From positions 1,302,001-1,366,000 of the forward strand of contig JBLDXI010000001.1 in the NCBI GenBank assembly GCA_047495785.1: a stretch of DNA of 64,000 bases, in the 5' to 3' direction. Positions within the stretch are counted from its first letter, which is position 1, and each line of letters opens with the position of its first letter. Shown piece by piece: positions 1 to 64,000 of this stretch. The position numbers were made by a program, and so were the translations under genes. This stretch comes from Lepidodermella squamata. Lineage: Eukaryota; Animalia; Gastrotricha. The notes beneath the pieces were generated by a model. It was not told the DNA's origin and made no database searches. It worked only from the letters and a program-made list of their open reading frames with translations.

Positions 1-143
1 TACTTGATCGTGCGATCTATATAATTTGTGGCTTTTATTATGTTTATGAAGGCCGTATCGTAGCACGCGTTTCCAACAAATGCGTAAAACCATTCATAAA
101 AAGATATTTTTTGCAAACATTTTATGGATCGCACGATCAAGTA
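1..143. mobile_element. MITE-like inverted repeat in an intron of cyclase paralog 1 (may extend beyond the window)
   Basis: tacttgatcgtgcgatc (1-17) is the exact reverse complement of gatcgcacgatcaagta (127-143); further imperfect pairing inside. Confidence 0.55.
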
Positions 144-239
144 GCAAGGCGGAGTCATGGATACGAGCCAACTGACCAATCAGCGTGCGGATTTTTTTCA
201 ACTTACAACCTCAAACACAATGTCAGTATTTTTGATTAC

Positions 240-1082
240 CGAGAGCGCGCGAGGCGTATGCTGTTAGCACTGCTTGTTGGTAATTGATCGCAGCCCTTTG
301 AGCCAGCAGATAAGCAACTGTAGCACCCCAGATGCTGTCCAATCCTGTTGCGCTCGAAAGTATCTGAAGCTCAGTGTCCAGAATAACGAGAATGCTGCAT
401 TTTAAAAACTCAATGTCGTCGAAAACTGTTGACGCAATATGGGAAATAGCTAATGTGAAATTCTAACGAAATGTATGATACCATTTAATGATCGCTCGTC
501 AAAAGCTCGATAAGCGCGTAGGGATAGCGCTTCAGGTCGAGAAGCTAAATTCGACCGGATTCGTGCCACGGAACATATGTACGTTCGATACTCCGGGGCT
601 GCGAAGTAAATTTTCGTCAGTACATCGTAATGTCTGTTGAATACCTAGAAGGAGTTATTGAAGAATCCATCATCATCAACAATATTATAGTGATAACTCA
701 CGACATCATTCATCTTGACAGCCTCTCCCAGAGAAACGTAATCACTAGGGTTGTAGTTATTAGTCATATACCTGACCCTGGCAAACGATTCTGAAATAGC
801 CGTATCAGCCAAATCTGTCAATGCCTCGAATGCATCAAAATCGTCATTTGTATCTTGAAGAGTTTGAATCTCTTGGGCTGCGTTGGACAAAATTATGGAA
901 CTGCGCAAAATCCCGCAGATAATGACTACGGTTAGCGAGCACGCGAGTGCAATTAGAAACGGCTTGGCTTTGTTAGTCAGAACTAGCGACTTTGCCTCCA
1001 TCTCCACTTCCTTGAATGTATCGCCGGATGCCAAAGACAAGCCGGATTGTTGGCTGCCACTTCGACTTACAGCTCGAGACAT
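240..1082 (-). CDS. Membrane guanylate cyclase paralog 1, 5' exons only (gene runs off the window start)
   Basis: Exons align with paralogs 2 and 3 (SGDTFKEVEMEAK, TM1, FARVRYMTNNYNP, FDDIEF, WGATVAYLLAQRA); donor GT at 239. Confidence 0.85.
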
Positions 1083-2490
1083 TTTGTCGAAGAAAATCTT
1101 ACGGTTTAAAAGTACGTAAACCTATAAGTGTAGGGAACAACAATCACTGAAGCAACAAGTTTCAGAAGGCTCGAAAGGCCCAGGGTATTTTTCATCTAGA
1201 GAAGAAGTTTCTATTTATTTATTTAATGAGCCATTAATCCATAGTGAGTTGGAAAGCTCAGCTGTAAAAAGAAAGTAGTGATTAAGTTGATTGCAAAACT
1301 ATACAACAAGAAGGCGTGTCTTAGGACAGGTAGAAAACAAATAGGACAAAAGCATGCATGAAAAATCACATCAACAACATGAGACGGTTTCATCAATCGT
1401 TCGTTATAAAAATGTATAAAAAGGCGATTTCAGTTTTCGATAGCAGGTTTAGTGGTGAGCTCGGTAGCGGGCTCGGCAGTGCTTTTGCTTTGTTATTGGA
1501 TGAAATGTTCGCAGACTAACTGCCTGCACTGATCGGCGGTGGATGCTGCTCGGATCTCGTCTCGAAGGCTGTTCCAGAAGACCGCCCCATAATACGGTAG
1601 GCAGCGTTCCACTGTTCTCGATTTTATTTTCGGTGGTTGCAGGATGTTGGTCAAGCCATTTAAGGCTGATTGTTTTCAAGTCGGAGCCGTTGGTTCTCGT
1701 ACATTGGAGAAGGCAGTTAAAGCATCCGGATCTTCCCCATTCATGCATCGCCATCTCCAAGTGGCCAAGTGAACCTTGCGTTTTCCGTCTAAATCAAGCC
1801 AACGCAGACTTTGTCGCAGCGGTTTCGGGTCGCCGTTCGCTGGAGCGCGGCATGTGATCCATGATTCGAACAGCCTGGTCCTGGCGCTTTTTTCCAGTTT
1901 TTTCCAGCTTTGGTGGGGCTTTGTTCTCGAAACATCTCCTCAATCATGTGCAAATTGATAGAGATCGATTTTGAAAGAGATAATAACGCCGATCGGACAG
2001 CCGGAGCAATGAGATTGGCGCTTTAGTTTCGATGTTCAGATCGCTGGAACGCTCATATCTCGTCGCTTGTTTTCCGAAGATGTTACGACGAGGGAACTCA
2101 TTCCAAAAAATATTTATCATAGAGCCTATTAATGCAAAGGATTGGTACAGGAATAGATCAAAGATAAATGGGTAGAAGAAAGGCAGGCCGGGAACCGGGC
2201 AGTTTGATCTAAACAAATATCCTGGGGAATATTTAGACAGGGATTGAGAACTTAAGAACAGAGGTTGAAAGTTACCCGCAGCTCACCTAAGAAAGCATCT
2301 GTAGGTTGAAAGTAAGGGCAAGCACATTTAGGACACAATTGTGCGTGTGAACTGAAGCGAATGTGAATCTTACCTCATTGCAAATATACTAGCGAGAAGA
2401 AATATTATTTGTTATGCCGCGCTGCCGACGATGTCTCCCTAAATTCTTAATCTAGGAGCGAATGTATCTTCGCATATTCCTCATTTTAGA

Positions 2491-5184
2491 TCAGGTGCGC
2501 GAGACTTCTGTGAGCGTGTAATCAGTCGTGGCGCTGCAGAATAGTGACAGGAATGGAGAGCTGGTGACCTTGTTTCTCAGCCAATAAGTTGGCATACCGT
2601 CCTATCAAACATGAAGGGTTGGTTGTTATCATGGGGATATTGCTTGCGTCGTTAAATTACTCGGATTTAGGCTTGTTTGTTCAGTTACAACATGGCGGCA
2701 TGTACAGGGTCATTTGTTTTTGCCTCTTCTCTCGCGTGAAAAAAACTCCCTTCTACTTTTCACCCGTCACTTGTAACTGATGTCAACACGCCTAAATCCG
2801 AGTTATTCAACGACGCTATCAAATAGTTAATGGCCCTTGATTATGAAGACAACAAATCAAGCACTTACAGGCCACTCGTTTTTAGGGCGTTCCTGCAGTA
2901 TGAATCCGCCTAGTCGATTGAGTTCGCGATACGACGATAGGCTGACTTGAATTTTCTGTGGTTGCGAAGTCTGTTCCATGCGATTAGCTAATAAAATGTC
3001 ACGTTACATACAGAAAATTGTATGAAACCTGCAGAAATACCATATTGAACTGTGTTGCCGAATAGACAGTAGCGGAATGTTTTGAAGCCGACAATTCCAG
3101 CCATAACTGGGCCGCTGTTGATGCCGACTCGGATGCGTATCTTGTCCTTTCTCCCAGGCACCTTGATCATTCCGACTTCTTCAATCAAGACAAGAGCCAA
3201 CGAAGCTATTTCAATAGCATGACCCGTAATGCGATTAGGCACTCCACTTGCTACGACATACGCATCTCCTATCGTTTCCACTTTGTAACATTGGAAAGCA
3301 TTCGTTCGATTGTCAAAAGTGGAGTAAATTTGGTTGAGAAGGCCCAGCACGTCTTGAGCTCTCAATTTCGAACAGATCGACGTGAACCCAACAATGTCCG
3401 AGTAGAAAATCGTGACGTTATTGTAGTACTCTGGGCTAACTTGAACGCCCCTGTTCAACTGTTTGGCGATGCTTTTCGGTAGTAGACGGTAGATAGCCCG
3501 GCAAGAATCCATGTACCGCTCGACGCAAGAATCATAGCGACTGAGAAGCCTAGTGGCTTCTCTAGCAGTATGAACAATCCAAACAACGCTGAGCCATGGC
3601 AAGAAAATTCCAAATATAGCCAGTTTGATACCCTCTGCAAATAAAATTCAAGGAAATATTCGCGCAATCGAACAAGCTTCCGGAATAATGAGTTGTCACG
3701 ACGACGAGGCTTTTCATCGTCCCGTCACGCAAATTGCTCATTTGGAGACATAATTACAGATACCGGATTCATAATAATTGTTTTAGCGGGTTACCTGTGA
3801 TCACAGTGTTGTACGCAGAGTTTAGAGCGTCGTCGTATGAATCCAACATGACATTTTTGTAATATCGTGTAATTTTCTTCAATTGCTTTGTAACTTGAAG
3901 ACTGGCAATAGACTGCTCGTCTGCGATGAATGACTATTTTTAAAATGTACTCAAGCAGAAATAAGTTACATGTTTGCCCAAGTGATACTAGCAAGTAAGC
4001 TTTCGTGGCATTTGGAATCGCTTCCGATTGATCTATTAGTCCTTGTATGGCTGCAATCGCCTCGTCAGTTCCATCGCCAGCATTGTTCGGTAACAATAGA
4101 CTTGCTTTTTTTAGAAGCATAACGGCCAAGCTCAGCGAATCTTCCATTTGCAAAGAATCGTTTTTCCGATCAAATTTTGCAGCATTTGATCTCACTGTTT
4201 CAAAACAGGTTTAAAGAAAAGAATTAATGCAAAATGATTGAAGTGAGCGGGTAAATATGGCCTTCAGCCCGCGCTTGTGCTGCCTTATTTAAGCAAGCCT
4301 ATTCAAGCTTTAAGAACCCAGATATAGTTGAGTATAATGAATACCGAGGGCACGAGAGGCGTATGCCACCAAAACTGCTTGTTGGTAATTGATCGCAGCT
4401 CGTTGAGCCAGCAGATATGCAACTGTAGCGGCCCAGATGCTGTCTAATCCTTGTGAACTCGCCACTACTTGAAACGTTGTGTCCAGAACGACAAGAACGC
4501 CACATTTTAAAAACTCAATGTCGTCAAAAACTGTCAACGGCATGTTGACAATAGCAAAAATTAATTTCTAATAGAAATTTCCAATACCATTTAATGACCG
4601 CTCGTCATACGCTCGATAAGCGCGTAGGGACAGCGCTTCAGGTCGTGAGTTCAAATTCGACCTGATACGCGACACCGAACATGTGTAGGTTCGGTATTCC
4701 GGAGCCCTGAAGTAAAGTCTCGTCAGTACAGCATAATGCCTGTTGAATGCCTAAAAGGAAGGCCTAAGAATGAAAAATACAGAATAATATGGTGGTAACT
4801 TACGACGTCATTATTCTTGTATATCTCGCTAAGCGCAGAGTAGTCACTCGGGTTGTAATTATTCGTCATATACTTGACCCGCGCGAATGAAACTGACATA
4901 GACGTGTCGGCCAAATCTTTCAACGCCTCGAATGTATCGAAATCGTCATTGGTATATTGAAGAGTTTGAATATCTTGGGCTGCGTTGGATAAAATTATGG
5001 CACTGCGCAAAATTCCACAGATAATGACTACAGCTAGTGTGCACGAAAGTGCGATTAGCAGAGGCTTGGCTTTGTTAGTCAGAACCAGCGACTTCGCCTC
5101 CATTTCCACCTCCTTGAACGTATCGCCCGACGCCAACGACATGCCGGACTGTTGGCTGCCACTTCGACTAAGAGCGCGAGGCAT
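2491..5184 (-). CDS. Two-TM guanylate cyclase with NIT-like extracellular domain, paralog 2 (multi-exon)
   Basis: TM1 near the N-terminus, TM2 LAIFGIFLPWLSVVWIV, then cyclase motifs TIFYSDIVGFT, YKVETIGDAY, RVGINSGPV, RYCLFGNTV; exons splice in frame; the 3' end is uncertain (one more short exon is possible). Confidence 0.9.
2646..2816. mobile_element. MITE in the last intron of cyclase paralog 2
   Basis: 27-nt imperfect TIRs gcgtcgttaaattactcggatttaggc / gcctaaatccgagttattcaacgacgc; the matching intron in paralog 3 is only about 60 nt. Confidence 0.7.
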
Positions 5185-6074
5185 TTTTTCGAAGGAAATC
5201 TCACGTTTTCAAATATTGTAAGCCTAAACGTGTAAGGAATTAAACACCCGAGTATATGCAAGGAATTTGCGATTTAAACTGCGCATGTAAAAAGAATTAT
5301 CGATAAAATAGGTCCTACTGTAGTAAAGTGAGGTACATTCTTGATTGAAAATTGAGACAAGGGTCGGGAATGTTTACCGTTCATGCGAATACTAACTAGT
5401 TGTTTAGCATGCCAATTACACACAACTCTCGCGGAACACAACCCATTGAAAGCGACATCGAAATCTAAAATTGTGTAAAATCCAGTCACTCTTTCTTACC
5501 TGCATATTATGATCGCGCGCTCATAATTAGTTATTAGTACCGGCTCACACAGAACACGAACAACAGATTTTCACGGACGCAGCAGGCTAATTGATAACCG
5601 ATCAATATTCTTCTAGTAGGGAATAGGCTTATGCAACCATTTTTTTGATAACGATGACAGGTTCAGTCAGTTATGAGACGTAGATAGGTACACCGCGGCT
5701 CTCAGAAAAGTAGTAGAAAATGTGAGGTTGTTTTGTGAGGTGCAAGTCCAAATGACTAGCTTATGCCAATATTACGTATTGCCAATAGTATGATCAATAA
5801 ACCCCAGTATATCGCAAATTGTGGTATATGGTCACCCGAACCCCCCGAAACTTACCGGAGCAAGAGATGTCATTAAAGACGTACGTACGTAGACTGTACC
5901 TAGACCATGTTCAGGGGGGAAAACGTTCGAGCTGGAGGCCTTATTGTTACAGAGCTTACCTTGATGCCCATATTTATTGCCAGACATAATTCTTTGTTAT
6001 GCCGCGTCGTTGACGATGTCCCTCACGCCAGGCCTAATCTGAGTGCGAATCCGTCAATAATCCGTTGTTTTCCA

Positions 6075-8350
6075 TTAGATTCGTGAAACCTCGGTGAGAG
6101 TATAATCAACGCCGGCGCTGCTAAAAAGAGACAGGAAAGGAGAGCTGGTAGACCTGTTCCTTAGCCAATAAGTTGGCATACCATCCTATTGAAAGTTTAG
6201 TTGAGAATCTTGAGATGATGTGGGACTAAAAACAGATGAAATACTTACAGGCCACTCGTTTTTAGGCCGTTCCTGTAAAATAAATCCACCGAGGCGATTG
6301 AGTTCGCGAAACGACGACACGCTGACTTGAATTCTTTGAGGTTCTGACGTCTGCTCCATGCGATTAGCTAACAAAGTTTCGTGTAATACAGACATTTATA
6401 ATAAATCTGCAAGAAATACCGTATTGAACTGTGTTGCCGAATAGACAGTAACGGAATGTTTTGAAGCCGACAATGCCAGCCATAACAGGGCCGCTGTTGA
6501 TGCCGACTCGGATGCGTATCTTGTCCTTATTCCGAGGCACCTTAATCATTCCAACCTCCTCAATCAAAACAAGAGCCAACGAAGCGATTTCGATAGCATG
6601 GCTGGAGATGCGATTCGGCACTCCACTCGCGACGACATACGCGTCCCCTATCGTTTCCACCTTGTAACATTGGAAAGCATTAGTTCGATTGTCAAACGTC
6701 GAATAGATTTGGTTGAGGAGGCCAAGCACGTCTTGAGCTCTCAGTTTCGAACAGATCGACGTGAACCCAACTATGTCTGAGTAGAAAATCGTGACGTTGT
6801 TGTAGTACTCTGGACGGACCTGAACGCCTCTATTCAACTGTTTAGCGATGCTTTTCGGCAGAAGGCGATAGATGGCCCGGCATGAATCCATGTACCGCTC
6901 GACGCAAAAATCGTAGCGACTGAGGAGTCGTTTAGCCTCTCTGGCAGTATGAACGATCCAAACAACGCTGAGCCATGGCAAGACAACCCCGAATATCGCC
7001 AGTTTAATTCCCTCTGTGAAACATTTTTCAAGAGAAAGGTCATTAGGTTCAACTGACTTACCTGTTATCACGGTATTATAGGCCGAGATCAGAACATCAT
7101 CAAATGAATCCAACATGAAGCTTTTGTAATAGCGCGTAATTTTCTTCAACTGAGATGTTAGTTGAGCACCGAGTAGCGACTGCTCATCTGCAATGAAAAA
7201 CGATTTACCATGAAATGTTGGTAAAGTAGTAAAGCTGTATTACATGTTTGCCCTCGTGATACAAGCAAAAAAGCTTTCGTGGCATTCGGAATCGCTTCCG
7301 ATTGATCCATTAGTCCTCTAATTCCTGAAATTGCCTCGCGAGTACCAATATCAGAATTGCTCGGCAACAGAAGACTCGCTTTTTCCAGTAGCATAGCCGC
7401 CAAATTCAGCGAATCTTCCATTTGCAAAGCGTCAGTTTTCCGCTCAAAATTTGCAGCATTTGAATGCACTGTAACAATGAAAAAGTTAGGATATTGATGT
7501 TAGACAGATATTAAGCAGACCAAGAACACGAGAGGCGTAGGCCACCAAAACTGCATGTTGATAATTGATCGAAGCCCTTTGAGCAAGCAGATTCGCAACT
7601 GTGGCGCCCCAAATGCTATCTAGTCCTGTTCCGATCGATAGTATCTGAAGCTCCGTGTCTAGCATAAGAAGAACGCTGCATTTGAAAAACTCAATGTCGT
7701 CGAAAACTGTAAATAAACATATGTTTAAATGAGAATCAAAGTTAACTTTTATACCATTTAACGATCGCTCGTCATACGCTCGATAAGCGCTTAAGGAAAT
7801 TGCTTCAGTTCGTGAGGCCAAATTCGACCTGAGACGCGCGACCGAACAGTTGTACGTACGATATTCCGGGGCAGTGAAATAAATTTTCGTCAGAACATCG
7901 TAATGTTTGTTGAATACCTGAAAAAACTAGTTTAATGACCCAAAATTAGCCAATAAAATGAAACCTTACAACGTCATTCATTCGGACAGCCTCGCCAATA
8001 GATACGTAATCATTAGGGTTGTAGTTATTTGTCATATACCTGACCCGAGCGAACGATTCAGCCATGGTAGCATCTGCTAGATCTGTAATAGCCTCGATTG
8101 AATCGAAATCGTCATCGGCATCTTGTAGGACTTGAATATCCTGAACAGCCTTGGATAAAATTATGGCACTGCGCAAAATGCCGCACAGAATCACCACACT
8201 TAGCGAACAGGCGAGTGCAATTAGCAAAGGCTTGACTCTGTTATTCAAGACTAGCGTCTTCGCCTCCATTTCAACTTCTTTGAACGTATCGCCTGACGCG
8301 AAAGACGCGCCAGATCGTTCGCTAGCACTTCTGCTATAAGCCCGTGACAT
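6075..8350 (-). CDS. Two-TM guanylate cyclase with NIT-like extracellular domain, paralog 3 (multi-exon)
   Basis: Same exon structure and cyclase motifs as paralog 2; first intron 7918-7969 (52 nt); 3' end uncertain. Confidence 0.9.
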
Positions 8351-8551
8351 TTTTGCGAAAAATGTAGAGTGAAAATTATTGTGAACTTGGATGTTGTAGT
8401 ATAACCTTGAAACAATCCCATCTGAGATTGCGCTAATTTAATCAGCTTCGATAATCCTTATTATCTCGAAAATTGAAATTATTTAGGCAATGATTTTATA
8501 AACACGGACTGAGGATTACTTCAGTGCAAAAAACATCACTTGAATTTTTCT

Positions 8552-9979
8552 TTATTTTATTGAATGCGGAAACAAATCACCAAAGCTCAACAAATGTGAT
8601 AAATGAGGAGTGAGATTCATGCTGTCAATCGCCGTCTGCCGGTTCGACAGACCCCGCGGTAGTCTATTTAGAACCATCCGTCTTGAAATTGATTGAAGCG
8701 TCATCGGAAATCGTTGCCGGATGAGCTGTTCGAAATCGACGCTAGAAAACCTGATCGGCGAACTGAGAGGCAGCCGCGGAATTTCAGCGAGAGATTCGAT
8801 GAAAATATCGAAAATTGCCCCTCTCCGCCGGTAACTAGGCCATAATTGGCCGCAAATGTCTTCAGCTCGTTTGTTCCAAACATGCTTCAGGTGAATTGTT
8901 GATCGAATAACCTCGCAGTAAGTCGTCCTTGCCCCGGCTCGAAGGAGTGGAATAACAGCAAACGCGACCACTCGAGCAATTTCTTGAGTAGCAAATGGCA
9001 ATGGGAATTCAACAATCATCTCCATGTAACAGGCCATTAAGGCGGCTAAAAGCGGCGTAACTGGGGCATTGAGCGGTGGGTTGAAGTCAACTGAAAAATC
9101 AGCCGAGAAAAACGATTGCCGCGAGGCGATTTCAACTAGCCGAACGCCGGCTTCAGGGCTCAAAATCGCCATATAGACCAGGTAGTGCAGTAAAGCTCGA
9201 TTGACGTCGTCGTTATCGAACCACAGGGTGGTTTCATTCTTGCAATATTGATCCAAAAGCGAGATAACGCGACACGTATCAAGCGAATCGATTAGGCTCT
9301 GATCGCGGGAAATTTCTTCGCAAATCGTCATGCGGCGGATTTTTTGAAATTGAGAACACGAGTAAGTCAGAATTTTCGAAGATTCTTGCTGCCAAATACT
9401 AGTAAGAGGGCAAATTCCGTATTCGAAAATCAGAGTTTCAACTCCGCTTGAGAACGAATTTTCAATACAGAAATCGAGCAGGTTTCTCAATGAGCAGGAC
9501 GGGAAGGTTTTCGACGCCTCGCCTAGCACAAGTTGAAAATTCGAAATGTCCCTAATTAGGACACAAAAAAACGAAAGCAGTAGATCCAACGCGGAGAAAT
9601 GAGGGACGGCAGCTTGTGATGACCGCTCTTCGTTGATTATTCGGCCGAGTTTCCCAAGTTCATCCCTATCAATAAGGAAACTTTTAGCCAGGTAAAATCC
9701 GTCATTGATGTTGTAGATAGGCTGGCGAAATAGCAGCGTGTATTCATTGCCATGCTCGGGCCCTTCATGGCTGTCGAGCCGGTCGTCCCAACTTCGAGCT
9801 GAAGATAGCACAAAACGAAGGCTATCGGCTTGATTTGCGGTTGTAAGTTGGCTGTTGATGCGCCTCAAAGCTGAGCGGATGTCTCGCAAAAACTGCTGAG
9901 GCCTCGAGCCGGGAAAACACGTCGAGGCACAAATTAGGTCTTCATGGCTGCGCGAGTGCCTCAGCCGATCGTTTTGCAT
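8552..9979 (-). CDS. Intronless SOCS-box protein with a possible degenerate ankyrin-like segment
   Basis: C-terminal PMTLQSISRRMVLNRL...IDSMNLTPHLSHLL fits the BC-box/cullin-box pattern; VTPLLAAL...LLRAGA resembles an ankyrin repeat; first ATG at 9979. Confidence 0.7.
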   Translation of the reverse strand: MQNDRLRHSRSHEDLICASTCFPGSRPQQFLRDIRSALRRINSQLTTANQADSLRFVLSSARSWDDRLDSHEGPEHGNEYTLLFRQPIYNINDGFYLAKSFLIDRDELGKLGRIINEERSSQAAVPHFSALDLLLSFFCVLIRDISNFQLVLGEASKTFPSCSLRNLLDFCIENSFSSGVETLIFEYGICPLTSIWQQESSKILTYSCSQFQKIRRMTICEEISRDQSLIDSLDTCRVISLLDQYCKNETTLWFDNDDVNRALLHYLVYMAILSPEAGVRLVEIASRQSFFSADFSVDFNPPLNAPVTPLLAALMACYMEMIVEFPLPFATQEIARVVAFAVIPLLRAGARTTYCEVIRSTIHLKHVWNKRAEDICGQLWPSYRRRGAIFDIFIESLAEIPRLPLSSPIRFSSVDFEQLIRQRFPMTLQSISRRMVLNRLPRGLSNRQTAIDSMNLTPHLSHLLSFGDLFPHSIK

Positions 9980-10317
9980 CAATTTTTGCGTAGAATTATC
10001 ACAAATCAACTACTACTCTATAATATGTATTTCAAATAAAATTATCTCGGTGTTCAAATAGTATTTGCTTTTGGCGGAAAGATCTCAGCAGATGTTTCGA
10101 AAATTACGTCGTTTGGGTACCGTAATATGTTACAGGCGGATAGGATTTTGAAAGGGCTTTCTTTTCCTTTATGGACCTTTGCCTCCATAGAAACATTTGA
10201 ATCACAGAGTAAACAGAAGATAATGATAAAAATTCGACGTTGCTTACTGCCTATTACACTTAGTTTTTGCGATAGGAACTACAATAACATTTTGATATTA
10301 ATTTCTAACCTAAGAAA

Positions 10318-11453
10318 ATGATGTTCGGGATGAGTTTGATGAGGACAATTCTAGTCCTCTTTAGCCTCATTTTTTTGGTAAAAGAGCTATAATTTAACAT
10401 TTTGAGATATATAATTTTACCCGTTTGAAGCTTTTCGGCATTGCCACGCTGAGTATTGGCGCTTGGGTTGTGGTCGATTTTGCGTAAAATCATTCAAGAT
10501 TCTTCCCTTTGATTATACAAATATTTTGCTTCAACAAGATCGATCCTTTACTACTTCCCGGATGAACTCAAGACGGATACTGATTTGATTAAGGGAGCTG
10601 GTTATTCCTGCATCGCTTTAGGCACTTTTTCTGTCATCACCAGCGTCTTTGGCGGATTCGGAGCATGGACGAGGAACCGAACCCTTCTAGGCATAGTAAT
10701 TTCTCAGATTCCGCCTCTCGAGCAAAATGTAACTTTTGATACTACAGTTCAGCATCATCATGATTGTGGTAACCGCGGCAGTGATGGCTGCAGTTATTAT
10801 CGCCCTACTTCACGAAGATTGGGTTAGTTTCTCGCATCTCAATTCGGAATAAAAATCGGAACTATTTTGCCCATCAGATTGAAGACATTGTAGGCGAATC
10901 TATGGTCTACGAGCAAAAGCACAATATAACAACTGGATTGCTGAAGTATGCGAGCGATAAGGTATATAAAATTCCCAATTCACAAAATTAAAAAATAATC
11001 CACCTTAATTATTCAGTATAACTGCTGTGGTATTGTCTATCAAACTACCTGCGACATGGATTACCCGGGCTTGAACTGTACCATGGGCTCTTTGAATTGT
11101 CAAACGGTATGAATAGGTCTATTAGCAATTTTGAATCACCCTTAACTTATTTTAATTTAACGCATATAGGGCTGTCTGGACAAAGGTGAGAGTTTTGATT
11201 GATTAAAAGGAGTAGTTATTTTTCAGGGTAATTCTTATACAGTATGGGACAATATGTTCGCACCAAATTTGAAGGTAGCTGTGGTCACTCTCTACGTTTT
11301 CACCGTATTTGTGGTTCGTAATTTTTGTTTTGAAAAATCGCGAATTTTTTTACTTGAAATTCTCATTTTTTTCAGACCGTTCTCACAATGATGGCAATGT
11401 GCGTTTGCAATCATGGCAAACCATCAGATCATTCATACGAGAAGCAATATTAA
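10318..11453 (+). CDS. Tetraspanin 1
   Basis: Four hydrophobic segments, FGGFGAW, YNCCG and GCLD in spliced exons; AATAAA immediately after the stop. Confidence 0.85.
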
Positions 11454-11672
11454 AATAAATTGAGTGATTCATCGAAATTTCGACACCATTACGCCCATTT
11501 TTGAAGCAGTAGAGACCTCCTGATTCGGACGAAATGATAATTATCTTAGTGTTATCTTATCGAGGCGAGGAAGCAAAATAAAACCTGTGAACTGATACAC
11601 CGAGCTTGTTGTATTCCTATAAAGCGTATTATCATATTCTTCCAGAAAAACTCATCATTGAATTGCTGAAAA

Positions 11673-12752
11673 ATGGCAGGTTGTGGCCACGAATGCATCC
11701 GAATACTTATGATAGTATTCAACTTCATATTTATGGTAAAATACTATACCTCAGACTCTGAAATTATGGTCGCCTGGAATTTATTTCCACTTTCCACAGC
11801 TGGGTGGCATGGGTTTAATCGGCGGCGGGATTTTCATTACGATCGATGTCGATAAAGTCCTAGGCTATTTGCCAGAAGACATGGCTTCAGACAAGTCTCT
11901 GGTACAAGGAGTCGGCATTGCAATCGCTATTGTTGGGGGTCTTACGATTCTTCTAGCTTCCTTCGGATTAGTCGGAGCATGGCGGGAAAGCAAATGCCTT
12001 TTACTTACGGTAAATTTGGAAAAGTTTTAGAATCAGTATTTTCCTTAATTAAATCGCAGTTTTTCACGAGTATGCTCTTCATATTCCTAATTGTCGTCGG
12101 AGGCGCAGTCATTCTTCTTGTAAAACAAGATTGGGTAAGAATCTGAGAATAAAACTCTATTTAAATAATTTGTTCCTATACTTCATTTCAGTTTAAGGAT
12201 GTCATAAAAGATGAAATGACGTATGAGGCTCAGAATATGAAAACGGGAGGATTATTGGAACTTGCCCATACCTCGGTATGAAGTTATTTTAATAGGCCAT
12301 ATTATAGACTCAGTTACACTTCCTATTCAGTACAATTGTTGCGGAATAGCGACCGTGAAATTTTGCGAGCAGGACTATCCTCCAGTTGACAGCTGCAAAG
12401 CCAATTCAACAAAGTGCGAAAATGTAAGTAATAGAAGGAAATTCTCTTTCCCCAATTATTAGGGGTTCCAAAAATTGAAGGGCTTTGTCCTAATTAGTAT
12501 GTGTTGCTGATTTGTAATATTGAAACTTTGTTTTCACAGGGCTGCTTGGACGCTGTTTGGAATAATATGATTAAACCTAACCTCGACCTTGGAATCGGTA
12601 GCCTTTTCGGCCTCGCGATCATTGTAGGCCTATCTTCAACGTTTTCAATCTGCCTATGCTGCTCGGTTAAACGGCGCGACGAAGCTTTCGCATATCATCA
12701 CCACCACGAAGAGCATAGTGTTAACAGAGACTATTCGTTCATGAAAAATTAA
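11673..12752 (+). CDS. Tetraspanin 2
   Basis: FNFIF TM1, FGLVGAWRESKCLL, YNCCG, GCLDAVW, juxtamembrane CLCC; His-rich C-tail. Confidence 0.9.
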
Positions 12753-13204
12753 ACGCACAAACTTTGATCCACCTTATATCAATTTGATTGAATAAAAATA
12801 CCTAAGTTTAATGTATATTTTTTCGCAATTTTTGTAAATATTTTCCGGTGATATATAACTGCAATCCAGCGTAATCTAATCAACCGGATATCATTATTAT
12901 TGAAGCTATACACACATATATCCCCGCAATTTTAACCGAGATAAAAATGGCAAATACTGTATAATAGAAGAAACAGGTTTTTTCAGCGTGAGTAATGTGC
13001 CTGATTTGTTTATTTGGCGCCAAGTCTCAAATTCCGCGCCATATATCACAGCAGCGGCCACCTTTTATCAGTGTGTGTGCGTGTGTGTAAGGAGAAACAC
13101 AAGTAATAAAAGCCAGAATTTTTCCTCACATAAAAACGCCTGCACCTGCTAAAAAATCAAAATCATCAGTGTGTGTAATATTTTTTTTCCACCTTAAAAA
13201 AATC

Positions 13205-14097
13205 ATGGCTTCACGCGGCTTTGTCCGTATACTCACGGCGATTTTCAACATACTGTTCCTACTACTGTCGCTTGCCCTATTGGCAGTTGGCATATGGATC
13301 TTAGCCGATTCGTCCTCCTTAATCAAACTACTGTCACCCGACCAAGCTGTGGATCCGGCTAATGCGAAGCTAATTGAATATGCCGGTATTATTGCGACGG
13401 TAATTGGAGGTATCGCAGCGATAACCAGCGCTCTTGGCTGCATTGGAGCTTGGAAAGACCTAAGATGCCCCCTCATCATCGTAAGAATATTCCCTAAATT
13501 CAATTTCTAAAAAAATTCGTTCATTTCGTATCAGTTTTCCATTATCCTGATCATAGTATGGTGTGTAGTTATTGCCATTGCGGTTGTTTGCCTCGTTCAG
13601 CAAAATTTGGTAAAATAATCGAAAACAAATTTGACTTTCCTAACTTGTTTCGATCAGGTTCGAGACCTTGTAAGAAAGACTCTGTATTACAACAACAAAA
13701 ATCACGTTGATGGCCAGCAATCCTTACTGTCCTATGCTACGGACAAAGTAAGGCCAATATTTTTGAAAAAAAACAATCAAATAAACTTCGATTTCAGTGG
13801 GACTGCTGTGGGGTTGAAAGTGTGGAAAGATGTCCGGAACATTTCATTGGAAATCAGTGTGATTTGGACTCTACGAAATGCTCCTACGGCTGTTTGGACG
13901 CAGTCTGGAACAACATGATAAGCCCTTCGTTGAATGCCATCGTCGCTATTCTCTTCCTGCTGGCTTTTGTTATCGTAAGATGATATTATTGTTTCATTGA
14001 TTTCACCAACAAATTAAAATATAATTTATTACAGCTTGGCGGAATTTTCTTCTCCATGTGCTTGGTTTGTACTCGGCCGGAACGTAGCGAGGAATAA
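13205..14097 (+). CDS. Tetraspanin 3
   Basis: FNILF, LGCIGAWKD, WDCCG, GCLDAVWNNM. Confidence 0.9.
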
Positions 14098-14790
14098 TTC
14101 GGAAAAATAGTCCTAAATTCTGCTCTTATATATTGCCATAAACATTTTCCTTCGACAATAATTTTTTTCAAATAAAAATTGTGTAATTTGATGAGATTCG
14201 TGATGAAAAAAGGTGAGGCAAAAATAGGTAAATTAGGAAAGCTGGGTGAAGGAAAATAGATAAAGCAACAAAATCACGCGCATGCACCAAACGAATTTTT
14301 CAGGTTTTTTTTTATATCATACGTCGATCGGAGGTCGGCGGCGATTTTTCCTCGGATCGCCGGGCGTCGCTAATAACGGATCTGTTATATACATCGGCAA
14401 AAATTGCAATTTTTATTAAGATTTATTTTAAACAAAAATGTTTGTTCATTTTTCAAAAAAAAATCGAACTACACTTAATGCACTACATTATACCTAAATT
14501 ATATAACAGTGACTTCTAGAACTACAACCACAAGTTTTTGACATTTTTATCGCTTCGAGCGCGGATGCACGCTGGTATATTGACATTACGTGAGCAGAAG
14601 ATTAAAGATTCGACTGACCTTTTCCTAAATATCGCCCTGAAATCATAGAAATTAAAATTTTAATAACAGCGTACATCCCAGCGAGCGATGCGATAATAAT
14701 TATACTAAAACACAGGGTATATTCATTGTTTAGGGGCTACTGTGAGAACTATTTAAAAAATCACTGGGGTCTAAACACGGGTTGGATATA

Positions 14791-15744
14791 TTATGCATCT
14801 TTCAAATTGGGCGAGTCGATGAATTTGATTTGCCCGTTAGAGGAACGCCTAGAGTCGGATTCCGAAGTCGGCTCTACAACCACTAAGTTGCTGACGTTCA
14901 ACACCTGAGGGCTGCCCCCGTTCGGCGTGTTATTCCCGCCCGGCCTTTTACGGTACGGCACTGTGTAGACACCCGTGCCGCCTTTCGAATTGTCTATCTG
15001 GCTGTTAATACGCGTTGATACGTTAGTATAACCAGCGTTACCGTTTTGAGTCGAAATTCGAGTCCGCCCACTGCCGTAAGCCGCCCCGCCATCTGGCGGC
15101 CCGCCCTGCCCGCCGTGGTGAATCTCATTCCGCCGGTCGAACAGCGTATACTTCAAATACATCCCACCAAGCCATAGAACTACAGCGACAATGCCGACCC
15201 CGGTCGAAAACAAGCTCCATAGCAAGATATCCGGCAGTTCATTCTCGTCGATAATCGCCAAGTAGTTGATATATCTAACGGCATTAGGCGGTTGAGGCGA
15301 TGTAACTTCATTCGAGCACGTGCAATTGACGAACTCCAACAGCCGTTGAATCGTGTGATTATTCGTTTTAAACGTGGAATTTTCCGCTATCGATAATTGC
15401 GTGTCATTGTACATTAATTCCGGTAGGCGAACTCGCTGCTCCATTAATATTGTTTTGAGGTATTCAATACTGGAGTTGGAGCAGAGGCAAACTTTGTTCA
15501 CGCTTGGGCGTGAATCGCGGAAGTTGAACATGCTATTTTCCATGCTTGTATCACGATTTGTTGTGTTTCGCCTGCTCTTTTTCGGGGTGTCACTGTCATT
15601 GTCGTAGTTTTTCGAATTGTGGTTTGTTATAATCGCCGGCGCCGATAAACAGGCTTCGATCGGCTCAAAAAACGGGTTTGCGGCGAATGACAGCGCGACG
15701 ACGATAGTTGTGGAAGAAAAAATTCTGGTGAACATCATCTGCAT
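14791..15744 (-). CDS. Uncharacterised single-pass type I membrane protein
   Basis: Single long ORF: hydrophobic N-terminus, Asn/Cys-containing ectodomain with N-glycosylation sequons, one TM (LLWSLFSTGVGIVAVVLWLGGMYL), Gly/Ser/Tyr-containing tail. Confidence 0.7.
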   Translation of the reverse strand: MQMMFTRIFSSTTIVVALSFAANPFFEPIEACLSAPAIITNHNSKNYDNDSDTPKKSRRNTTNRDTSMENSMFNFRDSRPSVNKVCLCSNSSIEYLKTILMEQRVRLPELMYNDTQLSIAENSTFKTNNHTIQRLLEFVNCTCSNEVTSPQPPNAVRYINYLAIIDENELPDILLWSLFSTGVGIVAVVLWLGGMYLKYTLFDRRNEIHHGGQGGPPDGGAAYGSGRTRISTQNGNAGYTNVSTRINSQIDNSKGGTGVYTVPYRKRPGGNNTPNGGSPQVLNVSNLVVVEPTSESDSRRSSNGQIKFIDSPNLKDA

Positions 15745-15792
15745 ATTCGAGTGCAACCTATCAAGTCGAACAAATTTCTAAGCCGATTTTAC

Positions 15793-16292
15793 ATATGGCC
15801 GTTCAAAAGTGAAAAGTGGGGTTTGGTGAAAATGTTGACATCGTGAGATTTTGAGGCCGCTTTCAAGATCAATTAAAGAGAAGTCGAGATTTATCAGGGT
15901 TGTTGAGAAATTGGGCTTCAAAGTTTACCAGTGAAAAGTGTTAATTTAAAAAAAAATGCGCCTTAATAATTATAGTTTTTATTACATTAATTAATAATCA
16001 CCCACGCAATAAATTCTCATGATATTTTCTTATGCGTTGTCCCCATTTAGGGTCATTTGAAGTTAGGAATCTCGCCAGATAAACAAAAAGTTTGGTGTCG
16101 CATCAACCTGAAATCGATAACACTTTTCACGAACACTTTGGGGTTCCCGCCTTTTAGGGCCTCTTGGAAATCTGAAACTTGGAAAATTTGGAATCCAAGA
16201 ATTGACCTTCATCAAGTCAACACGCCTTTTTAATTAGCTAGAAAATACAGAAAATTGCCCAAACCCAAATTTTCACCTTTTAACGGTCATAT
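15793..16292. mobile_element. About 500-bp MITE / non-autonomous DNA transposon
   Basis: Imperfect 34-nt TIRs atatggccgttcaaaagtgaaaagtggggtttgg / ccaaacccaaattttcaccttttaacggtcatat. Confidence 0.65.
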
Positions 16293-17414
16293 TTAGTGTA
16301 AGGGAGAAGCCAAATTTGAGAAGTCTTTAAGCTTTAGGAATTGGCTGTAGATGAGGTAAATTTTCTAGGATATTCTAAATTCGTAAAAAAAATCAAAATA
16401 GTGTAAAATCGAGGATGAATATTTTGTGAAGATCCACCTCATTGAGATTTTCCTATAAACGTCCTCGTAAGAGGCAGGCTTTTATTATAATTATATAAGA
16501 AGGTGAGAAAAATAGCGGATGTATATAATTTAACGGAGTTATTTTGCCTCGATCGATTTTAATTTCGAAATTTATCATATAAGAATTTACTCTCGAAACG
16601 CTGTGAGGTCAGGGTGATGCGCAATCAGAATTGTGAATCTAAGAGATGCGCGACGTAATAAAAAAAGTGTTTCACCTATATTACTTGTGAGGTAATACTA
16701 CGCTAACGAAAGAGCAGGGGCGACGTGAAGGAAGTGCCTCTGATCGATCACCCTGATTTTTGCGCTTCTTCTGTACGTGCGCCTAACGTCATATAGCTGT
16801 CAAATTAAGAAAATTATCGCGCGATGAACGTGTCTTTTAGCTGGAAAGCGATGTTTTTCATTGATCGTCTTGAAGGGTATATCCGCTCAAAGTCAGGGGA
16901 GTAGCATGGCATGTTGAACATTTGTCTTATTCAAGAGTTGAATGTCGCGATGATCCGGAATTTTTCAGACCTGTTGGCAATGAGTACAAATCAGAGGTAA
17001 TACGTATATATTATCATGCTTCATTTTTCACGACGTATAAGGCTTTACCAGCCTGTCAGTTATACTCGCGCTAATTTATGGCAAGGGTCGGCGGCACCTG
17101 TTTCGGCTCGATATGAGACAAAATCGGTATTAATGCAAATTGGCTCCAATAAATCGATTTTTCTTCATTTTTTTACTCAGTCGGTATATCTCTTTCACCA
17201 ATAATATCTGCAGTAGCCAAGATTGATTGGAAAATAAAATGTATGACTATAATAAATAATTGTTATCGCCTGTTATCGGAACGCGCAGTATCGGACATTG
17301 ATATCAGGCTGTACAGCGAAATCGACGCCACGCCGATGACAGATGTTCAATTCGGGAGCAGAAGGAACAGAATTAATATTAAAAATATGAATTATTTTCT
17401 TTCACCTGGTTAAA

Positions 17415-18385
17415 ATGTGTAGCGCTAAATATTGTCTGGTATTTTTCAATACCATTTTTCTGGTAATTTTTTTCAAAGCAATCATTCGAATTGGGTCCTT
17501 AAATGTGTCTTACAGTTATTTGGGCTGGCTTTGATTGGCGGAGGCATTTATGCAATAATTGAATACAGCCCACAATTTTGGGCGTCCATCGTTATCATTG
17601 CTGCTGGTGCTGTTACAACCATAACAAGTTGTTTCGGATGTTTCGGCGCTTACACTCAAAATCGATGGCTATTAGGAACGGTATGAGTAGTTACCCAATA
17701 CTTTAAAAAAAATGGTCAAAATGGTTATTTACAACCTAGTTCTGCGGGATTATGGTCGGCATTTTTGCAGGTGTAATCGCACTTGGGGTCATAATTCTTG
17801 AACCAACAATTTCTAAAGATTTGGTGAGTCTAAGATGGCCTTGTCAGCTCTATTTTGTTCCAACTCTGCAGTAGATTTTCGGCGCAATGAAGACAGCTAT
17901 GGAGTCGGACAAAAGTTTGCTGTTAAAATTCGCCGAAAGCGAGGTAAATACATCGATTCCTTAGCTATATTTCTATTCATTTTATTCATTTCCAATAGTA
18001 CGACTGTTGTGGAGTAACCGTTGACGGAGGAAACATGAGTGATACCAGCAAATACTGTGTCCAGAGACCAAGCAACACAACTCAGTGTTCCGATTCGCAA
18101 CAGTTCTTCCTGCCATGGTGCGGGAGTCCTTTAAACACGACTCGGGTATATGCGATTTTAAACAAAAAATTCGAGAATTATTCTGCCGATTATTTTCAAG
18201 GGCTGTCTCGATTTCGTTTGGGAGGATATAGAGAAAGATTCCGTGTGGATCGCCGTTATTCTTTTTGTTACAAGTGGCTTGATAGTAAGCTTCCGAATAC
18301 ATCTTAAAAGCTTGAATTCAATGTTATTTTCTAGGTTATCGGCATATTCTTATCGTTAGGAGTCTGCATTCGCTCCAAAAATTGA
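17415..18385 (+). CDS. Tetraspanin 4
   Basis: KYCLVFFNTIFL, CFGCFGAY, YDCCG, GCLDFVW. Confidence 0.9.
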
Positions 18386-18517
18386 ATTTTCAAGCAAATT
18401 TACGTACAATTTTACTATCAAAAAAGCTTGCATGTGAACAAAAACTGCTAAAATCCAACATGTTGTGTGCTAGTATAATGAAATAAATTGTAGTATCGCG
18501 CCTTTCGAATTTCAATT

Positions 18518-19421
18518 TCAAGTGTAGTCAATGTCATGCTGGGTATCAAAACATAATGTGATGTAAAGCGCTACTCCAATCGTAGGAATCTAGCCAAGGG
18601 AGAGAAATTTAAAAAATTATAAATTCATGAAACCTTTCCTCACCATCAAAATGATGCCAACAACGCTCGAAGCGATCATTCCGCCTTTCGTTTTAACGAG
18701 CAGTTCGAGAAGCGTTGTACGGCAATTCTATTTCGAGGCGGGACATATGCTGATTCATCGTCATTTTATGAGCTGCCTTACCTCTTCACACATGTGTATC
18801 CACCCAACTTCATGCTTCGAAGTCTCGTTGATTGTATCATTCCAGGTGCAGCATTTTCCGAAAGTCTAAAAACTTCCACCTTAAATTAAAAAAATTAAAA
18901 AATTCAATAAAATTTACGTAGTCATGTAAAATTGCTGTTAAAGCTCCGTATCGGCTCTCGTGGTATGACTTGTGATTAGCGCAATCGAACTGAGCCCTGA
19001 AATTGTTGATATTCTGATCGAGAACGGCGTAACGAAAGCTGAAGAGATAGAAAATGACAACGCCAGTCAGTAAAATTTGAGCGATGAGTTGATTTGCCGA
19101 AACACCTAACAACAGCATTCTCGTGTTGAACATGATGCCGCCTAAAGCGATCATAGCTAACAGGATGACAAAAGCGCCAATGCCGAGAATCGCACTGCTG
19201 ATGTACGACAAAGCATGGACGCTGATGTTGCTGACGAAAAACGCTCGGTTGTTAGTTTCGCCAAGGGTTGTTAGGCCGTGGGAAAGGGCGGCTAATAGGC
19301 GTCCGTTTTCCAGAACGGCCCATAGCCCAATGCCGCCGATGACAACGCCGCAGATTAACTGAATCAACGAGGTGAAAACGGCTGTTAGTCGGAAGAAAGC
19401 TTTAACAGAAGTCGGTGGCAT
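18518..19421 (-). CDS. Divergent tetraspanin-like protein 5 (CCT in place of CCG)
   Basis: Four TM segments; spliced large loop contains FGKCCTW and later Cys residues; tail ends HDIDYT. Confidence 0.7.
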
Positions 19422-19717
19422 TTTTTGTTGATTTTTTTCTGGAAAAGCTAAACGATTCGTGAAGTGAATCAATTATTGGCGTAATTTGCAAGGTGTCGGG
19501 ATTAATGGCTGATGGTAATTATAATCCCACGTGAAATAGCTCAGTCCCAGCCGGCAAGCTGTTGCAAAATTATTCTCATTTTCAAGCAAGTTGTGTCAGA
19601 AATTATTGCAAATGTTTATTTTATAGCTTCCATTTAAAAAATTAATGCGAAAGGTGAATTTATCGCCCAAATAAGCTCGAAACCAAAAATTATTGACGAA
19701 TAGCCCCGGATTCTTGT

Positions 19718-20726
19718 TCAGTGATCTTTGAATTCCAACCCACTATCTGCCATTTTCTCTCGAACAAAATCGTCGACTCGCTTTTCCAAGTCTTGCGTGA
19801 AGTAGTTTTTCCATCCTCCGACAACTCCTTAATTGGTGGGATTAATTGAAGCATTAATTGGTGGGATTCATCTCACCTTTTCTAATGAAAGACTCCGACG
19901 AGTGCCAAACGTGATTGTCCGCGTTGAAAATTCCATTGTAATTTTTCTTCATAGCCTCAAAACTCGTGGCTTCGTAAATTTTCGCAAAAGTCTCGTCCGG
20001 TAAGTCATCTTTTCCGATGAATCTCGCAATTTTCCGTATCGCAGCCATTCGATCGTGTTTCATCTCCTCGTAAGAAATCAGCAATAGATTGTTCTCGTCA
20101 GATATTTTAGCTTGGGCGAAGCTTAGCAGGTTCTTTTCCCACGGTCCCCATTGAAACTTGCCTTGAAGGAACATGTCGACAAACTGCTCGAATGTCCCTT
20201 TATAACCTTGAACGATCATGGCTCGGGCATGATGGAAGTTCGAAACAATCACATCTTTGACATTTCGATACACGTGGATCACTTTCCCGGTCAATATATT
20301 TTCTGGCAGTAAACCAAGCGGCATGTGTGTCTTGAAGATCCGAGGCGATTCCATAGCCGACAGGCTCTCTAATTTTTCCGGTTTTTCATGCCGCGGCCGA
20401 GGAATCTCGAACCACTCGAAGTGCGGGATACGATCGTCAAGGTAAACTGAAGTATCAAAATTCTGCGTTAATAGGTACCAAACGATATATTCTGCCCACG
20501 TTGTGCCTGATTTCGGGAAGCTCGAGATCCAAACGTCGCTCGGCCTGCACTCGAAAGACCGCATGCGATCGATTGATGCAGCCATTGAGGGTAGCAAGGT
20601 GTAGCCGTCGACTTGAGTGATGGGTAGTCCGAGTTCTTTGTCGACTTTATCCCATTGTTCGCCAAATGCTAGCTTGCGAGCTTGCATGATTTGCTCATCT
20701 GTCCAAAGTGGTTCTAAATTGGTCAT
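19718..20726 (-). CDS. Cytosolic sulfotransferase A
   Basis: FPKSGTTW PSB loop, FKTH, YRNVKDVIVS, RKG/GVVGGWK split by one short intron. Confidence 0.92.
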
Positions 20727-21457
20727 TTTTCGAAGAATATATCTAAGTGGCAAAAATAAATCGAGATGGTCTCGTATAATAAAGAGATCCTATTTTGAAT
20801 AAAATTCGGAAATTCTGCACCGCGGAACCCGAATGATTCTACGCAGACTGATTTTATGTTCCCTAAATTCGAATGAATTTCTTTTGAATTTTTGAAATCA
20901 CGCTAATATATCATATAGGATTTGTGAGAAAGTTCAAGTTTAAAGCAAATATGTTCAAAAATTAGTCCGTAAAAAAGAGGTCAAAGTACAGAAGCGTGAA
21001 AAACCTAAATCTGTTACGTTCTAATGAGCATCCAAAAATTGAATACGTGCTCCAAGAGACAAGCAAGAGAGCGATGAACTTCGTTCGAGCTCACCTTATG
21101 GTTTTTTTGTGTTATACTTTTCCACAGACACAATTTGTTAATTGCCGAGACAATGTTATTCACACAGGTGAAAAAGCCGAGGCGTGGTTAATCGAAATTG
21201 CTGAGCAATTCAATTTCGAGGTTTCAATTCGACTTGAAATTTGAGCCTTTTTATTTTTTATTTTAGTGTTCAATCTTTCATACATATAACCTTTAGAGCT
21301 GTCACACATAAAATATACTTATGTGTGACAAAATTTTATAGGTTATTTTGTCATAAATAAATATGAATGAGGAACACCTCGTTATCGCCAGAATCTATCT
21401 ATTAGTGACTTGACAAGGTAGATTTTGAAGTATTGAGATAAAAACAATTGGCTTCAA

Positions 21458-21529
21458 AGGCCCAGGCGGGAATTGAACCCGCGATCTTCTGTTTACGAGA
21501 CAGACGCTCTACCACTAAGCTACTGAGCC
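21458..21529 (-). tRNA. trnT: tRNA-Thr(CGT)
   Basis: Cloverleaf GGCTCAG...CTGGGCCT, anticodon arm TCTGT-CTCGTAA-ACAGA, GGTTCAATTC B-box, downstream T-run. Confidence 0.93.
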
Positions 21530-21927
21530 AAGACGTCGAAAATCGCGGCCGTTTCACCAACATGGATACTTCATATCATGGAAACAAAAGAAAACGGCAG
21601 CGTGTCCCACACAAATACATACCGCTTTTGCTTATCCGCGCAATCAGAGTCAGTAATTGTAGTTATCTTCCTTTGTTCTCTGAATTTATTTTCGTGGAGA
21701 GTGAAAATAATCCAATTAACTAGAATTAACCCCAAACACGATAAAGATCAGGCCCGCAAATTATAATCAGTTAAAATCGGAAGATGCTGTACTTTGCTCT
21801 CGGAAATTATAATGAAAATGTCCATATTCAGCCAAGTCAAGAAAAAATCGTCGAAAATCGTCAAGTCAAAAATATAGTCGTCATAGTAAACATTTTTTCG
21901 CATTAAATCACCTCGAATCAAAGGGGC

Positions 21928-22939
21928 TCAGTGATCGTTAAATTCCAGCCCGCTATCAGCCATTTTTTCCAGAACAAAATCGTCAACACGCTTTTCCAGG
22001 TCTGGCGAGAAGTAGTTTTTCCAGCCACCAACAACTCCTAATAAAATTACCCAGCATAATTGAGCATTTATTGGTGGAATTCATCTCACCTTTTCTAATG
22101 AAAGACTCCGATGGGTGCCATACGTGATTTTCCGGGTTGAAAAGTCCATTGTAATTTTTTTTCATAGCTTCAAAGCTGGTGGCTTCAAAAATTTTCGCGA
22201 AAATCTCTTCCGGTAAGTCATCCTTTCCGATGAATTTCGCAATTTTACGTATCGCAGCCATTCGATCCTTTTTCATCTCCTCGTAAGAAATTAGCAATAG
22301 ATTGTTCTCGCCAGATTGTTTAGCCTGTGCAAAGCTTAGCAGGTTCTTTTCCCACGGTCCCCATTGAAACTTGCCTCGAATGAACATGTCGACAAACTGC
22401 TCGAATGTCCCCTGATAGCCCTGAACAATCATCGCCCTAGCATGGTGAAAATTCGATACAATCAAGTCTTTCAAATTGCGATAAACGTGTATGACTTTGC
22501 CGGTGAAAACATCCGCCGGAAGCAAATTAACTGGCATGTGCGTTTTAAACATTCTGGGCGGCTCATTAGCTGCCAGACTCGCCAACTCCCTCCGAGGGCC
22601 GAAATCAGGCCTGGGAAACTCATAACACTCGAAATGTGGAATGCGATCATCAATCGACGCTGTTGTTTCGAAATCCTGCGTTAGCAGATACCAAACGATA
22701 TATTCCGTCCAAGTTGTGCCCGATTTAGGGAAGCTGGATATCCACACATCGCTCGATCTGCATTCGAATGGCCTTATTCGATCTAATACTGCGTCTATTG
22801 GTCGCATGAGGGTGAAGCCTTCGGCCTCAAATATCGGTAGTCCTAGCTCTGGGTCGATTTTATCCAATAGGTCGCCCATGGCCATATTTCGAAATCCCGT
22901 TACTTGCTCTTGTGTCCAAAGTTGTTTTAAATCGCTCAT
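21928..22939 (-). CDS. Cytosolic sulfotransferase B
   Basis: Same motifs and intron position as sulfotransferase A. Confidence 0.92.
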
Positions 22940-24456
22940 TTTCGATCAATGGATGCACCAGTAAATGAAGTAAGTAGGTACGGTCAAGTTAAAAAATTGA
23001 AATGAGGTGTGGAAAGAAATGCTGAATGCTGACAATCTTTAAAGCTGCTTAATTATAAAGCTTTCAGAAAATTACGACTAGCCTGTATGTATATTTCACG
23101 GTGAAACGCTGTCAGGCTCATATGTTTCTATCGGCAATATTGAAAAAGTGTGTTTTTTACAGCAAGCAAACAAACTATGGAGGAATCGTCTATTCCTAAA
23201 CACTAAGAAGTATTCCTCATATCCATGAAAAAACGCAATAACCACCTCAGGCTTTCTAATATTATTAACGTTACTTGGTTAAGCGCAAGACACGTGATAA
23301 TTTGAAACCCCAGGTCACGGTTTTGGCGACAACAATAGATAGGGCTTGATCATGTGAATATTCAAGGGAAGGTAGAGAAGCTCAATCAAAGAAAAATGGC
23401 CGTTAATTACACTCCTAGTTTCGGACATTTTTCAAAAACTGTCTGCTCGCGCTTTTGGGGAAACCGCAATTTGAACAACATACATGCATACCTACATACC
23501 GACAAATTTTAATTTCGGGTAAACTTTCGATTTTCTAAATGCATTGCATTGGAAACTTTGCTGCTAAAAAAACACCATTAACGCGCCGGAACCATCGTAT
23601 AATTTTCGTATTTTCAACAAAAACATCGGAAAATTCAACGTTTTACTTCATCTCAGTTTCCGATGGGTTAAGATATTATTTCAAATTTTCACAAATTCAC
23701 TTTATATTATTTCAGATGTTCGATGAAATGAGACACACGTTATATTGCACTTATTCATAAATTATCGGCCGAGCCCTGGAAGATGACCCGCGCCACGGCC
23801 GCGAGTAACCACGGTTCTTCACAAAGCCTAAGCTCCCGACCTCGACCGTCACCTTGGCCTCGTTTCATATCAAGCCGGGCGCAGTGGTGCATCTTCAACA
23901 TTTTTACATCGTAATTGTGTATCTAATTTTTCCCGAGATGGAGAAGCTTCTTTATTTGTTTTGCTTCTTGTATCTTTTGCACCGTGCTCACGGCTCACGG
24001 CTCACGGCACCATACTCCGTCCGCTTTCTGCGTGAAGAATTGAAGCTGAAAGTTTTTAAGAGCATTCAAATTTCTAAGCGATCGCTTTAATTTCACGCGG
24101 GAACCCTATATACAGGGTGGCCAAAAATCCGCAATGTTCGGTTTTTCAACATATTTCCTCCTCCATGTCCAATACACATACCTACACCACGTTTGCATAA
24201 TATCCGCGCGATCAGTCAGTAATTAAGCTATTTTCCTTTTTTCTCGGAATGTATTGCCGTGGAAAGTAAAAATAGTCCAAATAAAAACAAAACATGGAAA
24301 ATATCAGGCTCGCAAATTAGAATAAGATGCTGTACTTAGCTCTCAGAAATTGTAATGGAAATTTCCATTTTCAGCCAAGTCAAGAAAAAATAGTAAAAAA
24401 ATGTCGTGGTCACAGTTAACATTTTTTCGCATTAAATCACCTCGAATCAAAAGGGT

Positions 24457-25482
24457 TCAACAGTCGTTGAATTCCAGCCCGCTATCTGCCATTTTCTCTC
24501 CAGCAAATTCGTCGACCCGCTTTTCCAAGTCTGGTGAGAAGTAGTTTTTCCAGTCTCCGACAACTCCTAATGAAATTTGCATAACATATTGCTTAATGAA
24601 TTAAAAATTGTAAACTCAAGCGATAATCCGACCTTTTCTTAAGAATGACTCCGATGGATGCCAAACAACGCCTTTCGAGCTGAATGTTCCATTGTAGTCT
24701 TTCTTCAAAGCCTCAAAACTCGTGGCTTCGTAAATTTTAGCAAAAATCTCGTCCGATAAGTCATCCTTTCCGATGAATTTTGCAATTTTACGAATCGCAG
24801 CCATTCGATCTTGCTTCATCTCCTCGTAACAAATCAGCAATAGATTGTTCTCGCCAGATTGTTTAGCCCGAACAAAGCTTAGCAGGTTTTTATCCCAGGG
24901 TGCCCATTGAAACTTGCCTCGAAGGAACATATCGACAAACTGCTCAAATTTCCCCTGATAGCCCTGCACAATATTCGCCCTGGCGGCATGAAAATTCGAA
25001 ACAATAACGTCTTTCAAATTGCGATACACGTGGATGACTTTGCCGGTGAAAACATCCCTGGGAAGTAAGTTAACTGGCATGTGGGTTTTGAACATTCTAG
25101 GCGGATCTTTTTTAACCAGACTTGCCAAATCCCTCTTCGAGCCGAAATCAGGCCTGGGAAATTCATAGAACTCGAAATGCGGTATGCGATCATCAACCGA
25201 CGTTGCTGCTTCGAAATCCTGGGTTAGCAGATACCAAACGATATATTCCGTCCAAGTTATCCCCGATTTAGGAAAGCCTGATATCCACACATCGCTCGAT
25301 CTGCATTTGAATGACCTTATTCGATCTAACACTGCGTCCATTGGTCGTATGAGGGTGAAGCCTTCGGCCTCGAATATCGGTAGCCCCAGCTCTGGGTCGA
25401 TTTCATCCAATATATCTCCCATGTTCAAATTTCGAAATACAGTTACTTGCTCTTGTGTCCAAAGCTGCTTCAAATCGCTCAT
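24457..25482 (-). CDS. Cytosolic sulfotransferase C
   Basis: Paralog of B; PSB loop variant GFPKSGITW. Confidence 0.9.
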
Positions 25483-26673
25483 TTTTGAATTGATACGCGC
25501 TAAAATAAGTTATGCAGGGTCAAATTATAAAATTAAAATGAGGTATGGAAAAAGATGTTACAGTTGTTTATTTATAAAGCTTAGAGATAAAAGCGGTTAG
25601 CATCAATGTATATTTTACCCTGGCTAACACGGTGAAGCGTTGCCAGGCTCACATCGTTGACTTGGCTATAGGGAAAAATTGGGGTTTTTTTTACAGCAGG
25701 CAATAAACAAACCACGGAGGAATAGGCTATTCCTACTTACATTCCTCCATGAAAAAAAGCGCAATAACCACCCCAGGCTTAAAGTGCGTGGTTAAGCGCA
25801 GGTGATAAATTGAAGCAATTAACATTATGACACGATCAGAGATCGCCCGCTAGCGTGAAAAAGGGTGTACGCCGTGGGCGCCAGATAGTCAGCTGATTCA
25901 TCAGCGGCTTGGAGGCCAAGTACACAAAATAATCGATTCTTTGTTTGAGGGTTCCGAATTCCGAAAAAATTGATGGTTCCAGATAGGTGACATCACATCG
26001 AACACGCTGGTTATTTTACAAAATTTTAGAAGCAATATGAACCACTGAAATTAAAGGAATTGAATTTCGTTGATGCAATAAAAATTCATTTACACCACTT
26101 GTGGAATCGAAATTGAAGCAGTTTTTTAGTGGCCCGCGTACCCCAGACCGAGCTCTACAATTTGATACTTGGAGCGAGCTGGGATGAATTTTTATCGAAT
26201 TTCAGGAAATTTTTGAACATCGAACGTGATTTCATCCATTATAAAAGAATATGAACTTAGTGGATGATTCAATTCAGAACCTTTGTTGACAGCACGTGCG
26301 CGGCATGCACATGTTGTGGTTGGAAACCAAACCCGAATCTCAAGAGAACTGTTGTCTATAGTCTATATGTGTAACAGATAGGACAAAACGGACATAAAAT
26401 TTGAAATCATCTCAAAATTTAAATAATAATCGTAGTAAATCTTAACTGCATGTAGCGTAAAACCGCATAAAATTAAGAGCTGAACAAAAATATGGCCGGA
26501 CCGGCCGAGATGTGGAACCGGAATGTTGAGCGACAGCAATAGGTTGAGCGGCATGAGGCATGAACACATGAAAAGTAATAATGTTGGGCCTTCTGTTCAT
26601 TTTAACACGGATAAAAACCACAAAATGCGAAGGAATAGAAAAATGAGGAAGGAGCAAAAAATCATTCATCGGA

Positions 26674-26745
26674 AGGCCCAGGCGGGAATTGAACCCGCGA
26701 TCTTCTGTTTACGAGACAGACGCTCTACCACTAAGCTACTGAGCC
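26674..26745 (-). tRNA. trnT: tRNA-Thr(CGT)
   Basis: Identical to the copy at 21458-21529. Confidence 0.93.
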
Positions 26746-27110
26746 AAGACGTCGACAATCGCGGCCGTTTCACCAACATGGATACTTCATTTCCTGAAAA
26801 CAAAAGAAAACGGCAGCGTGTCCCACACAAATACATACCGCTTTTGCATATCCGCGCGATCAGAGCCAGTAATTTTAGTTATCTTTCTTTCATTCTTTGT
26901 TCTTTGTTCTTTGTTCTTTGTTTCTTTGTTCCCGGAATTTATTGCCGTGGAAAAAGAAAATAATCCAATTAACTAGAATTAACCCCAAACACGATAAGGA
27001 TCAGGCTCGCTAATTAGAAAAAGTTAAATTATTATTCCAATTCAAGATGAATAGTAGAAAATTTCGTGGTTACAGTTAACAACGATTGCCTCGCATTAAG
27101 TCACCTCGAA

Positions 27111-28136
27111 TCAAAAGGGCTCAGCAGTCGTTAAATTCCAGCCCGCTGCCATTTTCTCTCGAGCAAAATCGTCGACTCGCTTTTCCAAGTCTGGCGTGAA
27201 GTAATTTTTCCAGTCTCCGACAACTCCTAACAAAATTTACATAATGTGTAATAGGTGCAGATTGCACATTCAAGAGATATTCCGACCTTTTCTAATGAAA
27301 GACTCTGATGGATGCCAAATAAAGTTTTTCGAGCTGAATGTTCCATTGTAGTCTTTCTTCATAGCCTCAAAACTCGTGGCTTCGTAAATTTTAGCAAAAA
27401 TCTCGTCCGATAAGTCATCCTTTCCGATGAATGTTGCGATTTTTCGTATCGCGGCCATTCGATCCTGTTTCATCTCCTCGTAACAAATCAGCAACAGGTT
27501 GCTCTCGCCAGATTGTTTAGCCTGTACAAAGCTGAGCAGGTTTTTATCCCAGGGTGCCCATTGAAACTTGCCTCGAAGAAACATGTCAACAAATTGCTCG
27601 AATGTCCCTTGATATCCCTGAACAATCGTCGCCCTAGCATGGTGAAAATTCGATACAATCAAGTCTTTTAAATTGCGATACACGTGGATGACTTTGCCGG
27701 TGAAAACATCCCTGGGAAGTAAGCTAACTGGCATGTGCGTTTTGAACATTCGAGGCGGCTCTCTAGCTGCCAGACTTGCCAAATCCCTCTTCGAGCCGAA
27801 ATCAGGCCTGGGAAACTCATAACACTCGAAATGCGGTATGCGATCATCAATGGAAGCCGTTGTTTCGAAATCCTGGGTTAGCAGATACCATACGATATAT
27901 TCCGTCCAAGTGGTGCCCGATTTAGGGAAGCTGGATATCCACACATCGCTCGATCTGCATTCGAATGACTTTATTCGATCCAATACTGCGTCTATTGGGC
28001 GTATGAGGGTGAAGCCTTCGGCCTCAAATATTGGTAGTCCTAGCTCTGGGTCGATCTTATCCAATAGGTCGCCCATGGCCATATTTCGAAATCCCGTTAA
28101 TTCCTCTTGCGTCCAAAGCTGCTTTAAATCGCTCAT
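27111..28136 (-). CDS. Cytosolic sulfotransferase D (4-nt deletion alters the last residues)
   Basis: All core motifs present; exon 2 has gcagcggg where paralog C has gcagatagcggg. Confidence 0.88.
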
Positions 28137-28635
28137 TTTCGAAAACCTCTTGAAATAAATTACGCACCGGTAAATTATAGGTATGTACTATGTATGGTCA
28201 AATTAAAAAATTAAAATGAGGAATGGACAACGATTTTTAAGTTGTTGGATTATAAAGCTTTCAGAAAAATACGACTAGCCTCCATGTCAATTTTACGCTA
28301 CCTAACACGGTGAAACTCACATATCTTTGAATTGGCAATATGGAAAAAGTGTGTTTTTTTACAGCTAGCAAACAAACCGTATGGCGGAACAGACTATTCC
28401 TATATACTATTCCTTCATGAAAAAAACTCAATAACCACCTCAGGCTTTCAAATATATTATGCCTCTTGCGTGATAATTTGAAGCAAAACCTTTGCCATAG
28501 ATGGGGCATGAACACATGAAAAGTAATCAAGTTTGACCTTCATTGCGGCCTTCTGTTCATATTAAACCGGATAATAAGCAAAAAGGATAAAGGAATGGAT
28601 AGATAAATGGGGAGGGAGCAAAATTATTCATCGAA

Positions 28636-28707
28636 AGGCCCAGGCGGGAATTGAACCCGCGATCTTCTGTTTACGAGACAGACGCTCTACCACTAAGCTA
28701 CTGAGCC
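28636..28707 (-). tRNA. trnT: tRNA-Thr(CGT)
   Basis: Identical to the other two copies; different upstream flank. Confidence 0.93.
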
Positions 28708-29284
28708 GCGACACATCCTCCAAGCATGAAAGGTAAATTTCGAAGGGTGTTTACTTCCTTTGTTCCAGTATTTCCCATACCTGCAATAGCGAGATAAAAA
28801 ATTTAGAATAAACTTTTAGGAGGAGAGCTTCAATTGCCTTTTTTATTACTTTCCACGTTCAGATCTTCAGGTCTAATTAACAATGACTCATTTCACCGAC
28901 TTCTGCTCTGTTAGCATTCCACCGTTTTTCGGGTGTGGCTCGTTATTTTTGACCCGAAAAAATCGCCGTAAACTCGTTTCCAGGCCCCTTTGACCGCATG
29001 CAGACAAAACGCCATTGATTGCGCGAGCATACTACTATTATGCAACACATAATCAATGGCGCGTGTCGGAGACACAACATATTACACTGTATACAGAACG
29101 CCATCTCGAGTGCCAAGTCTGGTTTGCACCGAGTTACGCTGACGGCGATGAGTGCAAACGGCTATTATTCACGTGTTGGTGGTGGTGCAAGTGGTGTGGT
29201 TGATGCTGTGTGTCTGTTAGCCTGAAAATTCTGTTTGATACCCATCTGAGACTTTGAATCATATTCTCTTCAAGGATAACGATA

Positions 29285-30784
29285 ATGAGATCTTACAAAT
29301 TGCACATTTCAATTTTATTCGCGATTTTGTTTAAAAATTCGATCTGGTAAATTTTCAACGATTTTTTTAAATAATTTAATTTAATGAAATTTTAATATTA
29401 ATTTTCAGTGAAAATATCGAATTTAATTTAATTTAATGAAATTTTAATATTAATTTTCAGTGAAAATATCGAATTTAATTTAATTTAATGAAATTTTAAT
29501 ATTAATTTTCAGTGAAAATATCGAATTTAATTTAATTTAATGAAATTTTAATATTAATTTTCAGTGAAAATATCGAATTTAATTTAATTTAATGAAATTT
29601 TAATATTAATTTTCAGTGAAAATATCGAATTGGCTGTGAACCCAAATTGTAACCAGACAGCCTGTTGCTACCCCTTACTTGGCCTCGGCTGCTTCACGAC
29701 CGATCCACCATTCAACGACATGCCCCTACCCGAAGATCCAGCCCTAATCCCGCCTGATTACTGGCTCTATCGAGTCGAACCAGGAAAAAACGTTATTAGA
29801 CCAATAAAAATTACGGACCCTTCAAACCTAAATACAAACGATCTTATCATTCTCATCCACGGCTTCGGCGGGAATATGAATAATCTACCGTGGAAAGAGC
29901 AGATGGTTATGGAGTTGCTGAAGGCCCGTCCTAGTGCCGATATTTTGTTCATCGAATGGGCGAGAGGTGCCGATAAGTACGTCACATTTTCCGGCTACCG
30001 CCTGGCCGCGTCGAACACGCGCATGATCGGCGCCATGGCTGCGGAATTTGTCGCGCAAAATCCACATTTCGACCCGGCAATGACCTACTGCATTGGGTTC
30101 AGCCTCGGCGCTCACGTCTGCGGGTTCATGGCGAAATTTCGGCGGTGGAAATGGCAGCGGCTGACTGCCTTAGACCCGGCTAGGCCGAATTTCGATAAAC
30201 CTGACCCGGCTGGTAGGGTGGATAAATCCGATGCTAATTTCATGGATGTTATCCACACGAGTGCTGCTGAGGGTATTCAATTTCCTATCGGCCACGTCGA
30301 CTTTTGGGTGGGTGAAAATTGACGAAATTCAATTTCACTTTTCAACGATTCTTTCCAGGTCAATGATGCGAAACATCAACCGGGTTGTAGTCGGTTTTTT
30401 CGCGTGAAACGCTCCATGCCACTGCCTAAACTTCAAATCGAAGCCGCAGCGATGCACGAGTCGATATGGGACTGGATAGAAGACTACGTTGGGTGTTCAC
30501 ATGAACGGGCGCCAACTTTATTCCACCTGTCAATAAATTTGCCGTCAAACTGCACATTTGCCCCGTTTTGCCCGTGCACTTATTCGGAGAAGGAAGGTGT
30601 TCGATATATGGACACACCGCCTAGTGCTAATACGACATGTGCAGATGAAAAGCGGCAATCTTTCGGCTATCGATCGATCCCGAATAGACTTGGATCCTAC
30701 TGTGGTATAACTCTAGATAAATTACCGTTCTACTTCTGCAAACAGGCGATGGCTGCTTCTCAAATTTACCTTGAAAAAAATTGA
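29285..30784 (+). CDS. Secreted pancreatic-lipase-family enzyme (catalytic domain only, no PLAT domain)
   Basis: Signal-peptide exon, LGLGCF, IHGF, GFSLG nucleophile elbow, LDPARP, DVIHTS, GHVDFW, CSHERA. Confidence 0.88.
29372..29631 (+). repeat. 5 x 52-bp tandem repeat spanning the lipase intron 1/exon 2 boundary
   Basis: ttttcag|tgaaaatatcgaatt recurs with AG ending at 29408, 29460, 29512, 29564 and 29616. Confidence 0.95.
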
Positions 30785-32454
30785 ATTTTTCAAGAATTTT
30801 TAGCTCATTTTGTTCATGCAGCATGATAATGTGAAATGATTTTGGTTTTATTTTTCCAAATATTTATATCTCAAAATGTAATGTGAATAAAATTTCGGAT
30901 AATGTGGCCGCTGTCTGGTTTGATAAAATCGAAATTAAGCTATATCTCTCATCTAGCTGATGCGGCTTGACAGGCAAAAACTGATACCGATTTAGGTATG
31001 AATGCTGATGCCGCCTACGATTTTACGGGCTACACACGAAGGTTAAGCACGATTTTCACATTGACCAATTTCGCGGTTCTTTCAGCAGCGCGCACGGAGA
31101 ATAAATCATAAATCATTATTGTTAAGAAGAGGCTACATCGATGGCGTTTGATATCTGGCCCACTGTATTTATACATACCTACCTTATAGCAAGCAGTATA
31201 GTAGTAATAGGTTGAGATACGAAACCATGCGAGCGCGCGCGCAAGATGAGAAAGCGCGCGCAGGCCGAAATCGAACGGTAAACAAGTTGCGCGTATATTA
31301 TTATTACTATCCCCAGCGCATCTTTTTGCGCTCGCCCGCTCGCTCACTCGCGCGCGCGCTCATTTATGCGCGTGCGCACACGCACAGTCTTGTCCATCTC
31401 CCGCATGTATCTGCTTCGTAACAGCGCATAAATAAAACCTACCGAGTTATAATAGCTTCTGCAACGCGCGATTTTGGCCCCGTTCATCTCCAGCCGTTCA
31501 AAACGCACGCCTTATCTTTACTATAATATACGATGTATAAAACCGCAATCGATTGATGCGTGTATTCTCCCATATTAGTTGGTATTGTTATTACTAGGAA
31601 GAAGGCTCTAGGCTGCGCGCGATTAGTGTGTGGTACCTATGCAATATGCAACCTCTCTCGCCAATATCATCTGGGCGGGCAAAACAAGGCAAAACAACAA
31701 GTTAGTTGCCGTTCTAGAATCCAATCAGGCATCACACGGCTCGTTTCCGCTTCGGCCGGATATGCGACCGGCGAAAAAAATGCAAGAACTTTTTTGCGTA
31801 TATTACGCGGCTATAACCCAACCCGCGCCCGGCCAACAGCGCATCATATCGCGAAGCACTTAATATTATTACTGTATAAGTGGTGCGATGCTATTCGACG
31901 CGCTAAAAAATATTGTATGCGAGCAGGTTTAGCAGCGAATAAATATAATAACGGGCCTTATTTTTTCGCCGAGAGTGTAATAATAACTCACATTATAACT
32001 TCTTAACTAAACGCTGTATCACACCAGATAAGATGTATCAAGAACAGCTGATATATACCTACCTTCTTGTTTTGGCATTATTTTGTGCTTTTTGCGCAGA
32101 TGGAATCTCGTGTGTGGCAATAAATTACACATACGGGCATGCCGATTTTGTGGCGGTATATGGCGGAACTGTGGAGCCTTCATACAACCCCACCATCGGT
32201 TCACATCTGTTTCATTTCGCCACAAATTGTCTCTTTTGTTGTTATTTTCAAACGCGTTTTTTTACAACGTAAACACGTATACGTGATTCAATGCTCCAAC
32301 GTATATAGCTTTAATTCATTTGTATTCGATGCGGTTTAATCACCTGAGAAATGACCTCAAAATATTGACCGATTTTCTTTTGAATTTTATAGATATTAAG
32401 TAGGATTATTATTATTGTAGCTGACCGCTTTTTCGAATTCGCTTCTTAGACAAA

Positions 32455-34249
32455 ATGCCGAAAGTTCCGCCACTCGAACTGGACGGCTTGGATTCGCACG
32501 CCCTTGCAGTAAGTTAATAATTCTTCAGGGTTCATCATTAGATTTTTTACCATAATAATAACTGGCGAATTATTCGATTTTTATGAACTATTTTTCTCCC
32601 ATGTTGATTTATAATGACTTATTTTCTAATTTTAGGAAAAAGTCAAGGACCTTCACGAAGCCCTACTAGCCAGTGTATTAAGCCGTTATGATCTCGAGGA
32701 GCAGTTCAAGGCTCGTCAATACGACGTAAAATGATCATTTCTCACCGAAGGTTGCTGTTTCAGCCATTTATTTCAATTCCATTTTTAGATCATTGAACTT
32801 CAAGAACGCGTTCGTCAGCAAAGCAAGGGGTTCGATTTTATCACAGCCTTTTCTGGCCTGTCTTAAATTCCTGATATTTTATTTTTAGAACTGGCAAGCG
32901 TGACCGCAGCATGTCAGTCGCCGTTGGAGCGTAAGTTCGATAAATTCAATATTTTTCCTGATCAAACTCGATTTCATATATGATGCCTTATTATGAGCAA
33001 TTTCTCACATAATTTTCCTCATTGAAATATCCAGAGCTGGAAAGTCGGGGTCTGTTTTTTGTTGCTAATTTTAGCTGATAAGCAATTAGCAATGACTCGA
33101 GCCTAGAAAAATTTCTATAAAATTATGATTATTTAGGTCACGTAGATTTTTCGTTAATTTTCCCTTCTGCGGGACTCTTTAATTTGTAGTAAAAAATATA
33201 GGATCTATGACTTGCGTTGCTCTCATTTAATCTTATATCTCCTTACTCGTAGTCATAGAACAAAAATATCTTCAAAAGGCCGCTTTTGTCGCGGCCTCAA
33301 AATTCCTTATTTTAGAGCAGATATAATTTTTAACGTATACATTTCAGCAAATTACCTATTCCGGTATTCCGGGAATCATTTCACCTGCGCTCGAATTATT
33401 AAAATCGCAGTCAACTTAATTTCAATTGACTTAATTTTATTTCATTGAGCGTTAAACGAGATTCTTGTAAATTTAGATTAGCCAGCTGAAGGTTTCCAAA
33501 GTTAAATTTAGCTGTAAAAATTTTCACCTGCCTTTGTTCGCTTCGGCAGTCGGTGTTTTTTGTGTTTTTTTGTCTATATTTTATTAATTTCTCAAAATTT
33601 TAGTCGAGAAAATTGCTCCAGATTTTGTTTACTAATATTCCGTTTTTAACCTATATTTCAAATATTTAGTGACCGACTCTCCGACAAGTACACCAACGCT
33701 CCGGTGAGTGAATTATTTAATTTCTTCGTGTAAAAATGAAAATATGAATTTGGCTGCATTACAGCCCAAAGTCGAAGTGTGCAGCAAATTCGATCGCAAG
33801 ACCGACTCGCGCACCTACGACCAAAAGCGAACCCTATATGCCAGCCCTCTTGCCAAGGCCCCTATTCCAGGTAATTAATGTCAGGCAATTTTTTATAGTT
33901 GAGACTTGGAAAATTATTTTGAATAGGTCTTCCTGCTGCTTTGCTCGACAAAACGCAGGACGCGCAGGTGTGGATGGCCAATCGTAACGCTGTCGGCTAC
34001 GACAAGATAAAAAACCGCACAGCCAGTCTTTCGAACTTGACAACTACGTCCGATCTGATCCCAGTCAACAGCCTGGTACCGCCGCCCATCCGCAAGCCGC
34101 ACAAGGGCAAGGGCAAAGGCCTGCGATCGATCGACGAGGCGAGCGATGCCGAGCCCGAAGAATCTTCGCCCCACCAGAACCACCACGACGAAGAAGAAGC
34201 TGCGAGCCATCACGAAGAAGAAGAACAGCCGGCAGAGGAGGATGAATAG
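32455..34249 (+). CDS. TnT: Troponin T-like protein, C-terminal (TnT2) half plus acidic tail
   Basis: Spliced product includes VPPLELDGL...EKVKDLHEAL...RYDLEEQFKARQYDIIELQERVRQQ and PPKVEVCSKFDRKTDSRTYDQKRTLY, matching the invertebrate TnT C-terminal region; Glu-rich end. Confidence 0.8.
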
Positions 34250-36184
34250 ACGCGAAAATAATAATTAAAATAATAATTAAAAAAAGACAAAAAAATAATT
34301 ATACGAAGCCAAAATTTCAACCTCAAATTCTTGTGTAATTTTCTCTGTCTCAAAGATGCTGATATGACACATGCTTGCCTTAAAAAAAATACATGTCCCA
34401 CTTCATGTCGATATTATATATCGTGCTTTTTTGTTCGCGAATCGCCCGATCCTTATTTTATCTCTCGCTTTAATTGCGTGACTTGAGGTTTATCATCATC
34501 ATCGAAAATTCAAAAAGCGTTGTCCTTACAGTCGCTATAGGTTGAACAACGATAATAATACATTCGAACGAATAGTAATAAACGGCGCCGAAAATTACGA
34601 ACAACAACTATGTCGGCGGCGTAAAATTTTTATCAATTGAGCATATCACATGTTATTCGTGTGAGAACCGGTGAGTGCTCCTTCTCTCTTCTTACTCACT
34701 GTTTCTGTCTTAACCACCTCTATATTAATACATTATTTTATTGTAAAAAATAAGTATACCTATTAATCAAGTTACTAACCTTGAATCATGATATAGATGT
34801 TGTAGTAGTCATCAAGTTTTGGGTCGCTTTTTTCTATCCGCCTTTCGCCCTCTCATGTGCGCTTCGTTTAGTTACCCGCCGCCGATGATTTTTTTGGTTC
34901 TCATGCTTGGAAAGGCGCTGAAACGGCTCGGCGCCTTTCACTCGTCATCGCCTTGCGCTGTCTGGATGATAAACGCACAACGCTCTGTTTGTTGATGATA
35001 TCTGCTGTTATTGTATTAACACGCATTATAAAAATTATATCATTATTACATGTTCACTGTTTTACTTTGATAATATATCATCATGATTCGACTTATTTAT
35101 TATCGCTATACACTATTCTACATGTGTAAAAACTACAATTCAATGTCCAAAGGCGAAAATGATCAATCACTTTTATATATAGAGGAAATTGGTTACAATG
35201 AAAAAAAAACTTTCGTGTTGAATACCGGGGTCGTTTTTTTCCAAGTTTCCAAAAGTGACCAATCAAACCTTGAGCTTGCGTCAGACAACGAGTAATCGGA
35301 TTCCAGAGTTTTTCCGATAAAATTAATTAATTTCAAAGATAGAATTTCAGACATCAGCTAATCAGCTAAGGCATTTAAATTGGCGAATGTGGATGTGGAA
35401 AATGACAGGAACATCCCAGGACATTCGGACAATAATTTGGTGGAATAATTCCAACTTTAAAGCGAAAGAAAAAGAAAAAGCATTTTTAGCTGAGTTGTCG
35501 AAAGGTCAAATTCCTGGTAAAATGAAAACAGATATTTTCCAAATTACACGAAAATTTCCAATATTATCATTATCATTATCAAAATAGATTTATTTTCTAC
35601 CAATTTTATGCAGGCGTCCCAGATTTATTTTCTTGAGCATTTCCTGGCATTTCCTCTCTGTTGGATGACCATGCCATGTCAGCGAGGTGATCGATCGGCT
35701 ATCATCGAATAATAGGTCACATGGGTAATTTTGATTCGCAACCTTAACTATTAACATTTCAAGTAAAAAAAGATAGAAAAGAAACAGAGAGAAGAGGTTA
35801 CATTGTACTATTAAATTTCAGCTAAATATTTGTTTTAGTTGAAAAAAAAGATTAGGAAAATGGCAAGGTGAAAAAAGGTGCGACGCCGAGTTTTTCCAAG
35901 ATTTCCCAACAATTTTCCAGAGCTTGTCTACTTTCCACATTCTGCTAAATATTTGGAGTTGAACGATTTGTTATTCCATTGAGATTTTCATAATTGACCT
36001 TGTGGACGCTCGACGCCGCGTGCCCGTTATTCGATTATCGGGCACGTGCTGGTAAAATCAAAATAACATCTATTTTAAAACGGGCTGGAAAATAATAAAC
36101 AGGTCGAAAGCGAGCTCGCGATTTCAATCGTGTTAGGACACGTGGAGCGGCGTTGCACAACACGGAAAATCCGTCGGCCGGTGG

Positions 36185-36194
36185 TATATTTAAG
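36185..36194 (+). promoter_or_regulatory. TATA-like box upstream of gene A (conserved at 43260-43269)
   Basis: ggtggTATATTTAAg about 90 nt upstream of the ATG in both copies. Confidence 0.55.
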
Positions 36195-36275
36195 GGCATA
36201 CCGAAGACTGGTTAAACATCAACCAGCCTCTTCTCATATTTTCTCATCAGTTTATTCTCTCATTTCAATCAAAAA

Positions 36276-36921
36276 ATGCGTCTTGTTTTGGTTGCAGCTG
36301 TCGTTGCTCTTTTCTGCATCGGTGAGCAGGAGAATCAATATCAATTCATCTAGTTTCAACTTTGATTTTTTTTCAGCCGCCACCTCAGCGAACATCGGCA
36401 AACGCGGTCGGGGCAACAATGTCTCCGCCTCGGTGAACAAGAAGTCGGCCTCCGCCTCAGCTGGTGATAACCGTGGTCGTCGTGGATTCATCGGCCACCG
36501 TGGTCGCCGCGGCAACTTCGCCTCTGCCTCGGTCAACCGCCGCTCCGCTTCGGCTTCAGCCGGCAACAACCGCGGCCGTCGTGGCCACTTCATCGGCCGC
36601 CGTCGCGGTGGCAACTACGCCTCGGCCTCTGTCAACAAGAACTCCGCCTCCGCCTCAGCTGGTGACAACCGTGGCCGCCGTGGCCATTTCATCGGCCGCC
36701 GTGGCTCCCGCTCGTCCGCGTCTGGCTCCTTCCGCGGCCGTCGCCATGGACGCGGTTTCTATGGCCGCCGTCACGGTGGTCGCTTCGGTCGTCACGGTCG
36801 CCGTGGATTCTACGGCCGTGGTCACTATGGTTACGGTCGCCGTCATGGCCGCGGTTTCTTCAGCGGCTCGTACTCGTCCGGCGACTTCCATGGCCGTCGT
36901 CACCATGCTTTCTGGAATTAA
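36276..36921 (+). CDS. Secreted Arg/Gly/His-rich repetitive protein A, copy 1
   Basis: Exon 1 36276-36321 encodes signal peptide MRLVLVAAVVALFCI; 55-nt intron; exon 2 has 3 SASVN..SASASAG.NRGRRG.FIG repeats and a G/R/H/F/Y tail; strong codon bias. Confidence 0.88.
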
Positions 36922-37052
36922 AAGCCACCTCAAGAACTTGTATCAAATTGCGATAAAGATTATTTATTCATCGAAATTTGATGAAAAAGAAATGCAAATT
37001 ATTCTTCAATTATTCTTTAATAATTATAGATTTTGTTTCGATTTGATTGAAG

Positions 37053-38151
37053 ATGCGAGGATTCTTGGTTCTCTCTGTCATTGCTTTGGGCTGCATCGGT
37101 AGGATTTCCCAAACTTTTCAATAGCGAAATTATTGCCTTTGTTTCAGCCCTGACCTCTGCCACTTTTGACCATGGCAAGAAAGCCGGTCCCAAGGGTGGT
37201 CGCCGTGCCGGTTACTCCGCCTCGGTCGAGAAACGCGACACGTACGATCGCAAGTCCGCGTCTGCTGAGCAAGAATCCGGTGCCATCAACTACGCCTCGG
37301 CCGATGCCTCGCACAACAAGAAGACCAGCGACAAGCGCAAGTTGATCAAAACCCGATCGGCGAGCCGCGAACGCGCCTCCGCCTCCTACGCCTCAGCTGG
37401 CAAGCGCGACTCTGCCTACGACCGCAAGAAGTCCAAGGCCGGCAGCAAGCGCCGCAACCGCGTCATCCGCAAGAGCGACTCGGCTGCCTTCGCCAAGCAC
37501 GACAACGCCTACGCTGGAGATGGCGCCGCCGCCGCTGCCGAGAAGCACAAGCGCAACAAGAAGCACGGCCGTGCTGACCACAAGCGCAAGGCTGCCCTGC
37601 ACAAGGACCAGGCCCGCGACAAGGCCGGCGAGGTGATCGAGTTCAAGAAGAAGACCTTCACCGACAAGGGCACGAACAAGGTCGACAAGTTCAGCTTCGA
37701 ATCGGGCGCCAATGACTTTGCTGCCTTCGACTCTGACGGCGCTGCCACGACTGCCAGCCGCAAGAAGACCGCCAAGAAGGCCCATGGCAAGAAGTCCCGC
37801 AAGGCCCACTCTGCCGACTACGCTTCCCGCGACTCGAGCGCCTCGGCTGCCGCTGCCTCGAAGAAGGCGAAGCGCAACAAGGCCCACCACCGCCGCGCCT
37901 CGACCTCGGTCGCTCGTGACTCGCGCAACGCCCGCGACTACAAGGCTGGCCAGAAGAAGACCTTCGAATCTGACTCGGCCCACACCCGCAAGGCCGCGGC
38001 CAAGAAGTCGCACAAGCGTGCCTCCGCCTCGGCTGAACGCGCCACCCACGACTTCCACGGATCTTTCTCTGTCAGCGCCCGCGACAACTACGGCAAGAAG
38101 GGTGGCAAGAAGGGTGGAAAGAAGGGCGGCAAGCACGGCTACTACTATTGA
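37053..38151 (+). CDS. Secreted Lys/Ala/Ser/Arg-rich protein B, copy 1
   Basis: Exon 1 37053-37098 encodes signal peptide MRGFLVLSVIALGCI; 49-nt intron; ends KKGGKKGGKKGGKHGYYY; AATAAA near 38222. Confidence 0.88.
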
Positions 38152-38574
38152 GTGAATTCAATTAACTACCGTATTGAACCCATGTTATTCCGTTGATGTT
38201 TTTCGGAGGTTTATTTTTGAAAATAAAGACATGCGCTTTGAGCTGAAATTGAGGTTAAAAGTCATTCGTAATTTTCTGCTAAAGGGTTCTGTTAAAGGGT
38301 TGGACAAAAACGTCTATTCCCGTGTTTTTGGAAGTCTCCAATTCCCTACTAAAATTGCCGTTTTTTCTGAATAGCTGTTTTTTTCCAAATTCCCAGAGAA
38401 ACCTGTAAATACGAGTTCATTTTCATACGAGTAAAGTTCATTTTCAACCAGAGCCGGAAAACATGCCAAACACGCGCGACTGGCACGCAGGAAATCTTTG
38501 GATTTTTAGGAAATTTTTCCTTCAGGAATAGTTGAAATTGTACATGGTTAATGGCAATTTTATCTGGGAAAAAG

Positions 38575-39700
38575 GAAAAATCAAGCTTTGCGATCTCAGC
38601 CAGAAAAGCCGTGCGTTTTGGTTGTCGATGGCCACTCGTCCCATTTCTCCCTCGCCGAATTGGACTACTGTCGCGACAATCAAATTCACATGCTGGTGCT
38701 GCCTCCTCATTGTAAGCACAAATGGCAGAGTTCATTTTTCTCGATTTTCTATGAAATTCCGAAAATTCGAAAAAAAATCCAAGAAAGTCCAATCTAAATT
38801 TGCGATTTTTTTTCAAATTTGTCGGTTTTTTCAGATCGCGTAGTATTTGGACCGTTCAAAACAGCTTGGTAGAAGAAGGCCGGACTTTGGCAATCGAAGA
38901 ACCCGGGAAAGCCGATCAATCGTGAGACGTTCGCGCTAATATTTACGCCGGCTTGGGCTGATATCATCACCTTGAGCGCTGACAATCTGGCTGAAATCGG
39001 CTTTAAAGCCTGCGGCATTTTGCCTTACAGCCCGCTTCGGCTTTTCCAAAATGCCAAGGAGGACCAGTTCGCGATCTCAGATGCGATAATCGCGGCCAGG
39101 AATCGACAGACCGCTCTCCCGATACCGGAAATCACGATTCAGACCACGAATGCACCTGCGTTACTGCCGCTTCGACCAATCGTCCCTTATAGCAACACCT
39201 GTGCCGCTCTCAATTTAACAGCGAAGCCTCAACCGAGCCTTGCAGAAGCTGCAGAAAGTATCATGACTAATCCGTTTCAGCGACTGTCGAATAATCGAGG
39301 CGCGCGTCGCGGGCGTGCTGCTCAGCGTGCTCGAGTCGCGACCTCAGATGAGGATTACGGCGTCGTCGCGCTGAGGGGCTCTCGTCGAAGAAGACAAGCT
39401 GAAGAACCGTGGCACTCGAGGCCGCGGTGGCAGAGGTGGTCGAGGTCGCGGTGGAACGCGTGGCAGCAAGCGCCGAGCCAGCCCGAGCTCATCGTCTTCA
39501 TCATCTTCATCCGATAGCGATTCTGATCTCGACAGCGAATAATTTTGTATTTCTACATCGCGCTGCATTTTGGCAATCGCGCTGAGTCATCCATCTAGCA
39601 CTCATGCAAAAATTGTGAGCGAAGCGCGCGAATTAAAGGAATTATAATAACTTTAATCAAAAGTGGTCAGATTCTGTCCCAAATTGTACGACTTTACCCT
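38575..39700 (+). mobile_element. Degenerate pogo/Tigger-like DDE transposase fragment
   Basis: VLVVDGHSSH, MLVLPPH, DRVVFGPFKTAW* (internal stop), GFKACGILPY; possible terminal repeat near 39675-39700. Confidence 0.8.
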
Positions 39701-39849
39701 ATTAATAAAATTGTGAATAAAAATTACTCTGAGCATCACTGTGCTATATTACTTATATTATAATATACCTAGTAGTAGTTTTTGTTAAAACAATGATCCG
39801 ACTGATACTAAGTAACAGTTTGCCTATAGACGCGGGTATTTACATTTAA

Positions 39850-40170
39850 CTAATTCTTTCTGTACAAATGATTATTTATGATTTTGCATGAGTCTTTTAT
39901 CGTTGAGATAAATATGATATGAGTGACTGCGGTAGTTCGAGACGTTTTGCGAAGTCGCGGAAGAACTTGGTGATGGTACCACGGGCTCCAACGAAGAGAC
40001 CGATTACTTCGAGGGAAGTTAGATTGTATCTTTCCTTGAAGTATTCTGCGCAAGGCTCGTAGTGTGCCCGTTTTTCTTTGTCGACTTCCAGGGCTTGATC
40101 TGGGCTTTTTTCGAAGCGGATGGTAGGGTCCAAGATCCACCCTTCTCTCGTGTTTTTATTGAAGGCGATA
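39850..40170 (-). mobile_element. 3' fragment of a non-LTR retrotransposon with a restriction-like endonuclease
   Basis: ILDPTIRFE...VDKEKRAHYEPC...VIGLFVGARG resembles the RLE domain of R2/NeSL/Utopia-type elements. Confidence 0.6.
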
Positions 40171-40610
40171 TAATATCATAATATAATACGATTATAATAT
40201 AATATAATAATATAATACGATATTATTATAACGATATTTCTGATGCGCCCAAAACCCATTACGTGGCCGTGCTTTTATTTTCGTTTTGAAATAATAAAAC
40301 CAACAGCTCTCTAATTACTAGCTCAGATTTTCCATGAGATTTTCGGGTTTTGCGAAGTTCAATGCGGGCTTTTTCGCCGTAATATTATCGTATTTTGTCA
40401 TTTCAAACTAGCAATTCATTTATTATTCCAATTAAACAGAAAGAACTGCTGAACGTTTCAGTATTCAATCGAATTTTTCAATATATTTTCCTGAATATCC
40501 TTTATTAAAATATGTTGATTGCCTTTAAAAAATATTTAATAAACACTAATGGAGCAAAAATGTGTTCAAGCATGCGTCCCTATCACGTGATCAATATTTT
40601 CTGATATGAG

Positions 40611-40759
40611 AGCCGAGGCGTAGTTGCCACCGCGACGGCGGCCGATGAAGTGGCCACGACGGCCGCGGTTGTTGCCGGCAGAAGCCGAAGCGGAGCGGCG
40701 GTTGACCGAGGCAGAGGCGAAGTTGCCGCGGCGACCATGGTGGCCGATGAATCCACGAC
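40611..40759 (-). pseudogene. Inverted internal fragment of gene A
   Basis: Reverse complement encodes RGFIGHHGRRGNFASASVNRRSASASAGNNRGRRGHFIGRRRGGNYASA; no signal exon. Confidence 0.9.
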
Positions 40760-40777
40760 AAATTTGACAAACTACTA

Positions 40778-41176
40778 ATGTACTCGAGTACGCGGCAAGC
40801 TTTCTGGTCACTTAAAAATATCCAAACGCTAGCTATGATTAGAACTAATTCCATTCATAAACCGTTTTGCTATATAAATAACTTCGGTCTTAGATGTATT
40901 TTCTGCTATAAAAATAGTAAAAATCCCGCCCTATCTCTAAATAGCTTCGCTGACTCAGTAGAACTTTTAACTCACCTATACCTAGAATGCAACTACTTGC
41001 CGTATCTACATAATATGAATAACGCTGAAATGCAACCTGATAAAACTGACATAATTAATTCTATAATTTACTGTGAATCTAGCGGCTCTGCACATGTATC
41101 GAAACTACTACCCCTCGCCTACAATTACCGGATGACTCTAAAATTGCATATATATCCGCCTATTCCATCTACCTAA
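40778..41176 (+). mobile_element. Possible LINE ORF2 C-terminal zinc-knuckle remnant
   Basis: CIFC...THLYLEC CCHC-like spacing next to an RT fragment. Confidence 0.4.
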
Positions 41177-41225
41177 CCTTGACTAATCTTGACTAACTAT
41201 ATCGGCAATCGGCAAGACTACATAT

Positions 41226-41795
41226 TCACCGAAGGTCAAGCCAGGGAAAACTAAGGAAAGGTATGAGATCGTTTATAAAAATCGAAAACAAAAGTGGTGA
41301 TAATGGGTCACCCTGTCGGACTCGCACGTTTGACTTTATTGGCTTATCGAATAGAATAGTCGATTTCATTCTAAGAAGCAATGTATTGTCGGCATACATG
41401 TTCCTAATGACCTCAATGAAGGACAAAGGCAGTCCTATTTTTCTGAGCTTCTTCATTAAGAGAGCACGGCTAATTTTGTCGAACGCGTTTGAAAAATCTA
41501 CGAAGGCTGTGTATATTTTCTTTTTCCTAGTAAGGTAAAAAGCCACGATGGCGTAGAATAGAGTACACGCATCTACTGTGCCTATTTTTGGCGTGAATCC
41601 GAACTGTTCGGGTCGCAGTATCTTTTTAGCCGTGAACCATTCTAGCAAGCGTTTCTCTCGGATACTTGAAAATATTTTGGCAAATTTACAGACAGAAGTG
41701 AGATAGCTCTATAATTTTTAGGATCTAATCGGCTGTTTTTCTCATAAATAGGGATCAGCAATGCTTTGCGCCAACATTCTGGGTATTTGCTGGGT
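41226..41795 (-). mobile_element. Non-LTR retrotransposon reverse transcriptase fragment
   Basis: PEQFGF, AFVDFSNAFD, VRQGDPLSPLLFSIFINDL; truncated before YADD. Confidence 0.88.
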
Positions 41796-43350
41796 ATGAG
41801 CTAGTAATTATTTGCTGAACTGTTTCCGAGATCTGCGAGATTGAACTACCATCATCAATAAATTATTTTTTTATCGCTCGTGTTGGAAGCTAGGCATATC
41901 ACACGACCCAGCTCAACCATAACCCTCACGTGCACCGTTTTTATAAAATCGAGCTAGCACGTTAAAATGATGAAACTTTGCACAGACATAGGAATTTGAT
42001 CCCCCTCATGCCCTGAAATGGCCAAATTAGTATAATTTTTCCCGATTTCCGCTGCAACTGAAAACCATGTTTTTATGGAAAATAACAGCTTTTACGGTAA
42101 AAAATGCAGATGAAAAAGTCTCAATTTTCACCGAGCGCACGATAAATCAATGCTGACGCGCTAGATGACCAAGTAAAAAAGGGGCATTATCATAGAATTG
42201 TCAAAGTTGTACTAGCTTGTCAAAATTGTACTCCCTTGCGACTCCCTTTGAACCAGGTGCACGATTTTACATTGAATTTCGTCATCTAACATCAATTATC
42301 AAATTTACACATATAATTTTAACTACAACCTCAATAACAACCTCATAACAACAATTCACTCATTTCAAGGGCGATCATGAACCGTTGCCCCCATTGCAAG
42401 CAAAATTTCATAAAGCTTGGGTTGGGGTCTAACAACGTTATTGTAAACAGTAGCATTCCAAGACTGGAACAGCGACCATCGAAAGTACTGATCTGTCCCC
42501 AAAATCAAAATTGATAGACGACTTAAAAAAGCGAATTCAAGATCTCGAATGTCGTCCTGAGCCTTAGGAACCCTGTTTCAGCCCAGTCGAGTAAAGAGCT
42601 TCGCGAGGTTTCACGTCTTCATCTCCGGATCTCCAGGATCTGTCGAATCAGCCGAATCAGCGCTTCCGATGCAGCCATTCCTTGATACAGGGTTGGATCA
42701 AAAATTGGACTAAGTTGCGTGTTATAATAATATGGCCGGCCGACACAATATGAAAAAAGGGGGTAATTCCTCCTGAGCCACTAAGGTGCTGGAAAGTCAT
42801 CACCCGAATCGCCCAGGAGAAATGCGCATTTGACTAATCATATTTTTCTGTTCGCTGAAAACATTCTGATTCTTCGAAATGATAATCTTGAATAAATTTG
42901 AAGGTGACAATTTTTGCTAGACGAAAATAAGGTTATGGCAGATATGAGAAAGGTAGAGCCGAGTTTCAAGCCTATGCAACAGTTACACATATAATTTCGC
43001 GGCTTGATTTCCAAGAATTTTGCACGGCAAGCCTACTTATTTCCACATCCCATTTATGATGACCTAAAATTGAGAGTCGAATGATTTTTTTCATTGAGAT
43101 TGACCTTGTGGAAGTTGCACGTTCTCTCGGGCACGTGTCGATAATTAAAATAACGGTGGAAAACGGACTGAAAAATAGTAAACAGGTCGAAAGCGGCTCG
43201 CGATTTGATTTGACACGAGCAGCGGCGTTGCACAACACCGATATCCTGTTAACCGGTGGTATATTTAAAGGCATACCGAAGACTGGTTAAACATCAATCA
43301 GCTTCTTCTCATATTTTCTCATCAGTTTATTCTCTCATTCCAATCCAAAA

Positions 43351-43997
43351 ATGCGTCTTGTTTTGGTTGCAGCTGTCGTTGCTCTTTTCTGCATCGGTGA
43401 GCAGGAGAAACAACAATCTCAATTTATCTAGCTTCGATTTCGATTTTTTCAGCCGCCACCTCGGCGAACATCGGCAAACGGGGCCGCGGCAACAATGTCT
43501 CCGCCTCGGTGAACAAGAAATCGGCCTCCGCCTCAGCTGGTGACAACCGTGGTCGTCGTGGATTCATCGGCCACCGTGGTCGCCGCGGCAATTTCGCCTC
43601 TGCCTCGGTCAACCGCCGCTCCGCCTCGGCCTCAGCCGGCAACAACCGTGGTCGTCGTGGCCACTTCATCGGTCGCCGTCGCGGTGGCAACTACGCCTCG
43701 GCCTCTGTCAACAAAAACTCCGCCTCCGCCTCAGCTGGTGACAACCGTGGCCGCCGTGGCCATTTCATCGGCCGCCGTGGCTCCCGCTCGTCCGCGTCTG
43801 GCTCCTTCCGCGGCCGTCGCCATGGACGCGGTTTCTATGGCCGCCGTCACGGTGGTCGCTTCGGTCGCCACGGTCGCCGTGGATTCTACGGCCGTGGTCA
43901 CTATGGTTACGGTCGCCGTCATGGCCGCGGATTCTTCAGCGGCTCATACTCGTCCGGCGACTTCCATGGCCGTCGTCACCATGCTTTCTGGAATTAA
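43351..43997 (+). CDS. Secreted Arg/Gly/His-rich repetitive protein A, copy 2
   Basis: Same two-exon structure; protein appears identical to copy 1, with synonymous differences. Confidence 0.88.
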
Positions 43998-44125
43998 AAG
44001 CCACCTCAAGAACTCGTATCAAATTGCCATATAGATTATTTATTCATCGAAATTTGATGAAAACGAAATGCAAATTATTCTTCAATTTTTCTTTAATTTT
44101 AGATTTTGTTTCGATTTGATTGAAG

Positions 44126-45224
44126 ATGCGAGGTTTCTTGGTTCTCTCTGTCATTGCTTTGGGCTGCATCGGTAGGATTGCCCAAACTTTTCAATAGCGA
44201 AATTATGACTTTTGTTTCAGCCCTGACCTCGGCTACTTTTGACCATGGCAAGAAAGCCGGTCCCAAGGGTGGTCGCCGGGCCGGTTTCTCCGCCTCGGTC
44301 GAGCACCGCGACACGTACGATCGCAAGTCCGCGTCTGCTGAGCAAGAATCCGGTGCCGTCAACTACGCCTCGGCCGATGCCTCGCACAACAAGAAGACGA
44401 GCGACAAGCGTAAGCTGATCAAGACCCGATCGGCCAGCCGCGAACGCGCCTCGGCCTCCTACGCCTCGGCTGGCAAGCGCGACTCCGCCTACGACCGCAA
44501 GAAGTCCAAGGCCGGCAGCAAGCGCCGCAACCGCGTCATCCGCAAGAGCGACTCGGCTGCCTTCGCCAAGCACGACAACGCCTACGCTGGAGATGGCGCC
44601 GCCGCCGCTGCCGAGAAGCACAAGCGCAACAAGAAGCACGGCCGTGCTGACCACAAGCGCAAGGCTGCCCTGCACAAGGACCAGGCCCGCGACAAGGCCG
44701 GCGAGGTGATCGAGTTCAAGAAGAAGACCTTCACCGACAAGGGCACGAACAAGGTCGACAAGTTCAGCTTCGAATCGGGCGCCAATGACTTTGCTGCCTT
44801 CGACTCTGACGGCGCTGCCACGACTGCCAGCCGCAAGAAGACCGCCAAGAAGGCCCATGGCAAGAAGTCCCGCAAGGCCCACTCTGCCGACTACGCTTCC
44901 CGCGACTCGAGCGCCTCGGCTGCCGCTGCCTCGAAGAAGGCGAAGCGCAACAAGGCCCACCACCGCCGCGCCTCGACCTCCGTCGCCCGTGACTCGCGCA
45001 ACGCCCGCGACTACAAGGCTGGCCAAAAGAAGACCTTCGAATCTGACTCGGCTCACACCCGCAAGGCCGCGGCCAAGAAGTCGCACAAGCGCGCCTCCGC
45101 CTCGGCTGAACGCGCCACCCACGACTTCCACGGATCTTTCTCGGCCAGCGCCCGCGACAACTACGGCAAGAAGGGTGGCAAGAAGGCCAGCAAGAAGGGC
45201 GGCAAGCACGGCTATTACTACTGA
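44126..45224 (+). CDS. Secreted Lys/Ala/Ser/Arg-rich protein B, copy 2
   Basis: Same two-exon structure; a few substitutions (for example KKASKKGGKHGYYY at the end). Confidence 0.88.
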
Positions 45225-46395
45225 GTGAATTCAATTAAATTCCGTATTGAATCAATGACATTTCGTTGATAAAGATTGATATTTTCTGCGCTATTCTTAA
45301 ATGATTTATTTTCGAAAATAAAGACGTTCGTTGTGAACTTGACTTTTGTTTTTTGAAAATAATTTCTACTTCAGCGTACATTATCGTGACTATTAAAAGA
45401 ATCGCGCGGTGGAATTGATTATTTGAATTTTTTGCACATATGCGCTCGTTCGTGGTGGCGCTTCATTTTCGTTCCTAAACGGACCAGAATTATGAACATT
45501 TCCCGGGCTCAAAAATCATGATTAAAAATAGCTCGGCTGAAAGCAGGATAGTTTGAGGTTTGAGGTGTCTCGAAACTAGGAAATTCTTATACAAAATCAG
45601 AAAAAAAAATAAAAAAATCGAAACTATTTGTTTCAAAATGTTTTTCTTTTAACTCTGCTCGTCCTCATCGCATTTGAATTGTAAATAGCAATGAGAATGA
45701 ATATTAATGAATGAATATTAATATTTGATAAGCTAATTAAACTTCCAAATCTGTCCCAGTTTCTATTTTGGTGTTATTTGAACCCAAGCTTTGAGCTAAA
45801 ATTAGCCAGCTAAATGCGCTCGCGAACATTCGAATCCTCCTATCGGCCCAATCAAACAAAGGAGATTAAAAAGGAAGAAAATCAGCCATTGAATGTTATA
45901 ATCTGACTATTGTTCGCAAAGTTACAGATTTCATGCGAACAACTTTGCGAACAAGAGCAAAAATTTTTATTCGAGTTATATCATTTGTCGTAGGTAGAAT
46001 CAAAAATTTCTTGGTAAACCGGGTGATACGCTACGTTATATCCTACCATCATTGTAAATTACAGTTGATGAAATGATAACATTAAGGTGGAGTTTTTATT
46101 TTGTTATTAGAGTGTTTTGTTTTCGTCAGCAAAACGTGCGAAGCGAGATTCTCAACACGCTCGCTTTTTTCTTGTGAGACACCCTGTTCACCCACGCGCA
46201 GTTATTCATTGAAAGTTTGGATTGCGTGGTTCGGGTCAAAACGGCGAATTGTCTGTTCCATTCAGACACGCCTATTCAAGATCGCTGCGCCAAGCAACGG
46301 AATGTTTTCGTACAAAGGTGTCTATCATTAAAATGTCAGTAAAATAAAATAAAGCAGACGACGAAACTCATGACCTGAGATATTTGGCGGAAAAT

Positions 46396-48000
46396 ATGTT
46401 AACGAGTTTTTTGCTACTCCTGTGCGCGACTTCGATCGCCAGCCAGCGGCGCAGTTTCGATGGAGATCGCCAGTACGATGACCGAACGGATTATAACGAT
46501 TACGAGGAACCGACGACTACAACGCGCCAAATCCCAACTTATATAGCCGATGACCCGACTCGTCGCGGTTCAATGGCTTGGAACTCCAACAGCGGTGGTA
46601 TCATGCCGCCTTTCCCCCTAGTTTTGTGGCCACCACCTCAGCCAAGATGGCAAAATGGCGCTATAACGCAATGCGGTGTTGTCCCACAAGTTCCAGGGGG
46701 TTACATTATCGCCGCCTCGTATCCATACAAAGGTTCCTTTGCAAAAATTTACGATACGATAAGATTTGCGTGCAGAAGAGGTCGCTGGATGGACGGACGG
46801 CCGAGGATAATGTGTTTACCAGGCGGAAAATGGAGCCAGGTTCCAACGTGCAACCGAGTCGAAATCAACCCAGATACAATTTGGCTTACCTCAGCTCCAT
46901 CGACGCGCAGCCCTGATGATATTGGTTGGCCGTATTATTTTACAACGATGAAACGCTCGTTAACAATGACAACGACTAAACCTGACGATGACTACAACGT
47001 GGCTGATTACTCTGATCAGGCCAAAAATACTGATTACATTGAAGGATTAGTCACAATCCCAGAAGATGAAGAAACGGTTACTCCTGAACCTGTGACAACG
47101 ACGACAAGCGTGGCGACTACAACCAGCAGTCGAGCAACAGTGACTATTCCGACTTACCCGAGCAGCTTACCTGATATGTTTACCCGAGGTCAAGGTCAAC
47201 CTTTCATCATTCGAATCGCCTTGAACCTTGGCTTGCAGCAAACTACTATGCAGCAGGGTAGGCGGACTACCCCCGACTACTACGACTCGGATTCGGGTAG
47301 CAATTCTTCGGGCGGATTACTCAGCAATAAAGCAGCCTGTAAGATTTTGAAACAATATTTTCTACTAAAATATACTGGCTGTGATTTTTCAGATATTGGC
47401 GTAATTGTTGGCTCTTGTATCGGTGGATTGCTAATTTTTGGCCTGACGGTCTTTTTCCTGCTTCGAACTATCAAGCGCCTGTCTCAAAAGCGAGCAGTGT
47501 CGGCTAGTGGTGAAAGCCGCCAGCCTACAGCTCGAACTCCGAGAACGCCTCGAACCGATATCTCGACTATTCCAGCCCCGCCTTCTTATAAAGACATCAT
47601 ACGACCGAACCCGCGTCGCAACTCGGTCACACCATCAGCTCCAAAGGCCTTGATAAGCACTCCAGCGGCTAGTATTGACGCCACAGCTGTCCATCCTAAT
47701 ATTGTACCGGATCCAACTCCGCGTCCTGCCGATAATCATGATATGCCCTCGACGAGCAATGCGTCGGAAAATAATACACCAGTTAGTTTGACCTAATTTA
47801 CTATTTATTTTACGTAAAATTGAATTTCACGAATTCCATTCGAATTCGTTCACGAATTTCACGATCGAATGTAATCAAACGTATGGAGATTTATTATTGG
47901 AACATCGAGCGATTCCTAACTGGTTCATTTTTTATCTGTTTCTTAATTACAGGTTCCAAACACCTCCCCACCGCCTTACAAGACGACCAGCAGCAACTGA
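46396..48000 (+). CDS. Single-pass membrane protein with one Sushi/CCP domain and a Thr-rich stalk
   Basis: Signal MLTSFLLLLCATSIAS; CGVVPQVPGG...IRFACRRG...IMCLPGGKWSQVPTC; TM IVGSCIGGLLIFGLTVFFLL; introns 47339-47392 and 47782-47952 splice in frame. Confidence 0.82.
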
Positions 48001-48230
48001 TATCTGTTGTGAAATTTTGACCTGGAAAAAACAACCAATTTTCGAGAAATATTTTACTCGATAAACAAATAAATTCCGAACTTTCCCACGAATAACAATC
48101 AAATTACGTGCGGGTTAGGCTATGCATGCCAGTTTAACCCTTGGTTTTTTTCAGAATACAATAATAATAAAGTGATGAGAATAGCTCGTTGCACGTATCA
48201 ATATTAATATAAGTAGGTCATTATTCATTC

Positions 48231-49664
48231 TCAAGTGTAATAATGATCGAAAGCTAGGTCGTTGCAGCTTCGCGGGTCAAGCCGGCTGGTTAGCTTTTGC
48301 CGCAGAGAAGAAAGCGAGCCTGATGTATCGGCTAGGAGGTTCGGCATAGAATCAGCGGCCGCGGTCGCGTACGAGAATTTGTAAGTTTCATACAACATTT
48401 CGCCGCGGATATCACAAAAGAGGCGAGCCGGCGGTTCTGGGCTTATCGTCACCATGTCGGCGTCGTAGTCGGAGCCGGACAGCGGCGTCGACGAGGCCGT
48501 GTCTTCGCACAGTGACCAGCGGCTCGTCTGCAGCGGTACGGTGGTGATTGGCGGGTATTGAAGCCGGTTGATTGAGGAGGAGCGCGATGAGGCACCGCGG
48601 GTATCCGGGTCCAAGCAGCCGCAGTGGCTTGAAATTCGCGGCTGCTTTACTCGCCATGTTATTTGGCCAGGTGATGCTTCGGACATTTGCCGGTTAAATT
48701 GAACTGAAAGTAAACAAATAACACAATTATAACAGGTATAGTTCTGAAAATTAAACATATTTGCTTTTCATTTTTTAGCGTGAGAGAGGAAAAATGTGGC
48801 GGCCGAGAAAATTCGAGAGACAATACCTAATAAATTAGTGTGGGTGGATTAATTCGTTCAAATTACTGAACTTAAGAGAAATACAGGTGCAAAAAATGTC
48901 CAGGCGTTTTCGTTTTAAATTCATACTATAAGTGCTCGGAATTTAATTAAAATGTTCCTGATAGTTTATGAGATTTTCACCATGGAAAAGCTAAAAAGTC
49001 TAGGGACCAAGTCCCATGTTTAAAGTCTCAAATGGTTTGAGAACCATGGCGAATGCTGCAATGTAAATTTGTCAGTTGGCCAGTTCCGTTGAAGTTTCAG
49101 CTTTTCTTGGTGAAACTGTATCGATTTATAAATTTCGTTATTCATGCTTCGTGCCATCTTCGTGAGAAAGATTAAAAATTCATCGGATATGGCTTTTCAA
49201 ATTTTTCAAATTTTTAATCATTGAGGATTCTTACTTTCGTCGCATTTTTTAATTTTAATTTTTTGTTAATTATTTTTCATAGAAGCCCATTTTATTGTTT
49301 GGTAAAATTTAAAAAAAATGCCCACCTATTTAATTAAAGCAGGTCAAATTTTAATGAAAATCCTAATAACTACATGAAATCATTTTTTTTAAATATTACC
49401 TGAAAGATTTTTAGCATAGAGACCATTGTGTTTGACATAGGCAAAGTCGCCGGCTGCTTTGTGGAGATTCGGCGACGAAGCCGCTGCGTCTTCATTGCTA
49501 TCAGCGGCATACCGAAGCGTATCCGGCTTGTGGTGGTACTGCCCGCTGATGCGTTTCGAGATGAGCAACACGTCTGGATCGCCGCAGTTCGCGGCCGGAA
49601 AATTGAGTTCACCGGAATTACGCTGCTTGGCGCCGCCATTCGCGCCAGCCGACTCGCCACTCAT
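48231..49664 (-). CDS. Uncharacterised two-exon, probably disordered protein
   Basis: GC-richer blocks at about 49400-49664 and 48231-48703 join in frame through GT-AG; no recognisable domain; further upstream exons are possible. Confidence 0.5.
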
Positions 49665-51803
49665 TCCCGAATTAAAAAAAAAGGAAAAATAATCCCCTAT
49701 AATATAGTTTGAATTAAATAATTTTGACCAAAGTTTTGCATGTCTCAGGTCAAACACTGAAAAATATTGTATCAGCGCTAAAAACAGCAAATAAAGCAAT
49801 TTTAAGGTAGCTTTTTTGACAATGCTACGCGACTTTCGCACACACCTTACATCGGTAAATACGCGCATACCTATGCCAAAAAATAACCAGAGCCCGTGTC
49901 AACTACAGCGGCGTGGCTGTGAATCGAACAAATGTGTAATAAAAACGACAGAGCTCGTAATAAAATTTGAGCCTGCTCTCTCGAAATTTCTGCTACTTTT
50001 TTGTATATACCTGTCGGCCGGTTGCGTTTTTGTTTGCTGTCAAGAGCTACTGTGATGGTATGGGGAACACACAGCATATACAGAGAGGCGGAGGCGCAGT
50101 GATGTAAAAAAATATTATTAGATGCTACGTTTGCTACTTGAGCTACACACTTACTCGTGTTTTTATAAAAATAGACGGCACCAGAAAAGACATCAGCACA
50201 CAGACACGCACAACATAAATGTTATATTCTATCGCACTATTATACGATGATGTACGTCCCTTGGCTTCTGAACACGAGAGAATGGGCCTAACGTCAAGAT
50301 GCTGGTTGTATCGTATACGCCTCATATGAGCGAAAACCGCCCTAATATGGTAATAATGCGATTAAATAGGTCGGTTTTATATTACGCCTAAAATGACACA
50401 CTATTGTCGCGAGAATTTATGCGCAATGGCCATTTATTTATACTATACGACCAAACAGGTAAAGTCAATAGACAGACGAAGAAAGAATGGGAGAAAATAT
50501 TGAGTAGGCTGATTAGCTATGAACCTGGCTAATTTTCGAGATTTGGCCCATGGCAGCTAATTACGAATTTTTCGTTGGCAATAAAAGATTGGATGGCGAT
50601 TTTTATTGAAAGTTTTATTGCATTCCTCTCGTCTTGATACTTCCGATTGCAAAATAAAAAGCTAATAAAAAAAATAGAAATAATAATATTCTAAAGCGAA
50701 CCGCACACCAGACTTTAGTATGCAGTGCCAGTAGGGTGTGTTAAAATTCTCAGTGAACCACATATGCGCGCAAAACTGAGGAAGCATATCGTATATTAAT
50801 CATGCCAAAAACGTCTGAGCTGCTTGTGGCATATTATAGGTATACTCTCCGGAAGTTTTTTTAAAATGAGCGCAGTAAACAGTACGTATTTGAAATTCAA
50901 ACTGTTTACTGAACTTGAATAACTAAAAGCTGAGTAGGGTGACAGGTAGTCATTTTTGGCCTGTCGAAAAGCTGCCTATATTTAACACACTGGCACCTAT
51001 AGGTGGCGGAGCGTGATAATTAATGGGGAAGGTTAGTCATGTTACGACTAAATACCGCATTTTGTACAAAAAAAACGGGGTGCCAACTCACTCACTTATT
51101 GTGTGTATGTATGTGTATTTTTCTCAGCCGGGTGAACTAAACGACCTCTTATCGCACGCCTGGAAGTAAGTAATGAGTAAGACTATAACAGTATTTTGCG
51201 GCAATATGTTGTAATGTGATGAAAGTTTCTTCCCATCACACGGACTCGCGTGAAAATGACCACAACAAACACGTGCTGCTGTGTCGGTCTCCTTATCGCG
51301 TACGCCGACAGAAAATAATTGAGGCCATATACTCTACCGTTTAAAATAATAGACGGCTCTTCATTATCATCTCAGATAAACGGCGACAAGTTTAATAAAA
51401 CAATGAATCACTCTGCTTTGCTACTATCGTTTGAACCCCAACTGGCAATAATCCGCAACAGTTGACAGTCATCTTTTAGCGGCCATCTTATAATTTAATA
51501 ATGCAAATTATGATTCGCTTGAAGGCGTCTGGCTTGGTTTTCGACTGACACAGACTGACATTAACCTATATGCTATGGACAATTTTACAAATTTGAAAGA
51601 AAAATCTTCAAAATAAAATTAATTTATTTTTGAAATCGTGAGTGACCGACCAATCCTAATTAATAACGGCACAAATATAAAAAAATTAAAAAGAAACTAA
51701 ACTGAGCATTGTGGAAGATTTATAACCGAATTTAGTTGGAGGCGATTTGAAACTTTATCAAAATTTCGAAAATTAATATTTCCTTACTTGAAGGAATTTC
51801 GAG

Positions 51804-51991
51804 GTTTTGATTCGATTTTCGATTTTACGGCAGACCATCATAACAGCAAATACCCAAAACAGCAAACGCGACAAAACAGCAAACCTTATCAGGTAAACGA
51901 TGCACCGTGTTTCTGCTGTTATGTCGCAATTTGCTGTTTTGGGTATTTGCTGTTATGATGGTCTGCCGAAAATCGATAATCGAATCAAAAC
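51804..51991. mobile_element. Foldback/MITE-like element with long inverted arms and aacagc subrepeats
   Basis: About 65-nt arms; core cggcagaccatcataacagcaaatacccaaaacagcaaa is perfectly inverted. Confidence 0.75.
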
Positions 51992-52350
51992 AGAACAGCG
52001 AATGCGACAAAACAGAAAACTTTTCAACTTGCGACATAACAGCAGAATAACGATGAATCTTTTACATAGCAAGTTTTCGCTATTTTGTCGGGAGATGAAA
52101 AATTTGCTGTTTTGCGCAGTTCCGAAATTTTCAGTGGATATCTGGAATTCAGTGAACAGCAATTTATCATTTCGAATTTTTTCACCATTTTTACGTGTTA
52201 CTACTTGACCGGATGTAATTTCATGCGCCATTGCCATAAGATAGTAAAGGCTCCTTATCAAAGGCCGAAAATTAGCCGTACAAACACAACGCTCATTGTT
52301 ATTTCACCCACTTTCTTTACGTATAAAAGCTGCATTATACAATAACCCAT

Positions 52351-53366
52351 ATGGCCAGTGCAGAGGAGGAAGACTTGAGTAACGAGACGCCGGCCGAGCT
52401 TCGTCGCCGGCAATTCGGCATTTTTGCCGACTACATCGACGTTGAAAACGGCTGGAGCACCCCGACAATCACATGGGCCGGCTACACTGTTCGAACTTCA
52501 CTGCCATTATACCTCGAAAGCGTTCGGCTATTCCCAGTTGATGAGAAGGACGTTTTCATCGCAAGTTTCCCGAAATCTGGCACTACCCTTATGCAACACG
52601 TTGTTTGGCTATTGCTAACCGGCGATTTCGAAACTAGGGAGCAGATCGATCACAGGGTGCCTGAGCTCGATTTACCCACCCCGTACCCGGTTCGGCCGGA
52701 AAATCTTGAAATCCACGCGGCCAAATCCCCACCTCGAATTTTTAAAACCCACCTAGCCTTCAAATTTCTACCTATCGATGTGTTGAAGGGCAAGGTGATT
52801 TACATGTATCGAAATCCGAAAGATGTCGTAGTTTCCTACTACCACCACGCTCGTGCGATAAAGACAATAGCGTATCGTAAGAGTTTCGAACATTTTGTCA
52901 AGATTTTTCTAAATGGCAAGGTTAATTTCGGCCCTTGGACGCAACATGTTATCGATTATTCTGAAGCGGCGAAGAAAAGTGATAGAATTTTGCTAATAGC
53001 CTATGAGGACTTTGTCAATGATAGGGCGGCTGTTATTCGAAAAGTCGCAGATTTTCTCGGGAGAAATGACATTAGCGCTGATATTTTTAAACGAATTGTT
53101 GACGAGACAAGTTTAGAGGCGATGAGGGCAAATGACGGTGTTAATTATGACTGGGTTCGTAAAATGGGCTATCGCGATCCTAACGAGACGGCTTTTATTA
53201 GAAAAGGTATGAATACTGATCTTAAAAACTAGAGCGCACCTAATTTTTCCTTCTAGGCGTTGTCGGTGACTGGAATAATTATTTTTCACCCGAGCTGCGG
53301 GAAAGTTTCGATACTCACATCAAGGAAGCTATGTCAGGATGCAATATTTCATTTAATGAAGGATGA
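52351..53366 (+). CDS. Cytosolic sulfotransferase E (more divergent paralog)
   Basis: SFPKSGTT, FKTH, YRNPKDVVVSYYHH, RKG/GVVGDW with the same intron position as A-D. Confidence 0.92.
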
Positions 53367-53583
53367 ACGCTGATTTTTGCTAATAAATTTGTGTCTCGTT
53401 CTTTTTTTTATTAAAGCCAACGTTGTACCATGCTATTTGAAAATGAATTTAACCAAAATTCACTCAATTAATCGGCTAAAAAATATTACTCCATTAATTT
53501 GCACGGGTTTAATTACATTTATATACGAAATTTGTATCAGATTTGGTCTAAAGTGGGCTTTCAAGTTCAGGGAATAGTGAAGT

Positions 53584-54448
53584 CTAGCCGAAGAAGTTGT
53601 TCGGGAGGGCAGCGGCTGGGATGAATGGCACGCCAGCCTGCGGAAGTGGGGGCAGGGTCGGGACGGGAGCGGGCACGTTCGCCAGGGTGGGCGCCGGGGC
53701 GGGCACTGGCGGCGCGCTGTAGGCGGGATTCGGGGCAGCTGGGCCGAGGTTGCACGCGGCGTTGCATTCGAACTCGGTCTGGAAACCGTTGTTGTAGTCG
53801 CCGAATCCGCCAAGAGTAGTCGGGCAAGACGAACGCTTGTCGCAACCACGTCTACCAGCATTCCAGTACCTGGTTTTCAGAAGTTTAAAAATAAAAGTAA
53901 AAATAAAAAAATAGCTTACCAGACATCGCGCTGTTGGTTGTTGCCGCAGAAGACGGGCAGAGCTTGGAATCCGGTCCAGGTCTGCTGACAACGCTGCTTT
54001 TGCGGAGCCGCTGGCTGGATCGGGTTTGGCTGCGAGGTGGTCGGCAGCTTCTCAACAAACTGCGGAGTTGGGTCGGGGAACTTGGCACGTGGCGGGGCAG
54101 TCGGCATTACGAGGGGCTGCGCCTGAGGAGGCGCCGGCAGAACGACGAACTGCGCCTGTTGCGGCTCCTGGGGTGCCGGCTGCTGCTGCTGTTGTTGTTG
54201 AGGAGGTTGTTGTGGTTGTTGTTGTTGTTGCTGCTGCTGCTGCTGCTGCTGTGGCCATAGGTTCTGCCAGTTCAGCTGAGGAACCTGGGGAACGTTGCCC
54301 CAAGGATTGGCGAGGCTGGCAAAAGGGTTGAAGTCGCCTTAATAAAATCAAGCCATTCTATTAAAAAATCAATTAAAATTATCGCTAAAAAACCTTGAGC
54401 TGAGGCGGAAGCGATGACCGCTCCGAGGATCGCCACGAACTTGTACAT
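53584..54448 (-). CDS. Secreted Gln/Pro-rich protein with a divergent Kunitz-like domain (K1)
   Basis: Signal MYKFVAILGAVIASASAQ; polyQ tract; six Cys with WYWN....C and NNGFQTEFECNAAC; 3 exons. Confidence 0.78.
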
Positions 54449-55159
54449 TATTATTAAGCCACTAATAAAATTGAAAAAAAATAATATTATAATTTTTTTA
54501 AGAAAGGCTATCTTTTTACTAATCGCCCTGTATTATGATGATGATGAGGCGTTGAAGTAAATTATTAAGCTGGCGAGCAAGAAAACGTGGCGATTGTATA
54601 AAATAAAAGGTATAGCAGCAGCAGCTCTGTCATTAACACGCCGCGCTAGGCCGATGCGTGCGGTCAGTCAGTTGTTAGGGTGGGAAAAAAATCACACGTT
54701 TATTAATACACAGAGCAGGCGCCTGGGCAGCGGCGAGTGGCGCGGGGCCGTCATCAAGTGGACACAAAGGCAGGCGACTTTTCAACGTATCACCTCTTGG
54801 AAAAATGCACCCACTTCAATAGCGCGCTGACTAATGAGGCGCTAATAAAACTCTTGGACTGGCGGCATAACATTTTCGAGAACTCCATTTTTTTAAGAAA
54901 AAATAATAAAAAATTAATAAAAAAAAACAAGGTATATTATGAATTGATATCTTCCTTTATTCTTGAAATTTATACAGCAAGTATTTTGTACCCGAAGTGT
55001 GGGCTCGGTCATAAATAAGCATAAATTGTGCGCTTAATATCATATATACAAAACGGCTCCTCACGATATACTTTATATTCTTCAAAAGAATTGTGGTGTG
55101 TTGTTGTCATCATTTTTGCACAATTTGAGCATATCGTTATATAGACGCGCGCGTGAAGT

Positions 55160-56095
55160 TTATTTTTTGCCGTTGATGGCGACGGGCGCGATAGGGACAG
55201 GCTGGGTCGGGGCGCCGTACGTGGTCGAGAGGACGTCGCAGGTAACGCGGCACTCCTGTTCAGTCTTGAAGCCCTGGTTGAGGCCGCCGAAGTTGCCCCA
55301 CTGGCTCTGGCAGTAGGTCTGCTTCGTGCACGACTTGGTCGGCACGTTCCAGCCCCAGCCTTCGACCTGGGTGCCCTGGCAGCCGAACATGTTCATCGCC
55401 GACCAGCTGTTCGATAGAATGCACGAAACCGGCAGGGATGGCGTGGTTGTAGTCGGGGTGGTCACCTCAGGCACGGGGGTTGTGACGACCTCAGGCTGCT
55501 GTTGCTGCTGTTGGGGGAAGAAAAGGTTCTGCTGGCCGCCCCATGGTTGCAAGAACTGGAACGGGGAGAACTGTTGCGGCTGCTGCTGCTGGGGTTGGAG
55601 TTGGAGTTGCTGTTGCTGTTGCGGCTGGCTTTGGGCTGGGACGACGTAGACCTGCTGCGGCTGGGTCTGGGCAACAGGTTGCTGCTGAACTGGCTGAACC
55701 AGCTGAGGCTGAACGACGACGGGCTGAGTCTGGGCGGGCTGCTGCTGCTGGGCTGGCTGCTGTTGCTGAGCGGGTTGCATCTGGCCCCATGGGTTGTTGT
55801 TGAAGTTGTTTCCGAAGAAGTTGTTGTTCGTATTCACGGCCGGGACGACGTTAGAGTTGCTGCCGAGGAGACCATTCACGAACTGAGAAACCATATCCGA
55901 GGCTGGGGAAAAATAATCAAATTTTTATTATAAGGAGGATTTATCGTAAATCGTTTTCTCACAAGGAATGCTGAGACCAGACTGCTGATTTTGCTGCTGC
56001 TGCGGTTGCTGCTGTTGTTGCTGTTGCTGTTGAACCTGGGCCGAAACAGCGGCTAGGCACATGGTGCCGATGAGAAGGGCCGATCGAAGAGTCAT
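55160..56095 (-). CDS. Secreted Gln/Pro-rich protein with a divergent Kunitz-like domain (K2)
   Basis: Signal MTLRSALLIGTMCLAAVSAQ; Q/P/N-rich body; six Cys with WGWN....C and NQGFKTEQECRVTC. Confidence 0.8.
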
Positions 56096-58369
56096 TTTTA
56101 GCTAAAGCTTCTCAAGCCAACTCGCTAAAAAAATTCTAGATTTACGAAAGACTAAATTTTTACAACTGGCCGAGCCGGCTTTTTAAATCCGCGCCGATGT
56201 GTTATTTATTTTTCTATTTTTTTGCGCCGGCAAAAAATAGCGTGAAAAACACTTAGGAGACAATGGCCGGGTGAAGTGTTGATACACGCGAGTCCAGGGT
56301 GTGGGTGAGTTGATGCGTTATACCGGCAAAACTGGATGAGGTGAGCAACCATACTACGACGAGCCGGTGGCTACTATTATCCTTAAGCAAGCAAGGCTAT
56401 TTGATAGGCATTTATCTGATGATGGTGACTTTTATTATTTTTGCCGTTGAGCTAAAAAGCTCTCGTTGGTCGCCGGGTTCGCATCACATACTGAGCTAGC
56501 TGCTATTGAGACTTGTTCGTAATTTTTTGTTTACCCGCACGACCACACGGTGATGAAATCCTGATAAAAACTGTGTAACAACTCGGAGCAAAAAATTATT
56601 CAGTTTATTTTTCAAAATAAATTTCCCGGTGAACAGCTTCGAAAATCAGCCTGTTCAAACTGTAGATAATTGTGGGACAATGTCCCCACTTTTAATGTAA
56701 ATTGATTAACCGTGATTAATTAACCAGGCCATCATTATTAACGTGATTAAATCACGATCGAGATTAGACAACGGAATATACATAATTAAATATCCGTGTT
56801 GATGAAGCCTTAAGCAATAACAGCAGGCCTTGGAAATATTAGTCATTTTCACTTTTTTTAATTAACCTCGATTGATCTCAATTAATGGCAATTGCTTTGA
56901 GTGGCCTACCTATATTTGTTTTATAGGGAGGCGGAATTTCTAACCACAAACAGTTTTAGAAACCTTACTACGCTTAGAGCTAATTAGGTTCAAATGGACA
57001 TGATACTTCCGGATGTTGATCAAATTTCGTAGGCGCTAATGAGTGAATGAAAAAAACGTACAGCAATGTTCGGTTTTTCTTCAGATGACACCTGCGACAA
57101 TAGTTGAACTTAATTAATGATTATCTTGAGTAATTGAAAAGACATAACAACCCAAGCCGAAGACAGCAAAGCAACGAATGAGAGCTTGGAATGTCCCATG
57201 GCCATACTTAAAATAATTTTCTAAGATCAATTTCCACGCTTGAAATGATTTAATGCTGGACAAAATAATAAACAATACGTCTGTGACTGTCGATTAGCCG
57301 CTATTCTGATACACATGTCTGCAGAAACAGGGCATGAGATTGGCCAAAGTTTCATCCAAAAACAAGGCGTGGTATTTCTGACGACGCAGAAATCTCTCGA
57401 GTTTAATGGATTCTGCTACTTCGTTTTCGCGCTTTCGGAGTATAATTTGCAAATTAGGCGTGAATTTGATTAGGCGCCGGGGAACTGAATTATCTCGCCG
57501 CGACGCTTGAAATCTCCGCGATGGGATCATGAAAATCCGCGCTAATAAAACAAATAAACTTTGTAATTTCATCACCTCTTTTTTGCCGATCGGCTTATCG
57601 GCTTATTCTCAAAATTACAGCTAGGTTTTCGGGACATTTCAGACTGTTCCAATCTAATCCTACTGGTAATTTCAGGAGATCCTGACCAGCTCGAATCCCA
57701 GATTGATGCAACCTTCTTCGCTTATTTTTTGAATGGATCTCCGCAACTTAGCACCGGAAACAACTACGAGCTATGCACCATCTTATTCCTTCCGCCTGTA
57801 AATTACGGAGAGGAGCGGGGGGTCAGGATGGCTGGAGTAAATTGCTTCCTAATATTGCTATATTGATTGATATTTTACGTTAAGTTGTGTCTAATTTTAG
57901 ATAATTCGACCCATATTTGCCATGATTTTTTTACTACGACGCATATGCCGGGGTGGAGAAGAGACCTGAAATTGCGCCACAATATATTTTCCAAAGATTT
58001 CTAAATAATTTAAGACAAATTTGCTCTGAAAAATTAGCTTCTGCCACGATAACTATTGAATCACTGCGTGTAAAAAAACAGCATTGTCTTATCTTTCTAG
58101 CCATAGTATAGTGAATGGCAATGCGTTCCACTATTTTCTGGTGATTTTTTGTAAATTATGTAAATTAGGCGCTGAAAACTATCACAAAAACATCTAAGCT
58201 CAATCTCTGATCCGTGAATTATTCCTTGTAAAGGATATAAAGTGACACTGTCGTAGTTAGTCCTAATTTTGCAAAAAACTAAAAGCGACAATTTCGACGA
58301 AGATTTCAACTTCAGACGAATTATTTCGTCATTTTAGCTGTCATATTTTGCCAAAATTCGTGGCCGCGA

Positions 58370-58535
58370 CTAGATAGACAGCAGACAACAGACGTCGGTA
58401 TGATGTACCAATCGCAATCAAGTTAAGATTTATCCCAGTTAGTTCTACATTTATAGTACGCTTATCCCAGTTGGTTCTAGAACCTTAACATGATTCTGAC
58501 TGGTACATCATACCGACGTCTGTCGTCTTACCTAG
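58370..58535. mobile_element. MITE-like hairpin with internal direct repeats
   Basis: acagacgtcggtatgatgtacca / tggtacatcataccgacgtctgt perfect inversion; internal ttatcccagtt.gttcta repeats. Confidence 0.7.
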
Positions 58536-59353
58536 TTAAAGGTTTATCCCATTTAATTCTACATTTATCAGTCCACCTTTCATTTCTCTGTTCCACTCTG
58601 TTTCACAGAGGTTATATATACCGGGGTTAAGCGAGGCCATCAATCTTCGATCGGATGTTGTAGTAGACGCTGTTATTTTCTGAAACAACGGAAATGTAAG
58701 ACCGTTGCGCACTTGTGGTCATAAAAAAGTATGCGCAAGGCCATAAAAAATCGCTCGAGCATGAATCGCTGCACGCTACCGATAGATTGGTAATACCTGT
58801 AGATTCACCTCGCTAGCATCCTGCGAAAATCATAATGGCTATATTATCGCATTTATTACTTCCTGCGTCTATATAGGCTCGTGATATTTACACGCATGAT
58901 TACTATTATCTCAATGTCTAAATTCAAGTTATTCATTTTTCACCACATTAACTCGCAACTTCCGTGATTCTAATAGAGTTATAGTGGCTTTAATTGGATC
59001 AAGCTTGTCCTTGGTGATCGAGAAATTATATAAGTTACATTCGAATCACGCAACTTTTTCCCAAAATTTATTCGCCTCTGCCAGAACCTGATGGGTCTAT
59101 GCGCTTAGTTCAGTAAAATTTGGGACTTTAACCAACTGCCCAGCTGACCAATCATAGAGCGAGTCTGTGGATGACCTTTTTACGACTTCCCACTCAACGC
59201 CTTTTTGCGTCATCAAACTTCAATTTCCCCAAATTAGCGCACTTTTTATGATTGAATAGTTGTGACCACGTAATGAAAATACCTCATTTTTTTACCCACG
59301 TCAAATATAGAGTAAAATTAATTTTGAATGATTGATTCGCTACACACTTGATA

Positions 59354-61172
59354 ATGCCTACAAGCACTATTTTACAAACTTCAGCGATAATGCCGGTGCT
59401 ATTCGAAGACCCGGCAGCTCGCGTAACGCCAGCAGCCGACATGACTCTGCAAGTCATTATGCTCGACATTTTAAACTGTTCAAGCCATGAATCTTGCTTC
59501 ACTTCATTCGAAGAAGCCGCTGATAGCGATTTACAGGTCGCCATGTATTGCAATGCTACATCCATCAATGGCTTATCGGATAAATGCTGCGATAGGCAAA
59601 TTAAGGTGGATGAGACTGACGCGACAATGCTGAACACGATTCTGAATGTTTGGCTGATGGGACTTTTCGGAATGCTTGGGGTCGTCAGCAACATTCTGGC
59701 AGCGGTGGTCCTCAACCACCCACGCATTTCCGGCACTACCACCTCGCTCTACCTTCGAATGTTGTCCATTTCAGGTGAGAAAAACTATAAAAAAAAATTA
59801 CGAGGTTTTCATTCATTATCGGACTGTCAGTTTTTTAATTGTCTCATCGGACTAATAATTATGCGTGATTTTCAATATTTTTGCAGACCTAACGCTATGC
59901 CTAGTCGTCACGCTGTTTTGCATGGCTGATTTCGGGGACATCTTCCCGGCCAGTGTTCTACAAATCTACATGACAGTTATACCATACGCCTCGGTTCTTC
60001 CCCACATCAGCCGGCTGAATTCAATTCTACTCGTTGTAGCAGTCACCGTCGAACGCTACGTCGCCGTTTGCCACCCGTTGAAGGCCCAGCGATTCTGCAC
60101 GATGCGCTACTGTCGTATCCTAATCACCCTAATTTTCTTCATCGCGGTGATCTGCAACTTGCCACGGCTTCTCTTCCTTGAAAATGCGATATGTTTTGGA
60201 TTGAGTACAAACGTCATGTCAGACTTCTTCATTCACCCAATTACGAACATTGTGTTCCACGTTATTTTCGAGGTAGATTAAATTAATTTTTAATTAAATT
60301 GGTTATTTAAATTCAATTTTCCAGTCTGTGATTTACTGCATCTGTCCGTTTACAATTTTGACGGTATTCAACGTGCTTTTATTGCGATCAGTTCGCCGAT
60401 CGACGGCCTTCATCCGTCAGAGCAAAAGCGCTCATGAGCGGCGAAGCGAGGAGAACCAACGCCAATTAACCGTCATGCTTGTCGTTCTAGTCGCTGCATT
60501 TGTCACCTGCCAAGTACCAGCAGTAATTTACGTAGTTCTAGTTCGACCACTCACGTTTCACGACCCATCGATGCGCTTCAATGAGATCGTAATAATTATT
60601 GATCAGGTGAGTCATCATAGCCGTAAATTCATCATTCATCCTTAATGAATCATGTTTTTTAGATCCGAAATTTTCCGGTCATGCTGAATTCTGCGCTTAA
60701 TTTTTGGCTTTACTGCGCGGCTGGGAAAAAATTCCGCGAGGTTCTAATTTTAATTTTCTTCGGCAGTTGCAAGGCCTACTCGATTCGAGATTCAGGAGGC
60801 TTCCAAACCACTTCGACCGCAACTTATCACCGGACAAGCGTGCATGCTACAGCGCCTATGGCTCGAGTTTCTGTTGATTGGCAACGGGCCAAAAAGTTCT
60901 CGCCGGAAAAGCCGATAATGGCCGATACAATTAGCCCAGATTTTGCAACAGCCTCTTACTCACCTTCCCCGCCGACTGCGGAGAAGGGCGTTTTATCTGA
61001 TGATGATTCATCCGAGTATTTTCGAATTCGCAGCTCTACAATGACTAAGTATGCAGAACGTGCCTTGAAGCGGGCTAATTACATAGCGACCGGGCACAGT
61101 GAAACCAGTCTTTTAGCCCGTAGTTCCGACCCAGCTCGGCCTGATGAAGGCGGAACTTATTTCAACGTATAA
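59354..61172 (+). CDS. Rhodopsin-class peptide GPCR (FMRFamide/MIP-receptor-like group)
   Basis: TM1 GVVSNIL, LYLRMLSISDL, VERYVAVCHPL, NLPR, CQVP, NSALNFWLYC; 4 exons. Confidence 0.88.
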
Positions 61173-61596
61173 TTTTTTTCTCACGGTGTGTGACTCATTG
61201 GCAACAGTAATGAGGCGATATTTATTTGCTTATTAACAAAAATTGCTGCTATATATTATAATAAAAAAGTTGAAGTATTAAAATATTGTTTTTCTAGTAA
61301 AATGAGTGCAGATAGCTTGTGGGTGCAAGATGATTAGTAACACTGACCTCTCAACGGCTCGAGCCTGGACGATATAACGGGTTCCCAGGCACCTGAGGTG
61401 CACGCTCAGGCAGTTAATCCGGCACCTTTACTACTAATAGGATGGCCGTCATTTTAAGCTGATTAAATGGCGGAAAAAAATGACACATTAGAGGCCGCAA
61501 CAAAAAATTGATAAATTAATAGTAAAATTGGCTTATTTCCTGGGCAGCCAGTTGAATTAGTCAGCTATTTTTAATAATTTTTAGGATAATTTTTCT

Positions 61597-62418
61597 ATGG
61601 CAAAATCATTCGTATTCTTAAGCATTTTGGCTCTGGGATCAGCTCAGACTCAAAGGACAACTACAGAATTCGATGCCGGTGCTGAAGTAGCTGGCGCAGC
61701 TCCAAGTATAATCTACCTTAATTAAGCCGTCATTTTTCAATCAATTTTCTGCTATGTAGATCTAGTAAATGGGGTCATGAACGGCTTCTTCGGCTCAGCT
61801 TTCCCATTTTCGAACTCAGGCGATAACGGACTCGGCAGTATTCAGCGCCTCGGCAGCTGGCCATTAGCCTTTCAAAATAACAATAGCTCATCGAATGTGG
61901 TTCCAATTCCGGCCTTGCCGCAACAAAGCCAGCCCCAATTAGGGTTCCTCAACTTCCCTGGTATGCCAGGCCTGAACATTTTCGGCCAACAGAATAACCA
62001 GCCGGCGACGACAACAACGACAAAAGCTGCAACGACTACTACTACTACAACCACAACTGCTGCGACTACGTCAAATGCGGCTGATTGGAACGCTTGGTTT
62101 CCTGGCGTGTTTCAAATGCCGAATTTCGGCCTGCCCAATGTGCCCAGCCTGCCGATAACTTCCAGCCAAAAGTGCTCAGCCGCTATCCCTGACGCCGGCC
62201 CATCGCCATGCACGTTGCCAACGAAATCGCGGTTTTATTTCGATTTCGCCAGGCAGCAATGCGTTGAACAACAATTGTGCCCCAAGTACGTCAACGGCGC
62301 CTGGGACATTGGAGCGGATGATTTGAACAACTTCGACTCGAATGACCAATGCCTGGCTGAGTGCTTGCCGAGCGCTGTTAGTACAACCGCATCGGCACCC
62401 ACAACTGTCAAAGCTTGA
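61597..62418 (+). CDS. Secreted Asn/Pro/Thr-rich protein with a divergent Kunitz-like domain (K3)
   Basis: Signal MAKSFVFLSILALGSAQ; DAGPSPC...RFYFDFARQQC...NNFDSNDQCLAEC. Confidence 0.8.
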
Positions 62419-62760
62419 TGATTAATGTTCAGCTAAAAAAATCAAAAACCCAAAATATTGCCCTGTTCACTTCATTATTTTTCGCTATTTTTTTTGCAAC
62501 ATCACATGTCGTTGAACCTGAGTAATAAATTTGTTGCGTTTAAATCGGCTATTTATTGTTTTCCAGCGCACTCAAATTTCTTGTGCTATAGGGCTATAAT
62601 AAAAAATAACACCCATTTCGAAGGGTGGGAGTTGACACCACGTGAGTTGGCGCGATAAATAATTGCTTTGTTTACGCGCTCGGCTTTTAACGTCTCCACC
62701 TTAAAAAATTAATTTCAGAACTTCTATTCTCAAAATTAAATAATACAATTTTTCTGGCGA

Positions 62761-63564
62761 ATGAGACTAGGGGATAGCGATTTTCGGACATTTATAGCCT
62801 TAGCGCTATGCTTGTTTTTCAAGCTAAGCCTAGGCAATCCGTTGGCAGATGATCTGCCCGAATCGATCGATGACGATCTACCAGCGGCTTTGCCAGAGCC
62901 TGTTGACGATGAACAGAAGTCGACTATGCCACCGATTGTAACACGCATAATTACGCCGAGGCCCGGAGCGAAGTTGCCTGATCACCTAAACGGCGCTATT
63001 GCGTTTTCGAATGGAACTATCAAGCTTAAAAACGGGACAATGTTCAATTTGCCAAAATGCAATAGAACTGTTGATGTCAACTGTACATCAGCTATGAATG
63101 CAACCGCTCACTTTTTTGGTTGGTTTTATTTTGAAGAAATTACCAAATTTATACCGAACTGTGAAAATTGTTTATTTGCCTATTTATGGTAGTTGATCTT
63201 AATTTAATTATTTTTTCAGGTTTACTTGGATTTGGCGGCGGACTGGGTGGTTGGGGCTTCCCAGGTTGGGGAGCAGGAGGAGGAGGAGGCTGGGGCGGTG
63301 GTTGGGGCAATGGAGCCAGTGCCGGCTACAACGGCGCAAGTGCAGGCAATACTTGGGGAAACAGCTATGCCGGTGGTTACGGCGGGTAAATTTTTTGAAA
63401 ATTTAACAAAATTTCAATCATAATTTCTCGGTTTTCCTTAATACAAGACCTGGCTGGGGTGGCGGCTGGGGCGGGTTTGTTTCAGGTTGACTGCATCGCA
63501 AATTCGAAATGTTTCATTTTATTTTTGCAGACCTGGCGGATGGGGAGGCGGTTTTCGGCGGTAA
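62761..63564 (+). CDS. Secreted protein with an acidic N-terminal region and a Gly/Trp-rich C-terminal region
   Basis: Signal FIALALCLFFKLSLG; acidic D/E/P segment; spliced GGWGG repeats ending GPGGWGGGFRR*. Confidence 0.72.
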
Positions 63565-64000
63565 TTTCAAAGCGACCTCATCTTCAGAGACTTGCCATAT
63601 AATAACCAGTCACCTCAAAAAACTCTTGATCACATGATCTATCTTGAATTATACTACGAATAATTAGTTCGTCATTCATTTTTTTGTCGGAAATACTGGA
63701 AAAATAAAAAATAATTCCGATCTCAATCCATTTTGATTTTTTGGAGGGCGATCGGTCGTTCTTTTTTCGAAAATTAGTTAATAAAAAAGAATGGCTTCAA
63801 ATTGTCGTAAATCAAGGTGTTAAACGTGGAATTCAGATGAGAGCGCGGCGTAATAAAATTTTATTGTTCTGACCGAAGCAGTGTAGTTGTTATATTGACT
63901 TGAAAACTAGCAATTAAAAATTGAAGAAATTTTTCGACCGCATGGACGTTAACTATTTTCATGTCGCTGCATTGTTATTTCTCGCATCGTTAGCTTTTTG

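Follow-up and report, generated by a model that had tools for sequence, protein, structure and literature searches.

The closest described counterparts of the genes reported here are the NIT-domain guanylyl cyclases (NIT-GCs) of invertebrates, the layout of which has been described by Moroz et al. 2020 (PMC7400543) and Jokura et al. 2023 (10.1101/2023.08.02.551600). Animal NIT-GCs, such as those of Trichoplax and Platynereis (NIT-GC1/2), possess a transmembrane (TM) helix, a helical ectodomain of ~280-300 aa, a second TM helix, a short helix and a cyclase, lack a kinase-homology or H-NOX domain, carry the Glu/Cys pair typical of guanylyl cyclases (GCs), and have undergone lineage-specific multigene expansions, and all of these features are shared by the genes under study, as the earlier note on this DNA had proposed for the layout. 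To our knowledge, animals have no known non-haem receptors of the NO/nitrite type other than NIT-GCs, the ligand chemistry of which has yet to be settled.

The window, i.e., the entire 64,000-nucleotide stretch of a Lepidodermella squamata contig that was analysed, carries on its minus strand two intact eight-exon genes (copies A and B), which encode 634 aa each, exhibit canonical GT-AG splicing and identical exon lengths, and are paralogues arranged head-to-tail. The earlier note described a tandem triplet of cyclases, which holds for the two complete genes, while the third (copy C) is represented by exons 1-3 only, its cyclase lying past the window start. Local expansion of the receptor family was correctly recognized, and the strings quoted in the earlier note (ITDLADATMAESFARVRYM, VRMND, VARLRSNL, AYRAY and AQRASINYQHA) are all present. 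Joined spliced models of the window and locus sequences were used for the alignments, hhalign comparisons, HMMs, tree and dN/dS estimates. The gene models are as follows:

6075..8350, minus strand: copy A, complete 8-exon gene, 634 aa; introns all GT-AG and 48-60 nt long, CDS of 1905 nt without a stop
8350-7970, 7917-7755, 7706-7521, 7468-7244, 7187-7062, 7013-6420, 6367-6249, 6185-6075, minus strand: exons of copy A
2491..5184, minus strand: copy B, complete 8-exon gene, 634 aa; exon lengths as in copy A
5184-4804, 4750-4588, 4530-4345, 4194-3970, 3920-3795, 3634-3041, 2987-2869, 2601-2491, minus strand: exons of copy B
240..1082, minus strand: copy C, represented by its first three exons alone (1082-702, 644-482, 425-240), with an unbroken reading frame; remainder beyond the window start

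These receptor genes are under strong purifying selection. Copies A and B are separated by a dS of 0.74 with an overall dN/dS of 0.146, the ratio being 0.23 for the ectodomain, 0.035 for TM2 plus linker and 0.064 for the cyclase, and exons 1-3 of copy C compared with A and B yield values of 0.13-0.16. The nematode gcy chemoreceptors, which form tandem arrays, are single-pass proteins that combine an ANF-receptor-type ectodomain with a kinase-homology domain; tandem expansion and a fast ectodomain next to a constrained cyclase (0.23 versus 0.06 here) are common to both systems, whereas the single pass, the ANF-receptor-type ectodomain and the kinase-homology domain are all absent here. That the copies are instead pseudogenes, i.e., duplicates of a receptor cyclase in decay, would fit their non-canonical catalytic residues, and a search of sequencing runs returned one DNA entry and no RNA run; yet the 1905-nt frames are intact, every splice site is conserved, and the same substitutions have become fixed in distant relatives that stem from other samples. 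This reading, which we regard as exceedingly improbable, is rejected because dN/dS is 0.15 at a dS of 0.74.

The encoded protein begins with a cytosolic N-tail and TM1; the ectodomain and TM2 come next, and a ~45-aa linker connects TM2 to the class III cyclase. The arrangement put forward in the earlier note, i.e., TM, helical ectodomain, TM, short coil and cyclase, is borne out, although the ectodomain measures ~295 rather than ~270 aa, because hydropathy places TM1 at residues 41-59 and TM2 at residues 363-381. The following segments of copy A were delineated:

8156..8230, minus strand: TM1, residues 41-65 (hydropathy score 2.6 over 19 residues)
7063..8155, minus strand: ectodomain, residues 66-360, exons 1-5 (hhalign against NIT-GC ectodomains; invariant residues, sequons)
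6946..7062, minus strand: TM2 region, residues 361-383 (hydropathy)

Guanylate_cyc (PF00211) is the sole Pfam match (8.3e-43 for copy A and 2e-42 for copy B), in agreement with the claim that kinase-homology and H-NOX domains are lacking. Pfam detected no kinase-homology domain (Pkinase) between TM and cyclase, as present in natriuretic-peptide/retinal-type receptor GCs, and the gap between TM2 and the cyclase amounts to only ~45 aa; likewise, it detected neither H-NOX (PF07700) nor HNOBA, which together characterize soluble guanylyl cyclase, and two TM helices are present. What was found is the NIT-GC arrangement, in which a TM-flanked extracellular domain is followed directly by a C-terminal cyclase without a kinase-homology domain. 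The residues after TM2 number 253 here and 252 in the Pfam-positive NIT-GC P0017, and the overall TM-ectodomain-TM-cyclase spacing is nearly identical.

The homology of the ectodomain is less readily apparent. Comparison with Pfam NIT (PF08376), along the lines suggested in the earlier note, returned no match at E<=10 when the ectodomain was searched exon by exon and in pieces of up to 215 aa, while the positive controls P0017 and P0127 scored 2e-33 and 3e-17, respectively. The designation ‘NIT-like’, to which Pfam is blind, is nevertheless upheld by profile-profile comparison: hhalign of the joined ectodomains of six family members and ten NIT-GCs scored 30.9 in global mode (P 8e-6) and 38.6 in local mode (P 1e-4), against 5.6+-3.7 and 18.7+-2.5, respectively, for a column-block-shuffled null (z about 7-8), and reference-only rows (alignment A6 versus A4) gave a P of 1.2e-4 with Prob 55%. 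The family HMM placed five of the ten NIT-GC ectodomains within the top six of 2020 sequences (2010 being decoys), while the reverse search, with the NIT-GC HMM against family sequences, performed no better than decoys. Similarity is restricted to the first half and the start of helix 5; the first helical bundle and the W..V.Y helix carry the signal and are detectably homologous to their NIT-GC counterparts, and the first 120 ectodomain residues alone gave a P of 0.15. The strongest similarity maps to the following segment:

7521..7706, minus strand: copy A exon 3, helices with the strongest NIT-GC similarity (FDDIEFFKC...GLDSIWGATVANLL), then AQRASINYQHAVLVAYASRVL (hhalign P 1.2e-4; P0127 and P0128 align with the family HMM at this segment)

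The second half of the ectodomain, i.e., the second bundle, exhibits no detectable NIT-GC similarity and is not alignable. The profile comparisons support the ectodomain as a probable remote homologue of NIT-GC ectodomains, with the similarity demonstrated for the first half of the sensor. The NIT-GC profile in turn matches the NIT domain of NasR (PDB 4AKK) at 7.7e-7, so that the link to NasR and other bacterial NIT sensors (PF08376), which are likewise all-helical with about eight helices, is an indirect one; family profiles searched against PDB chains gave no direct match, and retention of the nitrate-binding Arg pair could not be demonstrated here.

In the ectodomain of copy A, Cys residues 151 and 191 are invariant, a pair that the NIT-GCs compared do not possess, and a conserved N-x-T sequon is located at residue 305. 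The ectodomain is predicted to be all-helical with about eight helices. The AlphaFold/Foldseek comparison proposed in the earlier note produced helical AlphaFold2 models of two homologous pieces of one metagenome relative (H2-48 and H53-79 in one, four helices in the other), but Foldseek and VIA matched these two partial models to generic helical bundles only. In a language-model comparison, the first 128 ectodomain residues have the TorS, 4HB_MCP, TarH and CHASE3 sensors as neighbours, with NIT being absent.

Such neighbours, the missing Pfam NIT match and the unalignable second half would suit an ectodomain that is not NIT-derived, i.e., an unrelated or independently acquired sensor of the four-helix-bundle type on a GC of another lineage, its similarity to NIT-GCs being convergent. 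Against such an origin, the profile-profile match is not only significant but also colinear and located at corresponding positions between the TM helices, family halves scored only 9.2 and 8.6 (under the null) against the wrong NIT halves, the overall spacing is that of a NIT-GC, and the animal relatives collected include no other type of two-TM, kinase-less GC with a helical ectodomain.

Phylogenetic evidence bears on the same question. In word-index searches the close relatives comprised only four metagenome ORFs (50-58% identity), followed by generic GCs, and a full-length annotated relative suitable for folding was not found. A HMMER search of 1.84 billion representatives with an exon-1 profile identified only three real matches, all fragments (P0004-P0006); its top matches, P0001-P0003, are translated satellite repeats that share ‘ESSFSRVRF’ and were dismissed as spurious. 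The word index cannot cope with the divergence among NIT-GC ectodomains either, a search with that of P0052 retrieving only six matches. A mixed-fragment MAFFT alignment around the 390-aa L002 ORF was misaligned and left out of the results. In the cyclase-domain tree, the family forms a long branch that falls outside the NIT-GC clade as sampled, which is compatible with a non-NIT origin; however, a tree constrained to unite the family with this clade is 6.6 lnL worse with a p-AU of 0.0525. As regards the phylogeny called for in the earlier note, the unconstrained tree does not nest the family within the NIT-GC clade, and the AU test does not reject a common clade. Taken with the ectodomain evidence, a non-NIT origin is improbable. 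We assign a probability of approximately 0.72 to the reading that the copies belong to a lineage-specific branch of the invertebrate NIT-type receptor guanylyl cyclases that has diverged strongly, being two-pass receptors with a helical sensor and a cyclase. We regard the family as a diverged offshoot of an established receptor type and not as a new kind.

Within the first half of the sensor, the counterpart of the first NIT motif could be located:

8030..8071, minus strand: copy A counterpart of NIT motif 1, ATMAESFARVRYMT (HH alignment EsfARvkY versus ERdmTalY)

Here, copy A retains the canonical Glu but has Ser at the position of the canonical Arg, and a family-invariant Arg (R102) is located three residues further on in the same helix. 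The earlier reading of this E-R motif as ES is accurate for copy A; copy B has V-S, and the relatives have E-G or E-A. Its reading of the second motif as QH is unsupported: this region is not confidently alignable, and the canonical Arg is kept (ASR/LTR/IAR) in a low-confidence gapped HH alignment and lost in ungapped alignments. Similarly, AYRAY aligns with the NIT ‘HR’ motif and not with the position to which it had been assigned. The sensor thus differs from those of animal NIT-GCs in being invisible to Pfam NIT, in its displaced first conserved Arg and in its unrecognizable second bundle.

The cyclase domain is located as follows:

6078..6819, minus strand: copy A class III cyclase, residues 426-634, exons 6-8 (PF00211, 8.3e-43; residue table)
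2494..3440, minus strand: copy B cyclase domain (Pfam; catalytic residue set as in copy A)

The key residues of copy A are D440, E480, D484, C550, Q557 and N560-R561, with EWPDG at the position of KGKG. All six family members possess the metal-binding Asp pair (D440 and D484), the guanine-specifying, GC-type Glu and Cys (E480 and C550) and the transition-state Arg. The canonical transition-state Asn is represented by Gln in the window and by Leu in the relatives, while a family-invariant Asn is found at +3 from the lost residue, adjoining the transition-state Arg. The phosphate-binding Lys of KGKG is absent from all six members, the loop reading EWPDG or equivalent, and the Asp of FGD is replaced in each. 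Among 215 GC domains collected, 175 exhibit N..SR, and [Q/L]..NR occurs in this family only. The lack of the canonical Asn and KGKG Lys, together with the long branch outside the sampled clade, sets this cyclase apart from those of animal NIT-GCs.

On account of these replacements, the domain could be non-catalytic or act only as a partner, producing no cGMP as a homodimer and serving either as a regulatory or half-site subunit alongside a complete cyclase or in signalling without catalysis. Soluble GC alpha/beta and adenylyl cyclase C1/C2 are heterodimeric cyclases with split active sites, and the family resembles them in departing from canonical residues, those of the Asn-Arg pair included; it differs in that only the Asn and Lys are missing, a single chain retaining the metal half together with most of the partner half. 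The two metal Asp, the Glu, the Cys and the transition-state Arg are kept everywhere over branches of ~1 change per site, and the retention of both site halves in every member would be unexpected if one half or neither were used. The cyclase dN/dS of 0.064 points in the same direction, and the invariant Asn beside the Arg may substitute for the transition-state Asn that was lost. A non-catalytic role, which is compatible with NIT-GC ancestry and competes solely with the view of the family as active GCs, is a possibility that carries appreciable weight, although we somewhat doubt it; judged by its residues, the cyclase is somewhat more probably catalytically competent.

By analogy with other receptor cyclases, the receptor would act as a dimer in which ligand binding at the outer sensor shifts TM2 and the signalling helix, and this shift would in turn change cyclase output, the product presumably being cGMP because of the Glu/Cys specificity pair. 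The suggestion of the earlier note that the family senses something other than nitrate or nitrite is conjectural. It is also conceivable, although rather unlikely as a joint proposition, that the NIT sensor has been re-tooled towards a ligand that is neither nitrate, nitrite nor NO, with the binding Arg moved by one or two helical turns and the second bundle rebuilt, and that cGMP is still made by means of the moved Asn (ANR) with the KGKG Lys being dispensable, such that these proteins would constitute lineage-restricted chemoreceptors.

A branch in which the scaffold is under strong selection while the canonical Arg and active-site Asn have been moved or lost represents a natural experiment, and the family can reveal which residues are important to sensing and which to catalysis. 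Furthermore, Pfam-based censuses of NIT-GCs overlook whole expanded subfamilies.

The receptor guanylyl cyclase (GC) genes in the window are arranged head to tail, with spacings of 0.9 and 1.4 kb, and comprise two complete copies, A and B, and a third, C, which is cut off by the window start.

Receptor GC array and neighbouring genes in the window
8350-6075, minus strand: copy A, complete gene model, 634 aa
5184-2491, minus strand: copy B, complete gene model, 634 aa
1082-702, 644-482 and 425-240, minus strand: copy C, exons 1-3, frame intact
8552-10009, minus strand: uninterrupted ORF of 485 aa directly upstream of copy A, no Pfam match
21458-21529, 26674-26745 and 28636-28707, minus strand: three tRNA-Thr(CGU) genes, identical Rfam scores

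Exon lengths are identical in copies A and B (381, 163, 186, 225, 126, 594, 119 and 111 nt), the introns of copy A are of the GT-AG type and 48-60 nt long, and the window sequence is eukaryotic, with short GT-AG introns and a G+C content of ~43%. No exon 4 of copy C occurs in the 239 bases that remain up to the window edge, so that the tandem triplet of cyclases described in the earlier note holds as a count of genes, yet only two cyclase domains lie within the window. At least five single-exon ORFs for cytosolic-type sulfotransferases (PF00685, E 1e-44 to 1e-55) were also found at 19854-28136 and 52351-53232, four in a minus-strand tandem series and one further on, on the plus strand. The tRNA-Thr(CGU) genes of identical score are interleaved with the sulfotransferase copies, which suggests a duplicated unit carrying both. 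A Sushi domain occurs near the array, gene content being that of an animal with small introns, and G+C content peaks at 36000-38000 (0.57 vs ~0.42). A search of sequencing runs located the stretch in one DNA run and in no RNA run.

By hydropathy, TM1 spans residues 41-59 and TM2 residues 363-381, with an ectodomain of ~295 aa between them and a linker of ~45 aa (…AIYRLLPKSIAKQL…) leading from TM2 to the cyclase domain. Guanylate_cyc (E 8e-43 and 2e-42) is the sole Pfam domain, and kinase, H-NOX and HNOBA domains gave no Pfam match in the window genes, in agreement with the kinase-less, H-NOX-less two-TM layout previously proposed. In the family, i.e., copies A and B plus four metagenome homologues, two ectodomain cysteines (C151 and C191) are invariant and an N-x-T sequon is conserved at N305, features that would fit an extracellular placement. 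AlphaFold2 models of two unspliced pieces of a metagenome relative are helical (mean pLDDT ~70), the first with helices 2-48 and 53-79 followed by a loop-rich, poorly modelled stretch, and the second with four helices. As the two pieces were folded separately, we infer, rather than observe, a total of ~8 helices, counting that entering TM2, which is the number expected of two four-helix bundles. Fold searches with these two partial models returned generic helical bundles only.

The NIT-like nature ascribed to this ectodomain went unrecognized by Pfam NIT, which had no match at E<=10 in any exon or unspliced piece up to 215 aa, with bona fide NIT-domain GCs (NIT-GCs) of animals detected in the same run at 2e-33 and 3e-17. 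When six joined family ectodomains were compared with ten Pfam-positive NIT-GC ectodomains in hhalign, the global score was 30.9 (P 8e-6, Prob 65%), against a null of 5.6+-3.7 (maximum 20.9) from 60 column-block shuffles of the NIT alignment; the local score was 38.6 (P 1e-4), against 18.7+-2.5 (maximum 26.1) in the shuffles. The alignment is colinear and starts just past TM1, its similarity being concentrated in the first ectodomain half (24.5 vs null 13.6+-1.3) and where the following helix begins; comparisons of mismatched halves scored below the null, and profile comparison detected no similarity to NIT-GCs in the second half past 'W..V.Y'. A second hhalign, with an alignment of referenced pieces only (P 1.2e-4), pairs 'wdD..FYeC....D...Q.I..S.GLd.iW...VsY' with 'eieFYs..i..fidWly.aI..S..g..W..lVaYqll'. 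With 2010 decoys among 2020 ranked sequences, the family HMM put five of the ten NIT-GC ectodomains in the first six places; in the reverse test, the NIT-GC HMM did not rank family sequences above decoys, and the first 120 ectodomain residues alone gave an hhalign P of 0.15. The NIT-GC profile matches NasR (4AKK) at 7.7e-7. Based on these sequence comparisons, the sensor probably (at roughly 80-85%) descended from an NIT-GC ectodomain and diverged past family-model recognition.

Where the alignment is well supported, NIT motif 1, 'lQ.ERdmTalYlS', lies opposite 'l..EsfARvkYlt' of the family, confirming its earlier reading as 'ES': the Glu is retained (Val in copy B), and the Arg position is occupied by Ser, Gly or Ala. 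Three residues further along, at the NIT Thr/Ser position, stands R102, an Arg that is invariant and would therefore be roughly on the same helix face. Motif 2, which the earlier note read as 'QH', falls in an unalignable region where this is one of several registers; ungapped ones give A-V or Q-H, while the HH alignment, with seven inserted residues, sets 'ASR/LTR/IAR' opposite 'ER' at low confidence. The 'QH' reading is thus not confirmed, and in place of a loss of both arginines the comparison shows the first displaced and gives no confident alignment for the second.

Searching 1.84 billion representatives with an exon-1 profile gave only three fragments as real matches. The top three matches, P0001-P0003, were rejected as spurious: they are public protein entries translated from satellite DNA, long 'proteins' built of ~64-aa repeats (…ESSFSRVRFVFLVQGNDWSNVGKL…) that resemble the profile solely via 'ES.ARV.Y'-like words, their E-value of 1e-63 being produced by repetition. 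The contigs of the three fragments yielded four homologues from two metagenome samples.

Full or near-full homologues on metagenome contigs
L002: homologue
L003, 3020-5134: gene 1
L004, 4054-6118: gene 2
L005: gene 1

These homologues (633-652 aa) share the TM spacing of the window copies, possess fewer introns and are likewise tandemly duplicated (L003 3020-7910; L004 1-1400 and 4054-6118; L005 1-1858 and 4503-5060). Ankyrin-repeat, EF-hand and large Peptidase_M4_C genes adjoin them. Word-index searches of 5.8 billion proteins with a relative's 396-aa ORF and the window's own 261-aa ORF found no further close relatives, E-values falling from 1e-62..1e-68 directly to 1e-41 (generic GCs), and the family is thus narrow and essentially undescribed at the sequence level.

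Copies A and B differ by a dS of 0.74, with a dN/dS of 0.146 overall, 0.23 in the ectodomain, 0.035 in TM2 plus linker and 0.064 in the cyclase; the duplicates are old and constrained, and the combination of this dS with low dN/dS rules out that they are pseudogenes. A tree of cyclase domains, built from 41 rows and 239 columns, recovers the family as a single clade (100/100) on a long branch that joins between soluble and membrane GCs, outside the NIT-GC clade. Constraining it with the NIT-GCs is 6.6 lnL worse (p-AU 0.0525), which does not reject a common clade, and the long branch probably affects this placement.

At the active site, all six members retain both metal-binding Asp residues, the GTP-specifying Glu and Cys, and the transition-state Arg. 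The transition-state Asn is replaced in all six, by Gln in the window copies and by Leu in the relatives, and none of them has the 'FGD' Asp or the 'KGKG' Lys (EWPDG here); in each, an Asn directly precedes the Arg ('ANR' for 'ASR'). N..SR is present in 175 of the 215 GC domains collected, among which [Q/L]..NR was found solely in the family. Loss of the transition-state Asn in class III cyclases strongly lowers kcat, activity not necessarily being abolished. That the protein serves as an obligate partner subunit, or as a receptor without catalytic activity, is, the two taken together, an appreciable possibility, if short of even odds. Since Asn loss need not abolish activity and the remaining residues of both site halves are invariant over branch lengths of ~1 change per site, we lean slightly towards a working, non-canonical GC. 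Departures from the canonical transition-state Asn or Arg (S..K, N..S and N..L) also occur in several Pfam-positive NIT-GCs (P0020, P0052 and P0062), and non-canonical active sites are thus common across the wider class. Two Schistosoma soluble-GC-like proteins, P0021 and P0023, are likewise without the Asn-Arg pair and have a 'MEQTSSPQRIQVSVKAFENLSK' stretch in common with 'MEQTSEPQRIQVSVSSFRELNR' of the window; they fall apart from the family in the tree, so that the resemblance may reflect convergence or a long-branch effect.

NIT-GCs carry NIT between two TMs and a C-terminal cyclase, display lineage-specific expansions and possess two conserved arginines (Moroz et al. 2020, PMC7400543). 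NIT-GCs of this layout are also described by Jokura et al. 2023 (10.1101/2023.08.02.551600). The family exhibits the same domain layout, although it falls outside the Pfam NIT definition and differs from the class in its sensor arginines and active site. It is predicted to work like the NIT-GC class, of which it is a variant and not a separate kind.

Follow-up and report, generated by a model that had tools for sequence, protein, structure and literature searches.

Tandem genes for two highly cationic, predicted secreted proteins in the gastrotrich Lepidodermella squamata, possible components of a secreted material

Duplicated gene pairs at the locus

The DNA analysed here (the window) is a 64,000-nucleotide stretch of the Lepidodermella squamata genome (assembly GCA_047495785.1, contig JBLDXI010000001.1, positions 1,302,001 to 1,366,000), in which we found a block of 2.1 kb present twice on the plus strand. 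The first copy (36077–38197) comprises a promoter, gene A1, a gap, gene B1 and the start of the 3' end, and the second copy (43160–45270) is 95.2% identical to it over 2125 aligned nt (blastn). A1 starts with a 46-nt exon (36276–36321) encoding a predicted signal peptide, MRLVLVAAVVALFCI, plus 1 nt, which is followed by the donor GTGAGC and a 55-nt intron with the 3' end TTTTCAG. Its second exon (36377–36921) carries the mature protein and the stop codon in an intact frame, giving 196 aa in total. The organisation of B1 is the same, with a 46-nt exon 1 (37053–37098; predicted signal peptide MRGFLVLSVIALGCI plus 1 nt) and an exon 2 that includes the stop codon (37148–38151), encoding 349 aa. 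In the second block, A2 (43351–43997; exons 43351–43396 and 43453–43997) encodes a protein identical to that of A1, as all 16 differences among 591 bases are synonymous, and B2 (44126–45224; exons 44126–44171 and 44221–45224) differs from B1 by six amino acids (dN 0.010, dS 0.094). All four genes are intact and consist of two exons, their introns are 49–56 nt long with the 3' end TTTCAG, and exon 1 invariably ends in TGCATCG directly before the GT of the donor. The frames, splice sites and shared 46-nt signal exon given in the preliminary description of this DNA thus proved correct. AATAAA is located 70 nt 3' of the B1 stop codon (38222–38227) and 92 nt 3' of the B2 stop codon (45317–45322). 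A 152-nt fragment of gene A also occurs on the minus strand (40608–40759; 98% identity to 36479–36629); it has neither the start nor the signal exon and is, judging from its sequence, a pseudogene piece amid transposon debris.

Family of A-then-B pairs and their predicted transcription

The locus had been described as a duplicated two-component set. The duplication is real, but it is not merely one duplicated pair: we recovered 25 genes of type A and 26 of type B, so that the family has at least 51 members, a count to be taken as a lower bound. Most of them are located on a contig other than that of the window, and the locus described above is an outpost of this far bigger family. Nineteen of the 25 A genes are followed, 113–198 nt downstream on the same strand, by a B gene. 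Short A genes are paired with B genes of the 46-nt exon 1 type (11 of 11) and long A genes with those of a 49-nt type (8 of 8), and the A and B families co-vary (Mantel r 0.71, a value reached in none of 2000 permutations). The unit of duplication is the A-then-B pair, with subfamilies matching exactly across the 19 pairs, and the linkage between A and B is stronger than first noted.

Both genes are under purifying, not diversifying, selection, the median dN/dS being 0.35 for 22 B genes and 0.26 for 12 short A genes, and the maximum of any pair no more than 0.52. The strong codon bias noted earlier was also confirmed (ENC 30–38 versus 53–61 for neighbouring genes). For instance, AAG accounts for 93% of Lys codons (29% in neighbouring genes), and CGC and CGT together account for 97% of Arg codons (26% in neighbouring genes). 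This extreme bias and the presence of at least 51 gene copies are signs of high output; the selection regime and codon usage would fit any abundant secreted product, structural or otherwise.

Upstream of A1, a series of putative promoter boxes can be read between 36115 and 36223 on the plus strand, namely CTCGCGAT (36115–36122), CACGTG (36139–36144), the bZIP-like TTGCACAAC (36153–36161), TATATTTAAG (36185–36194) and the Inr-like ATCAAC (36218–36223). The same layout recurs across the family: most A genes are preceded by it, as are most of the seven unpaired B genes. At one site (C3:2915922), an A-type promoter is fused straight to a B gene, A having been lost. The 131-nt gap between A1 and B1 (36922–37052) contains neither a TATA box, a bZIP-like box nor AATAAA/ATTAAA, and an acceptor-like TTATAG ends at 37029. 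The 128-nt gap between A2 and B2 (43998–44125) is likewise devoid of a poly(A) signal and has the acceptor-like AATTTTAG ending at 44102. Across the 19 gaps, no TATA or bZIP-like box was found for the paired B genes, and AATAAA/ATTAAA was detected in only three; the signal is found within 200 nt after the stop codon in the majority of B genes and of unpaired A genes. In 17 of the 19 pairs, WT[TA]AG occurs 10–30 nt ahead of the start codon of B, and TATAG or CTTAG takes its place in the remaining two (control figures: 2/25 A genes and 0.15 in shuffled sequences), so that every pair has an acceptor-like TAG upstream of B. A search with the Rfam SL1 model matched only a 31-nt satellite.

As (i) paired B genes have no promoter boxes, (ii) most paired A genes have no poly(A) signal and (iii) an acceptor-like TAG precedes B, the A-B pair looks like one transcription unit. 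The alternative is that the two genes are independent and merely in compact tandem, B being driven by a TATA-less promoter of its own in the gap. Such an internal promoter element could be the octamer-like ATGCAAAT, exact copies of which lie ~55 nt ahead of the start codon of B in five of the 19 gaps, including both in the window (36992–36999 and 44068–44075). Nevertheless, the exact octamer is missing from the other 14 gaps, and independent genes would account poorly for 16 gaps without a poly(A) signal for A, for the acceptor-like TAG kept in every gap, and for the A-type boxes at most unpaired B genes. We thus consider independent transcription unlikely.

Character and relatives of the two proteins

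The N-termini of A and B bear a hydrophobic core and a TSA motif, after which cleavage is predicted by the –3/–1 rule. Mature A (176 aa, 19 kDa) has a pI of 12.0 and a net charge of +39, and mature B (329 aa, 36 kDa) a pI of 10.45 and a net charge of +52. Secretion is probable given these predicted signal peptides, which agrees with the initial view of A and B as secreted and highly cationic, and none of the four mature proteins contains cysteine, also as first described. Both proteins are very hydrophilic (GRAVY about –1.3). Just four residue types account for 67% of A. Its contents of Gly, Arg, Ser and Tyr are 22%, 21.5%, 13.6% and 3.4%; B contains 19% Ala, 17% Lys, 12% Ser, 8% Asp and 3.6% Tyr.

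Tandem Repeats Finder detected 2.9 copies of a 99-nt (33-aa) unit in A1 (36412–36704, plus strand). An alignment of 11 short A paralogues indicates that the unit encodes GN(F/Y)ASASVN(K/R)xSASASAG(D/N)N and a spacer of Arg, Gly, His and Phe. A is thus organised as a block copolymer, in which near-invariant neutral Ser/Ala modules, numbering from 3 to ~10 across the paralogues, alternate with Arg/Gly/His/Phe/Tyr spacers before an Arg/Gly tail rich in aromatics. The modules are the best-conserved portions of A in paralogue alignments, the cationic spacers being less so. B has a Lys/Ala/Ser/Arg/Asp core of ~280 residues, conserved among 23 paralogues, and variable Gly/Lys/Tyr ends. Its tandem repeats are limited to the terminal array of a 12-nt GKKG unit (38092–38133), which precedes HGYYY as first described, and an 11-mer periodicity is absent. 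SASA/ASAS words number 11 in A and five in B, (SA)3 runs are present, and S-x-E sites are found only in B (five). AlphaFold2 modelled A (pLDDT 42) with no secondary structure and no strands, and B (pLDDT 44) with long low-confidence helices; at such low model confidence, both mature proteins are predicted to be disordered, with no compact fold.

No Pfam-A family matched A1, B1, A2 or B2 at E up to 1. A word-index search of 5.8 billion clustered proteins returned no match to A or B, a profile of 18 B genes had no match among 1.84 billion representatives, profiles of B and A found none in JGI metagenome contigs, and the ESM Atlas gave no usable match. This agrees with the earlier remark that no family was recognised for either protein. 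As not even proteins of the same genome were returned, other gastrotrichs may be missing from the collections searched. A and B are best read, from these searches, as lineage-restricted orphan families without relatives in these collections. On the other hand, the common origin of A and B proposed on the basis of their signal exons found little or no support: hhalign of the mature parts gave a profile probability of 0.4% (E 0.14), exon 1 identity between A and the 46-nt type of B is 56% on average and 70% at most, and the signal exon of 13 of the 26 B genes is of another type, 49 nt long, the likeness to A being limited to one B subfamily. The best reading of these sequences is that A and B are unrelated to each other.

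Possible function and comparison with known systems

We propose, with roughly even confidence, that A and B are unrelated to each other, are restricted to this lineage and are produced and exported in large amounts as building blocks of a secreted material. The product is most likely a material of some kind, for which cuticle or scales, egg envelope, and glue or adhesive are candidates only. The TATA/Inr promoter before A would drive a single A-B transcript, from which the B message would be released, presumably through trans-splicing of a spliced leader, at the acceptor-like TAG ~16–25 bases ahead of the B start codon. If the pair is a single transcription unit, A and B would be made in the same cell at a fixed ratio. 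Once secreted, the polycations may condense into a solid or gel via charge and cation-pi contacts, probably with a putative polyanion partner, and cohesion may be added by the Ser/Ala modules and by the aromatic residues at the termini. The Tyr cross-linking suggested at first, and quinone-type curing with it, finds no support in the sequences, as Tyr amounts to only ~3.5% of A and B. A genome search with PF00264 (tyrosinase) returned no match, a weak result because the search gave no signal anywhere. A more specific and tentative version, which has clearly less than an even chance, is that A and B are stoichiometric components of an undescribed self-assembling gastrotrich extracellular material, in which neutral Ser/Ala cohesion modules are set on cationic cation-pi 'sticker' spacers and joined by a Lys/Ala-rich partner, all encoded by ~19 bicistronic, trans-spliced A-then-B cassettes. 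If this is true, operon structure would set the ratio of the components in an animal structural material, and the number of cassettes would scale how much of it is made.

Other functions can be envisaged for such proteins. A, and perhaps B, might be antimicrobial polycations, A being a polyprotein cut at RGRR into short cationic Gly/Arg/aromatic peptides. The high net charges of both proteins suit such a role, as do five conserved furin-like R-x-[KR]-R sites in A, the RGRR residues invariant in nine paralogues, and a Gly/Arg/His/aromatic make-up resembling that of glycine-rich antimicrobial peptides, which are commonly encoded by multi-copy genes. In light of these sites, A could be cut into peptides instead of serving whole. 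Nevertheless, it is the neutral Ser/Ala modules of A that are most conserved, not the cationic spacers; B has no furin-like site and retains its 280-residue core; selection is purifying in all pairs compared; and independent peptides give no reason for the fixed A-then-B pairing. A role in defence is thus improbable in our view. Far less probable still is a neuropeptide-like or hormone precursor, processed at dibasic sites in A into small, possibly amidated signalling peptides. The repeated F(F/I)G-RRR and RGRR do resemble Gly-plus-dibasic amidation and cleavage sites, albeit the predicted products are 3–5 residues long or neutral Ser/Ala nonamers, and such a precursor fits poorly with at least 25 A genes of 3 to ~10 modules each, with the extreme codon bias and with a constant 36-kDa partner, B.

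The two proteins might also, instead of forming a cured material, be soluble protectants or a coat, for example a mucus-like layer on the surface or an LEA-like defence of resting eggs against stress. The Lys/Ala/Ser-rich B has helical propensity and was modelled, at low confidence, as long helices; its composition is like that of hydrophilic stress proteins, and the GRAVY values of both proteins are also in line with this idea. Against it, Pfam gave no match at E up to 1, to LEA or to any other family, B shows no 11-mer periodicity, and A has a block structure with aromatic-rich Arg/Gly segments, which would be more usual in proteins that condense or cohere. We regard a protective secretion as a rather poor prospect.

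Silks, including cross-beta silk, have crystalline blocks rich in Ser, Ala and Gly between amorphous spacers. A resembles them in that short, invariant blocks of Ser and Ala (ASASV-NKx-SASASAG) are separated by variable spacers and in that paralogues differ in module number, whereas its blocks are far shorter than crystalline domains, its spacers are polycationic and AlphaFold2 predicted no strands. Caddisfly-type (SX)n silk has runs of alternating Ser that are phosphorylated. A and B contain (SA)3 runs, and S-x-E priming sites are absent from A and number five in B; the Ser phosphorylation suggested at first is so far unsupported for either protein. Peptide-precursor polyproteins consist of repeats flanked by dibasic or furin sites; A has five candidate sites of this kind and B none, and the conserved units of A are the neutral Ser/Ala modules.

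The cement proteins Pc-1, Pc-2, Pc-4 and Pc-5 of the sandcastle worm Phragmatopoma californica are secreted, repetitive, polybasic and of low residue diversity, and are co-secreted as several components that form a solid material; the cement depends on DOPA, on Pc-3 as a polyphosphoserine partner and on a polymer that is sulfated (PMC4275877). A and B are similarly basic, repetitive, limited in residue diversity and predicted to be secreted; unlike the cement proteins, to which they bear no sequence relationship, A is dominated by Arg instead of Lys, and Tyr is scarce. In trematodes, whose lineage has been suggested to be the sister group of gastrotrichs (PMC6468455), the eggshell precursors p14, p19 and p48 are abundant, secreted, low-complexity, Gly/Tyr-rich proteins (11–26% Tyr) cross-linked by tyrosinase (PMC3499410). 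B and several neighbouring families have Tyr-rich tails, whereas there is no homology to the eggshell precursors and the overall Tyr content of A and B is well below theirs. Families of secreted, low-complexity, intrinsically disordered proteins that are prone to phase separation and form an apical matrix are described for the pharyngeal cuticle of Caenorhabditis elegans (PMC9629831). A and B are comparable as families of secreted low-complexity proteins in a small animal, albeit unrelated to those families in sequence and composition.

In their arrangement, the A-B pairs are like spliced-leader operons of the nematode type, as the genes lie on the same strand across a gap of 113–198 nt, promoter boxes are missing in front of the downstream gene, and an acceptor-like site is found just before its start codon. 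In contrast to those operons, the upstream A gene usually has no canonical AATAAA. Moreover, typical operons link unrelated housekeeping genes, whereas the A-B pair is a cassette of tissue type that has been multiplied to 19 copies.

Structure, duplication and constraint of the A and B genes

The window carries four intact genes for the highly basic, low-complexity proteins A and B, arranged as two A-then-B pairs: A1 (exons 36276-36321 and 36377-36921; 196 aa) with B1 (37053-37098 and 37148-38151; 349 aa), and A2 (43351-43396 and 43453-43997) with B2 (44126-44171 and 44221-45224). The spliced model of each was translated with its frame intact. In all four genes the first exon is 46 nt long, ends in TGCATCG immediately before GT and encodes a hydrophobic leader (MRLVLVAAVVALFCI in A, MRGFLVLSVIALGCI in B), and the introns are 49-56 nt long with TTTCAG at their end. 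Exon 2 finishes an Ala codon and continues with (A/L)TSA, which we judged to be a good -3/-1 motif for the predicted signal-peptide cleavage. The sole Cys of A and B belongs to the leader, and neither mature protein has any. Mature A (176 aa, 19.1 kDa, pI 12.0, net charge +39) contains a repeat whose unit is 99 nt in the gene (2.9 copies), and mature B (329 aa, 35.7 kDa, pI 10.45, net charge +52) carries at its C-terminus a GKKG array with a 12-nt unit, followed by HGYYY.

The duplicated blocks, 36077-38197 and 43160-45270, are 95.2% identical, in a window where GC ranges over ~38-57% (per 2 kb). They are separated by transposon debris, including fragments of a pogo-type DDE_1 transposase (E 2.6e-5) and of a reverse transcriptase (RVT_1, E 5.8e-16) at 38588-39540 (+) / 41226-41648 (-). 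Amid this debris lies an inverted 152-nt piece of gene A (40608-40759, minus strand), 98% identical to A1 36479-36629 and possessing neither start codon nor signal exon, which may be either a recent pseudogene piece or possibly a chimeric artefact. The assembly was derived from amplified DNA of one animal (PMC11660948), which calls for caution in reading small inverted pieces. Two long antisense ORFs inside the B genes (37393-38136 and 44217-45209, both minus strand; 247 and 330 aa), rich in Ala, Gly, Leu and Val, were rejected as genes, since they look like by-products of a GC3-rich, codon-biased sense strand.

The two copies appeared to be under purifying constraint. Over 591 coding bases, A1 and A2 are separated by 16 differences, none of which changes an amino acid; because only about a quarter of sites are synonymous, this outcome is very unlikely without selection (<1e-7 by our own estimate). 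Between B1 and B2 there are 29 base differences, resulting in six amino-acid changes (dN 0.010, dS 0.094). Across the wider family, the median dN/dS was 0.35 in B (22 genes) and 0.26 in short A (12 genes), with a maximum of 0.52, and the true constraint is probably stronger than these values show, as codon bias depresses dS. The bias itself is pronounced: ENC is 30-38 in A and B versus 53-61 in eight neighbouring genes, with two neighbours lying lower (50.5, and 40.0 for orf55160), and the shares of AAG among Lys codons (93% versus 29%), of CGC plus CGT among Arg codons (97% versus 26%) and of GCC among Ala codons (68% versus 30%) all separate A/B from their neighbours. The duplicated set and the strong codon bias noted in the preliminary description are thus both borne out, and the former extends to the large family described below.

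The A-B pair across the genome

A six-frame search of the animal's own genome (121.2-Mb assembly, 151 contigs) yielded 36 B-type matches and 59 A-type match segments, mostly at 2.47-3.62 Mb of contig C3, and 25 A-type and 26 B-type two-exon genes were modelled from the fetched loci. The short A form, as in the window, comprises three neutral Ser/Ala modules and a tail of Arg, Gly, His, Phe and Tyr that closes with ...W(F/Y)W(H/N), and the long forms have five to ~10 modules. The module, GN(F/Y)ASASVNK(K/R/N)SASA(S/A)AGN, is nearly invariant and the cationic spacers between modules are variable; A has a block-copolymer design in which the number of modules varies. B has a core of ~280 residues that aligns nearly gap-free over 23 genes, and it varies at both termini, in a Gly/Lys/Tyr stretch at the N-terminus and in the (KKGG)n and Tyr-rich segment at the C-terminus.

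A same-strand B gene lies 113-198 nt downstream of 19 of the 25 A genes. The partners are matched strictly, short A being followed by a B gene whose first exon is 46 nt long (11 of 11) and long A by one whose first exon is 49 nt long (8 of 8), and distances among A genes parallel those among their partner B genes (Mantel r 0.71, attained in none of 2000 permutations). The nearest relative of the window pair is the pair at C3:3258019, which has an identical A signal exon and a similar promoter.

The A genes possess a TATA-like box ~80-99 nt 5' of the start codon, an Inr-like ATCA ~30 nt 3' of that box and, further upstream, a bZIP-like TTGC(G/A)CAAC, C(T/A)CGCGAT and often CACGTG (in A1, the boxes occupy 36115-36223). 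Such boxes precede most unpaired B genes (seven in all) and are absent from the gaps (the DNA between A stop and B start) before paired B genes. AATAAA/ATTAAA occurs in just three of the 19 gaps, is present within 200 nt after the B stop in 16 of the 19 pairs (usually at 70-130 nt) and lies within 200 nt downstream of five of the six A genes without a modelled B. All 19 gaps contain an acceptor-like TAG 10-30 nt 5' of the B start codon, in the form WT[TA]AG in 17 and TATAG and CTTAG in the remaining two; WT[TA]AG was found for 2 of 25 A genes and at 0.15 in shuffles. In the window, the last base of the acceptor-like AG is 37029 in one gap and 44102 in the other, which would give a 23-nt leader. 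A separate locus, C3:2915922-2917294, has an A-type promoter and 5' leader fused to the final stretch of a gap with a B gene directly behind it, as though a pair had lost its A gene.

The gap, promoter, poly(A)-signal and acceptor evidence agree in pointing to the A-B pair as a putative single transcription unit. Alternatively, the octamer ATGCAAAT might serve as an internal promoter element for B: exact copies occur in five gaps, namely both window gaps (36992-36999 and 44068-44075, ~55 nt 5' of the B start codon) and those of three other pairs. The literature searched yielded nothing on trans-splicing in gastrotrichs. Three sub-threshold Rfam SL1 matches at C29:3416914-3417795, on another contig, were rejected as spliced-leader candidates, as they correspond to a ~31-nt satellite (...TTCTGTCGCTTGAAGAGAAAATTTGAAA...) and not to an RNA gene. 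For an animal built of very few cells, multiplying the two-gene cassette would be one plausible means of raising output with the A:B ratio held fixed.

Other genes in the C3 cluster and the window

A composite promoter search (TTGCRCAAC, a gap and a TATA-like box) surfaced two further genes within the C3 cluster, encoding a 708-aa Lys/Glu/Ser-rich protein (C3:3471283) and a 568-aa Lys/Ser-rich protein (C3:3509041) ending in (KG)n...AFYGSYY. Both products are predicted to be secreted, are Cys-free and polycationic, and are unrelated to A and B; both genes share the A promoter layout, with the bZIP-like box ~125 nt 5' of the start codon. The composite pattern is not specific genome-wide, since it matched 163 times versus 223 times for a reversed control. 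Aromatic or Tyr-rich tails end several polycationic families in the cluster. Inside it also lies C3:3493684 (minus strand), a gene with a small, acidic, secreted product of 77 aa that is rich in Ser, Glu and Asp (net charge -12) and, as pure speculation, might be a polyanionic partner. A search of the genome for the tyrosinase domain returned no match at all and is thus weak as evidence of absence; three haem peroxidase genes were found, all outside the C3 cluster.

The window itself contains five intronless ORFs of 288-318 aa, four in tandem at 19854-28136 (minus strand) and one apart at 52351-53232 (plus strand), which we take to be sulfotransferase-like from their PKSGTTW and RKG motifs; we draw no tie between them and the A/B genes. 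Two Gln/Thr/Pro-rich ORFs with a C-terminal Cys-bearing domain are located at 55160-55894 (minus strand) and 61777-62418 (plus strand), the latter matching Kunitz/BPTI weakly and below threshold (E 0.0086, 16.7 bits versus a cut-off of 21).

Relatives and candidate roles of A and B

With exon 2 of the A and B genes as queries, we failed to find any Pfam match at E up to 1 or any word-index match to a protein for either A or B. A profile built from 18 B genes matched none of 1.84 billion representatives, two Atlas look-ups gave no usable match, and no relative could be confirmed when metagenomes were scanned with the profiles of B and A. Not even proteins of the animal itself came up, suggesting that the collections may hold no gastrotrich data, and the empty searches should not be taken to show that A and B are absent from other gastrotrichs. 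AlphaFold2 models based on family alignments had low confidence (pLDDT 44 for B, with long low-confidence helices; 42 for A, with no secondary structure), which is consistent with disorder. Mature A and mature B have no detectable relation to each other (hhalign probability 0.4%), so that the signal exon of one B subfamily is all that argues for a common origin of the two. The preliminary description, which recognised no family for either protein, agrees with these searches; its proposal of a common origin finds no support in the mature regions. Its observation of the A/B set stands and is extended, and its interpretation finds support in part.

We consider building blocks of a secreted material to be the better fit for A and B, on the grounds of bulk-expression signatures, export signals, disorder, extreme positive charge, block-copolymer design and strict pairing. 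Roles as defence peptides, precursors of signalling molecules or soluble protectants would each accommodate this combination less well. The material could be cuticle or scales, egg envelope or adhesive, among which the sequence cannot decide. In the literature searched, we found no publication on the molecular make-up of any of these in gastrotrichs. The A/B family and the nearby polycationic genes with a common promoter layout amount to a concrete candidate parts list for gastrotrich materials. The repeated cassette, moreover, offers a clean test case of whether operon-like units set a constant ratio between two secreted components in animals, and of gene multiplication as a route by which very few cells could reach a higher output. 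For materials science, A provides a compact Cys-free block design whose module number ranges naturally from 3 to ~10, a series that could be expressed for comparison.

Known analogues are defined by DOPA, phosphoserine or high Tyr; A and B are not rich in Tyr, and DOPA or phosphoserine in them would be hypothetical. The polybasic cement proteins of tubeworms (PMC4275877), the eggshell precursors of flatworms (PMC3499410) and the disordered cuticle proteins of C. elegans (PMC9629831) are alike to A and B in kind only, no homology having been found. A and B are an orphan family within a known general class, distinguished by a notable operon-like cassette architecture.
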